Of a stretch of 50,285 nucleotides of DNA, positions 1-50,285 are shown one piece after another (within the stretch, counting starts at the first letter, position 1; each line of letters begins with the position of its first letter). The translations under genes and the position numbers were made by a program. Origin of the DNA: a virus (taxonomy: Duplodnaviria > Caudoviricetes); the IMG/VR virus record IMGVR_UViG_3300011253_000436, positions 1 to 50,285 of that record. One strand, 5' to 3'. Under the pieces are notes generated by a model. It saw nothing but the letters and a program-made list of their open reading frames with translations. It made no database searches and was not told where the DNA came from.

Positions 1-21
1 GCAACCTAAAAAGATTGCTAA
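1..21. repeat. 21-bp terminal direct repeat (circular assembly overlap), left copy
   Basis: gcaacctaaaaagattgctaa at 1-21 is identical to 50265-50285, and a reading frame runs through the junction. Confidence 0.95.
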
Positions 22-2137
22 GAAAACGGCACAATATAGAAACAAAGGCGGGCTTATGTCTTCTAGCGACGATCTAGTACAAGAAAAAAACGAAGGCGGC
101 TTAGTGTCCGACACTTCTCCTAGAATGGAACGAGCAAGAGAAGCTAAGGAAGAAAGACAGGCATTAGGTGTACCAGAAGACACTACAGTCCAAGACGCAG
201 CTTACTTTGCGGCTTCTTTAGCCCCTGTTACGGGAGAGGCTATTGCTGCAAAAGAGGCACTAGAAAGTTTTGAAAAAGGGGACTACGGCATGGCTACATT
301 GTCTGCCGCCGGAGCCATCCCCTTATTAGGTATGCCCGCACGAGTTGCGGCTAAAGCACTTAAAGCTCCTAAATGGTTTAAGGCATCTGATTCTGTTCCT
401 GACAACATACCGGCTCCTGAAAAAGCACAACTTACTCAAATAAACACTAAGATTTACGATAAAGTAGACTCTTACTTTTCTAAAAATAACACAAAAGGAA
501 AGACACTAGACTACGGTGCAGGGCATGGACATGGGGCTTCTATACTAAAAGCGGACAGCTACGAGCCATTTCCAAAGGATAGATTTGTAGGAGGAAAACC
601 TACATTTTCTTCTAGTGCGGACATACCAAGTGAATCCTACGACAAAATAGTAAACACTTATGTTCTAAACGTAGTTCCTAAAGACGTTAGAGATGGGCTA
701 GTTTCTGAGATGGGTAGAGTACTTAAACCCGGAGGCGAAGCAGTCATAGTCACTAGAGGGACAGATGTATTTGGCTCCAAAGCCCGTCCTGTAAAAGCGG
801 CGCTAGGACCTGAAGACGGTTCTGTAATACTAGCTAAAGGAACCTACCAAAAAGGGTTTACTCCAACTGAATTAAAGGAGTACACTTCCGATATTTTAGG
901 TGAAGGGTTTACTGTAGATATAGTAAATACTTCGGGGACTAGCCCCGGAATTAGATTGACTAAAGCCATAGAAAAACACAAAGGTGGACTTATGTACGGC
1001 AACAAACAAAATAAAAAAATGCATGGCGGGGGCCACGCAAAGAAAGACTATTCAAAATACAAAAAGATGAATATGGGCGGTTACACTGGTGGTATGACTC
1101 AGGCAATGGGGATGAATCCTATGTTTGATGAAACCGAAGAGATGCCACAAATGAACTGCGGTGGGTACATGGGAGGCGGTATGATGTCCGCTGACGTTAT
1201 TGTAGGTATCGACCCTGTTAGTGGCAACGAAATCCCGCTAGGCTCAGACGCTGAGAATGTTAGAGACGATATTCCTGCTATGCTTTCTGAAGACGAATAC
1301 GTCCTTCCGGCTGACGTAGTTAAATGGCATGGTCTAAAGCATATTCAAGAAATGCACGACGAAGCGTCTATGGGTCTAATGTCAATGGCTATGGACGGCC
1401 TTGTGGCTACTGGAGAGCCTGCTGTAAAATCTAAAGATGCAGAGAAAGTTAAGCAAGAATACCGTACTGAAAAGGGATCTAGAAAGACTCCTGAAGGTGT
1501 GGAAGTAGAGCTAACTGCTTACGAAGTAGAAGATAATGCAGATTTAGAAAAAGAAGACGATTCAAAATACAAGTCTAAAGTAAAAGGCAACATGAAAGAG
1601 TATGGTAAGGGTGGTCTTTTAGGCTACGCTGAAGGTGGCCTTGTAGACGACGAAGACCCAGACCCGTATGGTGATTTACTAGACGATGGCTTTGAGTTTG
1701 ATGCTGACATGATGAATGCTGAGATGCTTGAAGAAGTAGCTGCGGAGCAACGTGCTAGAGACAAAGAGCTAGAGCCATATATGCGAGAAGAAAGTCTCAG
1801 TGAAGAAGATGCTGCTGATCTATTTGATGTAGACGAAGACGCGGGCGTTATTGACGTTCCTGATGGCGGTATGGATACTACTCCAGTGTCAGAAGACGAA
1901 GAAATCTCAGAAGACAAAGTAAATAAAGTAGCTGCTGCATTACTAAAGCAAGCAAGCTCATACAGTGGTAGTGGCTCAGAAGGTGCAGCATTTATGTCTG
2001 GCCTAGGCAACGGTGTTAAGATGGCCGAGCTAGGAAAGAAAGTAGGCGACCAGTTAGCTGACTACGAAACTAAAAGTGGTAACAATCCGTTTGGATTCTT
2101 ACGAGACGACAAAGGCTTTTTCCGAAAAAGGGGTTAA
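1..2137 (+). CDS. 3' part of an origin-spanning 777-aa multidomain protein (start at 50068): pre-toxin-TG-like segment, class I SAM methyltransferase, DDIPAMLS domain, acidic tail
   Basis: Codons 2-55 (QPKKIAKKTAQYRNKGGL) are open and in frame with both ATG 50068 and ATG 56. Motifs: LDYGAGHG (SAM motif I), YDKIVNTYVLNVV, GTYQKGF, VRDDIPAMLSEDEYVLPADVV. Lies between portal and scaffold. Confidence 0.8.
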   Translation, partial: QPKKIAKKTAQYRNKGGLMSSSDDLVQEKNEGGLVSDTSPRMERAREAKEERQALGVPEDTTVQDAAYFAASLAPVTGEAIAAKEALESFEKGDYGMATLSAAGAIPLLGMPARVAAKALKAPKWFKASDSVPDNIPAPEKAQLTQINTKIYDKVDSYFSKNNTKGKTLDYGAGHGHGASILKADSYEPFPKDRFVGGKPTFSSSADIPSESYDKIVNTYVLNVVPKDVRDGLVSEMGRVLKPGGEAVIVTRGTDVFGSKARPVKAALGPEDGSVILAKGTYQKGFTPTELKEYTSDILGEGFTVDIVNTSGTSPGIRLTKAIEKHKGGLMYGNKQNKKMHGGGHAKKDYSKYKKMNMGGYTGGMTQAMGMNPMFDETEEMPQMNCGGYMGGGMMSADVIVGIDPVSGNEIPLGSDAENVRDDIPAMLSEDEYVLPADVVKWHGLKHIQEMHDEASMGLMSMAMDGLVATGEPAVKSKDAEKVKQEYRTEKGSRKTPEGVEVELTAYEVEDNADLEKEDDSKYKSKVKGNMKEYGKGGLLGYAEGGLVDDEDPDPYGDLLDDGFEFDADMMNAEMLEEVAAEQRARDKELEPYMREESLSEEDAADLFDVDEDAGVIDVPDGGMDTTPVSEDEEISEDKVNKVAAALLKQASSYSGSGSEGAAFMSGLGNGVKMAELGKKVGDQLADYETKSGNNPFGFLRDDKGFFRKRG

Positions 2138-2156
2138 GCTAACAGATCGACGGTAA

Positions 2157-2191
2157 GGGCTACCCGCGATAGCAACACCATTGTGGCCCCC
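2157..2191 (+). promoter_or_regulatory. RNA hairpin with CUAC/CC internal loop directly upstream of the scaffold RBS
   Basis: GGG-CUAC-CCGCGAU-(9 nt loop)-AUUGUGG-CC-CCC. Confidence 0.55.
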
Positions 2192-2207
2192 AATAGGTAA
2201 AATCAAC

Positions 2208-2993
2208 ATGGCTAAATATCAAGGAGCATACCGCTCTGAAAAAGAACAACCGGAGCAAGTTAACGTAGCGGAACGACAAGAACCCGCAGCTACTTCGGTT
2301 GAGGAAGAAACATTTAAAAAACGCTACTCAGATTTACGACGGCACTCACAGGCAAAAACAGATGCTGCCGAGGCCGAAGCTAAAAAGCTGAAAGCTCAAC
2401 TAGATGCTGCGACTAAGAAACAAATTAAGTTTCCTAAAACAGACAAAGAGATTAGCGAATGGGTAACAAAATACCCAGACGTAGCAGGAATAATCGACAC
2501 CATAGCACAACGCAGAGCGTTAGAGGCTACGGGTCAAGTAGAAAAGAAAATGGATAGTCTTCGTAAATTAGAGACTAAGATCCATAAAGACAAAGCAGAA
2601 ACGCATCTAAAGGCTATGCACCCTGACTTCGATAAGATTAGACAGGATAAAAAATTCCACGTTTGGGCAGAACGACAGCCTAAATGGGTACAAGAAGCCT
2701 TATATGCAAATGACACTGATGCACTAGCCGCAGCTAGAGCTATTGATTTATACAAAGCTGATTTAGAAAAGTCAATGGCCGCAGCCAAGAAACGAAATAA
2801 AGGCAACAGTGCCGCAGAGTCAGTAACAAGAACTTCAAGTGCTTCACCTAGATCTTCCACTAATAATGGAAGCTGGAGTGAATCAAAAGTACAATCGCTT
2901 ACATCTCAGCAGTTTGATGAGTATGAAGCGGAGATCGAGAAAGCCATTCGCTCTGGCTCTTTCGATTACGATCTTTCTGGTGGAGCTAGATAG
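2208..2993 (+). CDS. Capsid scaffolding protein
   Basis: Coiled-coil protein with EETFKKRYSDLRRH and HPDF motifs, immediately upstream of the capsid gene. ATG 2208 follows an AGGT RBS and is preferred over TTG 2181. Confidence 0.75.
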   Translation: MAKYQGAYRSEKEQPEQVNVAERQEPAATSVEEETFKKRYSDLRRHSQAKTDAAEAEAKKLKAQLDAATKKQIKFPKTDKEISEWVTKYPDVAGIIDTIAQRRALEATGQVEKKMDSLRKLETKIHKDKAETHLKAMHPDFDKIRQDKKFHVWAERQPKWVQEALYANDTDALAAARAIDLYKADLEKSMAAAKKRNKGNSAAESVTRTSSASPRSSTNNGSWSESKVQSLTSQQFDEYEAEIEKAIRSGSFDYDLSGGAR

Positions 2994-3011
2994 TAGCATC
3001 ACCGGATTATC

Positions 3012-3149
3012 GCACAGACTAGGACCGCATCTGATAAAGCCTACTCCTTGGTCTGTGTTTACCAAAAGTTAAACGGCGTTAGTCACCTTTAGCTAGTGGC
3101 CCCTTCACAGGACACCCACAGAACTGAAGCCCTTTCGTATGTTACCTTT
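3012..3149 (+). promoter_or_regulatory. Structured 5' leader of the major capsid gene: hairpins with CC/NYAC internal loops
   Basis: Hairpins at 3012-3058, 3096-3119 and 3126-3149 carry CC opposite CUAC, ACAC and UUAC. A further stem lies at about 3067-3094. Confidence 0.55.
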
Positions 3150-3196
3150 TGCGTTTATCAATGCCCCAACTATATTTCTATTAAGGAGAAATCATC

Positions 3197-4264
3197 ATGG
3201 CATTTAATAAAGCAACGGGCCACGGAAATCTACCTAACGGTAACTTCTCGCCTGTCATTTATTCTCAGAAAGTCCAAAAGGCTTTCCGCAAGTCTTCTGT
3301 TGTTGAAGACATTACTAACACTGATTACATGGGTGAAATTGCTAACTTTGGCGACTCAGTTAAAATTATCAAAGAACCTGAAATTTCAGTAAGCTCTTAC
3401 GCTCGCGGCACTCAGATCCAAACTCAGGATCTAGACGACAGCGAGTTTTCATTAAACATCGACCAAGCTAACTACTTTAGCTTCAAGATGGATGACATCG
3501 AAAACGCTCACTCACACGTTAACTTCATGGATATGGCAACTGATCGTGCTGGTTACAAATTGCGTGACACTTTCGATTCAGAAGTATTAGGTTACGCTTC
3601 TGGTTACGCTAAAGGTGCAGACGGCGTTTGGGCAGTTAACACTGCTACTAACGGTGTTGCAGCTAGTTCTACTGCGGGTACGGATGAGTTATTGGCTGCT
3701 AACAAGCTAGAAGAAGCTACTTTTGGTGGTTCTACTGGTGCAGGTACGGCAATCAAGTTGTCTAACGGTACAGACACTGCGGGTTTCGCTTCTCCATTAG
3801 AAGTTTTGAACCGTATGGCTCGTATTATGGATGTTAACAATATCGACACTGAAGATCGTTGGTTTGTTGCTGATCCTGTGTTCTTCGAGCGTTTAATGGA
3901 CGAAGGTTCTAAGTTTGTAAGTGCAGACTTTAACTTGTCTATGGACGGCGACGGCATTATTGCTAACGGTCGAATCGGTAACGGTTTAATTCGTGGCTTT
4001 AAAATCTACAAGTCTAATAACTTACCTTTCTTGGGTACTGGTCCCGGCACTGAGAGTGACACTGCTAGTTCCTCTAACTTTGGTGTTGTTGTTGCTGGTC
4101 ATCAATCTGCTATTGCTTCTGCACAGCAAATTGACAAGACTGAAACTTATCGTGACCCTGACAGCTTCGCTGACATCGTTCGTGGTATGCAATTGTACGG
4201 TCGCAAGATTCTTCGTCCAGAAGCTCTTGTTACTGCTCGATACCAACTTGCTGCGTCTGCATAA
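3197..4264 (+). CDS. Major capsid protein
   Basis: GNLPNGNFSPVIYSQKV, EDITNTDYMGEI..GDSVKIIKEP and RDPDSFADIVRGMQLYGRKILRPEAL motifs; strong AAGGAG RBS; biased codon usage. Confidence 0.92.
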   Translation: MAFNKATGHGNLPNGNFSPVIYSQKVQKAFRKSSVVEDITNTDYMGEIANFGDSVKIIKEPEISVSSYARGTQIQTQDLDDSEFSLNIDQANYFSFKMDDIENAHSHVNFMDMATDRAGYKLRDTFDSEVLGYASGYAKGADGVWAVNTATNGVAASSTAGTDELLAANKLEEATFGGSTGAGTAIKLSNGTDTAGFASPLEVLNRMARIMDVNNIDTEDRWFVADPVFFERLMDEGSKFVSADFNLSMDGDGIIANGRIGNGLIRGFKIYKSNNLPFLGTGPGTESDTASSSNFGVVVAGHQSAIASAQQIDKTETYRDPDSFADIVRGMQLYGRKILRPEALVTARYQLAASA

Positions 4265-4276
4265 GGAGAATAACTA

Positions 4277-4777
4277 ATGGCTACTTTTGACCAAGCTACA
4301 AATATCAACGCAGGCACTCAGCCTGTCCAAACTGGCCGAGGTGTGTACTTCTTAGAAGCAACCATCGACATGGCCGTTGTTAAAGCGCAGAAAACCAGCG
4401 CCTTAGTTGCTGGCGACATCATTCAGTGCATCGACGTTCCTGCTAACACTATGATTATCGGTGGTGGTATTGAAGTCGTAACTGCGTTTGACGCAAGCGC
4501 TGACGGTACTACTTGGAACTTAGGTGTTACTGGTAGTGGCGGTATCGTTACTTCTATCTGTAATGTTGTAGATCCAGAAGATGCTGCTGCGGGTTCTTAC
4601 TTCGGTACAGGAACTGCTGGCGCTTCAGGTACTTTCATTACTGCGGCCAACGACACTGTTGACCTAGAAATGCAAGCAGTAACTACTGCGCCTTCAACTG
4701 GTGTACTACGAATCTTTATCGTATGTATCCCAGTGGATGCTAAATTAGCACCCGGCGTTGCAGCTATCGGATCGTAA
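4277..4777 (+). CDS. Putative minor capsid/decoration protein
   Basis: Beta-rich 166 aa directly after the capsid gene, strong RBS, same codon bias, followed by a terminator. Confidence 0.6.
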   Translation: MATFDQATNINAGTQPVQTGRGVYFLEATIDMAVVKAQKTSALVAGDIIQCIDVPANTMIIGGGIEVVTAFDASADGTTWNLGVTGSGGIVTSICNVVDPEDAAAGSYFGTGTAGASGTFITAANDTVDLEMQAVTTAPSTGVLRIFIVCIPVDAKLAPGVAAIGS

Positions 4778-4795
4778 GATAGTGTGACTTAGATT

Positions 4796-4830
4796 GTGGG
4801 CTGGTTCGCTGGCCCACTTTCTTTTACTTT
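4796..4830 (+). terminator. Rho-independent terminator
   Basis: gtgggctgg-ttcg-ctggcccac followed by a T-rich tract. Confidence 0.85.
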
Positions 4831-4845
4831 TAATAGAGTGTAATT

Positions 4846-5901
4846 ATGTCTTTAACATATATGGACCTTTGCAATAAGGTACTTCGACGCATCAATGAGG
4901 TTGAGTTTTCTCAGACTGATTTTGATAGCGCCACCGGATTACACGCAGCTACTAAAGATGCTGTGTTACACGCTATTGCAAAAATAAATTCAGCGGAGTT
5001 TGAATGGCCGTTTAACGCCACTACATATACTCAAACTTTGCAAGCAGGAGTAGAGTCTTATCAGTTTCCTAGTGACTTAAAAACTGTAGACTTTAATTCT
5101 TTTCAAATTCAACGTGACGTAAACTCTGTAGTCATCACTAAGATAGACGCAGATACATTCACTTACCCTTTGCCTATTACTAATTTAGGGAACTCAGTGA
5201 ACTCAGCTACGACAGAGACGTACACAGCTAGTACTGGAGACGCTACAGTAGGTGCTATTAATAATACTTCTAGCACAGCTAACGTAGGAGCTATTATAGA
5301 TATAGCTTCTGCTAGCTTATCTAGTAATGTAGTTACGGTAAACACTTCCTCTGCTCATGGTCTAAACACAAACGACACCGTAGGTATATCTAGCCTTGGG
5401 TTTGATGTTACTGACCCTAATAGCGTTAAAGTTGAAAATTTTAGAACACTAAAGAAAATAGAAAGAGACGAATACTTTAATCATGGCAGAGATGCAGATG
5501 CTAACTCTCTGGCCGCCGGTAGGGGTATGCCCGACCATATATTCATGGATCATGGAGTAGGTTCTGGTTTATCTCAGGATTTGTATTTTGGTATAACTCC
5601 TTCGCCAGACAAAGCGTATAAAGTTAAATTTAATTACTTTGCTGTGCCTTTTAAACTTAGTGCATACAACGATATAACTAAGATTCCAGATAACTTCGAG
5701 CACGTTATAGTAGATGGTGCAGTACACTTTATGTTTACTTTTAAAGAGAACATGGATGCTGGACAGCTAGCATTGATGAGTTTCCAGCAAGGCATCAAAG
5801 AGATGCAGAGCCAACTAATAAATTCATACGAAAGAATTACTGACCGTCGTGTAGCATTTGGTGGCGGCAAGATTGGTATCCAAGTAGCTGACAGGGTGTA
5901 A
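4846..5901 (+). CDS. Tail adaptor (tail tubular protein A-like) with a ~100-aa inserted domain
   Basis: TYMDLCNKVLRRINE, EWPF, PSPDKAYKVKFNY and IPDNFEHVIVDGA motifs; insertion at aa ~94-192. Confidence 0.7.
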   Translation: MSLTYMDLCNKVLRRINEVEFSQTDFDSATGLHAATKDAVLHAIAKINSAEFEWPFNATTYTQTLQAGVESYQFPSDLKTVDFNSFQIQRDVNSVVITKIDADTFTYPLPITNLGNSVNSATTETYTASTGDATVGAINNTSSTANVGAIIDIASASLSSNVVTVNTSSAHGLNTNDTVGISSLGFDVTDPNSVKVENFRTLKKIERDEYFNHGRDADANSLAAGRGMPDHIFMDHGVGSGLSQDLYFGITPSPDKAYKVKFNYFAVPFKLSAYNDITKIPDNFEHVIVDGAVHFMFTFKENMDAGQLALMSFQQGIKEMQSQLINSYERITDRRVAFGGGKIGIQVADRV

Positions 5902-5906
5902 GTATA

Positions 5907-7664
5907 GTGCCAGATCAAACGCAACAACAAACTGTTATATGCCAAGGGGGCTTAGACAACTCAGAAAATCATCTAGCTCTTTCAGATGGTAAAGAGGGTG
6001 TGGCTGCTCGCTTGGTAAACTACGAAGTAGGTGAGTTTGGTGGCTACCGTAGAATAGAAGGGTTTAGCTATCTTAACCCCACAGGTAACAACAACACCGC
6101 AGAGGATAACTCTACTGTCCCCGGAACAGGGTCTATCTTAGGTGTTTTTGTATATCGTGACTTGTATGATTTAGCGGATGATGTTATTGCTATTAGACAG
6201 GTTTCAGGGCAAAGCTACTATTCTATTTACAAAATGCGAGCCGGTAACACATGGCTTAATATATCTGACGGCGGCAAGCTAAACAATCAATCTAGTCAAA
6301 ACTATAGGCCAACTGCTACTGGTGTAAATAGAGTACATATAACTAAGTTTAACGATGATGAAGGTAACAAAATATGTATAACTGACGGGGTAAACCCTGC
6401 GGTTATCTATTGGAATACTACAGGTGGACATAACTTTCAGCAGATCGTATCTACTGGTAATACAAGCTCAACAGATGCTAATGCGGGAGCACCACAGGGC
6501 AGTAGCGGATCTAACGACGGTTACGGGGGCGACCAAGCCATAAACAAACCTAAATGCTCTGCTTTCTACAAGACTAGCTTATATCTAGGTGGTGACGGTT
6601 CTAACGACCAACCTGCTAGTGTAGTGGCTTATAGTGCGGCTTCGGACATCTACGACTTCTCTGCTAGCGGAGGAGCGGCTCAAATACCCGTAGATGTAGA
6701 CGTAGTTAACATGATGCCTTTCCGAGATGACTTATATATATTTGGTCGTACAGGCATAAAAAGAATAAAGCAAAGTGGCACAGATATTATTGCCGAGAAC
6801 GTCACTAGAAACTTAGGGTGTGTAGCTCCTGACAGTGTAGTAGAGATAGGCGGCGACCTTATATTCTTAGCGCAAGATGGATTCCGTCCTGTAGCAGGTA
6901 CAGCTAGAATAGGCGATATAGAATTAGAAACTTTATCTAAGTCTATACAAAGTGACCTTATACATTTATCTAGCACTTACGATTTAGACAGGATGGTATC
7001 TGTAGTTATCCCATCTAAGGCACAAGTACGCTACTTCCTAAACGCAGCTACTCCTACTGATATTTCTGTAGCAGATGCTCCCGGATTTATTGGTGGACTT
7101 CGTACTGAAGATAACACGACGGGATGGGAGTGGGGCCGCATACAAGGTATACAGGCTAACTGTACAGATTCAGGTTACATAGGAAATATAGAGTACATAG
7201 TACATGGCGACCACGCAGGTAAAATATACCAGCAAGAAATAGGCAGCGACTTCAACGGCGCAGATATTACTGCTATTTACGAAACGCCTTACATTGACAT
7301 GGGCGACCCTCTAGTACGAAAGACTATACGAAAAGTAGATGCTTTCATTAGAGCGGAAGGCACTATGACTATGGGCTTAACTCTAGACTTTGATTACGGG
7401 GACCCTGATCTATTTAGGCCTGCGGATCTATCTTCAATAACTGAAGGTGCTATATCAGAGTTCGGTAGGGCAGGCGTTACTTACGTAGATGATGCCGACG
7501 ACGCTTCTATATTTTTATACGGTGGACAGACTAAACCCGTTTTATCTTATCAAATATCTGGCTCTGGGCATTCCGTTCAGTTTAGATTTATAAGTACAGG
7601 TACGTTTGCCCCTTACTCAATCCAAGGGTTGATACTTAAATTCACGACTTCAGGAAAACAATAA
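5907..7664 (+). CDS. Tail nozzle/stabilisation protein (tail tubular protein B-like)
   Basis: 585 aa, beta-propeller-like. GGYRRIEGF, FRDDLYIFG, GCVAPDSVVEIGGDLIFLAQDG and YETPYIDMGDP..RK motifs; follows the adaptor gene. Confidence 0.75.
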   Translation: MPDQTQQQTVICQGGLDNSENHLALSDGKEGVAARLVNYEVGEFGGYRRIEGFSYLNPTGNNNTAEDNSTVPGTGSILGVFVYRDLYDLADDVIAIRQVSGQSYYSIYKMRAGNTWLNISDGGKLNNQSSQNYRPTATGVNRVHITKFNDDEGNKICITDGVNPAVIYWNTTGGHNFQQIVSTGNTSSTDANAGAPQGSSGSNDGYGGDQAINKPKCSAFYKTSLYLGGDGSNDQPASVVAYSAASDIYDFSASGGAAQIPVDVDVVNMMPFRDDLYIFGRTGIKRIKQSGTDIIAENVTRNLGCVAPDSVVEIGGDLIFLAQDGFRPVAGTARIGDIELETLSKSIQSDLIHLSSTYDLDRMVSVVIPSKAQVRYFLNAATPTDISVADAPGFIGGLRTEDNTTGWEWGRIQGIQANCTDSGYIGNIEYIVHGDHAGKIYQQEIGSDFNGADITAIYETPYIDMGDPLVRKTIRKVDAFIRAEGTMTMGLTLDFDYGDPDLFRPADLSSITEGAISEFGRAGVTYVDDADDASIFLYGGQTKPVLSYQISGSGHSVQFRFISTGTFAPYSIQGLILKFTTSGKQ

Positions 7665-7665
7665 T

Positions 7666-8538
7666 ATGGCAGGTTACACACGACAATCAGCTTCCAGTAT
7701 TGCGAATGGCGTAGCTATATCTGCCGTTCCTTTAAACAACGAGTTCAACGCTCTGCTTGCGGCATTTGATGCCTCTTCTGGTCATCAGCATGACGGTACT
7801 ACAGGAGATGCCCCTAAGATTGCGTTAGCTACTTCTGTATCTGGTCTACTTCCGCTAGCTAATGGGGGTGTTGCAGGCCTTAACAATGTGACCACATCTA
7901 ATCCCGGTGTTAATAACGACACAGACGAGAGCTACAATATAGGTAGTTTTTGGGGAAATTCTAATACAGATAGAGGTTACTTGTGTTATGATGCTAGTGA
8001 TGGCGCGGCAGTATGGAAAGAATTAGTACATATCAACGCCGCAGGCAATGCAATAGACCCCGGAGCAGATAACACTGTAGACTTGGGTACTAGCTCTAAT
8101 CAATTTAAAGACCTACACATTAACGGTACAGCTAATATAGATGCTCTTGCAGCAGATGCAGCTACTGTTACAGGCATTATCACTGGTTCTGGTGGTATAA
8201 CTTCTTTTATAAACATCCAAGCGTCGGCTTCTAGCACTGTTTCTGCGAGTACTTTTGCAGGCTACGCTAACAAACGAGTAATCTTAACAGGCAGTACTGC
8301 TGCTACTTACGTTCTTCCTGATGCCGTTGTCGGTGATGTAGGCAAGACATGGGTTATCTGTAACGCTAGTAGTGCTGCTATAACCTTAGATGTAGACACT
8401 AACAGCCAGACTGTAACTAAACTTGTAGGTAGCGCGGCTGCTACCACTTCTGATATAACTATTGCCTCTGGTGGTGTTGTAGATTTAGTTTGTACGGCAG
8501 CAGATAATTATATCCTATACGGTAGTGGTATTGCGTAA
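7666..8538 (+). CDS. Tail fibre/appendage protein
   Basis: N-terminal anchor MAGYTRQS..LNNEFNAL..GHQHDG, a DLGTSSNQFKDLHI fibre motif and a C-terminal beta domain. Confidence 0.7.
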   Translation: MAGYTRQSASSIANGVAISAVPLNNEFNALLAAFDASSGHQHDGTTGDAPKIALATSVSGLLPLANGGVAGLNNVTTSNPGVNNDTDESYNIGSFWGNSNTDRGYLCYDASDGAAVWKELVHINAAGNAIDPGADNTVDLGTSSNQFKDLHINGTANIDALAADAATVTGIITGSGGITSFINIQASASSTVSASTFAGYANKRVILTGSTAATYVLPDAVVGDVGKTWVICNASSAAITLDVDTNSQTVTKLVGSAAATTSDITIASGGVVDLVCTAADNYILYGSGIA

Positions 8539-9362
8539 TGGGAGCGAGTGCGACTGCTTCTGTCGCGGATGTTATAGATAGCTTTAAGTTTACTGCGGGA
8601 GACGCTGGTTTTTCTAATTACGCAGGTGTGCATTACGGTATAGGTACATCCATAACTTCACCAGACGTTACTTTAGGTAAGTTTATAGGTAGCGACCCCG
8701 GAAACCAAGGAAAGATAGTCCAGTGTATGTCTAGCACTTCTGGGTTATTTATTTTACGCATAGAAAGCGATCATTTTGCTACTGGTAGAGATATAGCACT
8801 AGGCAACCCCAGCCATACGTTTGACTACATGGTAGTTAAAGACTCAGCAGGGGTAGAGATAGCCGAGCTAGAAATGCTAGCGTGTTTAGAAAACAACTCT
8901 GCAAGTTCCAATGGTCTCGACTCTAGGCTTTTCTTTTGGGTCAATAATAGTTGGCTAGGCGGAGGAAATAACGCCCGCCCTTATTCCGTTACGGTTACTG
9001 TTGTGGACGCAGATACATTTACTGTTCCCTTAACTTTAACTAGAAAGAATAGAGTAGTTCCTTCTGGTGCTAGTGAAACTTTTACAGGCTCTACGGGCAA
9101 AGTACACAAGTCTACCGACTCTTTAGGTACGTCCGCAGGCACTAGCATAGGTAGCTCAAGTTTATCGTCTAATGTACTTACAATAAACACTAGCAGTGCA
9201 CATGAGTTAACTACCGGAGACACAGTGGATTTATCTCAAATAGGACACTCTAGTTTTGATCCTAACACAATAGAGCAGATTAATTTAACCGGAGGCTACG
9301 GCGGTAGCGCTATGATGGTAGATGGTCAAGATTACACTGTTGAGTTAAGGAATAGATTATGA
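8538..9362 (+). CDS. Tail-associated protein carrying a copy of the domain inserted in the adaptor
   Basis: Translationally coupled (TAATG). Contains VDADTFT...SSNVLTINTSSAHELTTGDTV...DPN. Confidence 0.55.
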   Translation: MGASATASVADVIDSFKFTAGDAGFSNYAGVHYGIGTSITSPDVTLGKFIGSDPGNQGKIVQCMSSTSGLFILRIESDHFATGRDIALGNPSHTFDYMVVKDSAGVEIAELEMLACLENNSASSNGLDSRLFFWVNNSWLGGGNNARPYSVTVTVVDADTFTVPLTLTRKNRVVPSGASETFTGSTGKVHKSTDSLGTSAGTSIGSSSLSSNVLTINTSSAHELTTGDTVDLSQIGHSSFDPNTIEQINLTGGYGGSAMMVDGQDYTVELRNRL

Positions 9363-9970
9363 GTCATTTGTGTGTGGGGCTGTCGTCTTTACCCGATGAC
9401 GATACCCTTTTTAGATTATTTGAAGATAGCGAAGCTAAGATACGAGAAGGTACACTCCCTCAACAGGCATTGGTAGGTACTACCCAACACGAATTGTTTT
9501 GTACTATACGAAGTGAGATTAGTAAGCACATAACTTCTGGGCAAGCTATAGCCTACCTAAAAGATGGTTATCTATGTTGGATAGGTTGGGGAAGTATACG
9601 GCCATTTAGGAATGTTAAGGCTACTGCATACAATCAAAAGGGTTTTCTCGCAGGGCAAGACTCTGGCGGTAGTAGAGCATATTTATATGGTGCAGATTTC
9701 TGGGATGCCCTAAAGGAGTTCCACGATCTTAACTACGGAGTCAAGTATAAAGCAGTAGGTAGTTATCTTATAAAAGACTCCAGTGCTGCTTTGTTTGAAA
9801 AAGAAGTAGGCACACCAAACCTCTACAATAAAGACACATATTTAATGCGTAGAGTTGCAGAGTACAAAGAAAAGAATCCCCTCGAAGGCATACAGAACGC
9901 CCCAGAGGACATATACCTAGGCCAAGCCGAGTGGTTTGAATATAGAGTAGCAGATATGAGGTTGGCTTAA
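9359..9970 (+). CDS. Hypothetical protein
   Basis: 203-aa ORF coupled by an ATGA overlap. Confidence 0.6.
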   Translation: MSHLCVGLSSLPDDDTLFRLFEDSEAKIREGTLPQQALVGTTQHELFCTIRSEISKHITSGQAIAYLKDGYLCWIGWGSIRPFRNVKATAYNQKGFLAGQDSGGSRAYLYGADFWDALKEFHDLNYGVKYKAVGSYLIKDSSAALFEKEVGTPNLYNKDTYLMRRVAEYKEKNPLEGIQNAPEDIYLGQAEWFEYRVADMRLA

Positions 9971-9971
9971 T

Positions 9972-10253
9972 ATGGCTTTTAGAGAGTTAGAAAACGTAGG
10001 TATACAGCCTAATTTTTCTAGGGTGACGCAGGGTGTAGGTGCGGTACAAGCCGTAATAGATAGCACTAACTACGCTTACTTGTGGGGTAGCCTTGATAAC
10101 ACTAACTTTGCACTCATAGATTCTTTTGAGGCAAACACACTAAAGATAATTGTGATGCCTCCGTTCATTAAAGCTAGTGGTAGCTCTACTGACCACACCA
10201 CTGCTTTAGGTGGAACTACTAAAGTTCTTCTAGACGGAGATAGGAAACCTTAG
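9972..10253 (+). CDS. Hypothetical protein
   Basis: 93-aa ORF tightly packed in the operon with a GAGG RBS. Confidence 0.6.
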   Translation: MAFRELENVGIQPNFSRVTQGVGAVQAVIDSTNYAYLWGSLDNTNFALIDSFEANTLKIIVMPPFIKASGSSTDHTTALGGTTKVLLDGDRKP

Positions 10254-10254
10254 C

Positions 10255-10803
10255 GTGATGAGATTACTTTTTGGAATAGTGTTGTTGTTGGTATATTTAC
10301 CAACACTAGCACAAGAGCAGCAAGATGCTAATGTAGGAGATTTCGGTTCTAATAACCAACAGTCCGCAGAGACTATAGATAACCGAACTACTACTACAGT
10401 TACACAAGAAGGGACTCCGGTCCAAACAGCAGTAGCTCCTAGCGGGGCTTCTTATAATCAAGACGTATGTACTTTTAGTGGGAGTGCTGGGGTACAGACA
10501 CAAGTATTTGGGTTAGCTATAGGCAAGCCGTTTAAAGATGAGACTTGTGAACGCCTTAAACTATCGAAGCAGCTACAGGCATTAGGCCTAAAAGTTGCCG
10601 CAGTAAGTGTTATGTGCCAAGACCATAGAGTTTGGTGGGCATTATATGAATCGGGAACACCATGTCCCACAAATCAAGGATTAATATCAGATGACGCATA
10701 CTCGTTCTACCGTAACCGCCCTGACACTGTGCCTGATAAGCCTGTGGTCTACAAGCGCAAAGTCGCAAACAGACCTACAGGGCCACACAGCCGTCATAGA
10801 TAG
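10255..10803 (+). CDS. Putative exported protein (signal peptide, 4 Cys)
   Basis: MMRLLFGIVLLLVYLPTLA-Q signal peptide; C..SAGVQTQ..CERLKLSK..MCQD..TPCP pattern. Confidence 0.65.
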   Translation: MMRLLFGIVLLLVYLPTLAQEQQDANVGDFGSNNQQSAETIDNRTTTTVTQEGTPVQTAVAPSGASYNQDVCTFSGSAGVQTQVFGLAIGKPFKDETCERLKLSKQLQALGLKVAAVSVMCQDHRVWWALYESGTPCPTNQGLISDDAYSFYRNRPDTVPDKPVVYKRKVANRPTGPHSRHR

Positions 10804-11488
10804 CCTCATAGGTCCAGAGGCAAACAATTTTATTTCGCAGATGGCAGCGAATATGGAAACGGGAAGTACTTTAATAGTACACCCAGATACAGGCCAACAG
10901 TATCACGTTACTCAAGGCCAATTAGACGCATTTAACCTAGCGTACTCAAAGGCTTTGTCTGAGTCTACACAAGAGCACCTTACTGGTCTATTGCTACAAG
11001 ATAAGATACTAGAGCAGCAAGTTGAATTTGACGACCAGAAAGAGGCAATGATAGAAGAGGCACAGGTTATGGCAACTGTTACCGCTATTGCTGCTGAAAT
11101 AGAGGCTGCCGATGAGTCAACTAAGATCGGTATGGAAAAGTATGCTACTGATAACGATCTGAGAGAGATTAAGCAAGATACTCGTGATAAGTACGCTGCA
11201 AGTATAGAAGGTATGGTAGTAGCTAGTCGTACTAAGAATATGTTAGAGCAGTACGAAGGTACTATTATAGAGTCTACTACTTTTGTTACTCAAATGACGG
11301 GTACAGTACAGGCTTTCTACGACCAAGCTGGAGTTAGTATAGACGGTATGTTTTTAAATCAACTTAACCTAGCTTGGAGTGGCGTACTTGTAGGAGTAGA
11401 AGATGAGTTTTGGACAGACAATGTACATACAGAGATGGGATTTTTTCCTGACCCTGTAGCCCCAGTATACGAGGTAATACCACAATGA
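10691..11488 (+). CDS. Putative exported helical acidic protein
   Basis: Signal-peptide-like start (TVTALTLCLISLWSTSAKS); overlaps the previous gene by 113 nt. Confidence 0.55.
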   Translation: MTHTRSTVTALTLCLISLWSTSAKSQTDLQGHTAVIDSLIGPEANNFISQMAANMETGSTLIVHPDTGQQYHVTQGQLDAFNLAYSKALSESTQEHLTGLLLQDKILEQQVEFDDQKEAMIEEAQVMATVTAIAAEIEAADESTKIGMEKYATDNDLREIKQDTRDKYAASIEGMVVASRTKNMLEQYEGTIIESTTFVTQMTGTVQAFYDQAGVSIDGMFLNQLNLAWSGVLVGVEDEFWTDNVHTEMGFFPDPVAPVYEVIPQ

Positions 11489-11928
11489 ATGCAGAGCAAA
11501 TAGGAACGTGGATCGGCATAGCTTCCGCTCTAGGTGGAGTGGCTATGTCTTTTGCCACAATGGAAGAAAAGATTTCTCAGCTAGAAGGTTCTATGTCTGA
11601 GATCTACAATGTAGAAGAGATCCGTACTATGGAGAAGCGACTGACTACGTTAGAAGTTACTCAGTCTAATAGTGACGTAGGTCGTATTTCTTCAACTATA
11701 GCAACCTTGGAAGGAGAAATTAAAAATGTTAACCAAACTATTGAGCGACTTGAAGGCACTGTTAGTGGGCTTCAAAACCAAGATACAAGCGAAATACAAA
11801 GCGGCGTTAGTGTTAATCAAAGCCGAATATCATCTTTGCAAAGCACGATTGAAAGGCTTGAAGGGCAAATTACGCGCCTTAGTTCGAGACTAAACTCACT
11901 AAAAAACAATAGTAATCCACTGGGGTAA
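11485..11928 (+). CDS. Membrane-anchored coiled-coil protein
   Basis: N-terminal hydrophobic helix followed by continuous heptads with an internal repeat (RISSTIATLEG / RISSLQSTIERLEG). Confidence 0.65.
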   Translation: MNAEQIGTWIGIASALGGVAMSFATMEEKISQLEGSMSEIYNVEEIRTMEKRLTTLEVTQSNSDVGRISSTIATLEGEIKNVNQTIERLEGTVSGLQNQDTSEIQSGVSVNQSRISSLQSTIERLEGQITRLSSRLNSLKNNSNPLG

Positions 11929-11931
11929 GTT

Positions 11932-12222
11932 ATGCCTAAGAAAAAAGACCCACGTTTAGCTAGGGCAGGGGTATCAGGCTTTAATAAACCTAAGCGTACC
12001 CCAGATCACCCTAAGAAGTCCCACGTTGTTGTGGCTAAAGAAGGGGACAAGATTAAGACTATTCGCTACGGCGAGCAAGGTGCAAAGACAGCAGGTAAAC
12101 CTAAGAAGGGCGAGTCTGCTGCTACAAAAGCCAAGCGTAAGTCTTTTAAAGCACGACATGGCAAAAATATAGCTAAAGGCAAGATGTCTGCGGCGTATTG
12201 GGCCGATAAGAGTAAATGGTAA
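11932..12222 (+). CDS. Small Lys-rich phage protein
   Basis: NKPKRTP.HPKKSHVVVAK..RKSFKARH..SAAYWADK pattern, which I recognise as common in marine phages. Confidence 0.75.
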   Translation: MPKKKDPRLARAGVSGFNKPKRTPDHPKKSHVVVAKEGDKIKTIRYGEQGAKTAGKPKKGESAATKAKRKSFKARHGKNIAKGKMSAAYWADKSKW

Positions 12223-12226
12223 ATAT

Positions 12227-12706
12227 ATGAATTTTAGTGCAATTAAAAATGTAATAGGGGCTATTGCTCCTACTCTAGGGACTGCTTTAGGTGGTCCATT
12301 AGGCGGTACTGCGGCTCAAGCTATCAGTGCTGTATTGGGCTGTAAGTCCGACCCTAAGTCTATTGAAACTGCTATGCAGTCTGCTACCCCTGAACAGCTA
12401 GTAGAAATTAAAAAGGCTGAACTAGACTTTGAGACTAAGCTAGCAGAACTAGAAGTAGACATTTTTGCTTTAGAAGCTAAAGACGTACAGGATGCACGAA
12501 AGGCTCACAAAGGGGATTGGACTCCTCGCATTGTAGCTTTAGTATCTTTACTCGGCTTTGTAGGCTACATATTCATGGTAACTATCCAGCCGCCTGACGC
12601 TAACTCTGACACTATCGTTAGTTTAGTTTTAGGTTACTTAGGAGGTGTAGTTAGTTCTATTACTTCTTTTTACTTCGGTGCGAGTCACAAACCAGATGAT
12701 AAATAA
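12227..12706 (+). CDS. Putative holin
   Basis: APTLGTALGGPLGG amphipathic N-terminus, a coiled coil, two TM helices ending FYFGAS; directly upstream of the lysozyme. Confidence 0.7.
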   Translation: MNFSAIKNVIGAIAPTLGTALGGPLGGTAAQAISAVLGCKSDPKSIETAMQSATPEQLVEIKKAELDFETKLAELEVDIFALEAKDVQDARKAHKGDWTPRIVALVSLLGFVGYIFMVTIQPPDANSDTIVSLVLGYLGGVVSSITSFYFGASHKPDDK

Positions 12707-13112
12707 ACAAAGATTAGTAGAGCAGCTAAAGATACACGAAGGCGTAAAGCTAAAGCCGTATCACTGCACTGCGGATAAATTAACAATTGGTGTAGGCAGG
12801 AATCTAGACGACGTAGGTATATCTGAAGAAGAGGCATCCTACCTTTTAGAAAATGATATTAAGAAATGCCAAGAGCAGTGTACCGCTCAGTTCCCTTGGT
12901 TTGCAGGACTAACTCCCCTACGACAAGAGGCCATTATAAACTTAGTGTTTAACATGGGTATTTCTAAATTCAAACAGTTTAAGAAAACAATTGCTTATAT
13001 ACAAGACGGTCAATTCGACCAAGCCGGTGCTGAGTTACTGGATTCTAATTACGCCCGACAAGTGGGCCAAAGATCAACAGACGTAGCTAATCAGTTAGCT
13101 CAGGAGAAATAG
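12696..13112 (+). CDS. Endolysin, GH24 lysozyme
   Basis: HEGVKLKPYHCTADKLTIGVGRNL and NLVFNMG motifs. ATG 12696 preferred over GTG 12678. Confidence 0.85.
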   Translation: MINKQRLVEQLKIHEGVKLKPYHCTADKLTIGVGRNLDDVGISEEEASYLLENDIKKCQEQCTAQFPWFAGLTPLRQEAIINLVFNMGISKFKQFKKTIAYIQDGQFDQAGAELLDSNYARQVGQRSTDVANQLAQEK

Positions 13113-13114
13113 AA

Positions 13115-16100
13115 ATGGCAGTAACTTGGAGTTATCCACAAAGTAGTGTAAGAGGTCCCGGCGGTTCGGAGAGAACCACTTCGGCCCCTATGACAGGTAC
13201 ATGGACTTCTGACACCAGAACAACTGAAGCGGGAACCCCATACACTATTCCGGGGTTCACTAGAAGCAAAACTATAAAGTACATCAAGCCATACGCCAAA
13301 ATGGGTGCACCGTACTATTACCCGGACCATACGCAAGCCGCACAAGGTAGGGCAGATTTAACTGCGGAGTATGAACAATACGCCCTAAGTTTCGCGCAAC
13401 AAGCCGAACAAGGGGACCTCGGAACCGCAGTCGCTAATGCCGCTCAGGCAACTATAGAAAATCAAGACTTCCTAGCCGGACAAACTCAAGAGTTCATAGA
13501 CCAAGAAACAATTAGCCCAAACGAAACTAACCAGTTCTTTGAAGATATAGCTGCCGCGTACAATCCCGGTGAGAATCGTGGAGATTTCTACGATAGAAGT
13601 GTGGCAGATCAGCAGACCTCTTTGGATTATTATCAATCGCAGACAGGCTTCGAGGCAGGTAATCTAGACGCTACTGTACAAGGCCAAGTGCAAATTAGAG
13701 ACGACATTTTAAATCAAACTGTCTCCCTAGCATCACAAGATGTAGCTAACGCATTGACTCTTTTAGGGGCTATGGGAATAGACACTTCTACTATGGAAGC
13801 GGTGACTAATCCGGACGGTACTATTAGCTACACTACTCCAGAAGGACAGGATCTAAGCTCAGTTATCTCTGCCCTAGGTACATCTTTAGGGACAAAAATA
13901 GACGAAGCTGGTGCAGCCAACCTAGCAGCATTAGGTTACGGTGGAGAAGGTCAAGACGATCTATTCACAGACATAGGTAGAATCCAAACTACACTAGGCT
14001 CAGGCTTAGATATGAGTGCAGTTACTGGTGCAGTTAGTAAAGGCTTTACGGATCAACAGTCCTACCTTTCCGGTCAGTTCGGGGACATTGCAGGTGATAT
14101 TTCTGGAGTAGGCGGACAGGTAACTGACGTACAAGCTACTGTAGACGCGGTAGAGACTGCGGTGGGTGCGCTAGATACCCGTCAGCTAGACATGGTTACT
14201 AAACTAGATAACTTAGGTGTAGATACTGACGCAATTATCGCCGCAGTAGACGCAGTACAAACTACGGTAGACCCTCTAGGTGCTAGGGTTACAGACTTAG
14301 CGCAAGACACTGCTCGAGGTATCTCAGGCTTAGGTGGCGACGTTTCGGATCTTTTCGGCGGCCAAGACACCACTTCACAAGTAGTCGATGCAGTATCTAC
14401 TCGACTGTCTTCGGATTTAGGCGTAGGAGACTCTAGCTTGTCTTCTATTGCATCTAGTATAGCTACTGTAGGCGAAGCTCAGACAGACGACCAGAAAGTA
14501 TTGGTAGACCAGATTGGTCGAATACAGACTGGCGTTACCAATATGGATAACGCAATAAAAACTAACATCGACGACGAGTTTAAAAACTTAATGACGGTGT
14601 TTGATTCAAATGGTCAGTTAATTACTGATTTTACTAACGCTGCCGGAGAAGAAGTAAAGGCTCAGTTAAACGATGACGGTACTTTAGTAGTATCTACTTT
14701 AACTCAATTAGGGACGGACGTAGGTAACATAGATCTTTCTAGTTTAGATACTATGAAAACCTCTATTGACGCTGCTGCCAGTTCCTTTGATACTGCCGAA
14801 AGTGCGTTAGGCTCTTTTACTTCTTTTGAGACTAAAAGTGCCAATGACCGAAAAGCCGTACTGGATGCTATTAAGGCAGATAGTACTGCGTTAGATACTT
14901 TAATTAGCACTGGTATACCTCAAACTATTAGCACAGGTTTAGCGGACTATAAGTTAGAAGTTGGAGCTAACGATGAGCTTTTAATTAGTAACCTAGCTGA
15001 AGCAGTAGGATTCGACCAAAGTGATGTGGCTTCTGCAACTGCTGCTGCTGTAGGATTTAACCAAAGCAATTTAGTAAGCGCCTTAGACACTGCGGTTGCA
15101 TACGACAGTGCGGCCTTAGTAAGTGCCATTGGCTTTGACCCAACTCAACTTACTTCCGACATTGCTTCTTCGGTAGGGTACAGCCCTAATGCTCTATTAG
15201 ACAAGATTGAACTACTCCAACCTGAAGTATTAACTACTCAAGATTTAAGTAACCTTAGTACGCTGACTGTAGGCGACTTACCTACAGCAGGCTCTATTGC
15301 GGAGGCAGTTAGCTACGATCCGGTAGACTTACTGGCTAAAATAGCCTCTGGTCGTCCAGAAACTTTAACTACAGATGACCTAACGGCACTAAGTACATTA
15401 ACTGTAGAGGACTTGCCTGTAGCTCCTACTACCACAGAAATTGCAGGTGCAGTGAAGTTTGATCTCAATAAACTAGAAACTAACTTAGCTAATGGCGCTT
15501 TAGATGTCGATGACCTATCTGCGTTAAGCACCTTAACTGTAGACGATTTACCTACTGCGGGAGAAATTGCAGGGCAGGTAGACTACGACCCAGAAGATCT
15601 CCTAGCTAAAATTAAATTAGGTCAACCAGAAGTATTAACTCAAGAAGACCTGTCTGTACTTAGCACATTAACTGTAGAGGACTTACCTATAGCCCCTACT
15701 GCTGCTGAAGTTGCCACCGCAGTTGATTACAATCCTACTGAGTTAACTAGCGACTTTACCACTGCTATCACAGACAGCCAAGAGGCACTATCGGAGTTAC
15801 AAGCAGGACAGACTACTACTATAAAGGGTGCGATTGGTACTTACCAAGCTGCGGTAGACGACGAGGGTACTCTTTTAGTATCTGCGTTTAACAATCTAGA
15901 TGGCTCTATTATCGCCTTAGATACAGAAGTAGGTAACATAGATGTTAGCAGCTTAGATACTATCCTAAGTGGCGTACAAGCTATCCCAACTACTGCCCTA
16001 TCGGCTCAACAAGTAACTGACGCTGTAGGGTACAACGCACAGGATCTGTTAGATTCTATCGCCGAAGATGCTTTAACTGACGCAGATTTAGTTAACCTAA

Positions 16101-17236
16101 GTACTCTTACCTTAGATGATATTCCGGCAGCAGGGGAAATTGCCGGAGCAGTTAACTACGATCCTGACGCTTTGATGACTCGTATTAAAGCCGGTAAAGC
16201 CGACGACCTTACCGCAGAGGATCTAACTGCGTTAAGCACTTTAACTACAGACGATTTATCTGATTTAGCGACTCAGGATCTACTAGGTAAAACTTTTGCG
16301 ACTGCTACCCAAGCTAACGCTTCAGTACAAACATCGCTAGGCCCTATAAGCGGAATCAGCACTAACATAGATAATCTACTATCCGCTGCGGACGCTGATG
16401 CTACTGCAAACAGCTTGCGGGATAATGCTATTGCAGATTCTCGCCAAGATGTATTGACCGCGTTGAGCCAAGATGAAGGGGCTATGCGGGCTTTGTTTAG
16501 CCAACAGACTGTGGACATACAAGGTGAGCTAGGGGACTACAATGTACGCATAGACAGCGAAACAGGGAGCATAGTAGCCAGCCAACTAAGCACACAGACC
16601 AGTGATATGTCTGGGCTTATAGACACCGCTACGGGCACTTTACTTGAAGATTCTGCTACTGGCCTCACTGCGTTAGAGCAGGACATTCTAGATAGCAAAA
16701 ACGATCTATACACTACGCTTAACACTTCCTTCACTAACGAAGGCGAATTAATCACTAATGCAATAAACGCTAACGGTGACGATATAACAAGAGTATTAGA
16801 CGATCAAGGTACTCTTACGGAGACCATAACAGACGTAAATGGCATAGTTCAGGATACCGTAGTAACTAACCTCAGCAGTATAATGGACGACACTGGTAGA
16901 ATTAACACTACTGCGCTTGAGATTGCCGCTGATACAAACGCTGAAAGCATATTTAGTACAATGAAAGAAGTATTCGACGATCAAGGCCTACTGAAGACCG
17001 AAGAGTACGATAGGTTTAACAACTTAATTGTTCGGGAGTTTGACGAAAATAACGATATACTAGAGCGGTACTACAACGCAGACGGTACTTTATCTAGTGA
17101 AAGGATACTTGGACTAGAAGAGCTACTGTCTTCTCTTTTCCCAGCCGCTCCTTTGGCAGAAGCTGGGGAACTGACCGGCGCTGACAGAAGATTCCTACAA
17201 GGATTTAGAACGCAAGGCTTGATGTCAGGCGTATAA
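13115..17236 (+). CDS. Large acidic repeat-containing protein, probably virion-associated
   Basis: 1373 aa, rich in D/T/A/S/L with few basic residues; ~15-aa and ~45-aa internal repeats. Confidence 0.65.
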   Translation: MAVTWSYPQSSVRGPGGSERTTSAPMTGTWTSDTRTTEAGTPYTIPGFTRSKTIKYIKPYAKMGAPYYYPDHTQAAQGRADLTAEYEQYALSFAQQAEQGDLGTAVANAAQATIENQDFLAGQTQEFIDQETISPNETNQFFEDIAAAYNPGENRGDFYDRSVADQQTSLDYYQSQTGFEAGNLDATVQGQVQIRDDILNQTVSLASQDVANALTLLGAMGIDTSTMEAVTNPDGTISYTTPEGQDLSSVISALGTSLGTKIDEAGAANLAALGYGGEGQDDLFTDIGRIQTTLGSGLDMSAVTGAVSKGFTDQQSYLSGQFGDIAGDISGVGGQVTDVQATVDAVETAVGALDTRQLDMVTKLDNLGVDTDAIIAAVDAVQTTVDPLGARVTDLAQDTARGISGLGGDVSDLFGGQDTTSQVVDAVSTRLSSDLGVGDSSLSSIASSIATVGEAQTDDQKVLVDQIGRIQTGVTNMDNAIKTNIDDEFKNLMTVFDSNGQLITDFTNAAGEEVKAQLNDDGTLVVSTLTQLGTDVGNIDLSSLDTMKTSIDAAASSFDTAESALGSFTSFETKSANDRKAVLDAIKADSTALDTLISTGIPQTISTGLADYKLEVGANDELLISNLAEAVGFDQSDVASATAAAVGFNQSNLVSALDTAVAYDSAALVSAIGFDPTQLTSDIASSVGYSPNALLDKIELLQPEVLTTQDLSNLSTLTVGDLPTAGSIAEAVSYDPVDLLAKIASGRPETLTTDDLTALSTLTVEDLPVAPTTTEIAGAVKFDLNKLETNLANGALDVDDLSALSTLTVDDLPTAGEIAGQVDYDPEDLLAKIKLGQPEVLTQEDLSVLSTLTVEDLPIAPTAAEVATAVDYNPTELTSDFTTAITDSQEALSELQAGQTTTIKGAIGTYQAAVDDEGTLLVSAFNNLDGSIIALDTEVGNIDVSSLDTILSGVQAIPTTALSAQQVTDAVGYNAQDLLDSIAEDALTDADLVNLSTLTLDDIPAAGEIAGAVNYDPDALMTRIKAGKADDLTAEDLTALSTLTTDDLSDLATQDLLGKTFATATQANASVQTSLGPISGISTNIDNLLSAADADATANSLRDNAIADSRQDVLTALSQDEGAMRALFSQQTVDIQGELGDYNVRIDSETGSIVASQLSTQTSDMSGLIDTATGTLLEDSATGLTALEQDILDSKNDLYTTLNTSFTNEGELITNAINANGDDITRVLDDQGTLTETITDVNGIVQDTVVTNLSSIMDDTGRINTTALEIAADTNAESIFSTMKEVFDDQGLLKTEEYDRFNNLIVREFDENNDILERYYNADGTLSSERILGLEELLSSLFPAAPLAEAGELTGADRRFLQGFRTQGLMSGV
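15000..16262 (+). repeat. Intragenic protein repeats: ~15-aa AVG(F/Y)D units, then six ~45-aa LTxxDLxxLSTLTxxDLP units
   Basis: Read directly from the translation. Confidence 0.8.
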
Positions 17237-17246
17237 GGATATATAA

Positions 17247-17519
17247 TTGATGGCCTCTCCCGACCGCCTAGACAGAATAGAATCAAAACTTGACCGCCTT
17301 TCCGAGGTGGTCATTCAACTAGCCCGCATTGAAGAACGTATGGACACCGTATTTCGTCGTATGAGTAACTACGAGAAAAACAGTCTAAACGATCAATCTC
17401 GTATTCGCAATCTAGAATCTGAAGTACAAGACAATAAGGCAAAAGCTGTTTTTGGCGAGAGGATTTTCTGGTTGGTAGTAACCGCCAGCATCAGTACTCT
17501 CTTTTATTTTCTAAGGTAA
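17247..17519 (+). CDS. Small coiled-coil protein with a C-terminal TM helix (XhlA/holin-like)
   Basis: RLDRIESKLDRL..LARIEER heptads and an IFWLVVTASISTLFYF helix; start may be ATG 17250. Confidence 0.6.
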   Translation: MMASPDRLDRIESKLDRLSEVVIQLARIEERMDTVFRRMSNYEKNSLNDQSRIRNLESEVQDNKAKAVFGERIFWLVVTASISTLFYFLR

Positions 17520-17524
17520 AAACT

Positions 17525-18253
17525 ATGAATATCCCAAACTCAGTATCCCCAGAAGGCATTGCCCTAATTAAACGCTTTGAAGGTTGCCATAAAGTCAACC
17601 CAGATGGCAGCTATCGTTCGTATCGCTGTTTATCAGGTAAGTGGACTATAGGATTCGGGCATACTCAGGCAGTTCGCTCTGGTATGTCTGCTAGTCGAGA
17701 AGTGTGTGAAACCTATCTAGAAGAGGATATGCGTAAAGTATGTGCTCAGATTAAGCAGATAGTAAGTGTACCGTTAAGCCAACCTCAGTTAGATGCTCTA
17801 GCATCCTTTGTGTTTAACGTAGGGTTAGCTGAGTTTAAGAAGTCTGTACTACTCAAAAAACTTAATCTAGGGCAGTACTATTCAGTACCGTCTGAAATGA
17901 CTAAGTGGAACAAAGCTAAAGTAGATGGTGTCGTAACTGAACTATCAGGATTAACTCGCAGAAGGGCAGCAGAAAGCTCTCTGTGGGCTTTAGAAGGGGA
18001 CCTAGGGGAGTTGGAGCCAGTAATGCCTCAACGCCCTCAGATAGCTCCTTTGGCATCTCTAAGCCGCTCCAAGACTATTTGGGGTGCATCCTTCGCAGCA
18101 GCCGGTGTGTTGTGTGCAGAAGTAATTGAACGAATACACTCATTGGCATCTTACTCAAGTGCTGTTGGTTATGTGTGCGTAGCAGTAGCCTTGTGTGGAT
18201 TAGGCACAGTAGCGTACTCAAGAGTAAAAGACCATAAAGAAGGAATACATTAA
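17525..18253 (+). CDS. Second GH24 lysozyme with two C-terminal hydrophobic helices
   Basis: IKRFEG..YRCLSGKWTIGFGHT, LASFVFNVG and GLTRRRAAE motifs, followed by two TM-like segments. Confidence 0.85.
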   Translation: MNIPNSVSPEGIALIKRFEGCHKVNPDGSYRSYRCLSGKWTIGFGHTQAVRSGMSASREVCETYLEEDMRKVCAQIKQIVSVPLSQPQLDALASFVFNVGLAEFKKSVLLKKLNLGQYYSVPSEMTKWNKAKVDGVVTELSGLTRRRAAESSLWALEGDLGELEPVMPQRPQIAPLASLSRSKTIWGASFAAAGVLCAEVIERIHSLASYSSAVGYVCVAVALCGLGTVAYSRVKDHKEGIH

Positions 18254-18268
18254 AGGTGAATAATAATA

Positions 18269-20167
18269 ATGGCTAATACCGTAGAATCAAGAACAAGTGG
18301 CCTCCCTGCGGCCTCCACTAACTTTAACGACTTAGTAGGGGCATCTAACACTACTGCTAGTACTGCTCTAGGGGGTTTAGGTGCGCTTAGTAGTGACGCT
18401 AAACAAAGCGAAAACCCTAACCTGAGAAATACAGCAGCAGAGTTTAGGCAGCTAGAAACCATAGGCGGGCTTACTGCGGATCAAACTGCGGCAGGGTTAG
18501 TTACTGGTGCTGTAGATATTATACGAGACGACCAACGTCTAGCAGGCAACATCCCGACTATAACTGGCGGACAGATTCAATCAGGTCTACTAGACTCAAC
18601 CGACCCTAGATACTCTTTAGACCCTACTGCGGGAGCTATAGACATTGCGGTTGCTCCTGCGGCAGAAACTATACAAACTCAAGACTCTAGAACTGGGACA
18701 GAAGGGCAGTATGACGTTGCTTCTTCTGTAGATGCGGTAGAAGACGTTTTAGCTGTAGGTGCGGAAGGTACTCTCAGTGAAGACACCGTTATTGACGAAG
18801 CTGCCCAAATAGATATAAGTGCTACTGCTAGAGGGGAGACTGAGTTAGGGGACGCATTAGACGACCATGTAAGTTACGACATTGCTAATGTAATAGACAC
18901 CAGTACTGTAGCAGGTAAGCTACTAGCAGACGAGCTGGGCGAAGGTAACTACATAGATTCTAAAGCCACTATTAAAGGGCAGTTAGATATACTAGCTAAA
19001 GACTTCACTGACTCTAACGGTAATCCTGTCATCCCTACATGGGCAGCTAGCAGTTATCGCGGTGTTAATCGTATGATGGCATTCAAAGGTGTATCTGGTA
19101 CTGCGGCTATGGCTGCTGTGTCTGCTGCACTAATGGAATCTTCATTAGATATAGCTAAAGGGGACTCTAAGTTTTTCGAGACTATTACCTTACGAAATCT
19201 AGATAATGCCCAACAGACTACTATAAATAGAGCTAACGTGCTGTCTAAATTGGAGATAGCTAACTTAGATAACCGACAGGAAGCCTTAGTAACTAACGCC
19301 AAATCCTTCTTGGCTTTAGATTTAAAGAATCTAGACAATGACCAGCAAGCAGAGTTAGTGAATGCAGAAATGCGCTCTCAGGCAATCTTTGACGAAACTA
19401 ATGCGGTAAACATCCAACGCAAGTTTGAAGCCCAGACTGAAGTTGAGCTAATGCAAACATACGACACTTTGAAAGTAGAAGTGGATCAGTTTAACGCTAA
19501 CCAAAGGCAGGCCCACGCTGAGTTTGTTACTAATACAGACCTAGCTGAATCTAAATTTAATGCCGACCTAGCTAACCAACGAGAGCAGTTTGAAATAAAA
19601 AACCAGCTTTTGATAGATGATACTAATGCTAAATGGCGACAAGATATTACTTTAACCAATACAGAAATGGCGTTTACCGCAGCAGCTACTGACATTAAAA
19701 ACTCTCTAGCTATCTCGGTAGAAGGTTTGAACCGTCTCTGGGACCAAGCAGACGCTGCGTTCGATTATCTGTGGAAGGCTACTGAAAACGAGTTAGATAG
19801 ATCGTCATCTTTATCGCAGACTATTATCTCTGGTGAGTATGGGGAGTCTGCTTCTAAAAGAGATGCGGCGGCAAGAAAGTCAGCAGGTAAATCGTCTATG
19901 CTAGGTTCTATAATAGGTGGCATCATCGGGATAAGTGATCGTCGCCTGAAGAAAAACATTAAGAAGGTTGGGCGTAACCTCGCAGGTTACGGGTATTACA
20001 CTTGGGAATGGACCGACGAAGCTCTAGAGTTAGGGGCAGCACAATACGGTACTGAAGGGGTTATTGCTCAAGAGATACAAGAAGTATACCCAGAGGCAGT
20101 AATTACTAACCTAGATACTGGCTACCTAATGGTTAACTACTCTTTACTGGAGACTAAAGCAGCATGA
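18269..20167 (+). CDS. Internal virion (ejection-like) protein with a C-terminal peptidase S74-like autoprocessing domain
   Basis: Long Q/N/A-rich helical region, a GSIIGGIIGI segment, then SDRRLKKNI..Y.WEW..GVIAQEI..YPEAV..GYLMVNY. Confidence 0.7.
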   Translation: MANTVESRTSGLPAASTNFNDLVGASNTTASTALGGLGALSSDAKQSENPNLRNTAAEFRQLETIGGLTADQTAAGLVTGAVDIIRDDQRLAGNIPTITGGQIQSGLLDSTDPRYSLDPTAGAIDIAVAPAAETIQTQDSRTGTEGQYDVASSVDAVEDVLAVGAEGTLSEDTVIDEAAQIDISATARGETELGDALDDHVSYDIANVIDTSTVAGKLLADELGEGNYIDSKATIKGQLDILAKDFTDSNGNPVIPTWAASSYRGVNRMMAFKGVSGTAAMAAVSAALMESSLDIAKGDSKFFETITLRNLDNAQQTTINRANVLSKLEIANLDNRQEALVTNAKSFLALDLKNLDNDQQAELVNAEMRSQAIFDETNAVNIQRKFEAQTEVELMQTYDTLKVEVDQFNANQRQAHAEFVTNTDLAESKFNADLANQREQFEIKNQLLIDDTNAKWRQDITLTNTEMAFTAAATDIKNSLAISVEGLNRLWDQADAAFDYLWKATENELDRSSSLSQTIISGEYGESASKRDAAARKSAGKSSMLGSIIGGIIGISDRRLKKNIKKVGRNLAGYGYYTWEWTDEALELGAAQYGTEGVIAQEIQEVYPEAVITNLDTGYLMVNYSLLETKAA

Positions 20168-20391
20168 ATTTAAACACAGCATTTAAACGAAGTATATCCC
20201 GTTATTTAGACGGGGTTGGGGTAAAGGAAATAGACAACGCTAGCGAAGAGCCATTTGTATTCACTTTAGATACGTTAGAAGCTATTGCAGATACAGTATT
20301 GGAAGATAAACGTACTGCTAAGAAAAAAGCAGATAAGAAAAAGAAGCGCAATAAAAAGAAAGTCGAGGAGCTAGATACAGATGAGGAATAA
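20164..20391 (+). CDS. Hypothetical protein
   Basis: 75 aa coupled by ATGA; Lys-rich then acidic tail. Confidence 0.6.
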   Translation: MNLNTAFKRSISRYLDGVGVKEIDNASEEPFVFTLDTLEAIADTVLEDKRTAKKKADKKKKRNKKKVEELDTDEE

Positions 20392-20953
20392 AAAGTATGC
20401 CGCAATAGACGGCCCTATCCCCGGCGAAAACTTAATCTCCGACGAAAGAAACTACCCTTGGAGAAGAGCACCTGACTACGCAGATCTAAACGATGCTATG
20501 GAATTTCTCATAGATAGCATATCAGAGAAGCCTAAGTTATTTGCAGTTTTAAATGCGCTAGAAAATGAAATAACAGTGGCTCAGTTTTCTCAGACAATAG
20601 TAATGAGTGCCATGACTCAAGGTAGATTTACCTTAGACTTTGCCCTTCTTTTAGCGGGGCCTCTAGCCAAGTACATCTCTATATTAGCTGAAGGCTACGA
20701 CGTAGATTATGACATGGGCGTAGAAGAAGAGTACACATTCTATCCTAAACAACTTGTGGATGCTTCTCAGTTAGATTTCGATACTGAAAAAGAAATGAGT
20801 ACCATCACTGAAGACGAAGAAGAAGACGTTAATGAAGAGGCCAGAGAAGGTTTGATGATGGCTATGAGAGAAGAGCCTGCTGAAGTAGCCTCTGAGGAAG
20901 AACAAGACTCCATGTTGGGGTATAACAAAGACGAAGACGAGGAGTTAGTATAA
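20381..20953 (+). CDS. Conserved phage virion protein
   Basis: DGPIPGENL...YPWRRAP motif; located among the internal virion genes. Confidence 0.6.
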   Translation: MRNKKYAAIDGPIPGENLISDERNYPWRRAPDYADLNDAMEFLIDSISEKPKLFAVLNALENEITVAQFSQTIVMSAMTQGRFTLDFALLLAGPLAKYISILAEGYDVDYDMGVEEEYTFYPKQLVDASQLDFDTEKEMSTITEDEEEDVNEEAREGLMMAMREEPAEVASEEEQDSMLGYNKDEDEELV

Positions 20954-23112
20954 TGGCTGCACCAGACGTATATTCAAGTTTTATGAGCGGGTTCTCCGAG
21001 TCATACGGCATGGCTTCTAAAATGAAAAGTGAAAGAGAAAAGAGCGCCTTAACTAAAGCTGCCACATTGGTATCTGGGGTAGACGATTGGAAAGAGGTCA
21101 AAGCTGACCGAGATCTTATGTTGACTCAAGCTCAACAGATGGTGGAAGAGTTAGATTTAAGCAAGGACGGCACTAACGCTGCTCTAAAAGAAGTATATAA
21201 AAGACTAGAGGCCAACCAAACTTCAAAGGAAAGATACAAAGTAGTTAAGGAATCCCTAGTAGATTCTGGAACTACCTCCTTTAGCCTAGATCCGAATTAT
21301 AAACCAGAAGAAACTGAAGTGGATGCCCAAACAGAAGAGGCTATTCCGGGAGTTAAAAACCCAGATAACCAACTTACTCCAGAGAAAAAGGAAGTAGTGG
21401 ACACTGGGCTAGGTAAAGTAGTAGAAGAGAGAGACGTACCCGATAACACTGAAAAAGGCTCGAAAATAAGTAAGTTTCTAGGTCTGTTCGATGGGCAAGG
21501 TAGGATAGATGCTCGTGCATTAGAAGTAGCCTCGGATGCTGTAGGGGGTGATGACATCCTTTCTGAATACAGAGCGTATCAAACTACAGGGAAGCTACCT
21601 ACTCTAGCTGAGTTTGCGGATTTACCTGACGACGTTTCTATTGTTGTAGGCTACTCAACGCCTCTAGGTAAGGGTTGGACAGTGGAGAAAATAGCAAAAG
21701 ATTTAGGTACTGCTGAACAGGCTCACGCTTTCCTAGCTACCTTAAAAGGCCCTGAACATGAAAAGGCTAGGAAGTATCTGGTCGAGTACGCAGCTAGCGT
21801 AAAAGATTCGAATAGCCTATACAATATATCTATGGGGGTGACTAAGCCTGACGAAATTAGGAATGCGGCATTGTTCGAAGCTAAAGTAGAAGCCGGTATA
21901 CTTCGTGCTACCGATGGGAAGCCTAATTTAGATACTTTCGGTGGTATTTTCAAGGCTTGGGAGAAAGCAGATAGAGAAATAGGCCTAAGTTACGCGGATA
22001 GCACTAAAGGTAAACTGCTTGCCGGAGCCACCACTCCAGTACTGGCGGAACAAGCTAGAGGGCAGATAGACTCATTAGTAGCAGCAGGCGAGCTTACAGA
22101 AGAGGAGGGGGTAGACTTAGACACCACCCTCTCCGATCTAAAAGAAAGTATGATTAAAGTTAAATCCGCCGAGGCAGAAGCTACTAAAAATCCTACTTCG
22201 TATGTAGACAGAAAGAAAGCTAACATAATACTAGCAGACGGCACTGCTGTAGGTGTAGGTAGCATAGACACCAATGGTGATTTCAGATTACATGGAAAGA
22301 AACTGGAAACCACCGTTAACGGGCAGTCTTATTTTGCAGTGAGCGACGACGAGCTTTCTCGTTTTGATACCGTATCAAAGGAGATTAAAGGTTTTAATAC
22401 TAAGTTACAGGGCCTTAACAGCGCCTTAGTTAGAATGAATAAAATGTCGAAGCTAGTTGAGAGGACGGGGGGTGATGTACTTACAGAAGCAGCAGGAATA
22501 TCCCAAGGCCTTACTATGTTCTCTAAGTCTATGGATTTCTTCCTTGAAGCAGGGCTGTCCGGTAACGGTCCTATCGACATAAAAAATGTGTACACCGGTA
22601 TGGATGGAAATACACAAGGAATAATCACGGATATGCTAGGGTTGGAAATCCCCAAGCTAAGTGCGGATGCAGCTAGGTTTGCTTCCCTTAAAATACAGGC
22701 GGCATATGCCTTAGCTCAGGCACTTGGGCAGGAAGGTAAAGGTCTTTCGGATACGGATTTAGCTTTGCAGCTAAAATCTATAGCAGGCACAAGCAACCCT
22801 GCTGCGTTTCAGGATATGCTCCACAGTATAGTGGATAATGTATATAAAGGAGTAAGGACGGAGAAGAAGGCCTACTTGGATAAATTTAAAAGTAATTTCA
22901 TTAGAAGTGAATTAGTAGACCTACAGCCCCAGATAAAGGATGACTATATCCGATCAACTTTAGCTCCTTCTAGCCAGACTTACTTGGATGCGGCATTAGC
23001 TTATACCGCAGGAACCGAAGCTATTACCCCTGTCACTGACCCTAAAGAAGAGACCAAAGACGAGCTAGACGCAAGGCTCAGAGCCAAATATGGGCTACCC
23101 CCGAAAAGCTAA
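20953..23112 (+). CDS. Putative internal virion protein
   Basis: 719 aa helical protein with an SFMSGFSE N-terminus; position before the largest internal protein. Confidence 0.6.
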   Translation: MAAPDVYSSFMSGFSESYGMASKMKSEREKSALTKAATLVSGVDDWKEVKADRDLMLTQAQQMVEELDLSKDGTNAALKEVYKRLEANQTSKERYKVVKESLVDSGTTSFSLDPNYKPEETEVDAQTEEAIPGVKNPDNQLTPEKKEVVDTGLGKVVEERDVPDNTEKGSKISKFLGLFDGQGRIDARALEVASDAVGGDDILSEYRAYQTTGKLPTLAEFADLPDDVSIVVGYSTPLGKGWTVEKIAKDLGTAEQAHAFLATLKGPEHEKARKYLVEYAASVKDSNSLYNISMGVTKPDEIRNAALFEAKVEAGILRATDGKPNLDTFGGIFKAWEKADREIGLSYADSTKGKLLAGATTPVLAEQARGQIDSLVAAGELTEEEGVDLDTTLSDLKESMIKVKSAEAEATKNPTSYVDRKKANIILADGTAVGVGSIDTNGDFRLHGKKLETTVNGQSYFAVSDDELSRFDTVSKEIKGFNTKLQGLNSALVRMNKMSKLVERTGGDVLTEAAGISQGLTMFSKSMDFFLEAGLSGNGPIDIKNVYTGMDGNTQGIITDMLGLEIPKLSADAARFASLKIQAAYALAQALGQEGKGLSDTDLALQLKSIAGTSNPAAFQDMLHSIVDNVYKGVRTEKKAYLDKFKSNFIRSELVDLQPQIKDDYIRSTLAPSSQTYLDAALAYTAGTEAITPVTDPKEETKDELDARLRAKYGLPPKS

Positions 23113-23132
23113 AACCCAATAGGATACCTTAA

Positions 23133-26100
23133 ATGTCTACAAAAAAAGAACAAGATATACAAGAGTTACTAAATAGATACGCATCCACAGGTGACGAAGA
23201 CTATCTGACGTTAGCTAAGGACCTTGATGCTGCTATGGGTACTGTAGAACCGCCCAAAGAATTACCTACTCCTACCATTGGTATGTACGAAGGTATGACA
23301 ATGGAGCAGCAACAGGGTCTATTTAAGCAGTACCAAGATGACCCTCGTGTACGCAAAACGGGGCCACTAGGTCTGCCTGTAGGAGAGGATACTTTCTTAG
23401 GTGAGCTAGCGTTTGTGGATGCAGAAGGGCAGTCGTATAAAGTACCAGAGCCTACCGCCGGAAAGGTAGCAGGCACAGAGGTAGATTTTCGTCCTGACAC
23501 TGCAACTGTTGTAGGGCAGACTATGCTTCGTAATGTCCCCGCTAACGCAGCAGATACGATAGGTACTCTATTTAGAGTAGCGGGTCAGTCGCTAAAAGAA
23601 CAAGAGGACCAGTCTGCTCTAGGGGGTGCTGTAGGGAGCGGGTTAAATACTGTAGGTGACGCACTAACTGGGTTTGCGGACGCTATACCTAAAGTAAAAG
23701 CAGGAGACGACATTAGTGATTCTGTTACTGTAGGTCTAACTGAGTTTGGTTCAGGGGGTGTTTTTGTCGCAGGCCTACTTAAAAACCTAAGTGGGACCAT
23801 GGTAAAGAATACAGGTAAGGTTATCGCTGTAGAAACTGGAGGGGTATCTACTTTAGGAGTAGACGTAGACGACGGTATTGTCGTGGGGGAAGACTCTCTA
23901 GTAGGCCTCGATCTAGATCCCTTCGGTGCAAACGAAGAAGGTATATCCACAGACCAAAAGATCTTACGTCAGAAGCTAAACTTAGCAGTAGACGGTTCGG
24001 GCTTTGCTAAAACTCTGGAAGGTGCAATAGCGGTAGCCCCTAAAGTAGTTAACTTTATAGGGGGTACATTGCGTACAGTATTAAAATCCCCAACTAAAGA
24101 AGGTATGCAGGAAGGGGTAGTAAAAGATTTAGTAGATACTATAGCTAGTGTTAACCCTGAACCCGGCTCTAATATAGTAACTCACCGACAGATACTGGAC
24201 GAAGTTATACGTTATTTAGATGAAGGGGACCCTTCTACAGTTAAGATACTTTTAGACGAAGGGGAAGACCAAGTTGAGTTAGTACTTAACACACTACAGA
24301 CCTTAGAAAGAAACCCTGCATTCTCAGACGCTACTAGACAGCAGATCCGTAATATGATGGATGGTGTACGAGGTAGAGCAGAAGTACAAGTATCCGAAGC
24401 TAAACAAGTATCTCAATTAGAAAGTGCAGTTACAGATAAAGCGACTACACTAGGAAAAGAAGGCACGTCTCCTAGAGGAACAGCGGAAGCACTTACAGGG
24501 GCCGCTAGAGAAGGCGATCTGGCTACTGGAGTCAAGGAATTAGAGCAGTTGGAAGCCGCAAAGGCTGGAGCGGAGTCTAAGGTAGCAGAAGAGATTCTAC
24601 AAGGCCTAGACGCAGTTCCCACTACTAAACTACAAGAGATTATTGCGTCTGCTAAAAAGATGGGTATTGTAGGTTTACAGAATCTAAAGAACAAAACTCA
24701 AGAGCAGGTATCGGAGTCGCTGTTTAATACTTGGGTTTCCATGACTACTCGTAAAGATGAGCTATTCTCCAATGTTAAAGGTGGCGACATAAGCGATCCT
24801 GAAGGAGTAGAAACCCTCATAAACGCTTTAGACAAAGTAGAGGGATTAGACCCTCAGAATGCACTAAAAGCTAAGACGGGTATACAGGAAACTCAACTAG
24901 AAAAGTTAATTGCCTTAAAAAAACCTAGAGTACTAGAAGCTGCTACTGAAGACACCCCAGAAGTAGTAGAAACCGCTGAAGAAGTAGCTGAAAGATTAGT
25001 AGAATTTTTTAGAAACAACTCTGAGTTTGATTTAGGTTACTTTTTTAGAGAGATACGCCCTCAACTTGCACAACAGGTCGATTCTATTCTAGGCCCTAAT
25101 GGTCCTATCAATAAAGACGCTGCAATTCCTATGCGATCTTTCATTCAATTCCTAGATTCTCAGATGGACTCTCTTGCTAAACAAGGCGACGAGGTAGGGG
25201 TAGCTGCAAAAGAAGCTATGGAATACTTTAAGGGTCCGTATGCTACTTACTGGAGAGATGGCCCTCTAAAAGATTTAGGTAATCTATACCGACAGACCTC
25301 TACTATATCAAAAGGTAAAGAGGCTGTAGAAGAAGCGGTAGACGAGGCTTCTGGGCAAATGCCGTTAGGTATAGCCGATGAAGCAGCCGGAGACCCCACT
25401 GTTGCAGTAAAACAGCCGGTAACTCAGGCCGAAGAAACTATACGCTCTGTGCAAGAGATTATATCTAGCCCAGAAAGATACCTTAGCTTCGAGCAAGTAG
25501 CTAAACTCATGGATGAAGCAGGGGAAGGGGCCGGTGATCTACACGATTTAGTGTATGTAGATCTAATTTCATCTCTACAGGTGGCCTTGAAGACACAGGA
25601 AGCCGGTACGAGCACTGTACCTGCCCTTTTAGAGAGAGTACGCCAGTATGCGTCTACTTTAATGAAGTCTGACCCACAGAAAGCCCAACAGTTAGATTCT
25701 CTTCTCGATTCTCTGGCAGACAACACCTTAGACGTTGCACAGCTATCTAGAAAGATAGAAGACGCTAGGGTTGCAGCTAAATCTAACCAAGAAGAGGCTT
25801 TAGATGGCGTTCTAGGGCCGTTTCTACGCAGACAAGGCCTAGATGTTGCCCCTACAGCAAAGCCCAGAGAAGCGCTTAACAGAGTGCTTCAGAGCACCGA
25901 GTTAGTTGAATTAGAAGACTTAGTAGCTGCCGCAAGAGCCACAGGCAACCCTAAAGTGTTGAAGGGTATACAATCAGAGTACTTAAAACTTCTACGAGAT
26001 AAGATATTCGTTAAAGGTGGGGCTACCGCAGCTAAGGGACGTAAGGCAAGTCTTGCTCAGATTGAGACCGGCTTCGACGACCCTAGAGGATTGATGGGGG

Positions 26101-26663
26101 AGAAGCTGAGGATTATGTTTGCTGACGACCCTCAGTACGTTGAAGGGTTAGGGGCTTTAGCTACATTTATACGAGACCAGCAGAAGGTAATGCAGTCTGC
26201 TAAATCTGCATCAGGTAGGTCTGATACAGCAGAAGCCGCAGCCAGAACTGGGACTATAGCTCAGATAGCAGCCTTAACTACTACAATAACCGCTACTTTA
26301 GGTAGGCTAAACCGTAAGGCTGCGGTAGCAGGTAACATAGGCGGCGGTATCATAAGAGGGAAAGCAGATGAAGTACTTAGCGATCCAGACGTTGCTAGGA
26401 TATTTGGGCAGCTAATAATGGACCCTCAGCTATTCTCTAGCACCTTGAAGTCTATTCGCCAGAAAGAGTTAGTCTCAAAGGTAGTTAACGTAGAGACCTT
26501 AGTAGGCATACTGACCGCAGGTATACGAGGTAACATATTCGGTGGCAATGCGGAGGCTCTAAGCCAAGAAGAACTGACTGCCCTTGCTATGCAACTGTCG
26601 GATGACATTGAAGCAGATCCAGATACTACAGACCAACAAACAGAAGAGGCACTTAGCAAGTGA
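23133..26663 (+). CDS. Putative large internal virion protein
   Basis: 1176 aa helical protein; podovirus ejection-protein position. Confidence 0.6.
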   Translation: MSTKKEQDIQELLNRYASTGDEDYLTLAKDLDAAMGTVEPPKELPTPTIGMYEGMTMEQQQGLFKQYQDDPRVRKTGPLGLPVGEDTFLGELAFVDAEGQSYKVPEPTAGKVAGTEVDFRPDTATVVGQTMLRNVPANAADTIGTLFRVAGQSLKEQEDQSALGGAVGSGLNTVGDALTGFADAIPKVKAGDDISDSVTVGLTEFGSGGVFVAGLLKNLSGTMVKNTGKVIAVETGGVSTLGVDVDDGIVVGEDSLVGLDLDPFGANEEGISTDQKILRQKLNLAVDGSGFAKTLEGAIAVAPKVVNFIGGTLRTVLKSPTKEGMQEGVVKDLVDTIASVNPEPGSNIVTHRQILDEVIRYLDEGDPSTVKILLDEGEDQVELVLNTLQTLERNPAFSDATRQQIRNMMDGVRGRAEVQVSEAKQVSQLESAVTDKATTLGKEGTSPRGTAEALTGAAREGDLATGVKELEQLEAAKAGAESKVAEEILQGLDAVPTTKLQEIIASAKKMGIVGLQNLKNKTQEQVSESLFNTWVSMTTRKDELFSNVKGGDISDPEGVETLINALDKVEGLDPQNALKAKTGIQETQLEKLIALKKPRVLEAATEDTPEVVETAEEVAERLVEFFRNNSEFDLGYFFREIRPQLAQQVDSILGPNGPINKDAAIPMRSFIQFLDSQMDSLAKQGDEVGVAAKEAMEYFKGPYATYWRDGPLKDLGNLYRQTSTISKGKEAVEEAVDEASGQMPLGIADEAAGDPTVAVKQPVTQAEETIRSVQEIISSPERYLSFEQVAKLMDEAGEGAGDLHDLVYVDLISSLQVALKTQEAGTSTVPALLERVRQYASTLMKSDPQKAQQLDSLLDSLADNTLDVAQLSRKIEDARVAAKSNQEEALDGVLGPFLRRQGLDVAPTAKPREALNRVLQSTELVELEDLVAAARATGNPKVLKGIQSEYLKLLRDKIFVKGGATAAKGRKASLAQIETGFDDPRGLMGEKLRIMFADDPQYVEGLGALATFIRDQQKVMQSAKSASGRSDTAEAAARTGTIAQIAALTTTITATLGRLNRKAAVAGNIGGGIIRGKADEVLSDPDVARIFGQLIMDPQLFSSTLKSIRQKELVSKVVNVETLVGILTAGIRGNIFGGNAEALSQEELTALAMQLSDDIEADPDTTDQQTEEALSK

Positions 26664-28717
26664 TATACAGTCTAACGTACAACCCCACAGCAGAGGATCA
26701 CGATACTCTTACTCTAAAGGGTGACGGTGCTATAGACTTTGAAGCCGCTAGTACTATCTTAATAAAAGATAACGAAGCTAGTGCCTTAGTTATAAAGGAA
26801 GGTGTGAATTCTTACCTGACACTTAAAACTACAGACTCTTCTGAGCAAGTAACTATACACAAAGCCACTCGTATAGCGGGAGACTTGAAGGTAGAAGGAG
26901 GGGCTTCAGGTGGAGTTAACTCTACTTCTACCCCAGTTATAGACTTGTATCAAAACGACTATCCCGCAGGCGACGATGGAGACATCTTAGGTAAAGTTAA
27001 GTTTACTGCACACAATGACAATGGGCTAACTCCAGAGACTATTGAATACGGCTCTATGTACGCCGAAATAATAGATGAAACTCCGGGGACGGAAGACGGC
27101 TCGTTACACTTCGGTGTGCAGACAGCAGGCTCCTTAGCTGCAACTGTACTTACTTTGAATGGCACAGTATCTACGCTAAATACTCCGTTAGTAATTAACA
27201 GTGATTACATGGAATTAGTAAGTACACAAACGTCTTCACAAGGAGAAATGCCAGTCCTTTCTTTGTACCGTAATAATACTACGGATATATCAGATTCAGA
27301 CGACATAGGTTCTATACGGTTCTTTGCTACTAACGAAGATAACCTAAAGTGCTTTTACGCAGGGATATACGCAGATGCTATAAAGCAAGACGACGACGGA
27401 GCGCATCAAGGAGCCATCAGGTTTCATTTAGCAGACGGAGGCGGTGGGGCTACTAGTTTTGGTACTGTAACTACTTCTATAGCGGGGGACGAAGACCCTA
27501 TAATGTCTCTGTTTAAGTACGGCTTATCTATGTCGCCTAACAATGATTTTATTCTAGGGCAGAACGGGGTACTTACTTTCGAGGGAGCTACCTCAAACAG
27601 CAATGAGACTCACCTTTTTTGCGTAGATCCTACTAATAATGACAACACTATCCTGCTCCCAGATGCTAGTGGCACAGTAGTATTAAAAGATAGTACAGAT
27701 ACGCTAACTAACAAATCTATAGCAGCAACTCAGTTAACCGGCACAATAGATAACGGTAGGCTACCTGCTGCTGCAACTAATATCACTTCTGTAGGTACGT
27801 TAAGTGGCTTGACTACTGGCGCTACTACAGTTAACGGTGCGCTTACCGTCAACAATGACTACATGGAACTGAGAGGAACTAACGATGGGGGGGATAACAC
27901 CTTACCGCTTTTGTCTATCTTTAGAGATGTTGCTGTAGCAGGGGTAGGGAGCGATCCTTTAGGTGGTATAGTGTTTAGTGGGCGTAACGAAGACGACAGG
28001 AAGGTCTCTTATGCCTCTGTCTATGCTGTTAGCTCTAACCAAGCCGATGATGGGGAACACGAAGGGGGGAGCATAGCCTTTACTGTTGCCGATGGCTCTG
28101 GTGCAGTAGATCCTTTTGACGACTTCAATAACGGAGAATTTGACACAGGGCATTCGGTAGTCCTTAACGCAAGCTCTACTAGGCTACAGACTTCGGGGTA
28201 CTTAGAGAGTACAGAAGGTAGGTTATTACTAGGCTCAAAACAAAATATACACAGTAGTGCGTTGCAAGGGGACGCTGGACAAAGTAGCTATGACCTGCAT
28301 ATGCCTGAAAGTAAAAGAGCTAAAGTTATGCAGATAGGCGGCATAGGCCCGTTTGATGCGTGGATTACAGGGAACCAATCCGTAGCTCAGATGATACAAT
28401 ACCGAGGCCAGAACATGATTATAGTGTCAGGCGGAGCACTTGAATTTGAATTACCCGCTTGTGCAGCATCTTCAGATATTAGTACAACTACCTGCAATAT
28501 AGGCGACATTTTTCAGATAAGTAACGCTGCTGGAGGCGCTTTAACTATAGACAGAGATGGTAGTGGTACAGCCCAAACGATATACCATTTCCCTAGCTTA
28601 ACGCTTACTCCGTTTACTAATAACCCTACGTTAGCTGTCGGTGGCACCATGATGCTACAAGCAGTAGCCGCTAATGTTTGGATGATATTTAACGACTCAG
28701 GATTATCAGATGCCTAA
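26660..28717 (+). CDS. Tail fibre / receptor-binding protein
   Basis: G/S/T/D-rich beta protein with three repeated domains, TILLPDASGTV and TLTNKSI fibre motifs; followed by a chaperone gene. Confidence 0.75.
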   Translation: MIYSLTYNPTAEDHDTLTLKGDGAIDFEAASTILIKDNEASALVIKEGVNSYLTLKTTDSSEQVTIHKATRIAGDLKVEGGASGGVNSTSTPVIDLYQNDYPAGDDGDILGKVKFTAHNDNGLTPETIEYGSMYAEIIDETPGTEDGSLHFGVQTAGSLAATVLTLNGTVSTLNTPLVINSDYMELVSTQTSSQGEMPVLSLYRNNTTDISDSDDIGSIRFFATNEDNLKCFYAGIYADAIKQDDDGAHQGAIRFHLADGGGGATSFGTVTTSIAGDEDPIMSLFKYGLSMSPNNDFILGQNGVLTFEGATSNSNETHLFCVDPTNNDNTILLPDASGTVVLKDSTDTLTNKSIAATQLTGTIDNGRLPAAATNITSVGTLSGLTTGATTVNGALTVNNDYMELRGTNDGGDNTLPLLSIFRDVAVAGVGSDPLGGIVFSGRNEDDRKVSYASVYAVSSNQADDGEHEGGSIAFTVADGSGAVDPFDDFNNGEFDTGHSVVLNASSTRLQTSGYLESTEGRLLLGSKQNIHSSALQGDAGQSSYDLHMPESKRAKVMQIGGIGPFDAWITGNQSVAQMIQYRGQNMIIVSGGALEFELPACAASSDISTTTCNIGDIFQISNAAGGALTIDRDGSGTAQTIYHFPSLTLTPFTNNPTLAVGGTMMLQAVAANVWMIFNDSGLSDA

Positions 28718-28973
28718 CATACAAGACTTACTAGATAGTGGTGATTTTGCAGCAGCTTTAGCAGCCGCAGCAGAAACTTATGTAGGTAAGATGCGAAGAA
28801 TAAGGAATGACTTACTTAAAGAAAGTGACATAACACAACTAGCGGATGCACCTCTTACAGACGCTAAGAAAGCAGAGTGGGTTGCTTATAGGCAGGCTTT
28901 GCGTGATATGCCGACCACTAACGCATCGGCAACCACATACGAAGAGATTACTTGGCCGGAGAAGCCTGCTTAA
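28710..28973 (+). CDS. Tail fibre assembly chaperone
   Basis: R..RNDLLKESD.TQL.D..W.AYRQALRD.P..WPEKP motif. Confidence 0.85.
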   Translation: MPNIQDLLDSGDFAAALAAAAETYVGKMRRIRNDLLKESDITQLADAPLTDAKKAEWVAYRQALRDMPTTNASATTYEEITWPEKPA

Positions 28974-29133
28974 CTCTAATAACGTCAACTCGTACATTTT
29001 CAACGTCTTCGTTAATAGGTTCTGCTTCGCCCTTTATTAGTTTCTTACGAGCGTCGCTTTTGTTTCTTGCTTCTACTTCCCATACACTCTTAACAATGGC
29101 AGTAGTAGTTATCGTGTATTTATCCATTCTCAC
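28948..29133 (-). CDS. Small protein, Y-x-V...V-x-A-x-S/N-xx-E/D-A family
   Basis: KYTITTTAIVKSVWEVEARNKSDA; similar to 37746-37934 and 42676-42852. Confidence 0.6.
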   Translation of the reverse strand: MRMDKYTITTTAIVKSVWEVEARNKSDARKKLIKGEAEPINEDVENVRVDVIRVKQASPAK

Positions 29134-29275
29134 TTAACCCCATTGCCTGTCTATACATTTCATCTTCATCTACTACCGGAGGAAGATTGGTAGCAGGCTT
29201 TGGGAGATACTTACCGTACTTCTTATTGAACTCCCTGATTGCTGCGTCGGGTATTACTATTTTTTCTTCGTTCAT
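29120..29275 (-). CDS. Hypothetical 51-aa protein (not in ORF track)
   Basis: MNEEKIVIPDAAIREFNKKYGKYLPKP...; GAGG RBS; fills the operon. Confidence 0.5.
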   Translation of the reverse strand: MNEEKIVIPDAAIREFNKKYGKYLPKPATNLPPVVDEDEMYRQAMGLSENG

Positions 29276-29378
29276 TTTTCACTTCCTCTTTTTTCTTTTC
29301 TTTCTTACCAAAAATAGAATCAAAGTTACTGTTAAAGGTGTCCTTGTTGTATGGACGAGGTGTAGAGCCTTTAGACAT
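29223..29378 (-). CDS. Hypothetical 51-aa basic protein (not in ORF track)
   Basis: MSKGSTPRPYNKDTFNSNFDSIFGKK...; AAGGA RBS. Confidence 0.55.
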   Translation of the reverse strand: MSKGSTPRPYNKDTFNSNFDSIFGKKEKKKEEVKNERRKNSNTRRSNQGVQ

Positions 29379-29395
29379 TACGGATTATCCTTCTA

Positions 29396-29551
29396 TCACA
29401 TTATCGCACAGCTACCTAACATAGATTTGTACACGATAATAAAGAAAGTAGCCATCAAAAGATTAGCCCCCCAAAACCAAGCAAACATTTCAAAGGTGTC
29501 TTTGTTTCCTTTAATAAAGGATTTAACCTTAGCCTTTTTAGTCTTTGTCAT
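29396..29551 (-). CDS. Small membrane protein, 51 aa (not in ORF track)
   Basis: MTKTKKAK...MFAWFWGANLLMATFFIIVY; TAATG coupling to the upstream gene. Confidence 0.55.
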   Translation of the reverse strand: MTKTKKAKVKSFIKGNKDTFEMFAWFWGANLLMATFFIIVYKSMLGSCAIM

Positions 29552-29745
29552 TACCAGTTTACTCCAAACCAAATACCAACGCCATGAACAATACCCACAG
29601 GAAACATAAACGCGCCAGCAATAAGTAAAAGATACTTAGCGTGGATAAGACAGTGAATAATGTGAGTAAACCATGCCCCTACGGACGTTATCATTAGTGC
29701 TAATGCAATGTATACCGAGTTTTCTTCGCTCATCGTTTTTCCCAT
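29551..29745 (-). CDS. Small membrane protein
   Basis: Two or three hydrophobic segments; FPVGIVHG motif. Confidence 0.65.
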   Translation of the reverse strand: MGKTMSEENSVYIALALMITSVGAWFTHIIHCLIHAKYLLLIAGAFMFPVGIVHGVGIWFGVNW

Positions 29746-29966
29746 TTACGTTTGTGCCTAGGTTTATTCCTAGGGGCTTCTTTGAATTGAGTAGGCTTAC
29801 CGCCCTTACCATTTAGAAAGTCTATGTTCTGATAGTAGGCAGCAGAGAATCCTCTGTGCCATTCTAAGTCTGTCATAGAGTCTCGCTTAAAGGGGCTAGA
29901 CATCAACCCCTTCACGAAACAGTTATAACCCCATTGATACGCCTTTTGAAGTCGTTCTGCTTTCAT
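29730..29966 (-). CDS. Ribosome modulation factor (Rmf)-like fold protein
   Basis: ERLQKAYQWGY....G....PF.......EWHRGF..A matches the Rmf pattern (RLERAHQRGY..G..CPY..W.GGW..A). Confidence 0.5.
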   Translation of the reverse strand: MKAERLQKAYQWGYNCFVKGLMSSPFKRDSMTDLEWHRGFSAAYYQNIDFLNGKGGKPTQFKEAPRNKPRHKRKWEKR

Positions 29967-30154
29967 TAAGTGCTTCCACTTTGTTTTTTATTGCTTTGTT
30001 TAGCGGCTTCGTACTCTGCACTGGACTGGACTGCAATGTAGTCGCAGCCATTATCAATAACCAATCTGCAAAAGTAGCCTAACACTTCCCCTTCGGAGTT
30101 GTGTACGGGTTCCAGTATATGCCCACAAGTAGGACATGGGGTCATTGCTGTCAA
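29966..30154 (-). CDS. Small zinc-ribbon protein
   Basis: CPTC...C.......C.Y. Confidence 0.6.
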   Translation of the reverse strand: MTAMTPCPTCGHILEPVHNSEGEVLGYFCRLVIDNGCDYIAVQSSAEYEAAKQSNKKQSGST

Positions 30155-30519
30155 ATTTTAGCCTCCTTCATTAACTCTATCATTTTCTTTGCGTACCAGA
30201 TAGCTTTATCTGCATTCTCAGAGGAAGAGCCTTTGTTCATCAGCCTAGCTCCGGTGTACTTAATAACATTACCATGACAGTAGTTAATAGCACCCTCAGT
30301 ACCGAGTACGTCGATAATGTAATCTATGGTTTCTATCTCACCTTTAGTGTAGTGGGCAGGACTGTTTACCATGTCTTCTTCAACCTTTTGGATTGAATCG
30401 GATGGGGAGGGGTTAGCTTTTACCCTAACAGAATCCCAGTCTGCGGGAGTGGCATCGTCAATAGATTCTTTAGGGCTTTGCCACTTCTGTACATGAGGGG
30501 AAGTGTAGCTTGTTGTCAT
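30151..30519 (-). CDS. DUF3310 (T7 gp1.7/SaV-like) domain protein
   Basis: DMVNSPAHYTKGEIETIDYI..GNVIKY..R...KA.WY. Confidence 0.85.
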   Translation of the reverse strand: MTTSYTSPHVQKWQSPKESIDDATPADWDSVRVKANPSPSDSIQKVEEDMVNSPAHYTKGEIETIDYIIDVLGTEGAINYCHGNVIKYTGARLMNKGSSSENADKAIWYAKKMIELMKEAKI

Positions 30520-30887
30520 TACTTATCTCCTTTTGGAGTTCTGTCTTCGGGGAAAATAGATACTACGGGCTGGCCTTTTGTAGTCTTCTTCTTACTCTTT
30601 TCCTTACTACCCCTTTCTCGTAGCTCTTCTATAATATCCTCTGCACCTTCAAAGAAAGATAACATAGATGCTTCACCTAAGTCTTGGACGTACTCTAACT
30701 TTATCTGGAGCAGCGTAGATATGCCATGCTGCAAGCTAGCTAGCCATTCGTAGATCTCGTCATCGAGACTATCAGTAAGAGTGTGGGACGAGCGTATAAC
30801 TAAGTCGTCGCCCGTAGAGGAAAGGATTATAACTACAGAGTCGTCTGCAACGTGGTAATTATAGTCGGGGGGATTGGGTATAGGCAT
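30519..30887 (-). CDS. Hypothetical protein
   Basis: 122-aa ORF in a tightly packed operon. Confidence 0.65.
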   Translation of the reverse strand: MPIPNPPDYNYHVADDSVVIILSSTGDDLVIRSSHTLTDSLDDEIYEWLASLQHGISTLLQIKLEYVQDLGEASMLSFFEGAEDIIEELRERGSKEKSKKKTTKGQPVVSIFPEDRTPKGDK

Positions 30888-30889
30888 TC

Positions 30890-31336
30890 TTACGCACCTC
30901 TTATTTTTTTAATGATTCCTAGGGATTTTCTGTTTACTTTCTCTCGCATCCATTCTTCAGGTATTAACTTAGACGCATGGAGAAAGCCGTTCTTCTCAGC
31001 CCACATACAAACTGTGGTCTTACTTCCTTTTCTAATTTTAGTAGACTTACTGTGGAATACAAACCTAATATCTAAATCAGGGAACTGCTCTCGAATTAGT
31101 AAGTGCTTCTTCCGGTCATCAGAAACAAAGATACCTTTGGACTCTATGACTATACCATTGGGTAGACAGAAGTCAGGGGTATACGTTTTGTTTTGAGCAG
31201 GCCATGTATACGGTATCTTAAATGGTTCGTACTCTGCTTCACAGCCGCACTCCTCTAGTTGGTCATATATCTTAGCCTCAAGGCCAGATCTAAATCCTCT
31301 AACAAAGGCGGCTCGGTTAGCCGGTGCAGGTCTCAT
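30890..31336 (-). CDS. Endonuclease I (T7 gp3-like Holliday junction resolvase)
   Basis: FRSGLE, YTPDFCLPNGIVIESKG, DRKKHLLIREQFPDLDIRFVF. Confidence 0.92.
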   Translation of the reverse strand: MRPAPANRAAFVRGFRSGLEAKIYDQLEECGCEAEYEPFKIPYTWPAQNKTYTPDFCLPNGIVIESKGIFVSDDRKKHLLIREQFPDLDIRFVFHSKSTKIRKGSKTTVCMWAEKNGFLHASKLIPEEWMREKVNRKSLGIIKKIRGA

Positions 31337-31497
31337 CAATACTCCTCTTCACATATAGCAAAAATAATAATACATATTAACGCGACAGGCAGTGCTAGCT
31401 GTACCGCTTCAAGATCCTCAAATACAAAGTGTATACCTAACATAATTAAGGTAGCTGCGATAAAGGAGGCCAGTATTTTTTTAGTTAATTGACTCAT
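31336..31497 (-). CDS. Small two-TM membrane protein, 53 aa (not in ORF track)
   Basis: MSQLTKKILASFIAATLIMLGIHF...LALPVALICIIIFAI; TGATG coupling to the endonuclease gene. Confidence 0.6.
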   Translation of the reverse strand: MSQLTKKILASFIAATLIMLGIHFVFEDLEAVQLALPVALICIIIFAICEEEY

Positions 31498-32365
31498 CTA
31501 TTCCGTACTCCGTATACCAATAGTGTTTAGGGTTTTGTGCTTTAGTAGTAGTAGCAGGTAGAAACTTAGCTTCAGGCCAACAGGACTTCATGTAGGGGCA
31601 GAAGGTACAAGTCATAGGGACTTTCATACTTCCCGTAGGCTTCTTTCCTCTAGTGGTCTCTACTTCGGCCTTAAAGCACTTCTTAAACGGAGCGTCACTG
31701 AATACCAAGTCTACCGTATCAGCCATCTCTCGTCTTTGTTTGGCGAGGTCTACTTCATCTAGTTCAGCACCAACTATGGTAACTTCACCAGTAGACTTAT
31801 TAACTACTACCCAACCACCTGCTTCTTTACCTTGGGCATCAGAATAGCCTACCATCTGCTTCATGTAGCCAAACGGATCGTCTTTCTTTAGCCCTGATAT
31901 ACCATTACGCCACTTGTTGTTGAAGGCGTATGGAGAGCAGCTCTTAGTATCGAATACAGCATTGTCGATATGAATATCGTCTTGGCCTTTTATGGTTCTG
32001 TTGTTTATCTTTAACTTTACGTCTTCTTTGCCGCCAGTGATGTTTAACCCGGCTGCTTTAAGTAGGACTTCCATAATACACTCGGTAGCATCACCTAGCA
32101 TCATTTTGACTATAAAGTTGTACTCATTGCGGGAACGTGGTGCGCCTTCCTTCTCTCTTTGTAACTGACAAGTAGGCTTTCCGATATTAGACATTCGGAT
32201 TCTAAAGTCTTCTTTGGGGCGGGGTGCGAGTTGTTTTCGGAGGCAATCTTTAAACATCTCGCCGGACTCTTCTATCCAATCATCGTCAATCTCAACAGGC
32301 TCCGAATTGGAGAGCCTGTCAAGACATAACTTTAACTGAGCCTCTAAGAGTTCAGCGTTAGCCAC
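31481..32365 (-). CDS. PD-(D/E)XK / Cas4-like exonuclease
   Basis: RMSNIGKPTCQL, G..D..ID..VFDTKS, Q..GY and C-terminal CTFCPYMKSCW motifs. Confidence 0.8.
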   Translation of the reverse strand: MANAELLEAQLKLCLDRLSNSEPVEIDDDWIEESGEMFKDCLRKQLAPRPKEDFRIRMSNIGKPTCQLQREKEGAPRSRNEYNFIVKMMLGDATECIMEVLLKAAGLNITGGKEDVKLKINNRTIKGQDDIHIDNAVFDTKSCSPYAFNNKWRNGISGLKKDDPFGYMKQMVGYSDAQGKEAGGWVVVNKSTGEVTIVGAELDEVDLAKQRREMADTVDLVFSDAPFKKCFKAEVETTRGKKPTGSMKVPMTCTFCPYMKSCWPEAKFLPATTTKAQNPKHYWYTEYGIDESIN

Positions 32366-33179
32366 TTACTAAGTCGCCGGCTAGAGCACTTTCAATATCC
32401 GCACCAATACTATCACTTTCAGCATTAGCCCGCATAGCTTCTTCGTAAGAGCGATTTACCTGCTCGTTCTCACCTTTAACGTACTCTAGTACTACTTGCA
32501 TTGCATCAACAGTGTCTTGATCTAAACCTAGAGGAGACATAAAGTCTACGTCGAAGTCCATCACAAAGTAAATTACACTGCCTTCTTTCTTTTTAACCGA
32601 AGATATTTCACATTCGTAATTGTAAATCTGCTTGTTGGCCGGTAACTTATCTACTACTTGGCGACCAAATGGCATAAAGTTAGCACCCTTCAGGCGTATA
32701 CAGCAGCCTACAGGTCCTACAGTTACTTCTTTACCATCAGCAGTCTTACCAGTGTACTCCACAATACCGTACAGCATACGGAAACAAGTAATGGATTTAT
32801 ACAGAGGCTTTTCTTCGGGATGCTCGGCTAGATACTTACTAGAAGGCTTACCGCATCGTAGAGTACCCTTCTGGTCTCTAGCTTCTTTATTGAAGTTAGG
32901 GATCATCAAAGTCTTATTGACCAGTTTGCTTTCTTCAAGATCAAAGTCTAGCCATTGGTAGTATTGAGCGATAGGCTTAAACTTAACTTTCTCAGCATAC
33001 ACAGGCTCTTCTTGGTCAGTGAGCATGAATGTACCTTTCTTTAGTTGACGCTCAAAGTCGTCCTCTTCAGAATAGTTTAGTTTAAGTACAGGGATTCGGT
33101 CTGTAGTTTCTTCAACTAGACCGAGGGATTTTGCTAGTGCGCGTTCATCTTCTGCGCTGATTGTTGCTAGTTCAGACAT
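32358..33179 (-). CDS. Putative single-stranded DNA-binding/recombination protein
   Basis: Between polymerase and exonuclease; beta-rich core with an acidic C-terminus. Confidence 0.55.
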   Translation of the reverse strand: MSELATISAEDERALAKSLGLVEETTDRIPVLKLNYSEEDDFERQLKKGTFMLTDQEEPVYAEKVKFKPIAQYYQWLDFDLEESKLVNKTLMIPNFNKEARDQKGTLRCGKPSSKYLAEHPEEKPLYKSITCFRMLYGIVEYTGKTADGKEVTVGPVGCCIRLKGANFMPFGRQVVDKLPANKQIYNYECEISSVKKKEGSVIYFVMDFDVDFMSPLGLDQDTVDAMQVVLEYVKGENEQVNRSYEEAMRANAESDSIGADIESALAGDLVSG

Positions 33180-33220
33180 TATTGTCTCCTATTGATTATG
33201 GATTTTGGATTATACTACTA

Positions 33221-35347
33221 TTAATTAAGATGTGCAATATCAATTTCTTCTTGCTCAAGCCAATCTTTACCTACTTGTATTTCTATATCCAAGGGTAGAC
33301 CAAAGGTATAGTCGTACCTAGTTTGGATCTCTTCACCTACTTCGTACATAGCCCAGTGCAGAGCCTCTACTACCTTATCTAGCTCATCTGGAGCACAATC
33401 TACAACGATAGAATCGTGTACAGATAAGATTATCTTAGATACAAGGTTAAGCTCGTTGAACTTTCGTAAAGCTCTCACACAGGACAATGGAACAATGTCT
33501 GCTGTAGCGAAAGACTGTACAGGGAAGTTTTTTATCTGGGTAGCATTACTAACGCCCCCATTCTTAAAGCGTTTAACATCGGGGAACTTAAACTGGCGGC
33601 CTGATGGTATAGTGATAAGTGTATCTCTAAGTACGCCGGTTATTAGTTCGTCGTGCCAACTCTTTAAACCTTTATATATGTTGAAGTATTCATCGAAGTA
33701 AGCCTTTATGTGCGGAGCTTCTCCCATCCCCATACCACCGTACAGGGGAGCAAAGGTATACGCTTTGGCTGCCTGTCTCTCGTCTTTAGTTATTTGAGAT
33801 TCAGGTTTACGGTTAATGATGCTAGCAGTCTGCCTATGAACGTCCTTACCTTTAGTAATATCACTTATCACTTGTGGGTCTTTAGATAGTTCACCGGCAA
33901 CCCTAAACTCTAGACCGCTAAAGTCAGCTTCTATAATGCTACCACCTTCAAAGCGGGACACTACACAGCTACGGACAGGGAACTTACCGCCCTTCGGTTG
34001 GTTTTGAAAGTTAGGGTTAGAGCTAGATAGCCGCCCAGTCTTAGTTCTACACTGGTTAAACTGTGCGTGTAGCAGACCGTCGCTCCTAGTCCATGTTTCT
34101 ATACCATTAACGAAACTATCTAAGTAAGTAGAGATGGCATTGAGTCTCATGTAACCCTCTAAGAACTCTACCGCCTTATCCTTACCGCTAGCCTTAGCTT
34201 CGCCCACCAGTCTTTTTATCGTGACCTTACTGGTTGAGAACCCATTAACGCATACGTCTTTAACGCCTTGAGGAACCATACCAAAACCGGCAGTCTCTTT
34301 TGTCTGTACTAACAAGTAACCTCTTCCGTTACACACAGCGCAAGTACTAGCTTTTTTATACGGCTCACCATTCTTTTTAGTCTTTAGATACTGGCCTCTA
34401 CCTTTGCAAGTTACACAGTGCTCTGCTTTAGTCTTCTTAGCTACTTTAGTTGTGCGTCTAACGGCCTTAACAAACGCAGCAGGGGTCATCTTAGGCCTAA
34501 ATAAAGGTCTGCCTCTAGGGTTGTAGCCTAGGTTGAACACTTGTTTGTGTTCTCCCTTATTAACGAAATCCCTACTATATATTACCGTTGACATATCCTG
34601 ACCACTGGCTAAATTAACCGGCGTGTCGCCCATAACATCTTCAGTAAGAGCCTGTAACCTAGCCTCTATCTCTTCTTTCTCAGCTAAGTAGTCCTCTTTT
34701 ACACTGGCTAACCGTTTTTGATCTATGAATATACCATTCTCTTCCATGTTCACTAAGAACAATAGAAACTCATTCATTAGATCTAACGTAGGCTTCAGGC
34801 CTTCATTCTCAGGTAAGTCGTAGTCCTTGCATTGGTCTACATATATCTCTGCACAAGAGATTACATCTGCATCAGCGTACTCAATGACAGTGGCTAAGGC
34901 TATCTCCTCAAAGCCTACACCAGATTTAAACTGGGCATCTACTAAGTCAGACTTCTTCAGGGATACTCCTCGTCTCTCTGCCGTTTTAGACAAAGATTTA
35001 GGTATCATCTGGCCTCGGTCAATGACGTACTCCCCTATCATAGTGCAGTAGCACTTCTCAGGTAAGACAAAACCACTACCTTGCAGGGCTAAGATGTCGA
35101 ACTTGGCATTGTGAGCTACTAAAAGGTCTGCACCATCAAGCGCTTCTTGCAATTCTACAGGGCAGTCCGGTACTTCCTGTTCGTTATGGTAAAAGATAGC
35201 TCTCTTAGGCTCTCCCACAAACTCTGTGCCTTCCATCATATGCCAGTGGGCAGACACTAATTTGTTCTTCGGATGAAACGGAGCGTTATCTATAACTCCA
35301 TTCTCTCTCTGTACAGTTGTTTCACAATCTATAATAATCGTCTTCAT
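33221..35347 (-). CDS. polA: Family A DNA polymerase with a DnaJ-like zinc-finger insertion (HMO-2011-type)
   Basis: Exonuclease motifs DCET, HNAKFD, YADAD; CVTCKGRG and CAVCNGRG; TGRLSS; motif A DFSGLEFR; motif B RQAAKAYTFAPLYG; motif C VHDS. Confidence 0.95.
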   Translation of the reverse strand: MKTIIIDCETTVQRENGVIDNAPFHPKNKLVSAHWHMMEGTEFVGEPKRAIFYHNEQEVPDCPVELQEALDGADLLVAHNAKFDILALQGSGFVLPEKCYCTMIGEYVIDRGQMIPKSLSKTAERRGVSLKKSDLVDAQFKSGVGFEEIALATVIEYADADVISCAEIYVDQCKDYDLPENEGLKPTLDLMNEFLLFLVNMEENGIFIDQKRLASVKEDYLAEKEEIEARLQALTEDVMGDTPVNLASGQDMSTVIYSRDFVNKGEHKQVFNLGYNPRGRPLFRPKMTPAAFVKAVRRTTKVAKKTKAEHCVTCKGRGQYLKTKKNGEPYKKASTCAVCNGRGYLLVQTKETAGFGMVPQGVKDVCVNGFSTSKVTIKRLVGEAKASGKDKAVEFLEGYMRLNAISTYLDSFVNGIETWTRSDGLLHAQFNQCRTKTGRLSSSNPNFQNQPKGGKFPVRSCVVSRFEGGSIIEADFSGLEFRVAGELSKDPQVISDITKGKDVHRQTASIINRKPESQITKDERQAAKAYTFAPLYGGMGMGEAPHIKAYFDEYFNIYKGLKSWHDELITGVLRDTLITIPSGRQFKFPDVKRFKNGGVSNATQIKNFPVQSFATADIVPLSCVRALRKFNELNLVSKIILSVHDSIVVDCAPDELDKVVEALHWAMYEVGEEIQTRYDYTFGLPLDIEIQVGKDWLEQEEIDIAHLN

Positions 35348-35589
35348 TCTTCATCTCCGAATGTACCTGTAAATTGAATTACAAAGCGGTTAGGGCAGAG
35401 ACCTAGTATGTTGTATGCAATCCAACTAACAGAGTCCTCTTCGCTCATATCGTCTCGCTCCATAAAGAAGTCCACCATCTTGTAGTAGTCATAAACTAGC
35501 CACATATTCTGGTCAACACCTACTACACAAGAGTCTAGCCCAGTAAGTATTAACGCTCTAGGGTCTAAATCTTCTCGATATACTTGCAT
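35344..35589 (-). CDS. Hypothetical protein
   Basis: GLDSCVVG..LVYDYYKMV..MSEEDSVSWI.YNI pattern; coupled on both sides. Confidence 0.7.
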   Translation of the reverse strand: MQVYREDLDPRALILTGLDSCVVGVDQNMWLVYDYYKMVDFFMERDDMSEEDSVSWIAYNILGLCPNRFVIQFTGTFGDEE

Positions 35590-36836
35590 TATTCAGTGTA
35601 CCTCGAACGATAGGGGTCTATCCTACAGGTTATAGTGCCATGATAGCCATTCAATTTATTCTTACCTACAGTAATGAATCTAGACACGTTATCTTCGTCG
35701 TCCCCAGAGTCTCCCGTAGTATCATCGTCGTACTTGCCTATACCAAAAACAAGGTCTGCTTCAGCAAACTTACCTATTTTACTGCCCTCTGCATCAAAAG
35801 GCGTGACTCTCGTTCTACCAGAAGCACTGGCATTAGCTTGAGATACACCAATGATGGCACAATTCTGCCTCTTGGCTACCTCGCGTAACTGTAAGTACAA
35901 CTCTCTAAGTTTATGGTGGTTAGCCTCAAACGCCCCACTTACCGCTACCTTGTCGGCTTGGTCAATAAAAACAACGTCAGGCTTTATAGACTGTATGTGA
36001 GCCTCAAGAGTACTTATATCCCAACCCTGACCATTCCTGAAGTCCAACTTACGGTACATATCATGTGCCTTGTAGAGATCTACTGCGGCCTTTAGATTCT
36101 TAGGGTTACCTTCTAGCTCTTTCTGAGTAAAGCCAGTGTAGGCGGTGACTGCTCGTTTTTGGTGTTTAGTGTGAGCTTCCTCATTACAGACGAATAAACA
36201 TTTAGCACCTTGGGCAGCAAACCCGTCTGGTGCAGCAGCTAAAGATAAACAAAATGCAGTCTTACCTGTTTCAGGGGTAGCTAAAACTACAGCAAACTCC
36301 GTAGCGCCTATGCCGTAGACTTTACGACTTAATGTACCTATATTAAATTGCCATCTACCTTCGTCTGATTCGTTAGCTATTAACTCCTCTAAATCAAACT
36401 CTTCGTAGTCTGCCACTTCGTCAGGCGTGAACCCGTCTGCAAGCCTCTCTAGATAAGAAGTCAACCGTATGAATCCGTCGTAGTTGCCTTCGCTTATCTC
36501 TAAGCCTAGGTTAGCAATTTTACGTCCCGCTTCCCTTTTCCATAGACCAGATAGGACATCTCCGGCAATCTCAGGGGACAGAGGGTCGGACAGGCCAATA
36601 TCCTCAATTAAGGACGCTATCATGTCTGTTTCAGCCTTAGTGGCTACAGGGTAGGATTCTTTGTACAGGTGGAGTAGGGAGTGAGTGCTTAAATCTTGCC
36701 CGTATTTGTTGTGGGCAGTGGTGATTAAGCTATATAAAGTGTTTAGGTCTCCTTCCCAAAGGTGAGCGGCTAAACGGGATTGGTTGGTGCTATAAAAATC
36801 ATGGGACAAAAGGTTCTTAAATAAACTGAGAGACAT
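35589..36836 (-). CDS. DnaB-like (SF4) replicative helicase
   Basis: Walker A ATPETGKT, NEE, Walker B VVFIDQ, SQA, EADL, KNKLNG. Confidence 0.9.
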   Translation of the reverse strand: MSLSLFKNLLSHDFYSTNQSRLAAHLWEGDLNTLYSLITTAHNKYGQDLSTHSLLHLYKESYPVATKAETDMIASLIEDIGLSDPLSPEIAGDVLSGLWKREAGRKIANLGLEISEGNYDGFIRLTSYLERLADGFTPDEVADYEEFDLEELIANESDEGRWQFNIGTLSRKVYGIGATEFAVVLATPETGKTAFCLSLAAAPDGFAAQGAKCLFVCNEEAHTKHQKRAVTAYTGFTQKELEGNPKNLKAAVDLYKAHDMYRKLDFRNGQGWDISTLEAHIQSIKPDVVFIDQADKVAVSGAFEANHHKLRELYLQLREVAKRQNCAIIGVSQANASASGRTRVTPFDAEGSKIGKFAEADLVFGIGKYDDDTTGDSGDDEDNVSRFITVGKNKLNGYHGTITCRIDPYRSRYTE

Positions 36837-36913
36837 TTCTGCGTCCTCGCTAATGGGTTAAATTGTAAGTATACAAACAGGCGGGTGAGTATACAGCCTA
36901 GCTTTGTATAGGG

Positions 36914-37684
36914 TCAAGTAGATAGAAAGTCGGACACCTCACTTGCATCTAAATGCTTCAAGTCTAAGCCATTGAGGAACTTAGTGCGGACGTTAGTATA
37001 TCCGTCCAGTTGTCGGGATAACCGTAGGCCTTTCTTACTGGCATCCTTATCTAAACAGACAATGACATTCTGATACTTAACTGCTTGCATCTTCTGTGTC
37101 CGGTCTAGGTTAGTGCCGAGTAAGGCTAGTCCAGTGTACTCATGGCTAACTGCACAGGCAGACGGGGCATCTTCGACTATTACCGCAGTATCCGCGTAAA
37201 CTCCCGTACTAGAGACTACAAAACAACCAGTAGTATCTCCGTAGGTACGCCACTTAGGTATCTTTCCGGTTATAGACCGACCAACGTAGCCTTTCCCCTC
37301 ATTCATACCGAACAGAATCCTATCTTCTGCCGGTGAATAGCGTATTTCTACTCGGTGGTTAAGGTGAGCATCTAAGCAGTGAGACTTAGCTAGCCAGTCT
37401 ACTAACAACGGACGAGAATCCACTGCTACTAATGTGTCCGGTATACCGCTCTTACACAATACCTTTGGTGGTGTATTGTGTATAGCATTAGATAGCTCTA
37501 CGCTAGTTCTATCAGTGCGTAGGCTTCCTCTAACGGTACAGGTAGCCTTAAAACAATTCCAAAGGAGTCTACCGTCCCTACGGGTGACGTACAGCTTAGA
37601 ACGCCCTCCACAATAGGGACAGTTTAACTTAAGGGTCTCATCAGGGGCTATGGACAGGCCTCTAACAAAATCAGCCTCTCTCAT
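36914..37684 (-). CDS. DNA primase (zinc finger + Toprim)
   Basis: CPYC..WNCFKATC zinc finger; VIVED, ALLGT and CLDKDA Toprim motifs. Confidence 0.88.
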   Translation of the reverse strand: MREADFVRGLSIAPDETLKLNCPYCGGRSKLYVTRRDGRLLWNCFKATCTVRGSLRTDRTSVELSNAIHNTPPKVLCKSGIPDTLVAVDSRPLLVDWLAKSHCLDAHLNHRVEIRYSPAEDRILFGMNEGKGYVGRSITGKIPKWRTYGDTTGCFVVSSTGVYADTAVIVEDAPSACAVSHEYTGLALLGTNLDRTQKMQAVKYQNVIVCLDKDASKKGLRLSRQLDGYTNVRTKFLNGLDLKHLDASEVSDFLST

Positions 37685-37745
37685 ACCTCATGCTCTAGCA
37701 TATATTCAAGGACAGCAATTAACCTAACTTTAAATTCTAAATCCG

Positions 37746-37934
37746 TCATAACAGGCGCTCCTCTTCAGTTACTTTCCTAACATTAAATACGCTTTGCTCA
37801 GTTAGCAGGTCATACTCACATACATCATCAAATACGCCCTCTCTAACCATAGAAACGGCTTCCTCTTCACTATCCGCAGTAACCACATAGGTTACAGGGG
37901 TATAGTTGGTAGCAGTTACTTTATACGTCCCCAT
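37746..37934 (-). CDS. Small protein, Y-x-V...V-x-A-x-S-xx-EA family
   Basis: TYKVTATNYTPVTYVVTADSEEEA. Confidence 0.7.
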   Translation of the reverse strand: MGTYKVTATNYTPVTYVVTADSEEEAVSMVREGVFDDVCEYDLLTEQSVFNVRKVTEEERLL

Positions 37935-38217
37935 TATACATTCCTCCGGTTGCAGGCGTTAGCAGGGTAGCTACTTCTTCTTCAGAAATAGGAATGTCGT
38001 CACTACCTAGTGCCTTATCAGAGAATAAACGTAGTTGGTGGAGCACTTCTTGGTCGCTATAGCCTCGCTCCATAGCATTATCACCAAAGGCTAGCTCGTA
38101 GACTGCTTCGGTGAATCTATAGGCTTGATATAGGCTTCGTTCTAGGATATGTACGTCGCGGGTTAGCTTCTGTACATCGTTAAGGAGGGTTTCAGTTGGT
38201 TCTACATACTTAGTCAT
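37921..38217 (-). CDS. Hypothetical protein
   Basis: 98 aa, GAGG RBS; YELAFGDNA..GYS..EV motif. Confidence 0.7.
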   Translation of the reverse strand: MTKYVEPTETLLNDVQKLTRDVHILERSLYQAYRFTEAVYELAFGDNAMERGYSDQEVLHQLRLFSDKALGSDDIPISEEEVATLLTPATGGMYNGDV

Positions 38218-38296
38218 GGTTATAGCCTCTAGTTAAGGTATTAAGGGTTATATAGGGTATCGCCCCCGCAAGGGGGGCTTATTTATATCATGGATA

Positions 38297-38644
38297 TTAA
38301 ACGGTGTCAATCGACCCGTCAGGATACAGTTCTACACCGTCGCCCAAATAGACAGGAAAGCCGTCTTCTACGCAGAGATCATTATACATCTCTACATACT
38401 CGTCGGTCTCTCCTTCAGTGTCTTTTTTAGTTTCACTTTCCTCCGTAAACGGGTTGGTCATCTTTTTGAGCAGTTCGTTAAGCTCCTGAATGTATTTTTC
38501 CGCCTCCTCCATAGTAAGAAAGAAGGCTGCCGATGCGTCATTTAAAGCATCTAAACCCTGAGTATACTGCCACTCTAAGTCTTCAATATAACTCATTACT
38601 GCCCCAATAAGATTATCTTCTTGCAGTTCGTCGAGATTTAGCAT
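38297..38644 (-). CDS. Hypothetical acidic protein
   Basis: ATG 38644 after a GGGGAG RBS; C-terminal VYLGDGV..YPDG motif. Confidence 0.65.
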   Translation of the reverse strand: MLNLDELQEDNLIGAVMSYIEDLEWQYTQGLDALNDASAAFFLTMEEAEKYIQELNELLKKMTNPFTEESETKKDTEGETDEYVEMYNDLCVEDGFPVYLGDGVELYPDGSIDTV

Positions 38645-38892
38645 GGCTCCCCTCCACTGAGAGCAAACATAAGCTCCCACGCTACGTCTGTAGCTTCTAG
38701 CCTGACCATTTCAGAGCTAACGTCAGTCTCGCCGTTACGGACTCTGTAGCCAACGATACGCAGCTTACCGGCATCGTCGGTGAACATATTTAAGTCGAGC
38801 GTGACCCCATTCAAAGACATCTCAAACCATTCGTCAATAGACTCTGGCTCTAAGGACACCTCATTGGCGCATTTAGGACATACTTTAATCAT
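38638..38892 (-). CDS. Hypothetical protein (CxxC)
   Basis: 84 aa, AAGGAGAG RBS. Confidence 0.65.
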   Translation of the reverse strand: MIKVCPKCANEVSLEPESIDEWFEMSLNGVTLDLNMFTDDAGKLRIVGYRVRNGETDVSSEMVRLEATDVAWELMFALSGGEPC

Positions 38893-38946
38893 TTCTCTCT
38901 CCTTAATTCATACAATTTAAGTTAGTGTTATTGCTAAGTTGACTGA

Positions 38947-39282
38947 TCATAACGAACCACCGCTGGCGTGCTTATCATTCCAGCGGTTGTTTACTAGTGT
39001 TCGCTTGTTATCCTGTATTATATCAATGGCGCATTGGGTGGCGTTGAATAGCTCGCGCTTAGTCTTTGCCTTATAGACTGTAATACTTTCTAAATGCGCG
39101 CCTATAATAAGCCATTGCCTTAACTCATAATAAGCACCTAATTGTATTAGGTATTTACCGCGTTCCGGTATATCGCTATGTATAGACTCCTGTAGCCTAT
39201 ATTCACTCAATACATTTAGCTCTCGCGCTTGTGCGTGCAAATTGATGATTTTAATTCTATCACTCATAATTGTACTCTCCAT
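38947..39282 (-). CDS. Hypothetical protein
   Basis: Up to 111 aa; the start may be the internal MSDRIK codon. Confidence 0.55.
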   Translation of the reverse strand: MESTIMSDRIKIINLHAQARELNVLSEYRLQESIHSDIPERGKYLIQLGAYYELRQWLIIGAHLESITVYKAKTKRELFNATQCAIDIIQDNKRTLVNNRWNDKHASGGSL

Positions 39283-39569
39283 ACTGTTTTTAATTCATCT
39301 TTGGTAGCTAATTGGTGGGTGGTAGCCCCGTTCACCTTGCCCCGATATACCCGTAACTGATTAGGAGCAAAGTTAGGGTTAGTAGTGTGAAAGTACACTT
39401 GAAAGTTCACCACTAGATCCAGTGGGTACTTGCCTTGCTTATACGCTTCGCAGTAGGTATCCAGTATCTTCTGGCTATGCTTTATGCCTCTACTGATAAA
39501 GTTAGCAGCGCGTGAGCCGTAGTGGCTCCCGTCTGCGTAGTAAACGTCAAAGACGCAATAGTTATTCAT
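39264..39569 (-). CDS. Hypothetical protein
   Basis: 101 aa, GAGGA RBS. Confidence 0.6.
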   Translation of the reverse strand: MNNYCVFDVYYADGSHYGSRAANFISRGIKHSQKILDTYCEAYKQGKYPLDLVVNFQVYFHTTNPNFAPNQLRVYRGKVNGATTHQLATKDELKTVWRVQL

Positions 39570-39571
39570 TT

Positions 39572-39718
39572 TTAATCCTCTACAGTGGTGTAGTACTTGA
39601 GTTTATCCGAAGCTATCAACTCCGTTAGGTGAGCATACAGTTGCTCTTTTAATTGCGCGTCACTCTCAACATCAAAGGGGTCAAATTCAAATTTAATTAC
39701 TACTTTTTGTAAGTCCAT
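39572..39718 (-). CDS. Hypothetical 48-aa protein (not in ORF track)
   Basis: MDLQKVVIKFEFDPFDVESDAQLKEQLYAHLTELIASDKLKYYTTVED; GAGGTGA RBS. Confidence 0.6.
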   Translation of the reverse strand: MDLQKVVIKFEFDPFDVESDAQLKEQLYAHLTELIASDKLKYYTTVED

Positions 39719-39721
39719 TAC

Positions 39722-40027
39722 TCACCTCGCCAAATCAAAAAAGTCGCCGTCGATAATATCTTGCTGCACCTCTTCTAGTAGCCACTCTAAGTGCGCGTCT
39801 AAGCTAAACTCAGGATCAACTACTACGGCGCTCTTGGGTATGTAAACTGACTTTTCTTCGGCGGTACTAACCGAACCCCGTTCGGCAATGATGCTATTAC
39901 CTAGAAAATAGACGTTACATTCTAGCCAGTCTTTATCTCCGGCCTCAGTAGCTATTTCTACCTCAAAAATAGGTAAGCAGTCTGACTCGTTTAGTTCCGC
40001 TTGCAGCTTTTTTGTGTGAATGTGCAT
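39722..40027 (-). CDS. Hypothetical acidic protein, first gene of the leftward operon
   Basis: 101 aa, GAGAGAG RBS. Confidence 0.65.
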   Translation of the reverse strand: MHIHTKKLQAELNESDCLPIFEVEIATEAGDKDWLECNVYFLGNSIIAERGSVSTAEEKSVYIPKSAVVVDPEFSLDAHLEWLLEEVQQDIIDGDFFDLAR

Positions 40028-40268
40028 TTTAGTACTCTCTCTCGATTAATAGGATCTCTCAACGAATACAGAGTATCTCTTGCCACTATTTGTATGTCTA
40101 ATTTACTTCGTGAATGTAAGGTATTCATTAAAATGATAAAGGTGAGCTAACTACATACGGTTTAATCGTGAAGTACACAATATAAGGTAAAAACATAGCT
40201 AAATCAGGTAGTTACGTTACAAAAATAAGACACTTAACTACAACACACCCCGTTTTTCGCACTAATAC

Positions 40269-40297
40269 TTGCTTTATGGGTGAACTACGTTTAGTCT
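40269..40297 (+). promoter_or_regulatory. Sigma70-like promoter P1
   Basis: TTGCTT-17 nt-TAGTCT upstream of 40332. Confidence 0.55.
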
Positions 40298-40331
40298 AGC
40301 CGCCTTACTTAAATCGGACGGAGCACCAACA

Positions 40332-40538
40332 ATGCCAACAGACTACGAACTTATGCAAGCAAAGAAGAGCGGGCGTGATGAAAGCCTAAAAGTACTGAAC
40401 ATGAACACAACTGAGCTAACCGCTCTGGTGAGCTACTGTTACACCTTAACTCATGGCGATAAGGCTATTTTTAAGGATAGCGTGACCCCATTAGACGTAC
40501 TGGGTGAGCTAAAAGATATAACGCGGGTGAACGCGTGA
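40332..40538 (+). CDS. Hypothetical early protein
   Basis: 68 aa, GGAG RBS, downstream of P1. Confidence 0.6.
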   Translation: MPTDYELMQAKKSGRDESLKVLNMNTTELTALVSYCYTLTHGDKAIFKDSVTPLDVLGELKDITRVNA

Positions 40539-40546
40539 ACTAGCTA

Positions 40547-40575
40547 TAGACAACGGGTGAGCCTTGCTATATAGT
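40547..40575 (+). promoter_or_regulatory. Sigma70-like promoter P2 with no ORF before the next terminator
   Basis: TAGACA-17 nt-TATAGT. Confidence 0.6.
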
Positions 40576-40581
40576 ATCCCC

Positions 40582-40646
40582 TAAATTAAAGCACCTTGAG
40601 TGCTCTCTCCCCCCCTCATGCCGGCCTAATCCTCCGGCTTTTTTTT
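40582..40646 (+). ncRNA. Candidate ~65-nt small RNA
   Basis: Bounded by P2 and a terminator; AGCAC/GUGCU hairpin followed by a CU-rich anti-SD-like tract. Confidence 0.4.
40620..40646 (+). terminator. Rho-independent terminator
   Basis: GCCGG-9 nt-CCGGC-T8. Confidence 0.8.
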
Positions 40647-40679
40647 GCCTGACTGTTTTATCGTATATAAAAAAAATAC

Positions 40680-40707
40680 TTGCAATTACTTTGCATGGTG
40701 CTAGTAT
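40680..40707 (+). promoter_or_regulatory. Sigma70-like promoter P3 with A-tract UP element and extended -10
   Basis: TTGCAA-16 nt-TAGTAT with TG two bases upstream of the -10. Confidence 0.55.
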
Positions 40708-40741
40708 TTAATCTCATCTTAATAAACGGGAGTTATTAAAT

Positions 40742-41422
40742 ATGAATTACTCATTGCATCAACCTAGCACCGGCAACAAGGTTTCCCCCATATACCGAAC
40801 GTATTCTCATAAAGACACTTGCCCCAATACTTGCCCATTAAAGGCCGGCGGCGGCTGTTACGCTGAAAATTTTCACACTAACCTACATTGGGATAAGGTA
40901 ACCAAAGGCGAGCGCGGCGTTAACTGGGATTCATTCCTTGAAGCTGTCGACGATATACCGCGCCGGTCAACTGTACGTCATAACATAGGCGGCGACCTGC
41001 CACACAATAGTGGCGCGATAGATTCCGATAATATGGCCGCGTTAACTAAGGCGATAACTAGTCGCAATAAAACCGGCTTCACTTATACGCACCACCAACT
41101 AACCGAGCACAATACCGCCGAGTTATTAAAGGCGAATAAAGCCGGCTTCACTGTTAACGTGAGCGCCAACAATACCGCCGAAGCTGTCCGGATACATAAG
41201 CATACTGGTTTACCGGTTGCAACCTTGCTTCCAATGGATGCGCCTAACGTCCAAACTATAGACGGCGTTAAAATTGTGGCTTGTCCGGCGGAAAAGTCAA
41301 AGCGCGTGACTTGTGCCACTTGTGCGGATTCTTTTTGTGCGGCGCGTGAACGTGATTTTATAGTAGGTTTCCGCGCTCATGGCTCAAAAAAGAAAAACGC
41401 CGACCTTATAGCTAGCGCGTGA
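40742..41422 (+). CDS. Cys-rich phage protein (Gp88-like; radical-SAM-like Cys cluster)
   Basis: TCPNTCPL...GCYA, RHNIGGD, FTYTH, CPA...CATC....C. Confidence 0.65.
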   Translation: MNYSLHQPSTGNKVSPIYRTYSHKDTCPNTCPLKAGGGCYAENFHTNLHWDKVTKGERGVNWDSFLEAVDDIPRRSTVRHNIGGDLPHNSGAIDSDNMAALTKAITSRNKTGFTYTHHQLTEHNTAELLKANKAGFTVNVSANNTAEAVRIHKHTGLPVATLLPMDAPNVQTIDGVKIVACPAEKSKRVTCATCADSFCAARERDFIVGFRAHGSKKKNADLIASA

Positions 41423-41476
41423 GCGTGAGCAATTTAATACCGTATAGGTGAGCGTGAGCATACAAAACAGATAATA

Positions 41477-41505
41477 AGGCCGTATTAATAGTGCGGCTTT
41501 TTTTT
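41477..41505 (+). terminator. Rho-independent terminator
   Basis: ggccgtat-taata-gtgcggct followed by a T tract. Confidence 0.8.
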
Positions 41506-41581
41506 GCCTTTAATATCATACATATACGCGCCCGCGCCCGCTCTTTATAGGGTTTTTTTTGGTTTATTCGTATGGATTAAC

Positions 41582-41609
41582 TTGCAATATCCTTAGCAGC
41601 TACTATACT
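41582..41609 (+). promoter_or_regulatory. Sigma70-like promoter P4
   Basis: TTGCAA-16 nt-TATACT. Confidence 0.6.
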
Positions 41610-41679
41610 AACTAGGCTTAATTAATAAGCGCCGGTTTACCGCGCCGGATTTTCGCGGCTTTAAATGGGATTAACTATA

Positions 41680-42657
41680 ATGAAATACACTAACCAAACT
41701 AATAACGTATTAAACCTTTTTGCTAACGATTCAGAAAACGCGCCGGCAATTAATCTGCCATGCTTAGATGATACCGGCTTTAATGCTGAGTTCGATTCCG
41801 TCCGACGGGATAGCACCGGCGAATTGATAAGCCGCGACGATCTACAAACAATTTGGCGCGGTGATAATGGCGCATACCTTGGTCATGCAAAGGGGCGCTA
41901 TCACATAGTCCAAAATGCTAGCCTATTCCAAGCGCTTAATGAAGCCGCTAAAAATACGCTAAATGTCCGCGAGATAGAAAGCGCTATTCTAACCGAAAAG
42001 ACTAGCGACGACGGCGCTTTCTCTAGCGTTCAATACCGCATTCCCGCAATGCGCGAAACCATTGGGTATGCCAACGGTAATCACACTGAAATAGATTTTA
42101 CTATCGGTTTTATTAATTCCTTTGACGGTAGCACGTCCGTTAAAATGCGCTTCGGCTGCTATGACCTTGTATGCCTTAACGGTTTAGTGCTCGGCGAATT
42201 TGAACAAGCTACAGGCCGCCATACAGCCGGCATCAATATCGCTAGGCTGGGCGCTTTTATTGCAGATGGTATAACCGGTTATAAGAATAATATCCGCGCC
42301 ATTAAAAATATGGCCGCGTCTCCTTTAACTAAACAACAGGCGCATCAATGGCTATTGGATAACGTAGGCTGCAAAGCCGGCGAAGGTAACGAAAAAACGC
42401 TGAACCGCCTAGGCGAATCGCTCTATAATCAGTTTAAGTATGAAGCGACAAGCGCGGAATTTAATCGCGGTTTTAATGTATTTGCTTTACATAGTGCACT
42501 AACGTACTACGCTAGCCATAACGATGCCGATAGCGGCTTCACTGTACGCGCTAGCGGTTCAAGTGATAACGAAGCGAAAAGCCTAGACAAGCGCGGCGAA
42601 AAGGTGCGCCGTCTAATCAGTCGCGATTCGTTCACCGATTTAGTCATAGCGGCTTAA
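41680..42657 (+). CDS. DUF932/DUF945-family protein
   Basis: R.D....LG....RY.IVQN, NSFDGS, LVCLNGL, RHT and ALTYYASH motifs. Confidence 0.8.
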   Translation: MKYTNQTNNVLNLFANDSENAPAINLPCLDDTGFNAEFDSVRRDSTGELISRDDLQTIWRGDNGAYLGHAKGRYHIVQNASLFQALNEAAKNTLNVREIESAILTEKTSDDGAFSSVQYRIPAMRETIGYANGNHTEIDFTIGFINSFDGSTSVKMRFGCYDLVCLNGLVLGEFEQATGRHTAGINIARLGAFIADGITGYKNNIRAIKNMAASPLTKQQAHQWLLDNVGCKAGEGNEKTLNRLGESLYNQFKYEATSAEFNRGFNVFALHSALTYYASHNDADSGFTVRASGSSDNEAKSLDKRGEKVRRLISRDSFTDLVIAA

Positions 42658-42888
42658 CTGTTAAGGAGGTGGAGTATGAGTAAGTGGTATAAGGTAACAA
42701 CAGTGTGTGAAGTGTACACAGACTATGTTGTGTGGGCGGATAGTGACTACGATGCGCGCATAAAAATGTACGACCAAGAGCATACGTATGAGGGCGATGA
42801 GTATGGCTACAAGAATGAAGAAGTAACTGATGTAGTGGAGGTGGGTAAATGAGCAACAATTATCTAATCTTAGCGGCTTAACTGTTAA
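42647..42888 (+). repeat. 18-bp direct repeats TAGCGGCTTAACTGTTAA (42647-42664 and 42871-42888) flanking a small gene
   Basis: Exact match read from the sequence. Confidence 0.9.
42676..42852 (+). CDS. 58-aa protein, Y-x-V...V-x-A-x-S family (not in ORF track)
   Basis: MSKWYKVTTVCEVYTDYVVWADSDYDARIKM...; AAGGAGGT RBS. Confidence 0.75.
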   Translation: MSKWYKVTTVCEVYTDYVVWADSDYDARIKMYDQEHTYEGDEYGYKNEEVTDVVEVGK

Positions 42889-42890
42889 CC

Positions 42891-42918
42891 GGCGGCGCTA
42901 ACATAGGCCGCCTTTTTT
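42891..42918 (+). terminator. Rho-independent terminator
   Basis: ggcggc...gccgcc followed by a T tract. Confidence 0.75.
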
Positions 42919-42948
42919 CTCTCTCTTATTAATACGGATTAATTAAAT

Positions 42949-43362
42949 ATGAATACTCAAACTTTTATAGAAACGGGATCAACCTTATCGCTCACAATAG
43001 ACGGCGGCTCACTTGAAGTACGCGCCGGTGCTACTGATGCGTTTTTGTCGCTATGGTTAGATTGCGACGACGCTAGCGAATCCCGCAATAATTTAACTGG
43101 CTTTATTCGCGCCAAGGAAGCCAGCCTTAATAACGTCATGCGTACTGGCGGTTTTAGCGTTTTGGATTATAACCTAGGCGAATTTAATCTAAGTGAGTAC
43201 GATTGCCGAGTAACAATACCGGCCATTTTATTGTGGTTTCATGGTCGCGATTTTAACGACGAATTAAACCGGCTGCATAATGTATACAGTGAGTTCGCGC
43301 CGGCAATTGACTTAACCGGTATAACTTTGCCCCACCCATGGCGGCCAATATCGGCGGGGTAA
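42949..43362 (+). CDS. Hypothetical early protein
   Basis: 137 aa, RBS-like ACGGA, followed by a terminator. Confidence 0.6.
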   Translation: MNTQTFIETGSTLSLTIDGGSLEVRAGATDAFLSLWLDCDDASESRNNLTGFIRAKEASLNNVMRTGGFSVLDYNLGEFNLSEYDCRVTIPAILLWFHGRDFNDELNRLHNVYSEFAPAIDLTGITLPHPWRPISAG

Positions 43363-43397
43363 TTATTAACCGCTATCTTTGCTAGCTGTACCATTTA

Positions 43398-43424
43398 GCC
43401 GCCTTAATTGTGCGGCTTTTTTTT
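43398..43424 (+). terminator. Rho-independent terminator
   Basis: agccgc-cttaattgt-gcggct followed by a T tract. Confidence 0.8.
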
Positions 43425-43791
43425 GCCCTATTGTTAGCGGCTAGGTAAACGTGTAGGCCGTCCGGTAGTATAGGCCGGTAGGGTAGATTAAAGTTATTCT
43501 TTTTGTTAGCTGTAGGGTGCACTCACGCGCTCTCACACTCGCCCGCCGGTATTGTCTACCGCTAGAATTCCCTAAAATAAACCGCGCATTATTCCCACAA
43601 TATACCCGTTCGATATACCGTTAGATGAATTTAACGCGGACGCTAGAAAGGCCGTAAACGTAGGCGGGGCGCGGCTTGCAGGGGCGGGATTGGGACAGGG
43701 GGGGTATGGGCGTTAGCGTATACAAGGCTGTACATAGATTAGAAAATACGAACTGTAAAGGTCAGGAGCACAGAAAGGACGGCAGGGAGGC

Positions 43792-43820
43792 TTGACGGGC
43801 TGTCAATAAGGTGGTATATA
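43792..43820 (+). promoter_or_regulatory. Sigma70-like promoter with a TTGAC-N5-GTCAA dyad over the -35
   Basis: TTGACG-17 nt-TATATA with an extended TG. Confidence 0.6.
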
Positions 43821-43906
43821 GTGCTTTTAGTGGGCAACTGCTAAACGCTACTAGTACCTGCACAGGGGGTATTGGTTAGATACTACAAAGGAATACACAC
43901 TCACCT

Positions 43907-44269
43907 ATGAACGATAAGGGCCAACAAGTAGAACTAGAGTTAACCGGGACAGACTTTGATCTGACAGTACCAGTATACGTGGAAGCAGATGCTGAATTAG
44001 ACCAAGCGGGCGATATTAACATGGTCATGTATATGTTTGTAGGTGACAGTGATGAAGCCTGCTCAGAAAACCGAGTATCTCTTACCCAGATCTTTAACAG
44101 GTGGGTAGATCACTATTTAACCACAGAGGTAGGGTACAATCATCTGTATTCTCTGTCGGATTCGTTACGAGAGATTGCTAATAATATGCAAGATGCGGCC
44201 AACAGTATTAAGGAGTTGACGATCCCGGTAGAAGACTATGAGGATGATGTAGATGAATACATGGAGTGA
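43907..44269 (+). CDS. Hypothetical acidic protein
   Basis: 120-aa ORF downstream of the promoter. Confidence 0.65.
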   Translation: MNDKGQQVELELTGTDFDLTVPVYVEADAELDQAGDINMVMYMFVGDSDEACSENRVSLTQIFNRWVDHYLTTEVGYNHLYSLSDSLREIANNMQDAANSIKELTIPVEDYEDDVDEYME

Positions 44270-44672
44270 GAAAGAATTAAGCCAGTATGACCCACAAGAC
44301 CTACTAGATTTCTGTATTAAGCAGAAATTGTCTACTTCCCTAGCTCATATCAAGTATAAATGCCAGAAAGATGGTATTCCGTTTGATTTAGAGCTACTTG
44401 ACCTAGAACCATACCCTGTATTCTGCCCTGTATTGGAAGTAACGCTGGATTGGACCAAGGTTGGGCAGGGATCTTCTAACTCTAGCCCGTCAATTGACCG
44501 TATAGACCCTAAAATGGGGTACGTTAGGGGTAATTGTAGGATAATTAGTGCAAAAGCCAACCGATTAAAGAACGACGGTACGGCTGAAGAGTTCATTTCA
44601 GTACTTAAATACATGAAAGATAACGAAAATGGCTACGATCTATGCCCTCCAAGGCAAGATAAACTATGCTAA
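44253..44672 (+). CDS. HNH-like endonuclease
   Basis: CPVL..SPSIDRIDPKMGYVRGNCRIISAKANRLK. Confidence 0.75.
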   Translation: MNTWSEKELSQYDPQDLLDFCIKQKLSTSLAHIKYKCQKDGIPFDLELLDLEPYPVFCPVLEVTLDWTKVGQGSSNSSPSIDRIDPKMGYVRGNCRIISAKANRLKNDGTAEEFISVLKYMKDNENGYDLCPPRQDKLC

Positions 44673-44716
44673 TTGTAAAATAATTAACTAATTTGAATTA
44701 AATAGCAGTTTAGGTA

Positions 44717-44745
44717 TTGACTTTTAGTCATAAACATGATATTGT
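44717..44745 (+). promoter_or_regulatory. Sigma70-like promoter for the packaging/late operon with a TTGAC-N5-GTCAT dyad
   Basis: TTGACT-17 nt-TATTGT with an extended TG, within an AT-rich region. Confidence 0.6.
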
Positions 44746-44883
44746 TTTAATATCTTTTATAGGATATGTAATAAGTAAATTTCCTGTAAGATATATAGTA
44801 TAATACATAGAATAGTTATCTAGATAACTTACTATATATATACTAATAAAATAATAAGATATTTACACTAAAAGGGGATACCT

Positions 44884-45213
44884 ATGGCTATGAATCCTAC
44901 TAGCCGTTCAGTCAAGAAAGGCTTGCCTGCCAGAATGAAAAAGCCTACTAAGAGGCCTGCACCTACGGCAACTCCGTCTGCAAGACGGCGGCCAATGGCG
45001 GCTCCTAAAGCCCAGCCAGCAGCACCTCGTCCTGTAGCTAGACGACCAGCACAGCCTACTCAAAGAGCTATGCCACAATCTATGCCTACAGCAAGACCTA
45101 TGGCGCGTCCAGCGATGCAGCCTAGACCTACTATGACAAGACAGCCTGTACAACGTCCTGCGGTTAGACCTACAGCGAGACGACCAGTACAGCCTACTCG
45201 AAGAATGCGATAG
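44884..45213 (+). CDS. Pro/Arg-rich basic disordered protein
   Basis: AGGGGA RBS; no Asp, Glu or aromatic residues; ends 3 nt before TerS. Confidence 0.7.
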   Translation: MAMNPTSRSVKKGLPARMKKPTKRPAPTATPSARRRPMAAPKAQPAAPRPVARRPAQPTQRAMPQSMPTARPMARPAMQPRPTMTRQPVQRPAVRPTARRPVQPTRRMR

Positions 45214-45216
45214 CTT

Positions 45217-45606
45217 ATGGCTGACGAAAAGAAATACACTGAGAAGCAAGAAGCCTTCCTAGAAGCCCTGTGTGGCGACGCTAGAGGTTCCATAAGAGAA
45301 GCTATGAACATAGCGGGCTATTCTTCTCAGACACGCACTAAAGAGGTCGTAGAGCCTCTCAAAGATGAAATTGTAGAACGAGCTAGTACGATGCTTGCAA
45401 TGAATGCCCCTAGAGCGGCTTTTTCGTTGACAGGTGTCCTAGTAGACCCTTCTCAGGTGGGAGCCAGAAATGCTGTTGCGGCTGCAACGCAGGTACTAGA
45501 TCGTGTAGGTCTGGTTAAAAAAGAAAAGATAGAAGTGTCTACCTCTACTGGTGGCATCTTTATCTTACCCCCTAAAGAAGTCGTGAATGAGCAAATGGAA
45601 GAATAA
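45217..45606 (+). CDS. terS: Terminase small subunit
   Basis: TEKQEAFL..A..IAGYS HTH and VLDRVGL..GGIFILPPK motifs; upstream of TerL. Confidence 0.75.
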   Translation: MADEKKYTEKQEAFLEALCGDARGSIREAMNIAGYSSQTRTKEVVEPLKDEIVERASTMLAMNAPRAAFSLTGVLVDPSQVGARNAVAAATQVLDRVGLVKKEKIEVSTSTGGIFILPPKEVVNEQMEE

Positions 45607-47443
45607 ACCAAAAACAAAGTCTGCGTCTAGGCCGCCTTTTGGCTACGCAGCCGACCCAAATAACAAAAATGAATGGGTCCCTCACGAAGCGCTTTTAGAA
45701 TTACTCGAAGAAGCGTTTCTTTTTTTGGACAATGGAAACTCCCTTAGAGAGACTGCCAAGTGGCTATCTGAAGAGGGAGGTAGAAAAATATCTCACCAAG
45801 GGTTATCTACCAAGTGGGCGGAGTCACGCAAAGACGTAGAGACTCCACGAGATAAACAACTGGCTACTAGAAAGAAACCGACTACTAGAGCCGAGAAGAA
45901 ACAAGCCAAACTAACCACATCAGTAGCTGCTAAGAAAAGATCATTAATAGCTGCGGAGAAAAAGCTAAAGAAAGCTAAGGGCATAAAGGAGACTACTCCT
46001 GAGAAGCCCGAAGGGTTGACTGGCACATCTACAGCAATACCACAGAATCAAGATATAATCTTTAAGCCTAACGAAGGCCCACAGACTGATTTCTTGGCTT
46101 CTGTAGAACGAGAAGTGTTGTACGGTGGTTCAGCGGGGGGAGGTAAGTCTTACGGCCTACTAGCCGACCCCATGCGTTACTTCGGTAACAAAGTATTTAA
46201 CGGATTGATTCTTCGTCGTACAAATGATGAACTACGGGAATTAATCTGGAAGACTCAGGAGATATACCCAAGGGCGTATCCCGGAGCCAAATGGCAAGAG
46301 CGTAAGTCTCAATGGGTATTTCCCAGTGGGGCTAAGTTGTGGTTAACCTACCTAGAGCGTGAAGAAGATGTACTTCGTTATCAGGGTCAGGCTTTCTCAT
46401 ATATAGGGTTTGACGAATTAACTCAACACGCTACCCCCTTTGCATGGAACTATATGCGTTCTCGTTTGAGAACAACAGATCCAGACTTGCCTGTCTTCAT
46501 GCGGGCTACCACCAACCCCGGAGGCCCCGGACATGGTTGGGTTAAGCAGATGTTTATCGACCCTGCACCAGCAGGTAAGGCATTCAACGCTAGAGATTTA
46601 GAAACAGGGGAAGAGTTACTTTATCCTGAAAGTCATGCTAAGGCAGGACAACCACTGTTTCAACGACGGTTTATTCCAGCAACACTAAAGGATAATCCGT
46701 ACTTGTACGAAGAAGGTACTTACGAAGCTAACTTGTTATCTTTGCCAGAAGCGCAGAGAAGACAGTTACTTGAAGGTGATTGGGCTATAGCAGACGGAGC
46801 AGCATTCCCAGAGTTTAGACCTCACTTACATACTATTGAACCTTTTGAGATACCGAGCGATTGGAGAAAATTCAGATCGTGTGACTACGGTTACTCAAGC
46901 TACTCAGCAGTACATTGGTTTGCTATAGATCCTTCTTACGAGACTTTGTATGTATACAGAGAGTTATACCTTTCTAAGCATACAGGTAGAGATTTAGCTC
47001 AGGCGGTTATGGTAGAAGAGCAAGATGAATCTGTATCCTACGGGATACTGGATTCTAGTTGTTGGCATAACCGAGGGCAGATAGGCCCCTCAATAGCAGA
47101 AGAGATGATTGCTATGGGGTGTCGATGGAGACCCTCAGATCGTTCCACAGGTTCTAGAGTAGCGGGTAGAAACAGGTTACATGAGCTATTGAAGGTAGAT
47201 GAAACTACCGAGACTGCTGGTATTGTGTTCTTTAACAATTGCAGACAGATCATAGCAGACCTACAAACTATACCTACTTGCCCTAAAGGCTCGGACGACA
47301 TTGATGTACGTTATAAATCAGACCATACTTATGATTCTATTAGGTACGGTATTATGTCAAGGCCAAGATCTGGCTCGCCTTGGGATACAAGAAGTCCCCC
47401 ACCGAACAGGTGGCAACCATCAGATAACACGTTTGGATACTAG
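45587..47443 (+). CDS. terL: Terminase large subunit with an N-terminal HTH-like extension
   Basis: Walker A YGGSAGGGKS, Walker B IGFDEL, TNPGG, RSCDYG nuclease motif, DHTYDSIRY. Confidence 0.93.
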   Translation: MSKWKNKPKTKSASRPPFGYAADPNNKNEWVPHEALLELLEEAFLFLDNGNSLRETAKWLSEEGGRKISHQGLSTKWAESRKDVETPRDKQLATRKKPTTRAEKKQAKLTTSVAAKKRSLIAAEKKLKKAKGIKETTPEKPEGLTGTSTAIPQNQDIIFKPNEGPQTDFLASVEREVLYGGSAGGGKSYGLLADPMRYFGNKVFNGLILRRTNDELRELIWKTQEIYPRAYPGAKWQERKSQWVFPSGAKLWLTYLEREEDVLRYQGQAFSYIGFDELTQHATPFAWNYMRSRLRTTDPDLPVFMRATTNPGGPGHGWVKQMFIDPAPAGKAFNARDLETGEELLYPESHAKAGQPLFQRRFIPATLKDNPYLYEEGTYEANLLSLPEAQRRQLLEGDWAIADGAAFPEFRPHLHTIEPFEIPSDWRKFRSCDYGYSSYSAVHWFAIDPSYETLYVYRELYLSKHTGRDLAQAVMVEEQDESVSYGILDSSCWHNRGQIGPSIAEEMIAMGCRWRPSDRSTGSRVAGRNRLHELLKVDETTETAGIVFFNNCRQIIADLQTIPTCPKGSDDIDVRYKSDHTYDSIRYGIMSRPRSGSPWDTRSPPPNRWQPSDNTFGY

Positions 47444-49651
47444 ATGCCTATAATTGAAAAGCCACAAAGCTCACAAGATTTAGAGATAGACATTGACTCT
47501 ATTACGGACGAACTGTTCGCCCTAGAAAAAGAAGACAATGAAAAGTACGGCAATCTAGAAGGTTGGATTAGAGACCGTTTCAGTGCTGCTTCAGAGAAGC
47601 GTGATAGCGACGAACAGCGTTGGCTACAAGCATATAAGAACTATCGAGGTGTGTACGGTGACGACGTTAAGTTTACCGACGCTGAGAAGTCTCGTGCCTT
47701 CATTAAGATCACCAAGACCAAGGTACTAGCTGCTTACGCTCAGATTGTAGACGTTTTGTTTGCAGGTTCCAAGTTTCCTATTGCAATCAACCCTACAAAG
47801 AATCCTATCAGTGACTCTCCTAGTGCTGTCTATTTCGATCAGACAGAGCTTACTGAAGAAAACATTGCATCTAAAGTACCTAACCCTGCTACCGGCAAGC
47901 CGGAAAAGACTGAGCCTAAAGGGCAAAAGAATAACCGAGCCAGACCTTCTCGTCTTGACGACCTTGGTCCTTACTCTGAATCTTTATCCAGAGTTGGTGA
48001 CGATCTAAATGTAGGCTACGGACAGACCCCCACATCCGCTACTTTTGAGCCTTTAGTTAAAGCTGCTCGAAACATGGAGACTCGTATACACGATCAACTA
48101 GAAGAAAGTGAAGCATCTAAACACCTTCGTAATACTTCTTTTGAAATGTGTTTGTTTGGTACAGGTATTCTTAAAGGTCCTTTTGCCTTTGACAAAGAGT
48201 ACCCACGATGGACAGAAGAAGGGGATTACGATCCTATCTACGAAACCGTACCTCGTGTAGAGTCTGTTTCTATTTGGGATATTTACCCTGACCCTGACGC
48301 ACATAATATGTCTGAGGCAGAGTACGTTATTCAACGTCATCGTATGTCTCGTTCTCAATTACGAGCACTTAAAAAGCGCCCATACTTTATAGACGATGTT
48401 ATCGAAGAGTCTATTCAAATGGGGCCTTCGTACAACTCAGAGTATTGGGAAGACGTACTAGAAGACAACGAAGTTACTAACCAAACTAACCGCTACGAAG
48501 TGCTAGAGTACTGGGGCGTATTAGATTCAGACTTAGCAGAAGAAGCAGGTTTAGATATACCGGCTAAACTAGCAGATAAAGATCAAGTCCATATTAACGC
48601 ATGGGTGTGTAACGGTAAGATACTACGATTAGTTCTTAATCCATTTACACCTTCTCGTATTCCGTATCACGCAGTCCCTTACGAACTAAACCCCTACTCT
48701 TTCTTTGGTATCGGTGTAGCTGAGAATATGGAAGACACCCAGTTACTTATGAATGGCTTCATGCGTATGGCTATTGATAACGCTGCTCTATCATCCAACT
48801 TACTTATTGAAGTAGATGAAACTAATTTGATTCCCGGCCAAGATATGTCTATATATCCGGGTAAGATATTCAGACGACAAGCAGGCGCTCCGGGACAGGC
48901 TATATTTGGCACTAAGTTCCCTAACGTAACTAACGAGTGTATTGCTATGTTTGATAAGACTCGTCAGCTTGCAGATGAATCTACCGGCATACCTTCGTAC
49001 TCTCATGGTATGACTGGTGTTATGGGCGTAGGCCGTACTGCTTCTGGTATGTCTATGCTTATGGGTGCAGCAGCACAGAACATTAAGGCTGTTGTACGAA
49101 ACATAGATGACTATCTATTAGGTCCTTTGGGTAAGAGTTTCTTTGCATTTAATATGCAGTTTAAGTTTGACCCTGACGCTAACGGGGATCTAGATGTAGA
49201 AGCTCTAGGTACAGAATCTTTGATGCGTAATGAGATTCGCTCTCAGAAGTTAATGCAGTTTATGCAGACTGCCCAGAATCCTAATATGGCTCCTTACGTT
49301 AAGTACGATTACGTTCTTCGTGAGATTGCAGCCTCTATGGATTTAGATGAAGATAAGATTCTAAACGACCCTAGGGAAGCAGAGATCCAAGCTAAGATGT
49401 TAGCGGACTATCAGAAGGTACTCATGGAGAATCAACCAGAGAAACCTGAAGCGCCAGAAGGACAGCAAGATCCTGCTGCAATACTAGCGGCTCTTATGGG
49501 TGCTCAAGGTGGTCAAGGTGCTCCTCAAGGAGGCCCACCACCCGTATCTGATCCAACAGGTATAGGCGGCCAAGTACAGCCCGGTGCTGCTCCAGAACCC
49601 GGTGCTGCTGGCTTTTCTGCTAACACTGGTGAAGGACAAGCTCCTCAGTAA
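47444..49651 (+). CDS. Portal protein
   Basis: 735 aa after TerL; FIKITKTKV, GTGILKGP, YPDPDA, FFGIGV and RTASGMSML motifs; P/Q/G-rich tail. Confidence 0.9.
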   Translation: MPIIEKPQSSQDLEIDIDSITDELFALEKEDNEKYGNLEGWIRDRFSAASEKRDSDEQRWLQAYKNYRGVYGDDVKFTDAEKSRAFIKITKTKVLAAYAQIVDVLFAGSKFPIAINPTKNPISDSPSAVYFDQTELTEENIASKVPNPATGKPEKTEPKGQKNNRARPSRLDDLGPYSESLSRVGDDLNVGYGQTPTSATFEPLVKAARNMETRIHDQLEESEASKHLRNTSFEMCLFGTGILKGPFAFDKEYPRWTEEGDYDPIYETVPRVESVSIWDIYPDPDAHNMSEAEYVIQRHRMSRSQLRALKKRPYFIDDVIEESIQMGPSYNSEYWEDVLEDNEVTNQTNRYEVLEYWGVLDSDLAEEAGLDIPAKLADKDQVHINAWVCNGKILRLVLNPFTPSRIPYHAVPYELNPYSFFGIGVAENMEDTQLLMNGFMRMAIDNAALSSNLLIEVDETNLIPGQDMSIYPGKIFRRQAGAPGQAIFGTKFPNVTNECIAMFDKTRQLADESTGIPSYSHGMTGVMGVGRTASGMSMLMGAAAQNIKAVVRNIDDYLLGPLGKSFFAFNMQFKFDPDANGDLDVEALGTESLMRNEIRSQKLMQFMQTAQNPNMAPYVKYDYVLREIAASMDLDEDKILNDPREAEIQAKMLADYQKVLMENQPEKPEAPEGQQDPAAILAALMGAQGGQGAPQGGPPPVSDPTGIGGQVQPGAAPEPGAAGFSANTGEGQAPQ

Positions 49652-49887
49652 TGGATACTAATGTAGCACGTTCAGTCTTACCTTTCGTAAACGATGTCCA
49701 TCACTATGAGGGATTCTTATCTTACGTAGAGTGTAGACTAGACATTCTCCGTAGCTTCTTAGAAAAAGAAAAAGATATAGACAGAATACGAGAGATTCAA
49801 GGTTCTATAGCAGAACTCAAGCGGCTTCGTACATTGAGAGATGAGGTACGGGGAACCTTAGAGAACGAGAGAAAACATGGCAGCTAA
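49651..49887 (+). CDS. Small helical protein downstream of the portal
   Basis: IREIQG.I..LKRL..LRDEV motif; TAATG coupling. Confidence 0.7.
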   Translation: MDTNVARSVLPFVNDVHHYEGFLSYVECRLDILRSFLEKEKDIDRIREIQGSIAELKRLRTLRDEVRGTLENERKHGS

Positions 49888-50068
49888 AAAGAAAGCTAAG
49901 TCTACCGTAAACGCAGCAGGCAACTACACTAAGCCTACGATGCGTAAGACTCTTTTTAATAAGATAAAAGCTAGTACTAAGGGCGGTAAGGCGGGACAGT
50001 GGTCCGCTAGAAAAGCCCAGATGTTAGCTAAACAGTACAAAGCTAAAGGCGGGGGCTACAAGTCGTAA
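49877..50068 (+). CDS. Small Lys-rich protein (DUF5872-like)
   Basis: NYTKPTMRK..KGGKAGQWSARKAQMLAKQYK.KGGGY. Confidence 0.75.
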   Translation: MAAKKKAKSTVNAAGNYTKPTMRKTLFNKIKASTKGGKAGQWSARKAQMLAKQYKAKGGGYKS

Positions 50069-50285
50069 TGGCCTTAAAGAAATCACAAAAGTCTTTAAAG
50101 GATTGGACAGACCAAGATTGGAGTACTAAGTCTGGTAAAAAGTCTTCTGAGACTGGAGAAAGGTATTTACCTAAGTCTGCTATAGATTCCCTTAGTTCGC
50201 AAGAGTATGCAGCTACTACTAAGAAGAAACGAGACGACAGTAAGAAAGGTAAACAACACTCTAAGCAACCTAAAAAGATTGCTAA
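50068..50285 (+). CDS. 5' part of the origin-spanning polyprotein: basic domain MALKKSQKSLKDWTDQDW...TGERYLP...
   Basis: TAATG-coupled ATG at 50068; no stop to the window end; continues through the overlap into ORF 56-2137. Missed by the ORF track. Confidence 0.8.
   Translation, partial: MALKKSQKSLKDWTDQDWSTKSGKKSSETGERYLPKSAIDSLSSQEYAATTKKKRDDSKKGKQHSKQPKKIA
50265..50285. repeat. 21-bp terminal direct repeat, right copy
   Basis: Identical to 1-21. Confidence 0.95.

What the first reader, a model, noticed from the sequence alone, without database searches (positions are those of the whole stretch)
1..2137. Origin-spanning 777-aa polyprotein punctuated by xxGG(L/Y) motifs: candidate processed, capsid-loaded cargo system
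Seen: joining the ends fuses ORF 50068 (84 aa up to ATG 56) in frame to ORF 56-2137. Eight similar motifs occur: RNKGGL (~38-55), KNEGGL (~86-103), KHKGGL (~974-991), KMHGGG (~1020), MNMGGY (~1070), MNCGGY (~1155), YGKGGL (~1600) and YAEGGL (~1625). They fall at boundaries between unrelated modules: basic peptide | pre-toxin-TG-like segment + methyltransferase | Met-rich linker | DDIPAMLSEDEYVLPADVV domain | acidic tail. The gene sits between portal and scaffold. Knowledge: that slot often holds maturation proteases or MuF cargo proteins, and Gly-Gly is the recognition site of adenoviral and Ubl-type proteases. Inference: the GG motifs are cleavage or prohead-loading signals that release separate effectors, possibly with the DDIPAMLS domain as the processing or targeting module.
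Basis: partly seen in the sequence, partly recalled or inferred. Interest (0 to 1): 0.8.

Follow-up and report, generated by a model that had tools for sequence, protein, structure and literature searches.

The report
Modular cargo protein of marine phage
The gene after the portal gene of this ocean phage encodes one long protein built from swappable enzyme modules joined by short Gly-Gly motifs to a conserved, unannotated domain, most likely a protein packed into the phage head and delivered to the host; cleavage at the motifs is not shown.

Summary
The window is a circular-type virus record with an exact 21-nt end overlap. With the overlap removed, ATG 50068 reads in frame into 56-2137, giving 777 aa. 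All eight listed motifs are where stated. GG+hydrophobic occurs 10 times against 2.2 expected.

The phage is HMO-2011-type. The gene order TerL-portal-78-aa gene-[this gene]-scaffold-like gene-capsid gene recurs in 80 related virus contigs.

The constant part is a ~75-aa domain (core DDIPAxLSxGEYV) preceded by a nearly invariant GG. It has no Pfam family and no fold match, and it occurs in 2,715 protein clusters.

The part before it varies: cell-wall hydrolase, methyltransferase, ART-PolyVal, LPD23, DUF7178, L5-gp82-like, or nothing. Near-identical relatives, and contigs from other seawater studies, swap or lose cassettes at the KGGL|M joints. Where the gene is split in two, the GG motif often sits at the new protein ends.

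My reading is a polyvalent head-packaged cargo protein with a new anchor domain and GG joints. Cleavage is unproven, because I found no protease. The "pre-toxin-TG" label is not supported by Pfam.

The parts
50068..50285 (+). Start of the 777-aa ORF: small basic module (first 72 aa). It continues at window 22-55 once the 21-nt overlap is removed.
   Evidence: phrog_14910, E 4e-34, profile positions 1-72 of 80. It is a stand-alone ~80-aa gene in CRP-345 gp70 and HTVC115P gp43, which stop after ..YRRT. The start overlaps the stop of the upstream 63-aa gene as TAATG.
1..55 (+). End of the basic module, with GG joint 1 (RNKGGL, 38-55). Bases 1-21 repeat 50265-50285.
   Evidence: Six different right-hand partners follow this joint in relatives.
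56..103 (+). 16-aa remnant (MSSSDDLV|QEKNEGGL) of a ~100-aa module that is intact in relatives, with GG joint 2 (86-103).
   Evidence: P0003, P0007, P0009 and P0017 carry the full module between these two halves. A loose end at nt 80 in run X5 leads into another cassette.
104..388 (+).
   Evidence: Shared with P0003, P0006, P0015 and P0017 ahead of different domains. No Pfam family at E<=10. An alternative allele diverges at nt 201.
389..991 (+). Class I SAM-methyltransferase-like cargo domain, ending in GG joint 3 (KHKGGL, 974-991).
   Evidence: Pfam Methyltransf_23, E 9.7e-8, 32.3 bits against a cut-off of 27, on aa 149-256 of the 711-aa reading. The best partial PDB match is a phospholipid N-methyltransferase, E 1.7e-5. 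Stand-alone relatives exist in mycobacteriophages and a Microcystis phage.
992..1186 (+). Met/Gly-rich disordered linker with five GG motifs (1016-1033, 1067-1084, 1079-1096, 1151-1168, 1163-1180).
   Evidence: pLDDT is below 50 in the AF2 model. The last GG (MNCGGY) is >=90% conserved across 146 homologues.
1187..1417 (+). Conserved ~75-aa 'anchor' domain with core DDIPAMLSEDEYVLPADVV.
   Evidence: 2,715 clusters at E<=1e-3. Invariant G, P, G, DD, S, E, V, G, A. AF2 pLDDT 83-93. No Pfam family, no PDB sequence match and no fold match.
1418..1645 (+). Lys/Glu-rich segment with two GG motifs (YGKGGL 1601-1618, YAEGGL 1625-1642).
   Evidence: Mostly low confidence in the AF2 model.
1646..2137 (+). 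Acidic tail (34 D+E in 85 aa) followed by C-terminal helices. The ending ..PFGFLRDDKGFFRKRG is specific to this lineage.
   Evidence: The C-terminal ending is shared by 11 close relatives including the window protein.
47444..49651 (+). Portal gene (context).
   Evidence: Pfam SU10_portal, E 1.9e-31.
49651..49887 (+). 78-aa helical protein that almost always precedes this gene (context).
   Evidence: tblastn finds it between portal and the anchor gene in most of the 59 loci that reach that far.
49877..50068 (+). 63-aa basic protein ending in KAKGGGYKS (context; it carries a GG motif at its own C-terminus).
   Evidence: phrog_17747, E 2.1e-35. The same ending occurs in CRP-13, CRP-345, HTVC115P and HMO-2011 homologues.
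2181..2993 (+). Scaffold-like gene, so labelled by position only (context).
   Evidence: phrog_13678, unknown function. It follows the anchor gene in 75 of 80 loci.
3197..4264 (+). Major capsid protein (context).
   Evidence: phrog_267, E 7.6e-63.

Best explanation
This is a polyvalent (multi-module) internal virion protein of an HMO-2011-type marine podophage. It has a constant half and a variable half.

The constant half is a GG motif, a ~75-aa anchor domain and an acidic tail. I infer that it incorporates the protein into the procapsid, because it is encoded between the portal and scaffold-like genes.

The variable half lies in front of the anchor. In this genome it is a small basic module, an adaptor segment and a class I SAM-methyltransferase. 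I infer that it is cargo released into the host with the DNA.

Short hydrophobic-x-x-G-G-hydrophobic motifs in disordered linkers are the joints between modules. Cassettes are gained, lost, swapped, fused and split in frame at these joints, which makes the locus a hypervariable effector slot.

Shown: the ORF, the motif enrichment, the conserved domain, the conserved gene order, the cassette variation and where its breakpoints lie.

Inferred: packaging into the head, delivery to the host, and the anchoring role of the domain.

Open: whether the joints are also cut (my estimate about 0.25) or act as docking peptides (about 0.2).
For: Gene order. TerL-portal-p78-[anchor gene]-scaffold-like-MCP recurs in 80 IMG/VR loci. 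The scaffold-like gene is seen in 75 of 80 and portal or p78 in 59 of 80; the rest are cut by contig ends.

Anchor domain. It occurs in 2,715 clusters in proteins of 135-1552 aa, at N-terminal, middle or C-terminal positions.

Cargo repertoire.
- Hydrolase_2 in 47 of 120 listed homologues, DUF7178 in 7, Methyltransf_23 in 3, L5_gp82 in 1.
- Among 51 long homologues: L5_gp82 in 8, Hydrolase_2 in 4, DUF6973 in 4, Methyltransf_23 in 3, ART-PolyVal in 2.
- In 9 separate upstream ORFs of split loci: LPD23 in 5, DUF7178 in 2.
- LPD23 and ART-PolyVal are named in Pfam as domains of polyvalent proteins. Passages of PMC5512222 describe phage polyvalent proteins as likely capsid-packaged.

Joints.
- P0004 goes straight from joint 1 to the sequence after joint 3. 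P0003, P0006, P0007, P0008 and P0017 exchange modules at the same joints.
- Contigs of two further studies (X5, X10) match the window up to nt 44 and again from nt 981, that is inside joints 1 and 3.
- In 252 homologues GG[LMFYIV] occurs 766 times against 310 +/- 19 in shuffles.
- In the 26 genuine split loci, GG+hydrophobic lies in the last 20 aa of the upstream ORF in 11 and in the first 25 aa of the anchor ORF in 6. Control head genes show 0 of 162 at the C-terminus and 8 of 162 at the N-terminus.
- Linkers are disordered and the anchor is confident in AF2.

Range. The domain is essentially confined to viral contigs: only 8 confirmed loci in 185,579 species genomes, all marine bins.
Against: - No virion proteomics or structure exists for any carrier, so packaging is inferred from gene position and from the kinds of cargo.
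- The window protein has only one recognised enzyme domain, so on its own it is a minimal polyvalent protein.
- The anchor model is not a compact fold and has no known relative, so 'anchor' is a role assigned by position and constancy.
- In 24 of 59 loci more than 400 nt lie between portal/p78 and the anchor ORF, usually holding a separate ORF (26 split loci). A covalent link to the anchor is therefore not required, and this reading does not explain how separate cargo is loaded.
- Two breakpoints (nt 80 and nt 201) are not at GG motifs.
- The methyltransferase substrate is unknown, and the (D/N/S)PP(Y/F) motif of DNA amino-methyltransferases (recalled) does not appear in the sequence.
Confidence: 0.6

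Rival explanations
1. One reading: the protein is a true polyprotein. A protease cuts at or next to the GG motifs after loading into the prohead and releases the basic peptide, the methyltransferase and the anchor as separate products, as T4 internal proteins are released from their targeting sequence.
For: - The motifs lie in disordered linkers at module borders.
- The GG next to the anchor is >=90% conserved in an otherwise variable linker.
- In split loci the natural protein ends lie within a few residues of a GG motif, so the modules can work as separate chains.
- Passages of PMC5512222 propose processing of polyvalent proteins.
Against: - No peptidase family was found in 28 window proteins scanned with PHROGs or 18 scanned with Pfam, and there is no HExxH in + strand ORFs of 80 aa or more. 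The minus-strand genes were not scanned.
- The motif logo has its hydrophobic residue three places before the first G. That fits neither the adenain consensus nor the double-glycine leader consensus as I recall them.
- Upstream proteins in split loci end 3-12 residues after GG, never at GG.
- There are no proteomic data.
Confidence: 0.25
2. The GG motif is a portable docking peptide. It binds a capsid-interior partner (capsid protein, scaffold, portal or the anchor domain itself). Any protein that carries it is then loaded, in the manner of encapsulin cargo-loading peptides: fused modules, separate cargo proteins with the motif at their C-terminus, and small basic proteins.
For: - The motif sits at the C-terminal end of separate cargo ORFs in 11 of 26 split loci, against 0 of 162 control ORFs.
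- It lies at the C-terminus of the 63-aa basic protein family in five phage lineages.
- It repeats three times in a 55-aa polybasic ORF of L007.
- It flanks the anchor on both sides in HMO-2011 gp49-type proteins.
- This reading would explain how unlinked cargo is packaged.
Against: - No binding partner is known.
- Pelagiphage HTVC115P carries the 63-aa protein with the motif but gave no match to the anchor domain, so the anchor is unlikely to be the only receptor.
- The motif is short and degenerate.
Confidence: 0.2
3. The motifs have no function of their own. They are inherited linker sequence: Gly-Gly hinges that tolerate in-frame recombination, gene fusion and gene fission, so breakpoints pile up there.
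For: - Breakpoints between repeats are what repeat-mediated deletion would give.
- Some breakpoints are not at GG (nt 80, nt 201).
- The frequent Met after GGL offers ready start codons for split genes.
Against: - Codons differ between copies (13 of 15 bases alike at joints 1 and 3), so DNA homology is weak.
- The same peptide pattern persists in distant homologues at about 55% domain identity.
- The GG next to the anchor is nearly invariant while its neighbours vary.
Confidence: 0.3
4. Assembly or annotation artefact: the 84-aa basic ORF is a separate gene, and the fusion comes from a lost stop codon or a false circular join.
For: In CRP-345 and HTVC115P the basic protein is a stand-alone gene that stops where the window reads ..YRNKGGL. 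The junction lies at the contig ends.
Against: - The fusion is present in 10 of 13 close relatives from several sources, and in contig L006, where it is internal.
- An independent contig (X9) crosses position 1 with no indel over 1-1587.
Confidence: 0.03

Closest known systems
Phage polyvalent proteins (Iyer, Burroughs, Anand, de Souza, Aravind 2017, PMC5512222; passages read)
   Same: Several unrelated modules sit in one chain, encoded among late genes of a portal-terminase phage. Signature domains occur at the same locus in relatives: LPD23, ART-PolyVal and the PF07486 hydrolase. The cargo is variable.
   Different: That paper does not mention HMO-2011. The constant anchor domain has no Pfam family. 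No MPTase-type processing peptidase is seen in the window protein. The GG joints are not described in the passages I read.
MuF / SPP1 gp7 minor head proteins and MuF polymorphic toxins
   Same: The gene sits directly after the portal gene and ahead of the scaffold and capsid genes. A constant head-associated part is joined to variable enzymatic parts.
   Different: There is no MuF Pfam match. Cargo is mostly N-terminal to the constant domain here, whereas in MuF toxins it is C-terminal (recalled).
P1 Dar system (DarB methyltransferase/helicase packed into the head) and T4 internal proteins with a capsid targeting sequence
   Same: Enzymes, including a methyltransferase, are loaded into the head and injected. 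In T4 a short targeting peptide is removed by the prohead protease (recalled; P1 processing is cited in PMC5512222).
   Different: No sequence relation was found. No prohead protease was found here. The methyltransferase is of the Methyltransf_23 type, not a recognised DNA methyltransferase.
Encapsulin cargo-loading peptides
   Same: Short Gly-rich peptides at cargo termini direct loading into an HK97-fold shell (recalled).
   Different: This is analogy only. No binding has been shown, the motif differs, and here it is often internal and repeated.

Membership tests
Polyvalent proteins (Iyer et al. 2017) | Two or more unrelated effector or enzymatic domains in one polypeptide | tested here: inconclusive
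   The window protein has one Pfam enzyme domain (Methyltransf_23), plus the phrog_14910 module, an adaptor segment and the anchor. Relatives such as CRP-3 gp36 carry Hydrolase_2, Methyltransf_23 and DUF7178 together.
Polyvalent proteins (Iyer et al. 2017) | Encoded among virion or late genes of a portal-terminase phage | tested here: met
   It lies between the portal and capsid genes in the window and in 80 related loci.
Polyvalent proteins (Iyer et al. 2017) | Signature domains (LPD families, ART-PolyVal, MPTase) | tested here: inconclusive
   None is in the window protein. LPD23 is in 5 of 9 upstream ORFs of split loci and ART-PolyVal in 2 of 51 long homologues. No MPTase was found.
Polyvalent proteins (Iyer et al. 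2017) | Packaged in the virion and delivered to the host | not testable with these tools
   This needs virion proteomics. None was found in the papers searched.
MuF (Phage_Mu_F) head proteins | MuF domain match | tested here: not met
   No Pfam match for the whole protein at E<=0.01, nor for the anchor or tail at E<=10.
Pre-toxin TG domain (PT-TG) | Match to the Pfam model | tested here: not met
   window:104-388 gave 0 families at E<=10. The resemblance rests on recall only.
Class I SAM-dependent methyltransferases | Match to a Pfam methyltransferase model above its cut-off, and a Gly-rich SAM-binding motif | tested here: met
   Methyltransf_23 scores 32.3 bits against a cut-off of 27, and Methyltransf_11 scores 21.7 against 21.2. 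The sequence shows LDYGAGHG and LKPGG. Activity and substrate were not tested.
phrog_14910 small basic phage proteins | Profile match over the full length | tested here: met
   E 4e-34 over profile positions 1-72 of 80. Here it is fused rather than free.
Prohead-protease-processed internal proteins (T4 type) | A phage-encoded prohead protease | tested here: inconclusive
   No peptidase family was found in 28 (PHROGs) and 18 (Pfam) window proteins. The minus-strand genes were not scanned, and many large ORFs have no family at all.
Adenain / Ubl-type Gly-Gly cleavage sites | Hydrophobic residue at P4 of (M/I/L)-x-G-G|x (consensus recalled) | tested here: not met
   In the logo of 1,545 GG sites in 252 homologues, M/F/Y sits three places before the first G (P5), while P4 is mostly A/N. 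No such protease was found.
Known protein folds (for the anchor domain) | Structural match of the domain-only model | tested here: inconclusive
   Foldseek against the PDB gave no match at E<=0.001. The best VIA-align score was Z 3.2 over the helix only. BFVD returned only homologues.

The most novel reading that the evidence does not exclude
The hydrophobic-x-x-G-G-hydrophobic peptide is a portable head-loading (and possibly release) tag of HMO-2011-type phages, and the ~75-aa domain is the hub that ties tagged proteins to the procapsid. Any module that acquires the tag becomes injectable cargo, whether it is fused, split off with the tag at its end, or a small basic DNA-coating protein. This would be a phage counterpart of encapsulin cargo-loading peptides. 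It would explain why one locus in one of the ocean's most abundant phage groups can shuffle effectors so freely.
Probability: 0.2. Interest if true: 0.85.

Novelty: new variant of a known kind. Interest (0 to 1): 0.62.

Why it matters
HMO-2011-type phages are reported as a dominant marine viral group (PMC9038755, abstract and passages read). The passages I read name several core genes of unknown function and do not describe this one.

The locus looks like the phages' variable effector slot. A conserved, unannotated domain is tied to a changing set of enzymes: cell-wall hydrolase, methyltransferase, ADP-ribosyltransferase and polyvalent-protein domains. Different cassette alleles coexist in seawater samples.

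The domain, present in 2,715 clusters, gives a handle for finding injected phage effectors and anti-defence enzymes in marine viromes, much as MuF does for prophage toxins.

If the GG motif proves to be a loading or release signal, it would be a short, transferable tag for putting proteins into phage heads.

Tried and rejected
- Complex prediction of portal with anchor domain: no answer. It counts neither for nor against binding.
- Fold searches: the 389-aa model gave only generic helical hairpins for the C-terminal helices (Z<=5.5) and nothing in Foldseek PDB. The domain-only model gave nothing.
- A PDB sequence search with the family profile gave only a chance-level row.
- ESM Atlas: the nearest named cluster for the anchor region is a crAss cargo protein domain at 0.84, below the level the tool calls a lead. 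The ~100-aa module of relatives gave only unnamed viral clusters, with no PDB match.
- I considered and rejected the idea that K/E-G-G-L-M is only the shadow of a ribosome-binding site plus start codon. Many copies are not followed by Met or Val, the motif keeps its peptide form with different codons, and the 63-aa family keeps its GGGY ending whatever gene follows.
- I rejected repeat-driven recombination as the whole explanation (see rivals).
- No protease was found.
- The HMO-2011 genome paper (PMC3732932) is not held. Supplementary tables of PMC9038755 and PMC5512222, which may list this orthologous group or its domains, could not be seen.
- Parts of the stretch without contig cover in runs X9 and X10 are not used as evidence.
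Full report
**1. The observation**

The first 21 bases of the window are identical to its last 21. The record is an IMG/VR virus record classed as having direct terminal repeats and as 100% complete. The product equals database protein P0005, which may stem from the same record.

Independent support comes from three sources:
- Ten of 13 close relatives have the same basic N-terminal module fused in frame to downstream modules.
- Contig L006 shows the same continuity internally.
- A contig from another study (X9) covers window 1-1587 with 56 substitutions and no indel, and runs past position 1.

All eight motifs are at the stated coordinates. Three more of the same type exist. GG followed by L/M/F/Y/I/V occurs 10 times against 2.24 +/- 1.41 expected, and 0 of 5000 shuffles reach 10. 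The codons differ among copies, so the repeat is at the protein level.

**2. What the genome is**

- TerL lies at 45587-47443.
- An SU10-type portal lies at 47444-49651.
- The major capsid protein lies at 3197-4264.

The nearest named phages are Roseobacter CRP phages and Puniceispirillum phage HMO-2011. The same slot holds CRP-3 gp36 (1,292 aa) and HMO-2011 gp49 (762 aa), both annotated as hypothetical.

In 80 IMG/VR loci the order is TerL, portal, a 78-aa gene, the gene with the conserved domain, a scaffold-like gene (phrog_13678, unknown function) and the capsid gene. The scaffold-like gene is seen in 75 of 80 loci and portal or p78 in 59 of 80; the rest are cut by contig ends.

**3. The constant part**

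A 77-aa stretch (window 1187-1417) finds 2,715 clusters at E<=1e-3, of which 2,035 are at E<=1e-10. The proteins are 135-1552 aa long, and the domain sits at the start, the middle or the end.

Alignments show invariant G, P, G, DD, S, E, V, G and A. The GG of MNCGGY, about 20 residues upstream, is >=90% conserved. A GG motif lies within about 30 residues upstream in 229 of 254 proteins.

AlphaFold2 gives the domain pLDDT 83-93. The model has two short strands, a short helix, an extended conserved stretch and a long helix. All the GG linkers fall below 50.

There is no Pfam family, no PDB sequence match and no fold match for the domain-only model. BFVD returns only homologues. In 185,579 species genomes only 8 loci were confirmed, all marine bins.

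**4. The variable part**

| Set examined | Families found |
|---|---|
| 120 listed homologues | Hydrolase_2 in 47, DUF7178 in 7, Methyltransf_23 in 3, L5_gp82 in 1 |
| 51 of the 69 homologues longer than 620 aa | L5_gp82 in 8, Hydrolase_2 in 4, DUF6973 in 4, Methyltransf_23 in 3, ART-PolyVal in 2 |
| 9 separate upstream ORFs of split loci | LPD23 in 5, DUF7178 in 2, no family in 2 |

Of the 59 loci that reach the portal or p78 gene:
- In 29 the anchor ORF abuts it (gap of 40 nt or less).
- In 6 the gap is 41-400 nt.
- In 24 the gap exceeds 400 nt, with separate ORFs between.

LPD23 and ART-PolyVal are Pfam's names for domains of polyvalent proteins. The passages I read of PMC5512222 describe such phage proteins as probably packed into capsids and injected, and they mention PF07486 among their domains.

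**5. The joints**

Near-identical relatives differ by whole modules:
- P0004 passes from joint 1 directly to the sequence after joint 3.
- P0003, P0006, P0007, P0008 and P0017 carry other modules between the same joints.

In seawater contigs of two further studies (X5, X10), similarity to the window stops at nt 44 and resumes at nt 981, inside joints 1 and 3. Whether other letters lie between is not known. Loose ends at nt 80 and nt 201 lead into the cassettes seen in P0006 and P0003. These two breakpoints are not at a GG.

In 252 homologues the motif is 2.5-fold enriched (766 against 310 +/- 19). Its logo is M/F/Y, A/N, E/K/H/C, G, G, L/M, M/A/V.

One search flagged 29 loci as split. Three of these (L066, L068, L080) are truncated portal genes, which leaves 26. 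Among these 26:
- The motif lies in the last 20 residues of the upstream ORF in 11.
- It lies in the first 25 residues of the anchor ORF in 6.
- It lies in either in 16.
- Control head genes show 0 of 162 at the C-terminus and 8 of 162 at the N-terminus.

**6. How it most likely works**

The gene position, the constant domain, the kinds of cargo (above all a cell-wall hydrolase, while the window has a separate endolysin) and the polyvalent-protein domains point to an internal virion protein. Its constant half mediates incorporation, and its variable half is delivered to the host. This is inference; no particle has been analysed.

The joints are real and conserved, but what they do is open. I found no protease. 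The motif does not fit the Gly-Gly protease consensus sequences as I recall them. The motif at the natural ends of separate cargo proteins and of small basic proteins would fit a docking tag. A plain hinge cannot be excluded.

**7. Other labels checked**

- The methyltransferase label is supported (Methyltransf_23 above its cut-off). The substrate is unknown.
- The 'pre-toxin-TG' label is not supported.
- The N-terminal 84 aa are a phrog_14910 protein that is a free gene in other phages. This module and its 63-aa neighbour lie in this slot in only 4 of 80 loci.

**8. Literature**

Searches for HMO-2011 together with structural, proteomic or cryo-EM terms returned no paper that treats this gene. 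I read passages of PMC6918029, PMC9038755 and PMC4819975.

Noticed in passing
window 49877-50068: A 63-aa basic protein (phrog_17747) ends in KAKGGGYKS. Homologues in CRP-13, CRP-345, HTVC115P and HMO-2011 keep a ..GGGY+ ending whatever gene follows.
   Followed up: partly
L007:5212-5379: A 55-aa polybasic ORF made of three tandem copies of KKKGYAKGGM followed by a Lys/Arg tail. It lies between p78 and the 63-aa gene of a relative.
   Followed up: no
L006:6060-6125 (window 1030-1090): In a 98%-identical contig the gene is split in two at an A-run just before MNMGGY. ORF1 ends ..KYKRKR, and ORF2 starts at an ATG that overlaps the stop (ATGA). Whether this is a real variant or an indel error is not settled.
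   Followed up: partly
L016:2423-5731: The 1,102-aa separate cargo ORF holds an LPD23 domain and an H-E-x-x-H string (..LHETQH..). It may be a metallopeptidase, but Pfam gave no peptidase family.
   Followed up: partly
window 2181-2993 and homologues in L010-L070: The scaffold-like protein always ends in ..Y-D-(L/I/M)-S-G-(G/A)-A-R, a conserved C-terminal peptide of unknown role.
   Followed up: no
relatives P0012, P0015, P0024, P0054; CRP-3 gp36 (L001:4642-8520): Linkers upstream of the anchor often carry an EF-hand-like D-x-D-x-D-G loop and Cys-rich runs (C-G-C-x3-C-x3-C). A CPEC..CEHC string follows the anchor in some. This suggests metal binding. The window protein lacks these features.
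   Followed up: no
window 13115-17236, 20953-23112, 23133-26663, 26660-28717: Four large + strand ORFs (1373, 719, 1176 and 685 aa) have no PHROG family and no meaningful Pfam family. They may be further internal or tail proteins.
   Followed up: partly
window 1259-1406: In run X5 the summed contig depth rises from about 40 to 360-500 over the anchor core, with loose ends at 1314 and 1348. Many other phages in that sample share this short conserved stretch.
   Followed up: no
window 56-79 / 80-103: The window keeps only the first 8 and last 8 residues of a ~100-aa module that relatives carry whole. The deletion ends lie at similar DDLV / (D/E)(D/G)IV strings.
   Followed up: partly
window 47444-49651 (C-terminal ~70 aa): The portal protein ends in a long Gly/Pro/Gln-rich tail with a conserved DPTG.GG..APG.APEPGA.GF stretch across 45 homologues.
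   Followed up: no
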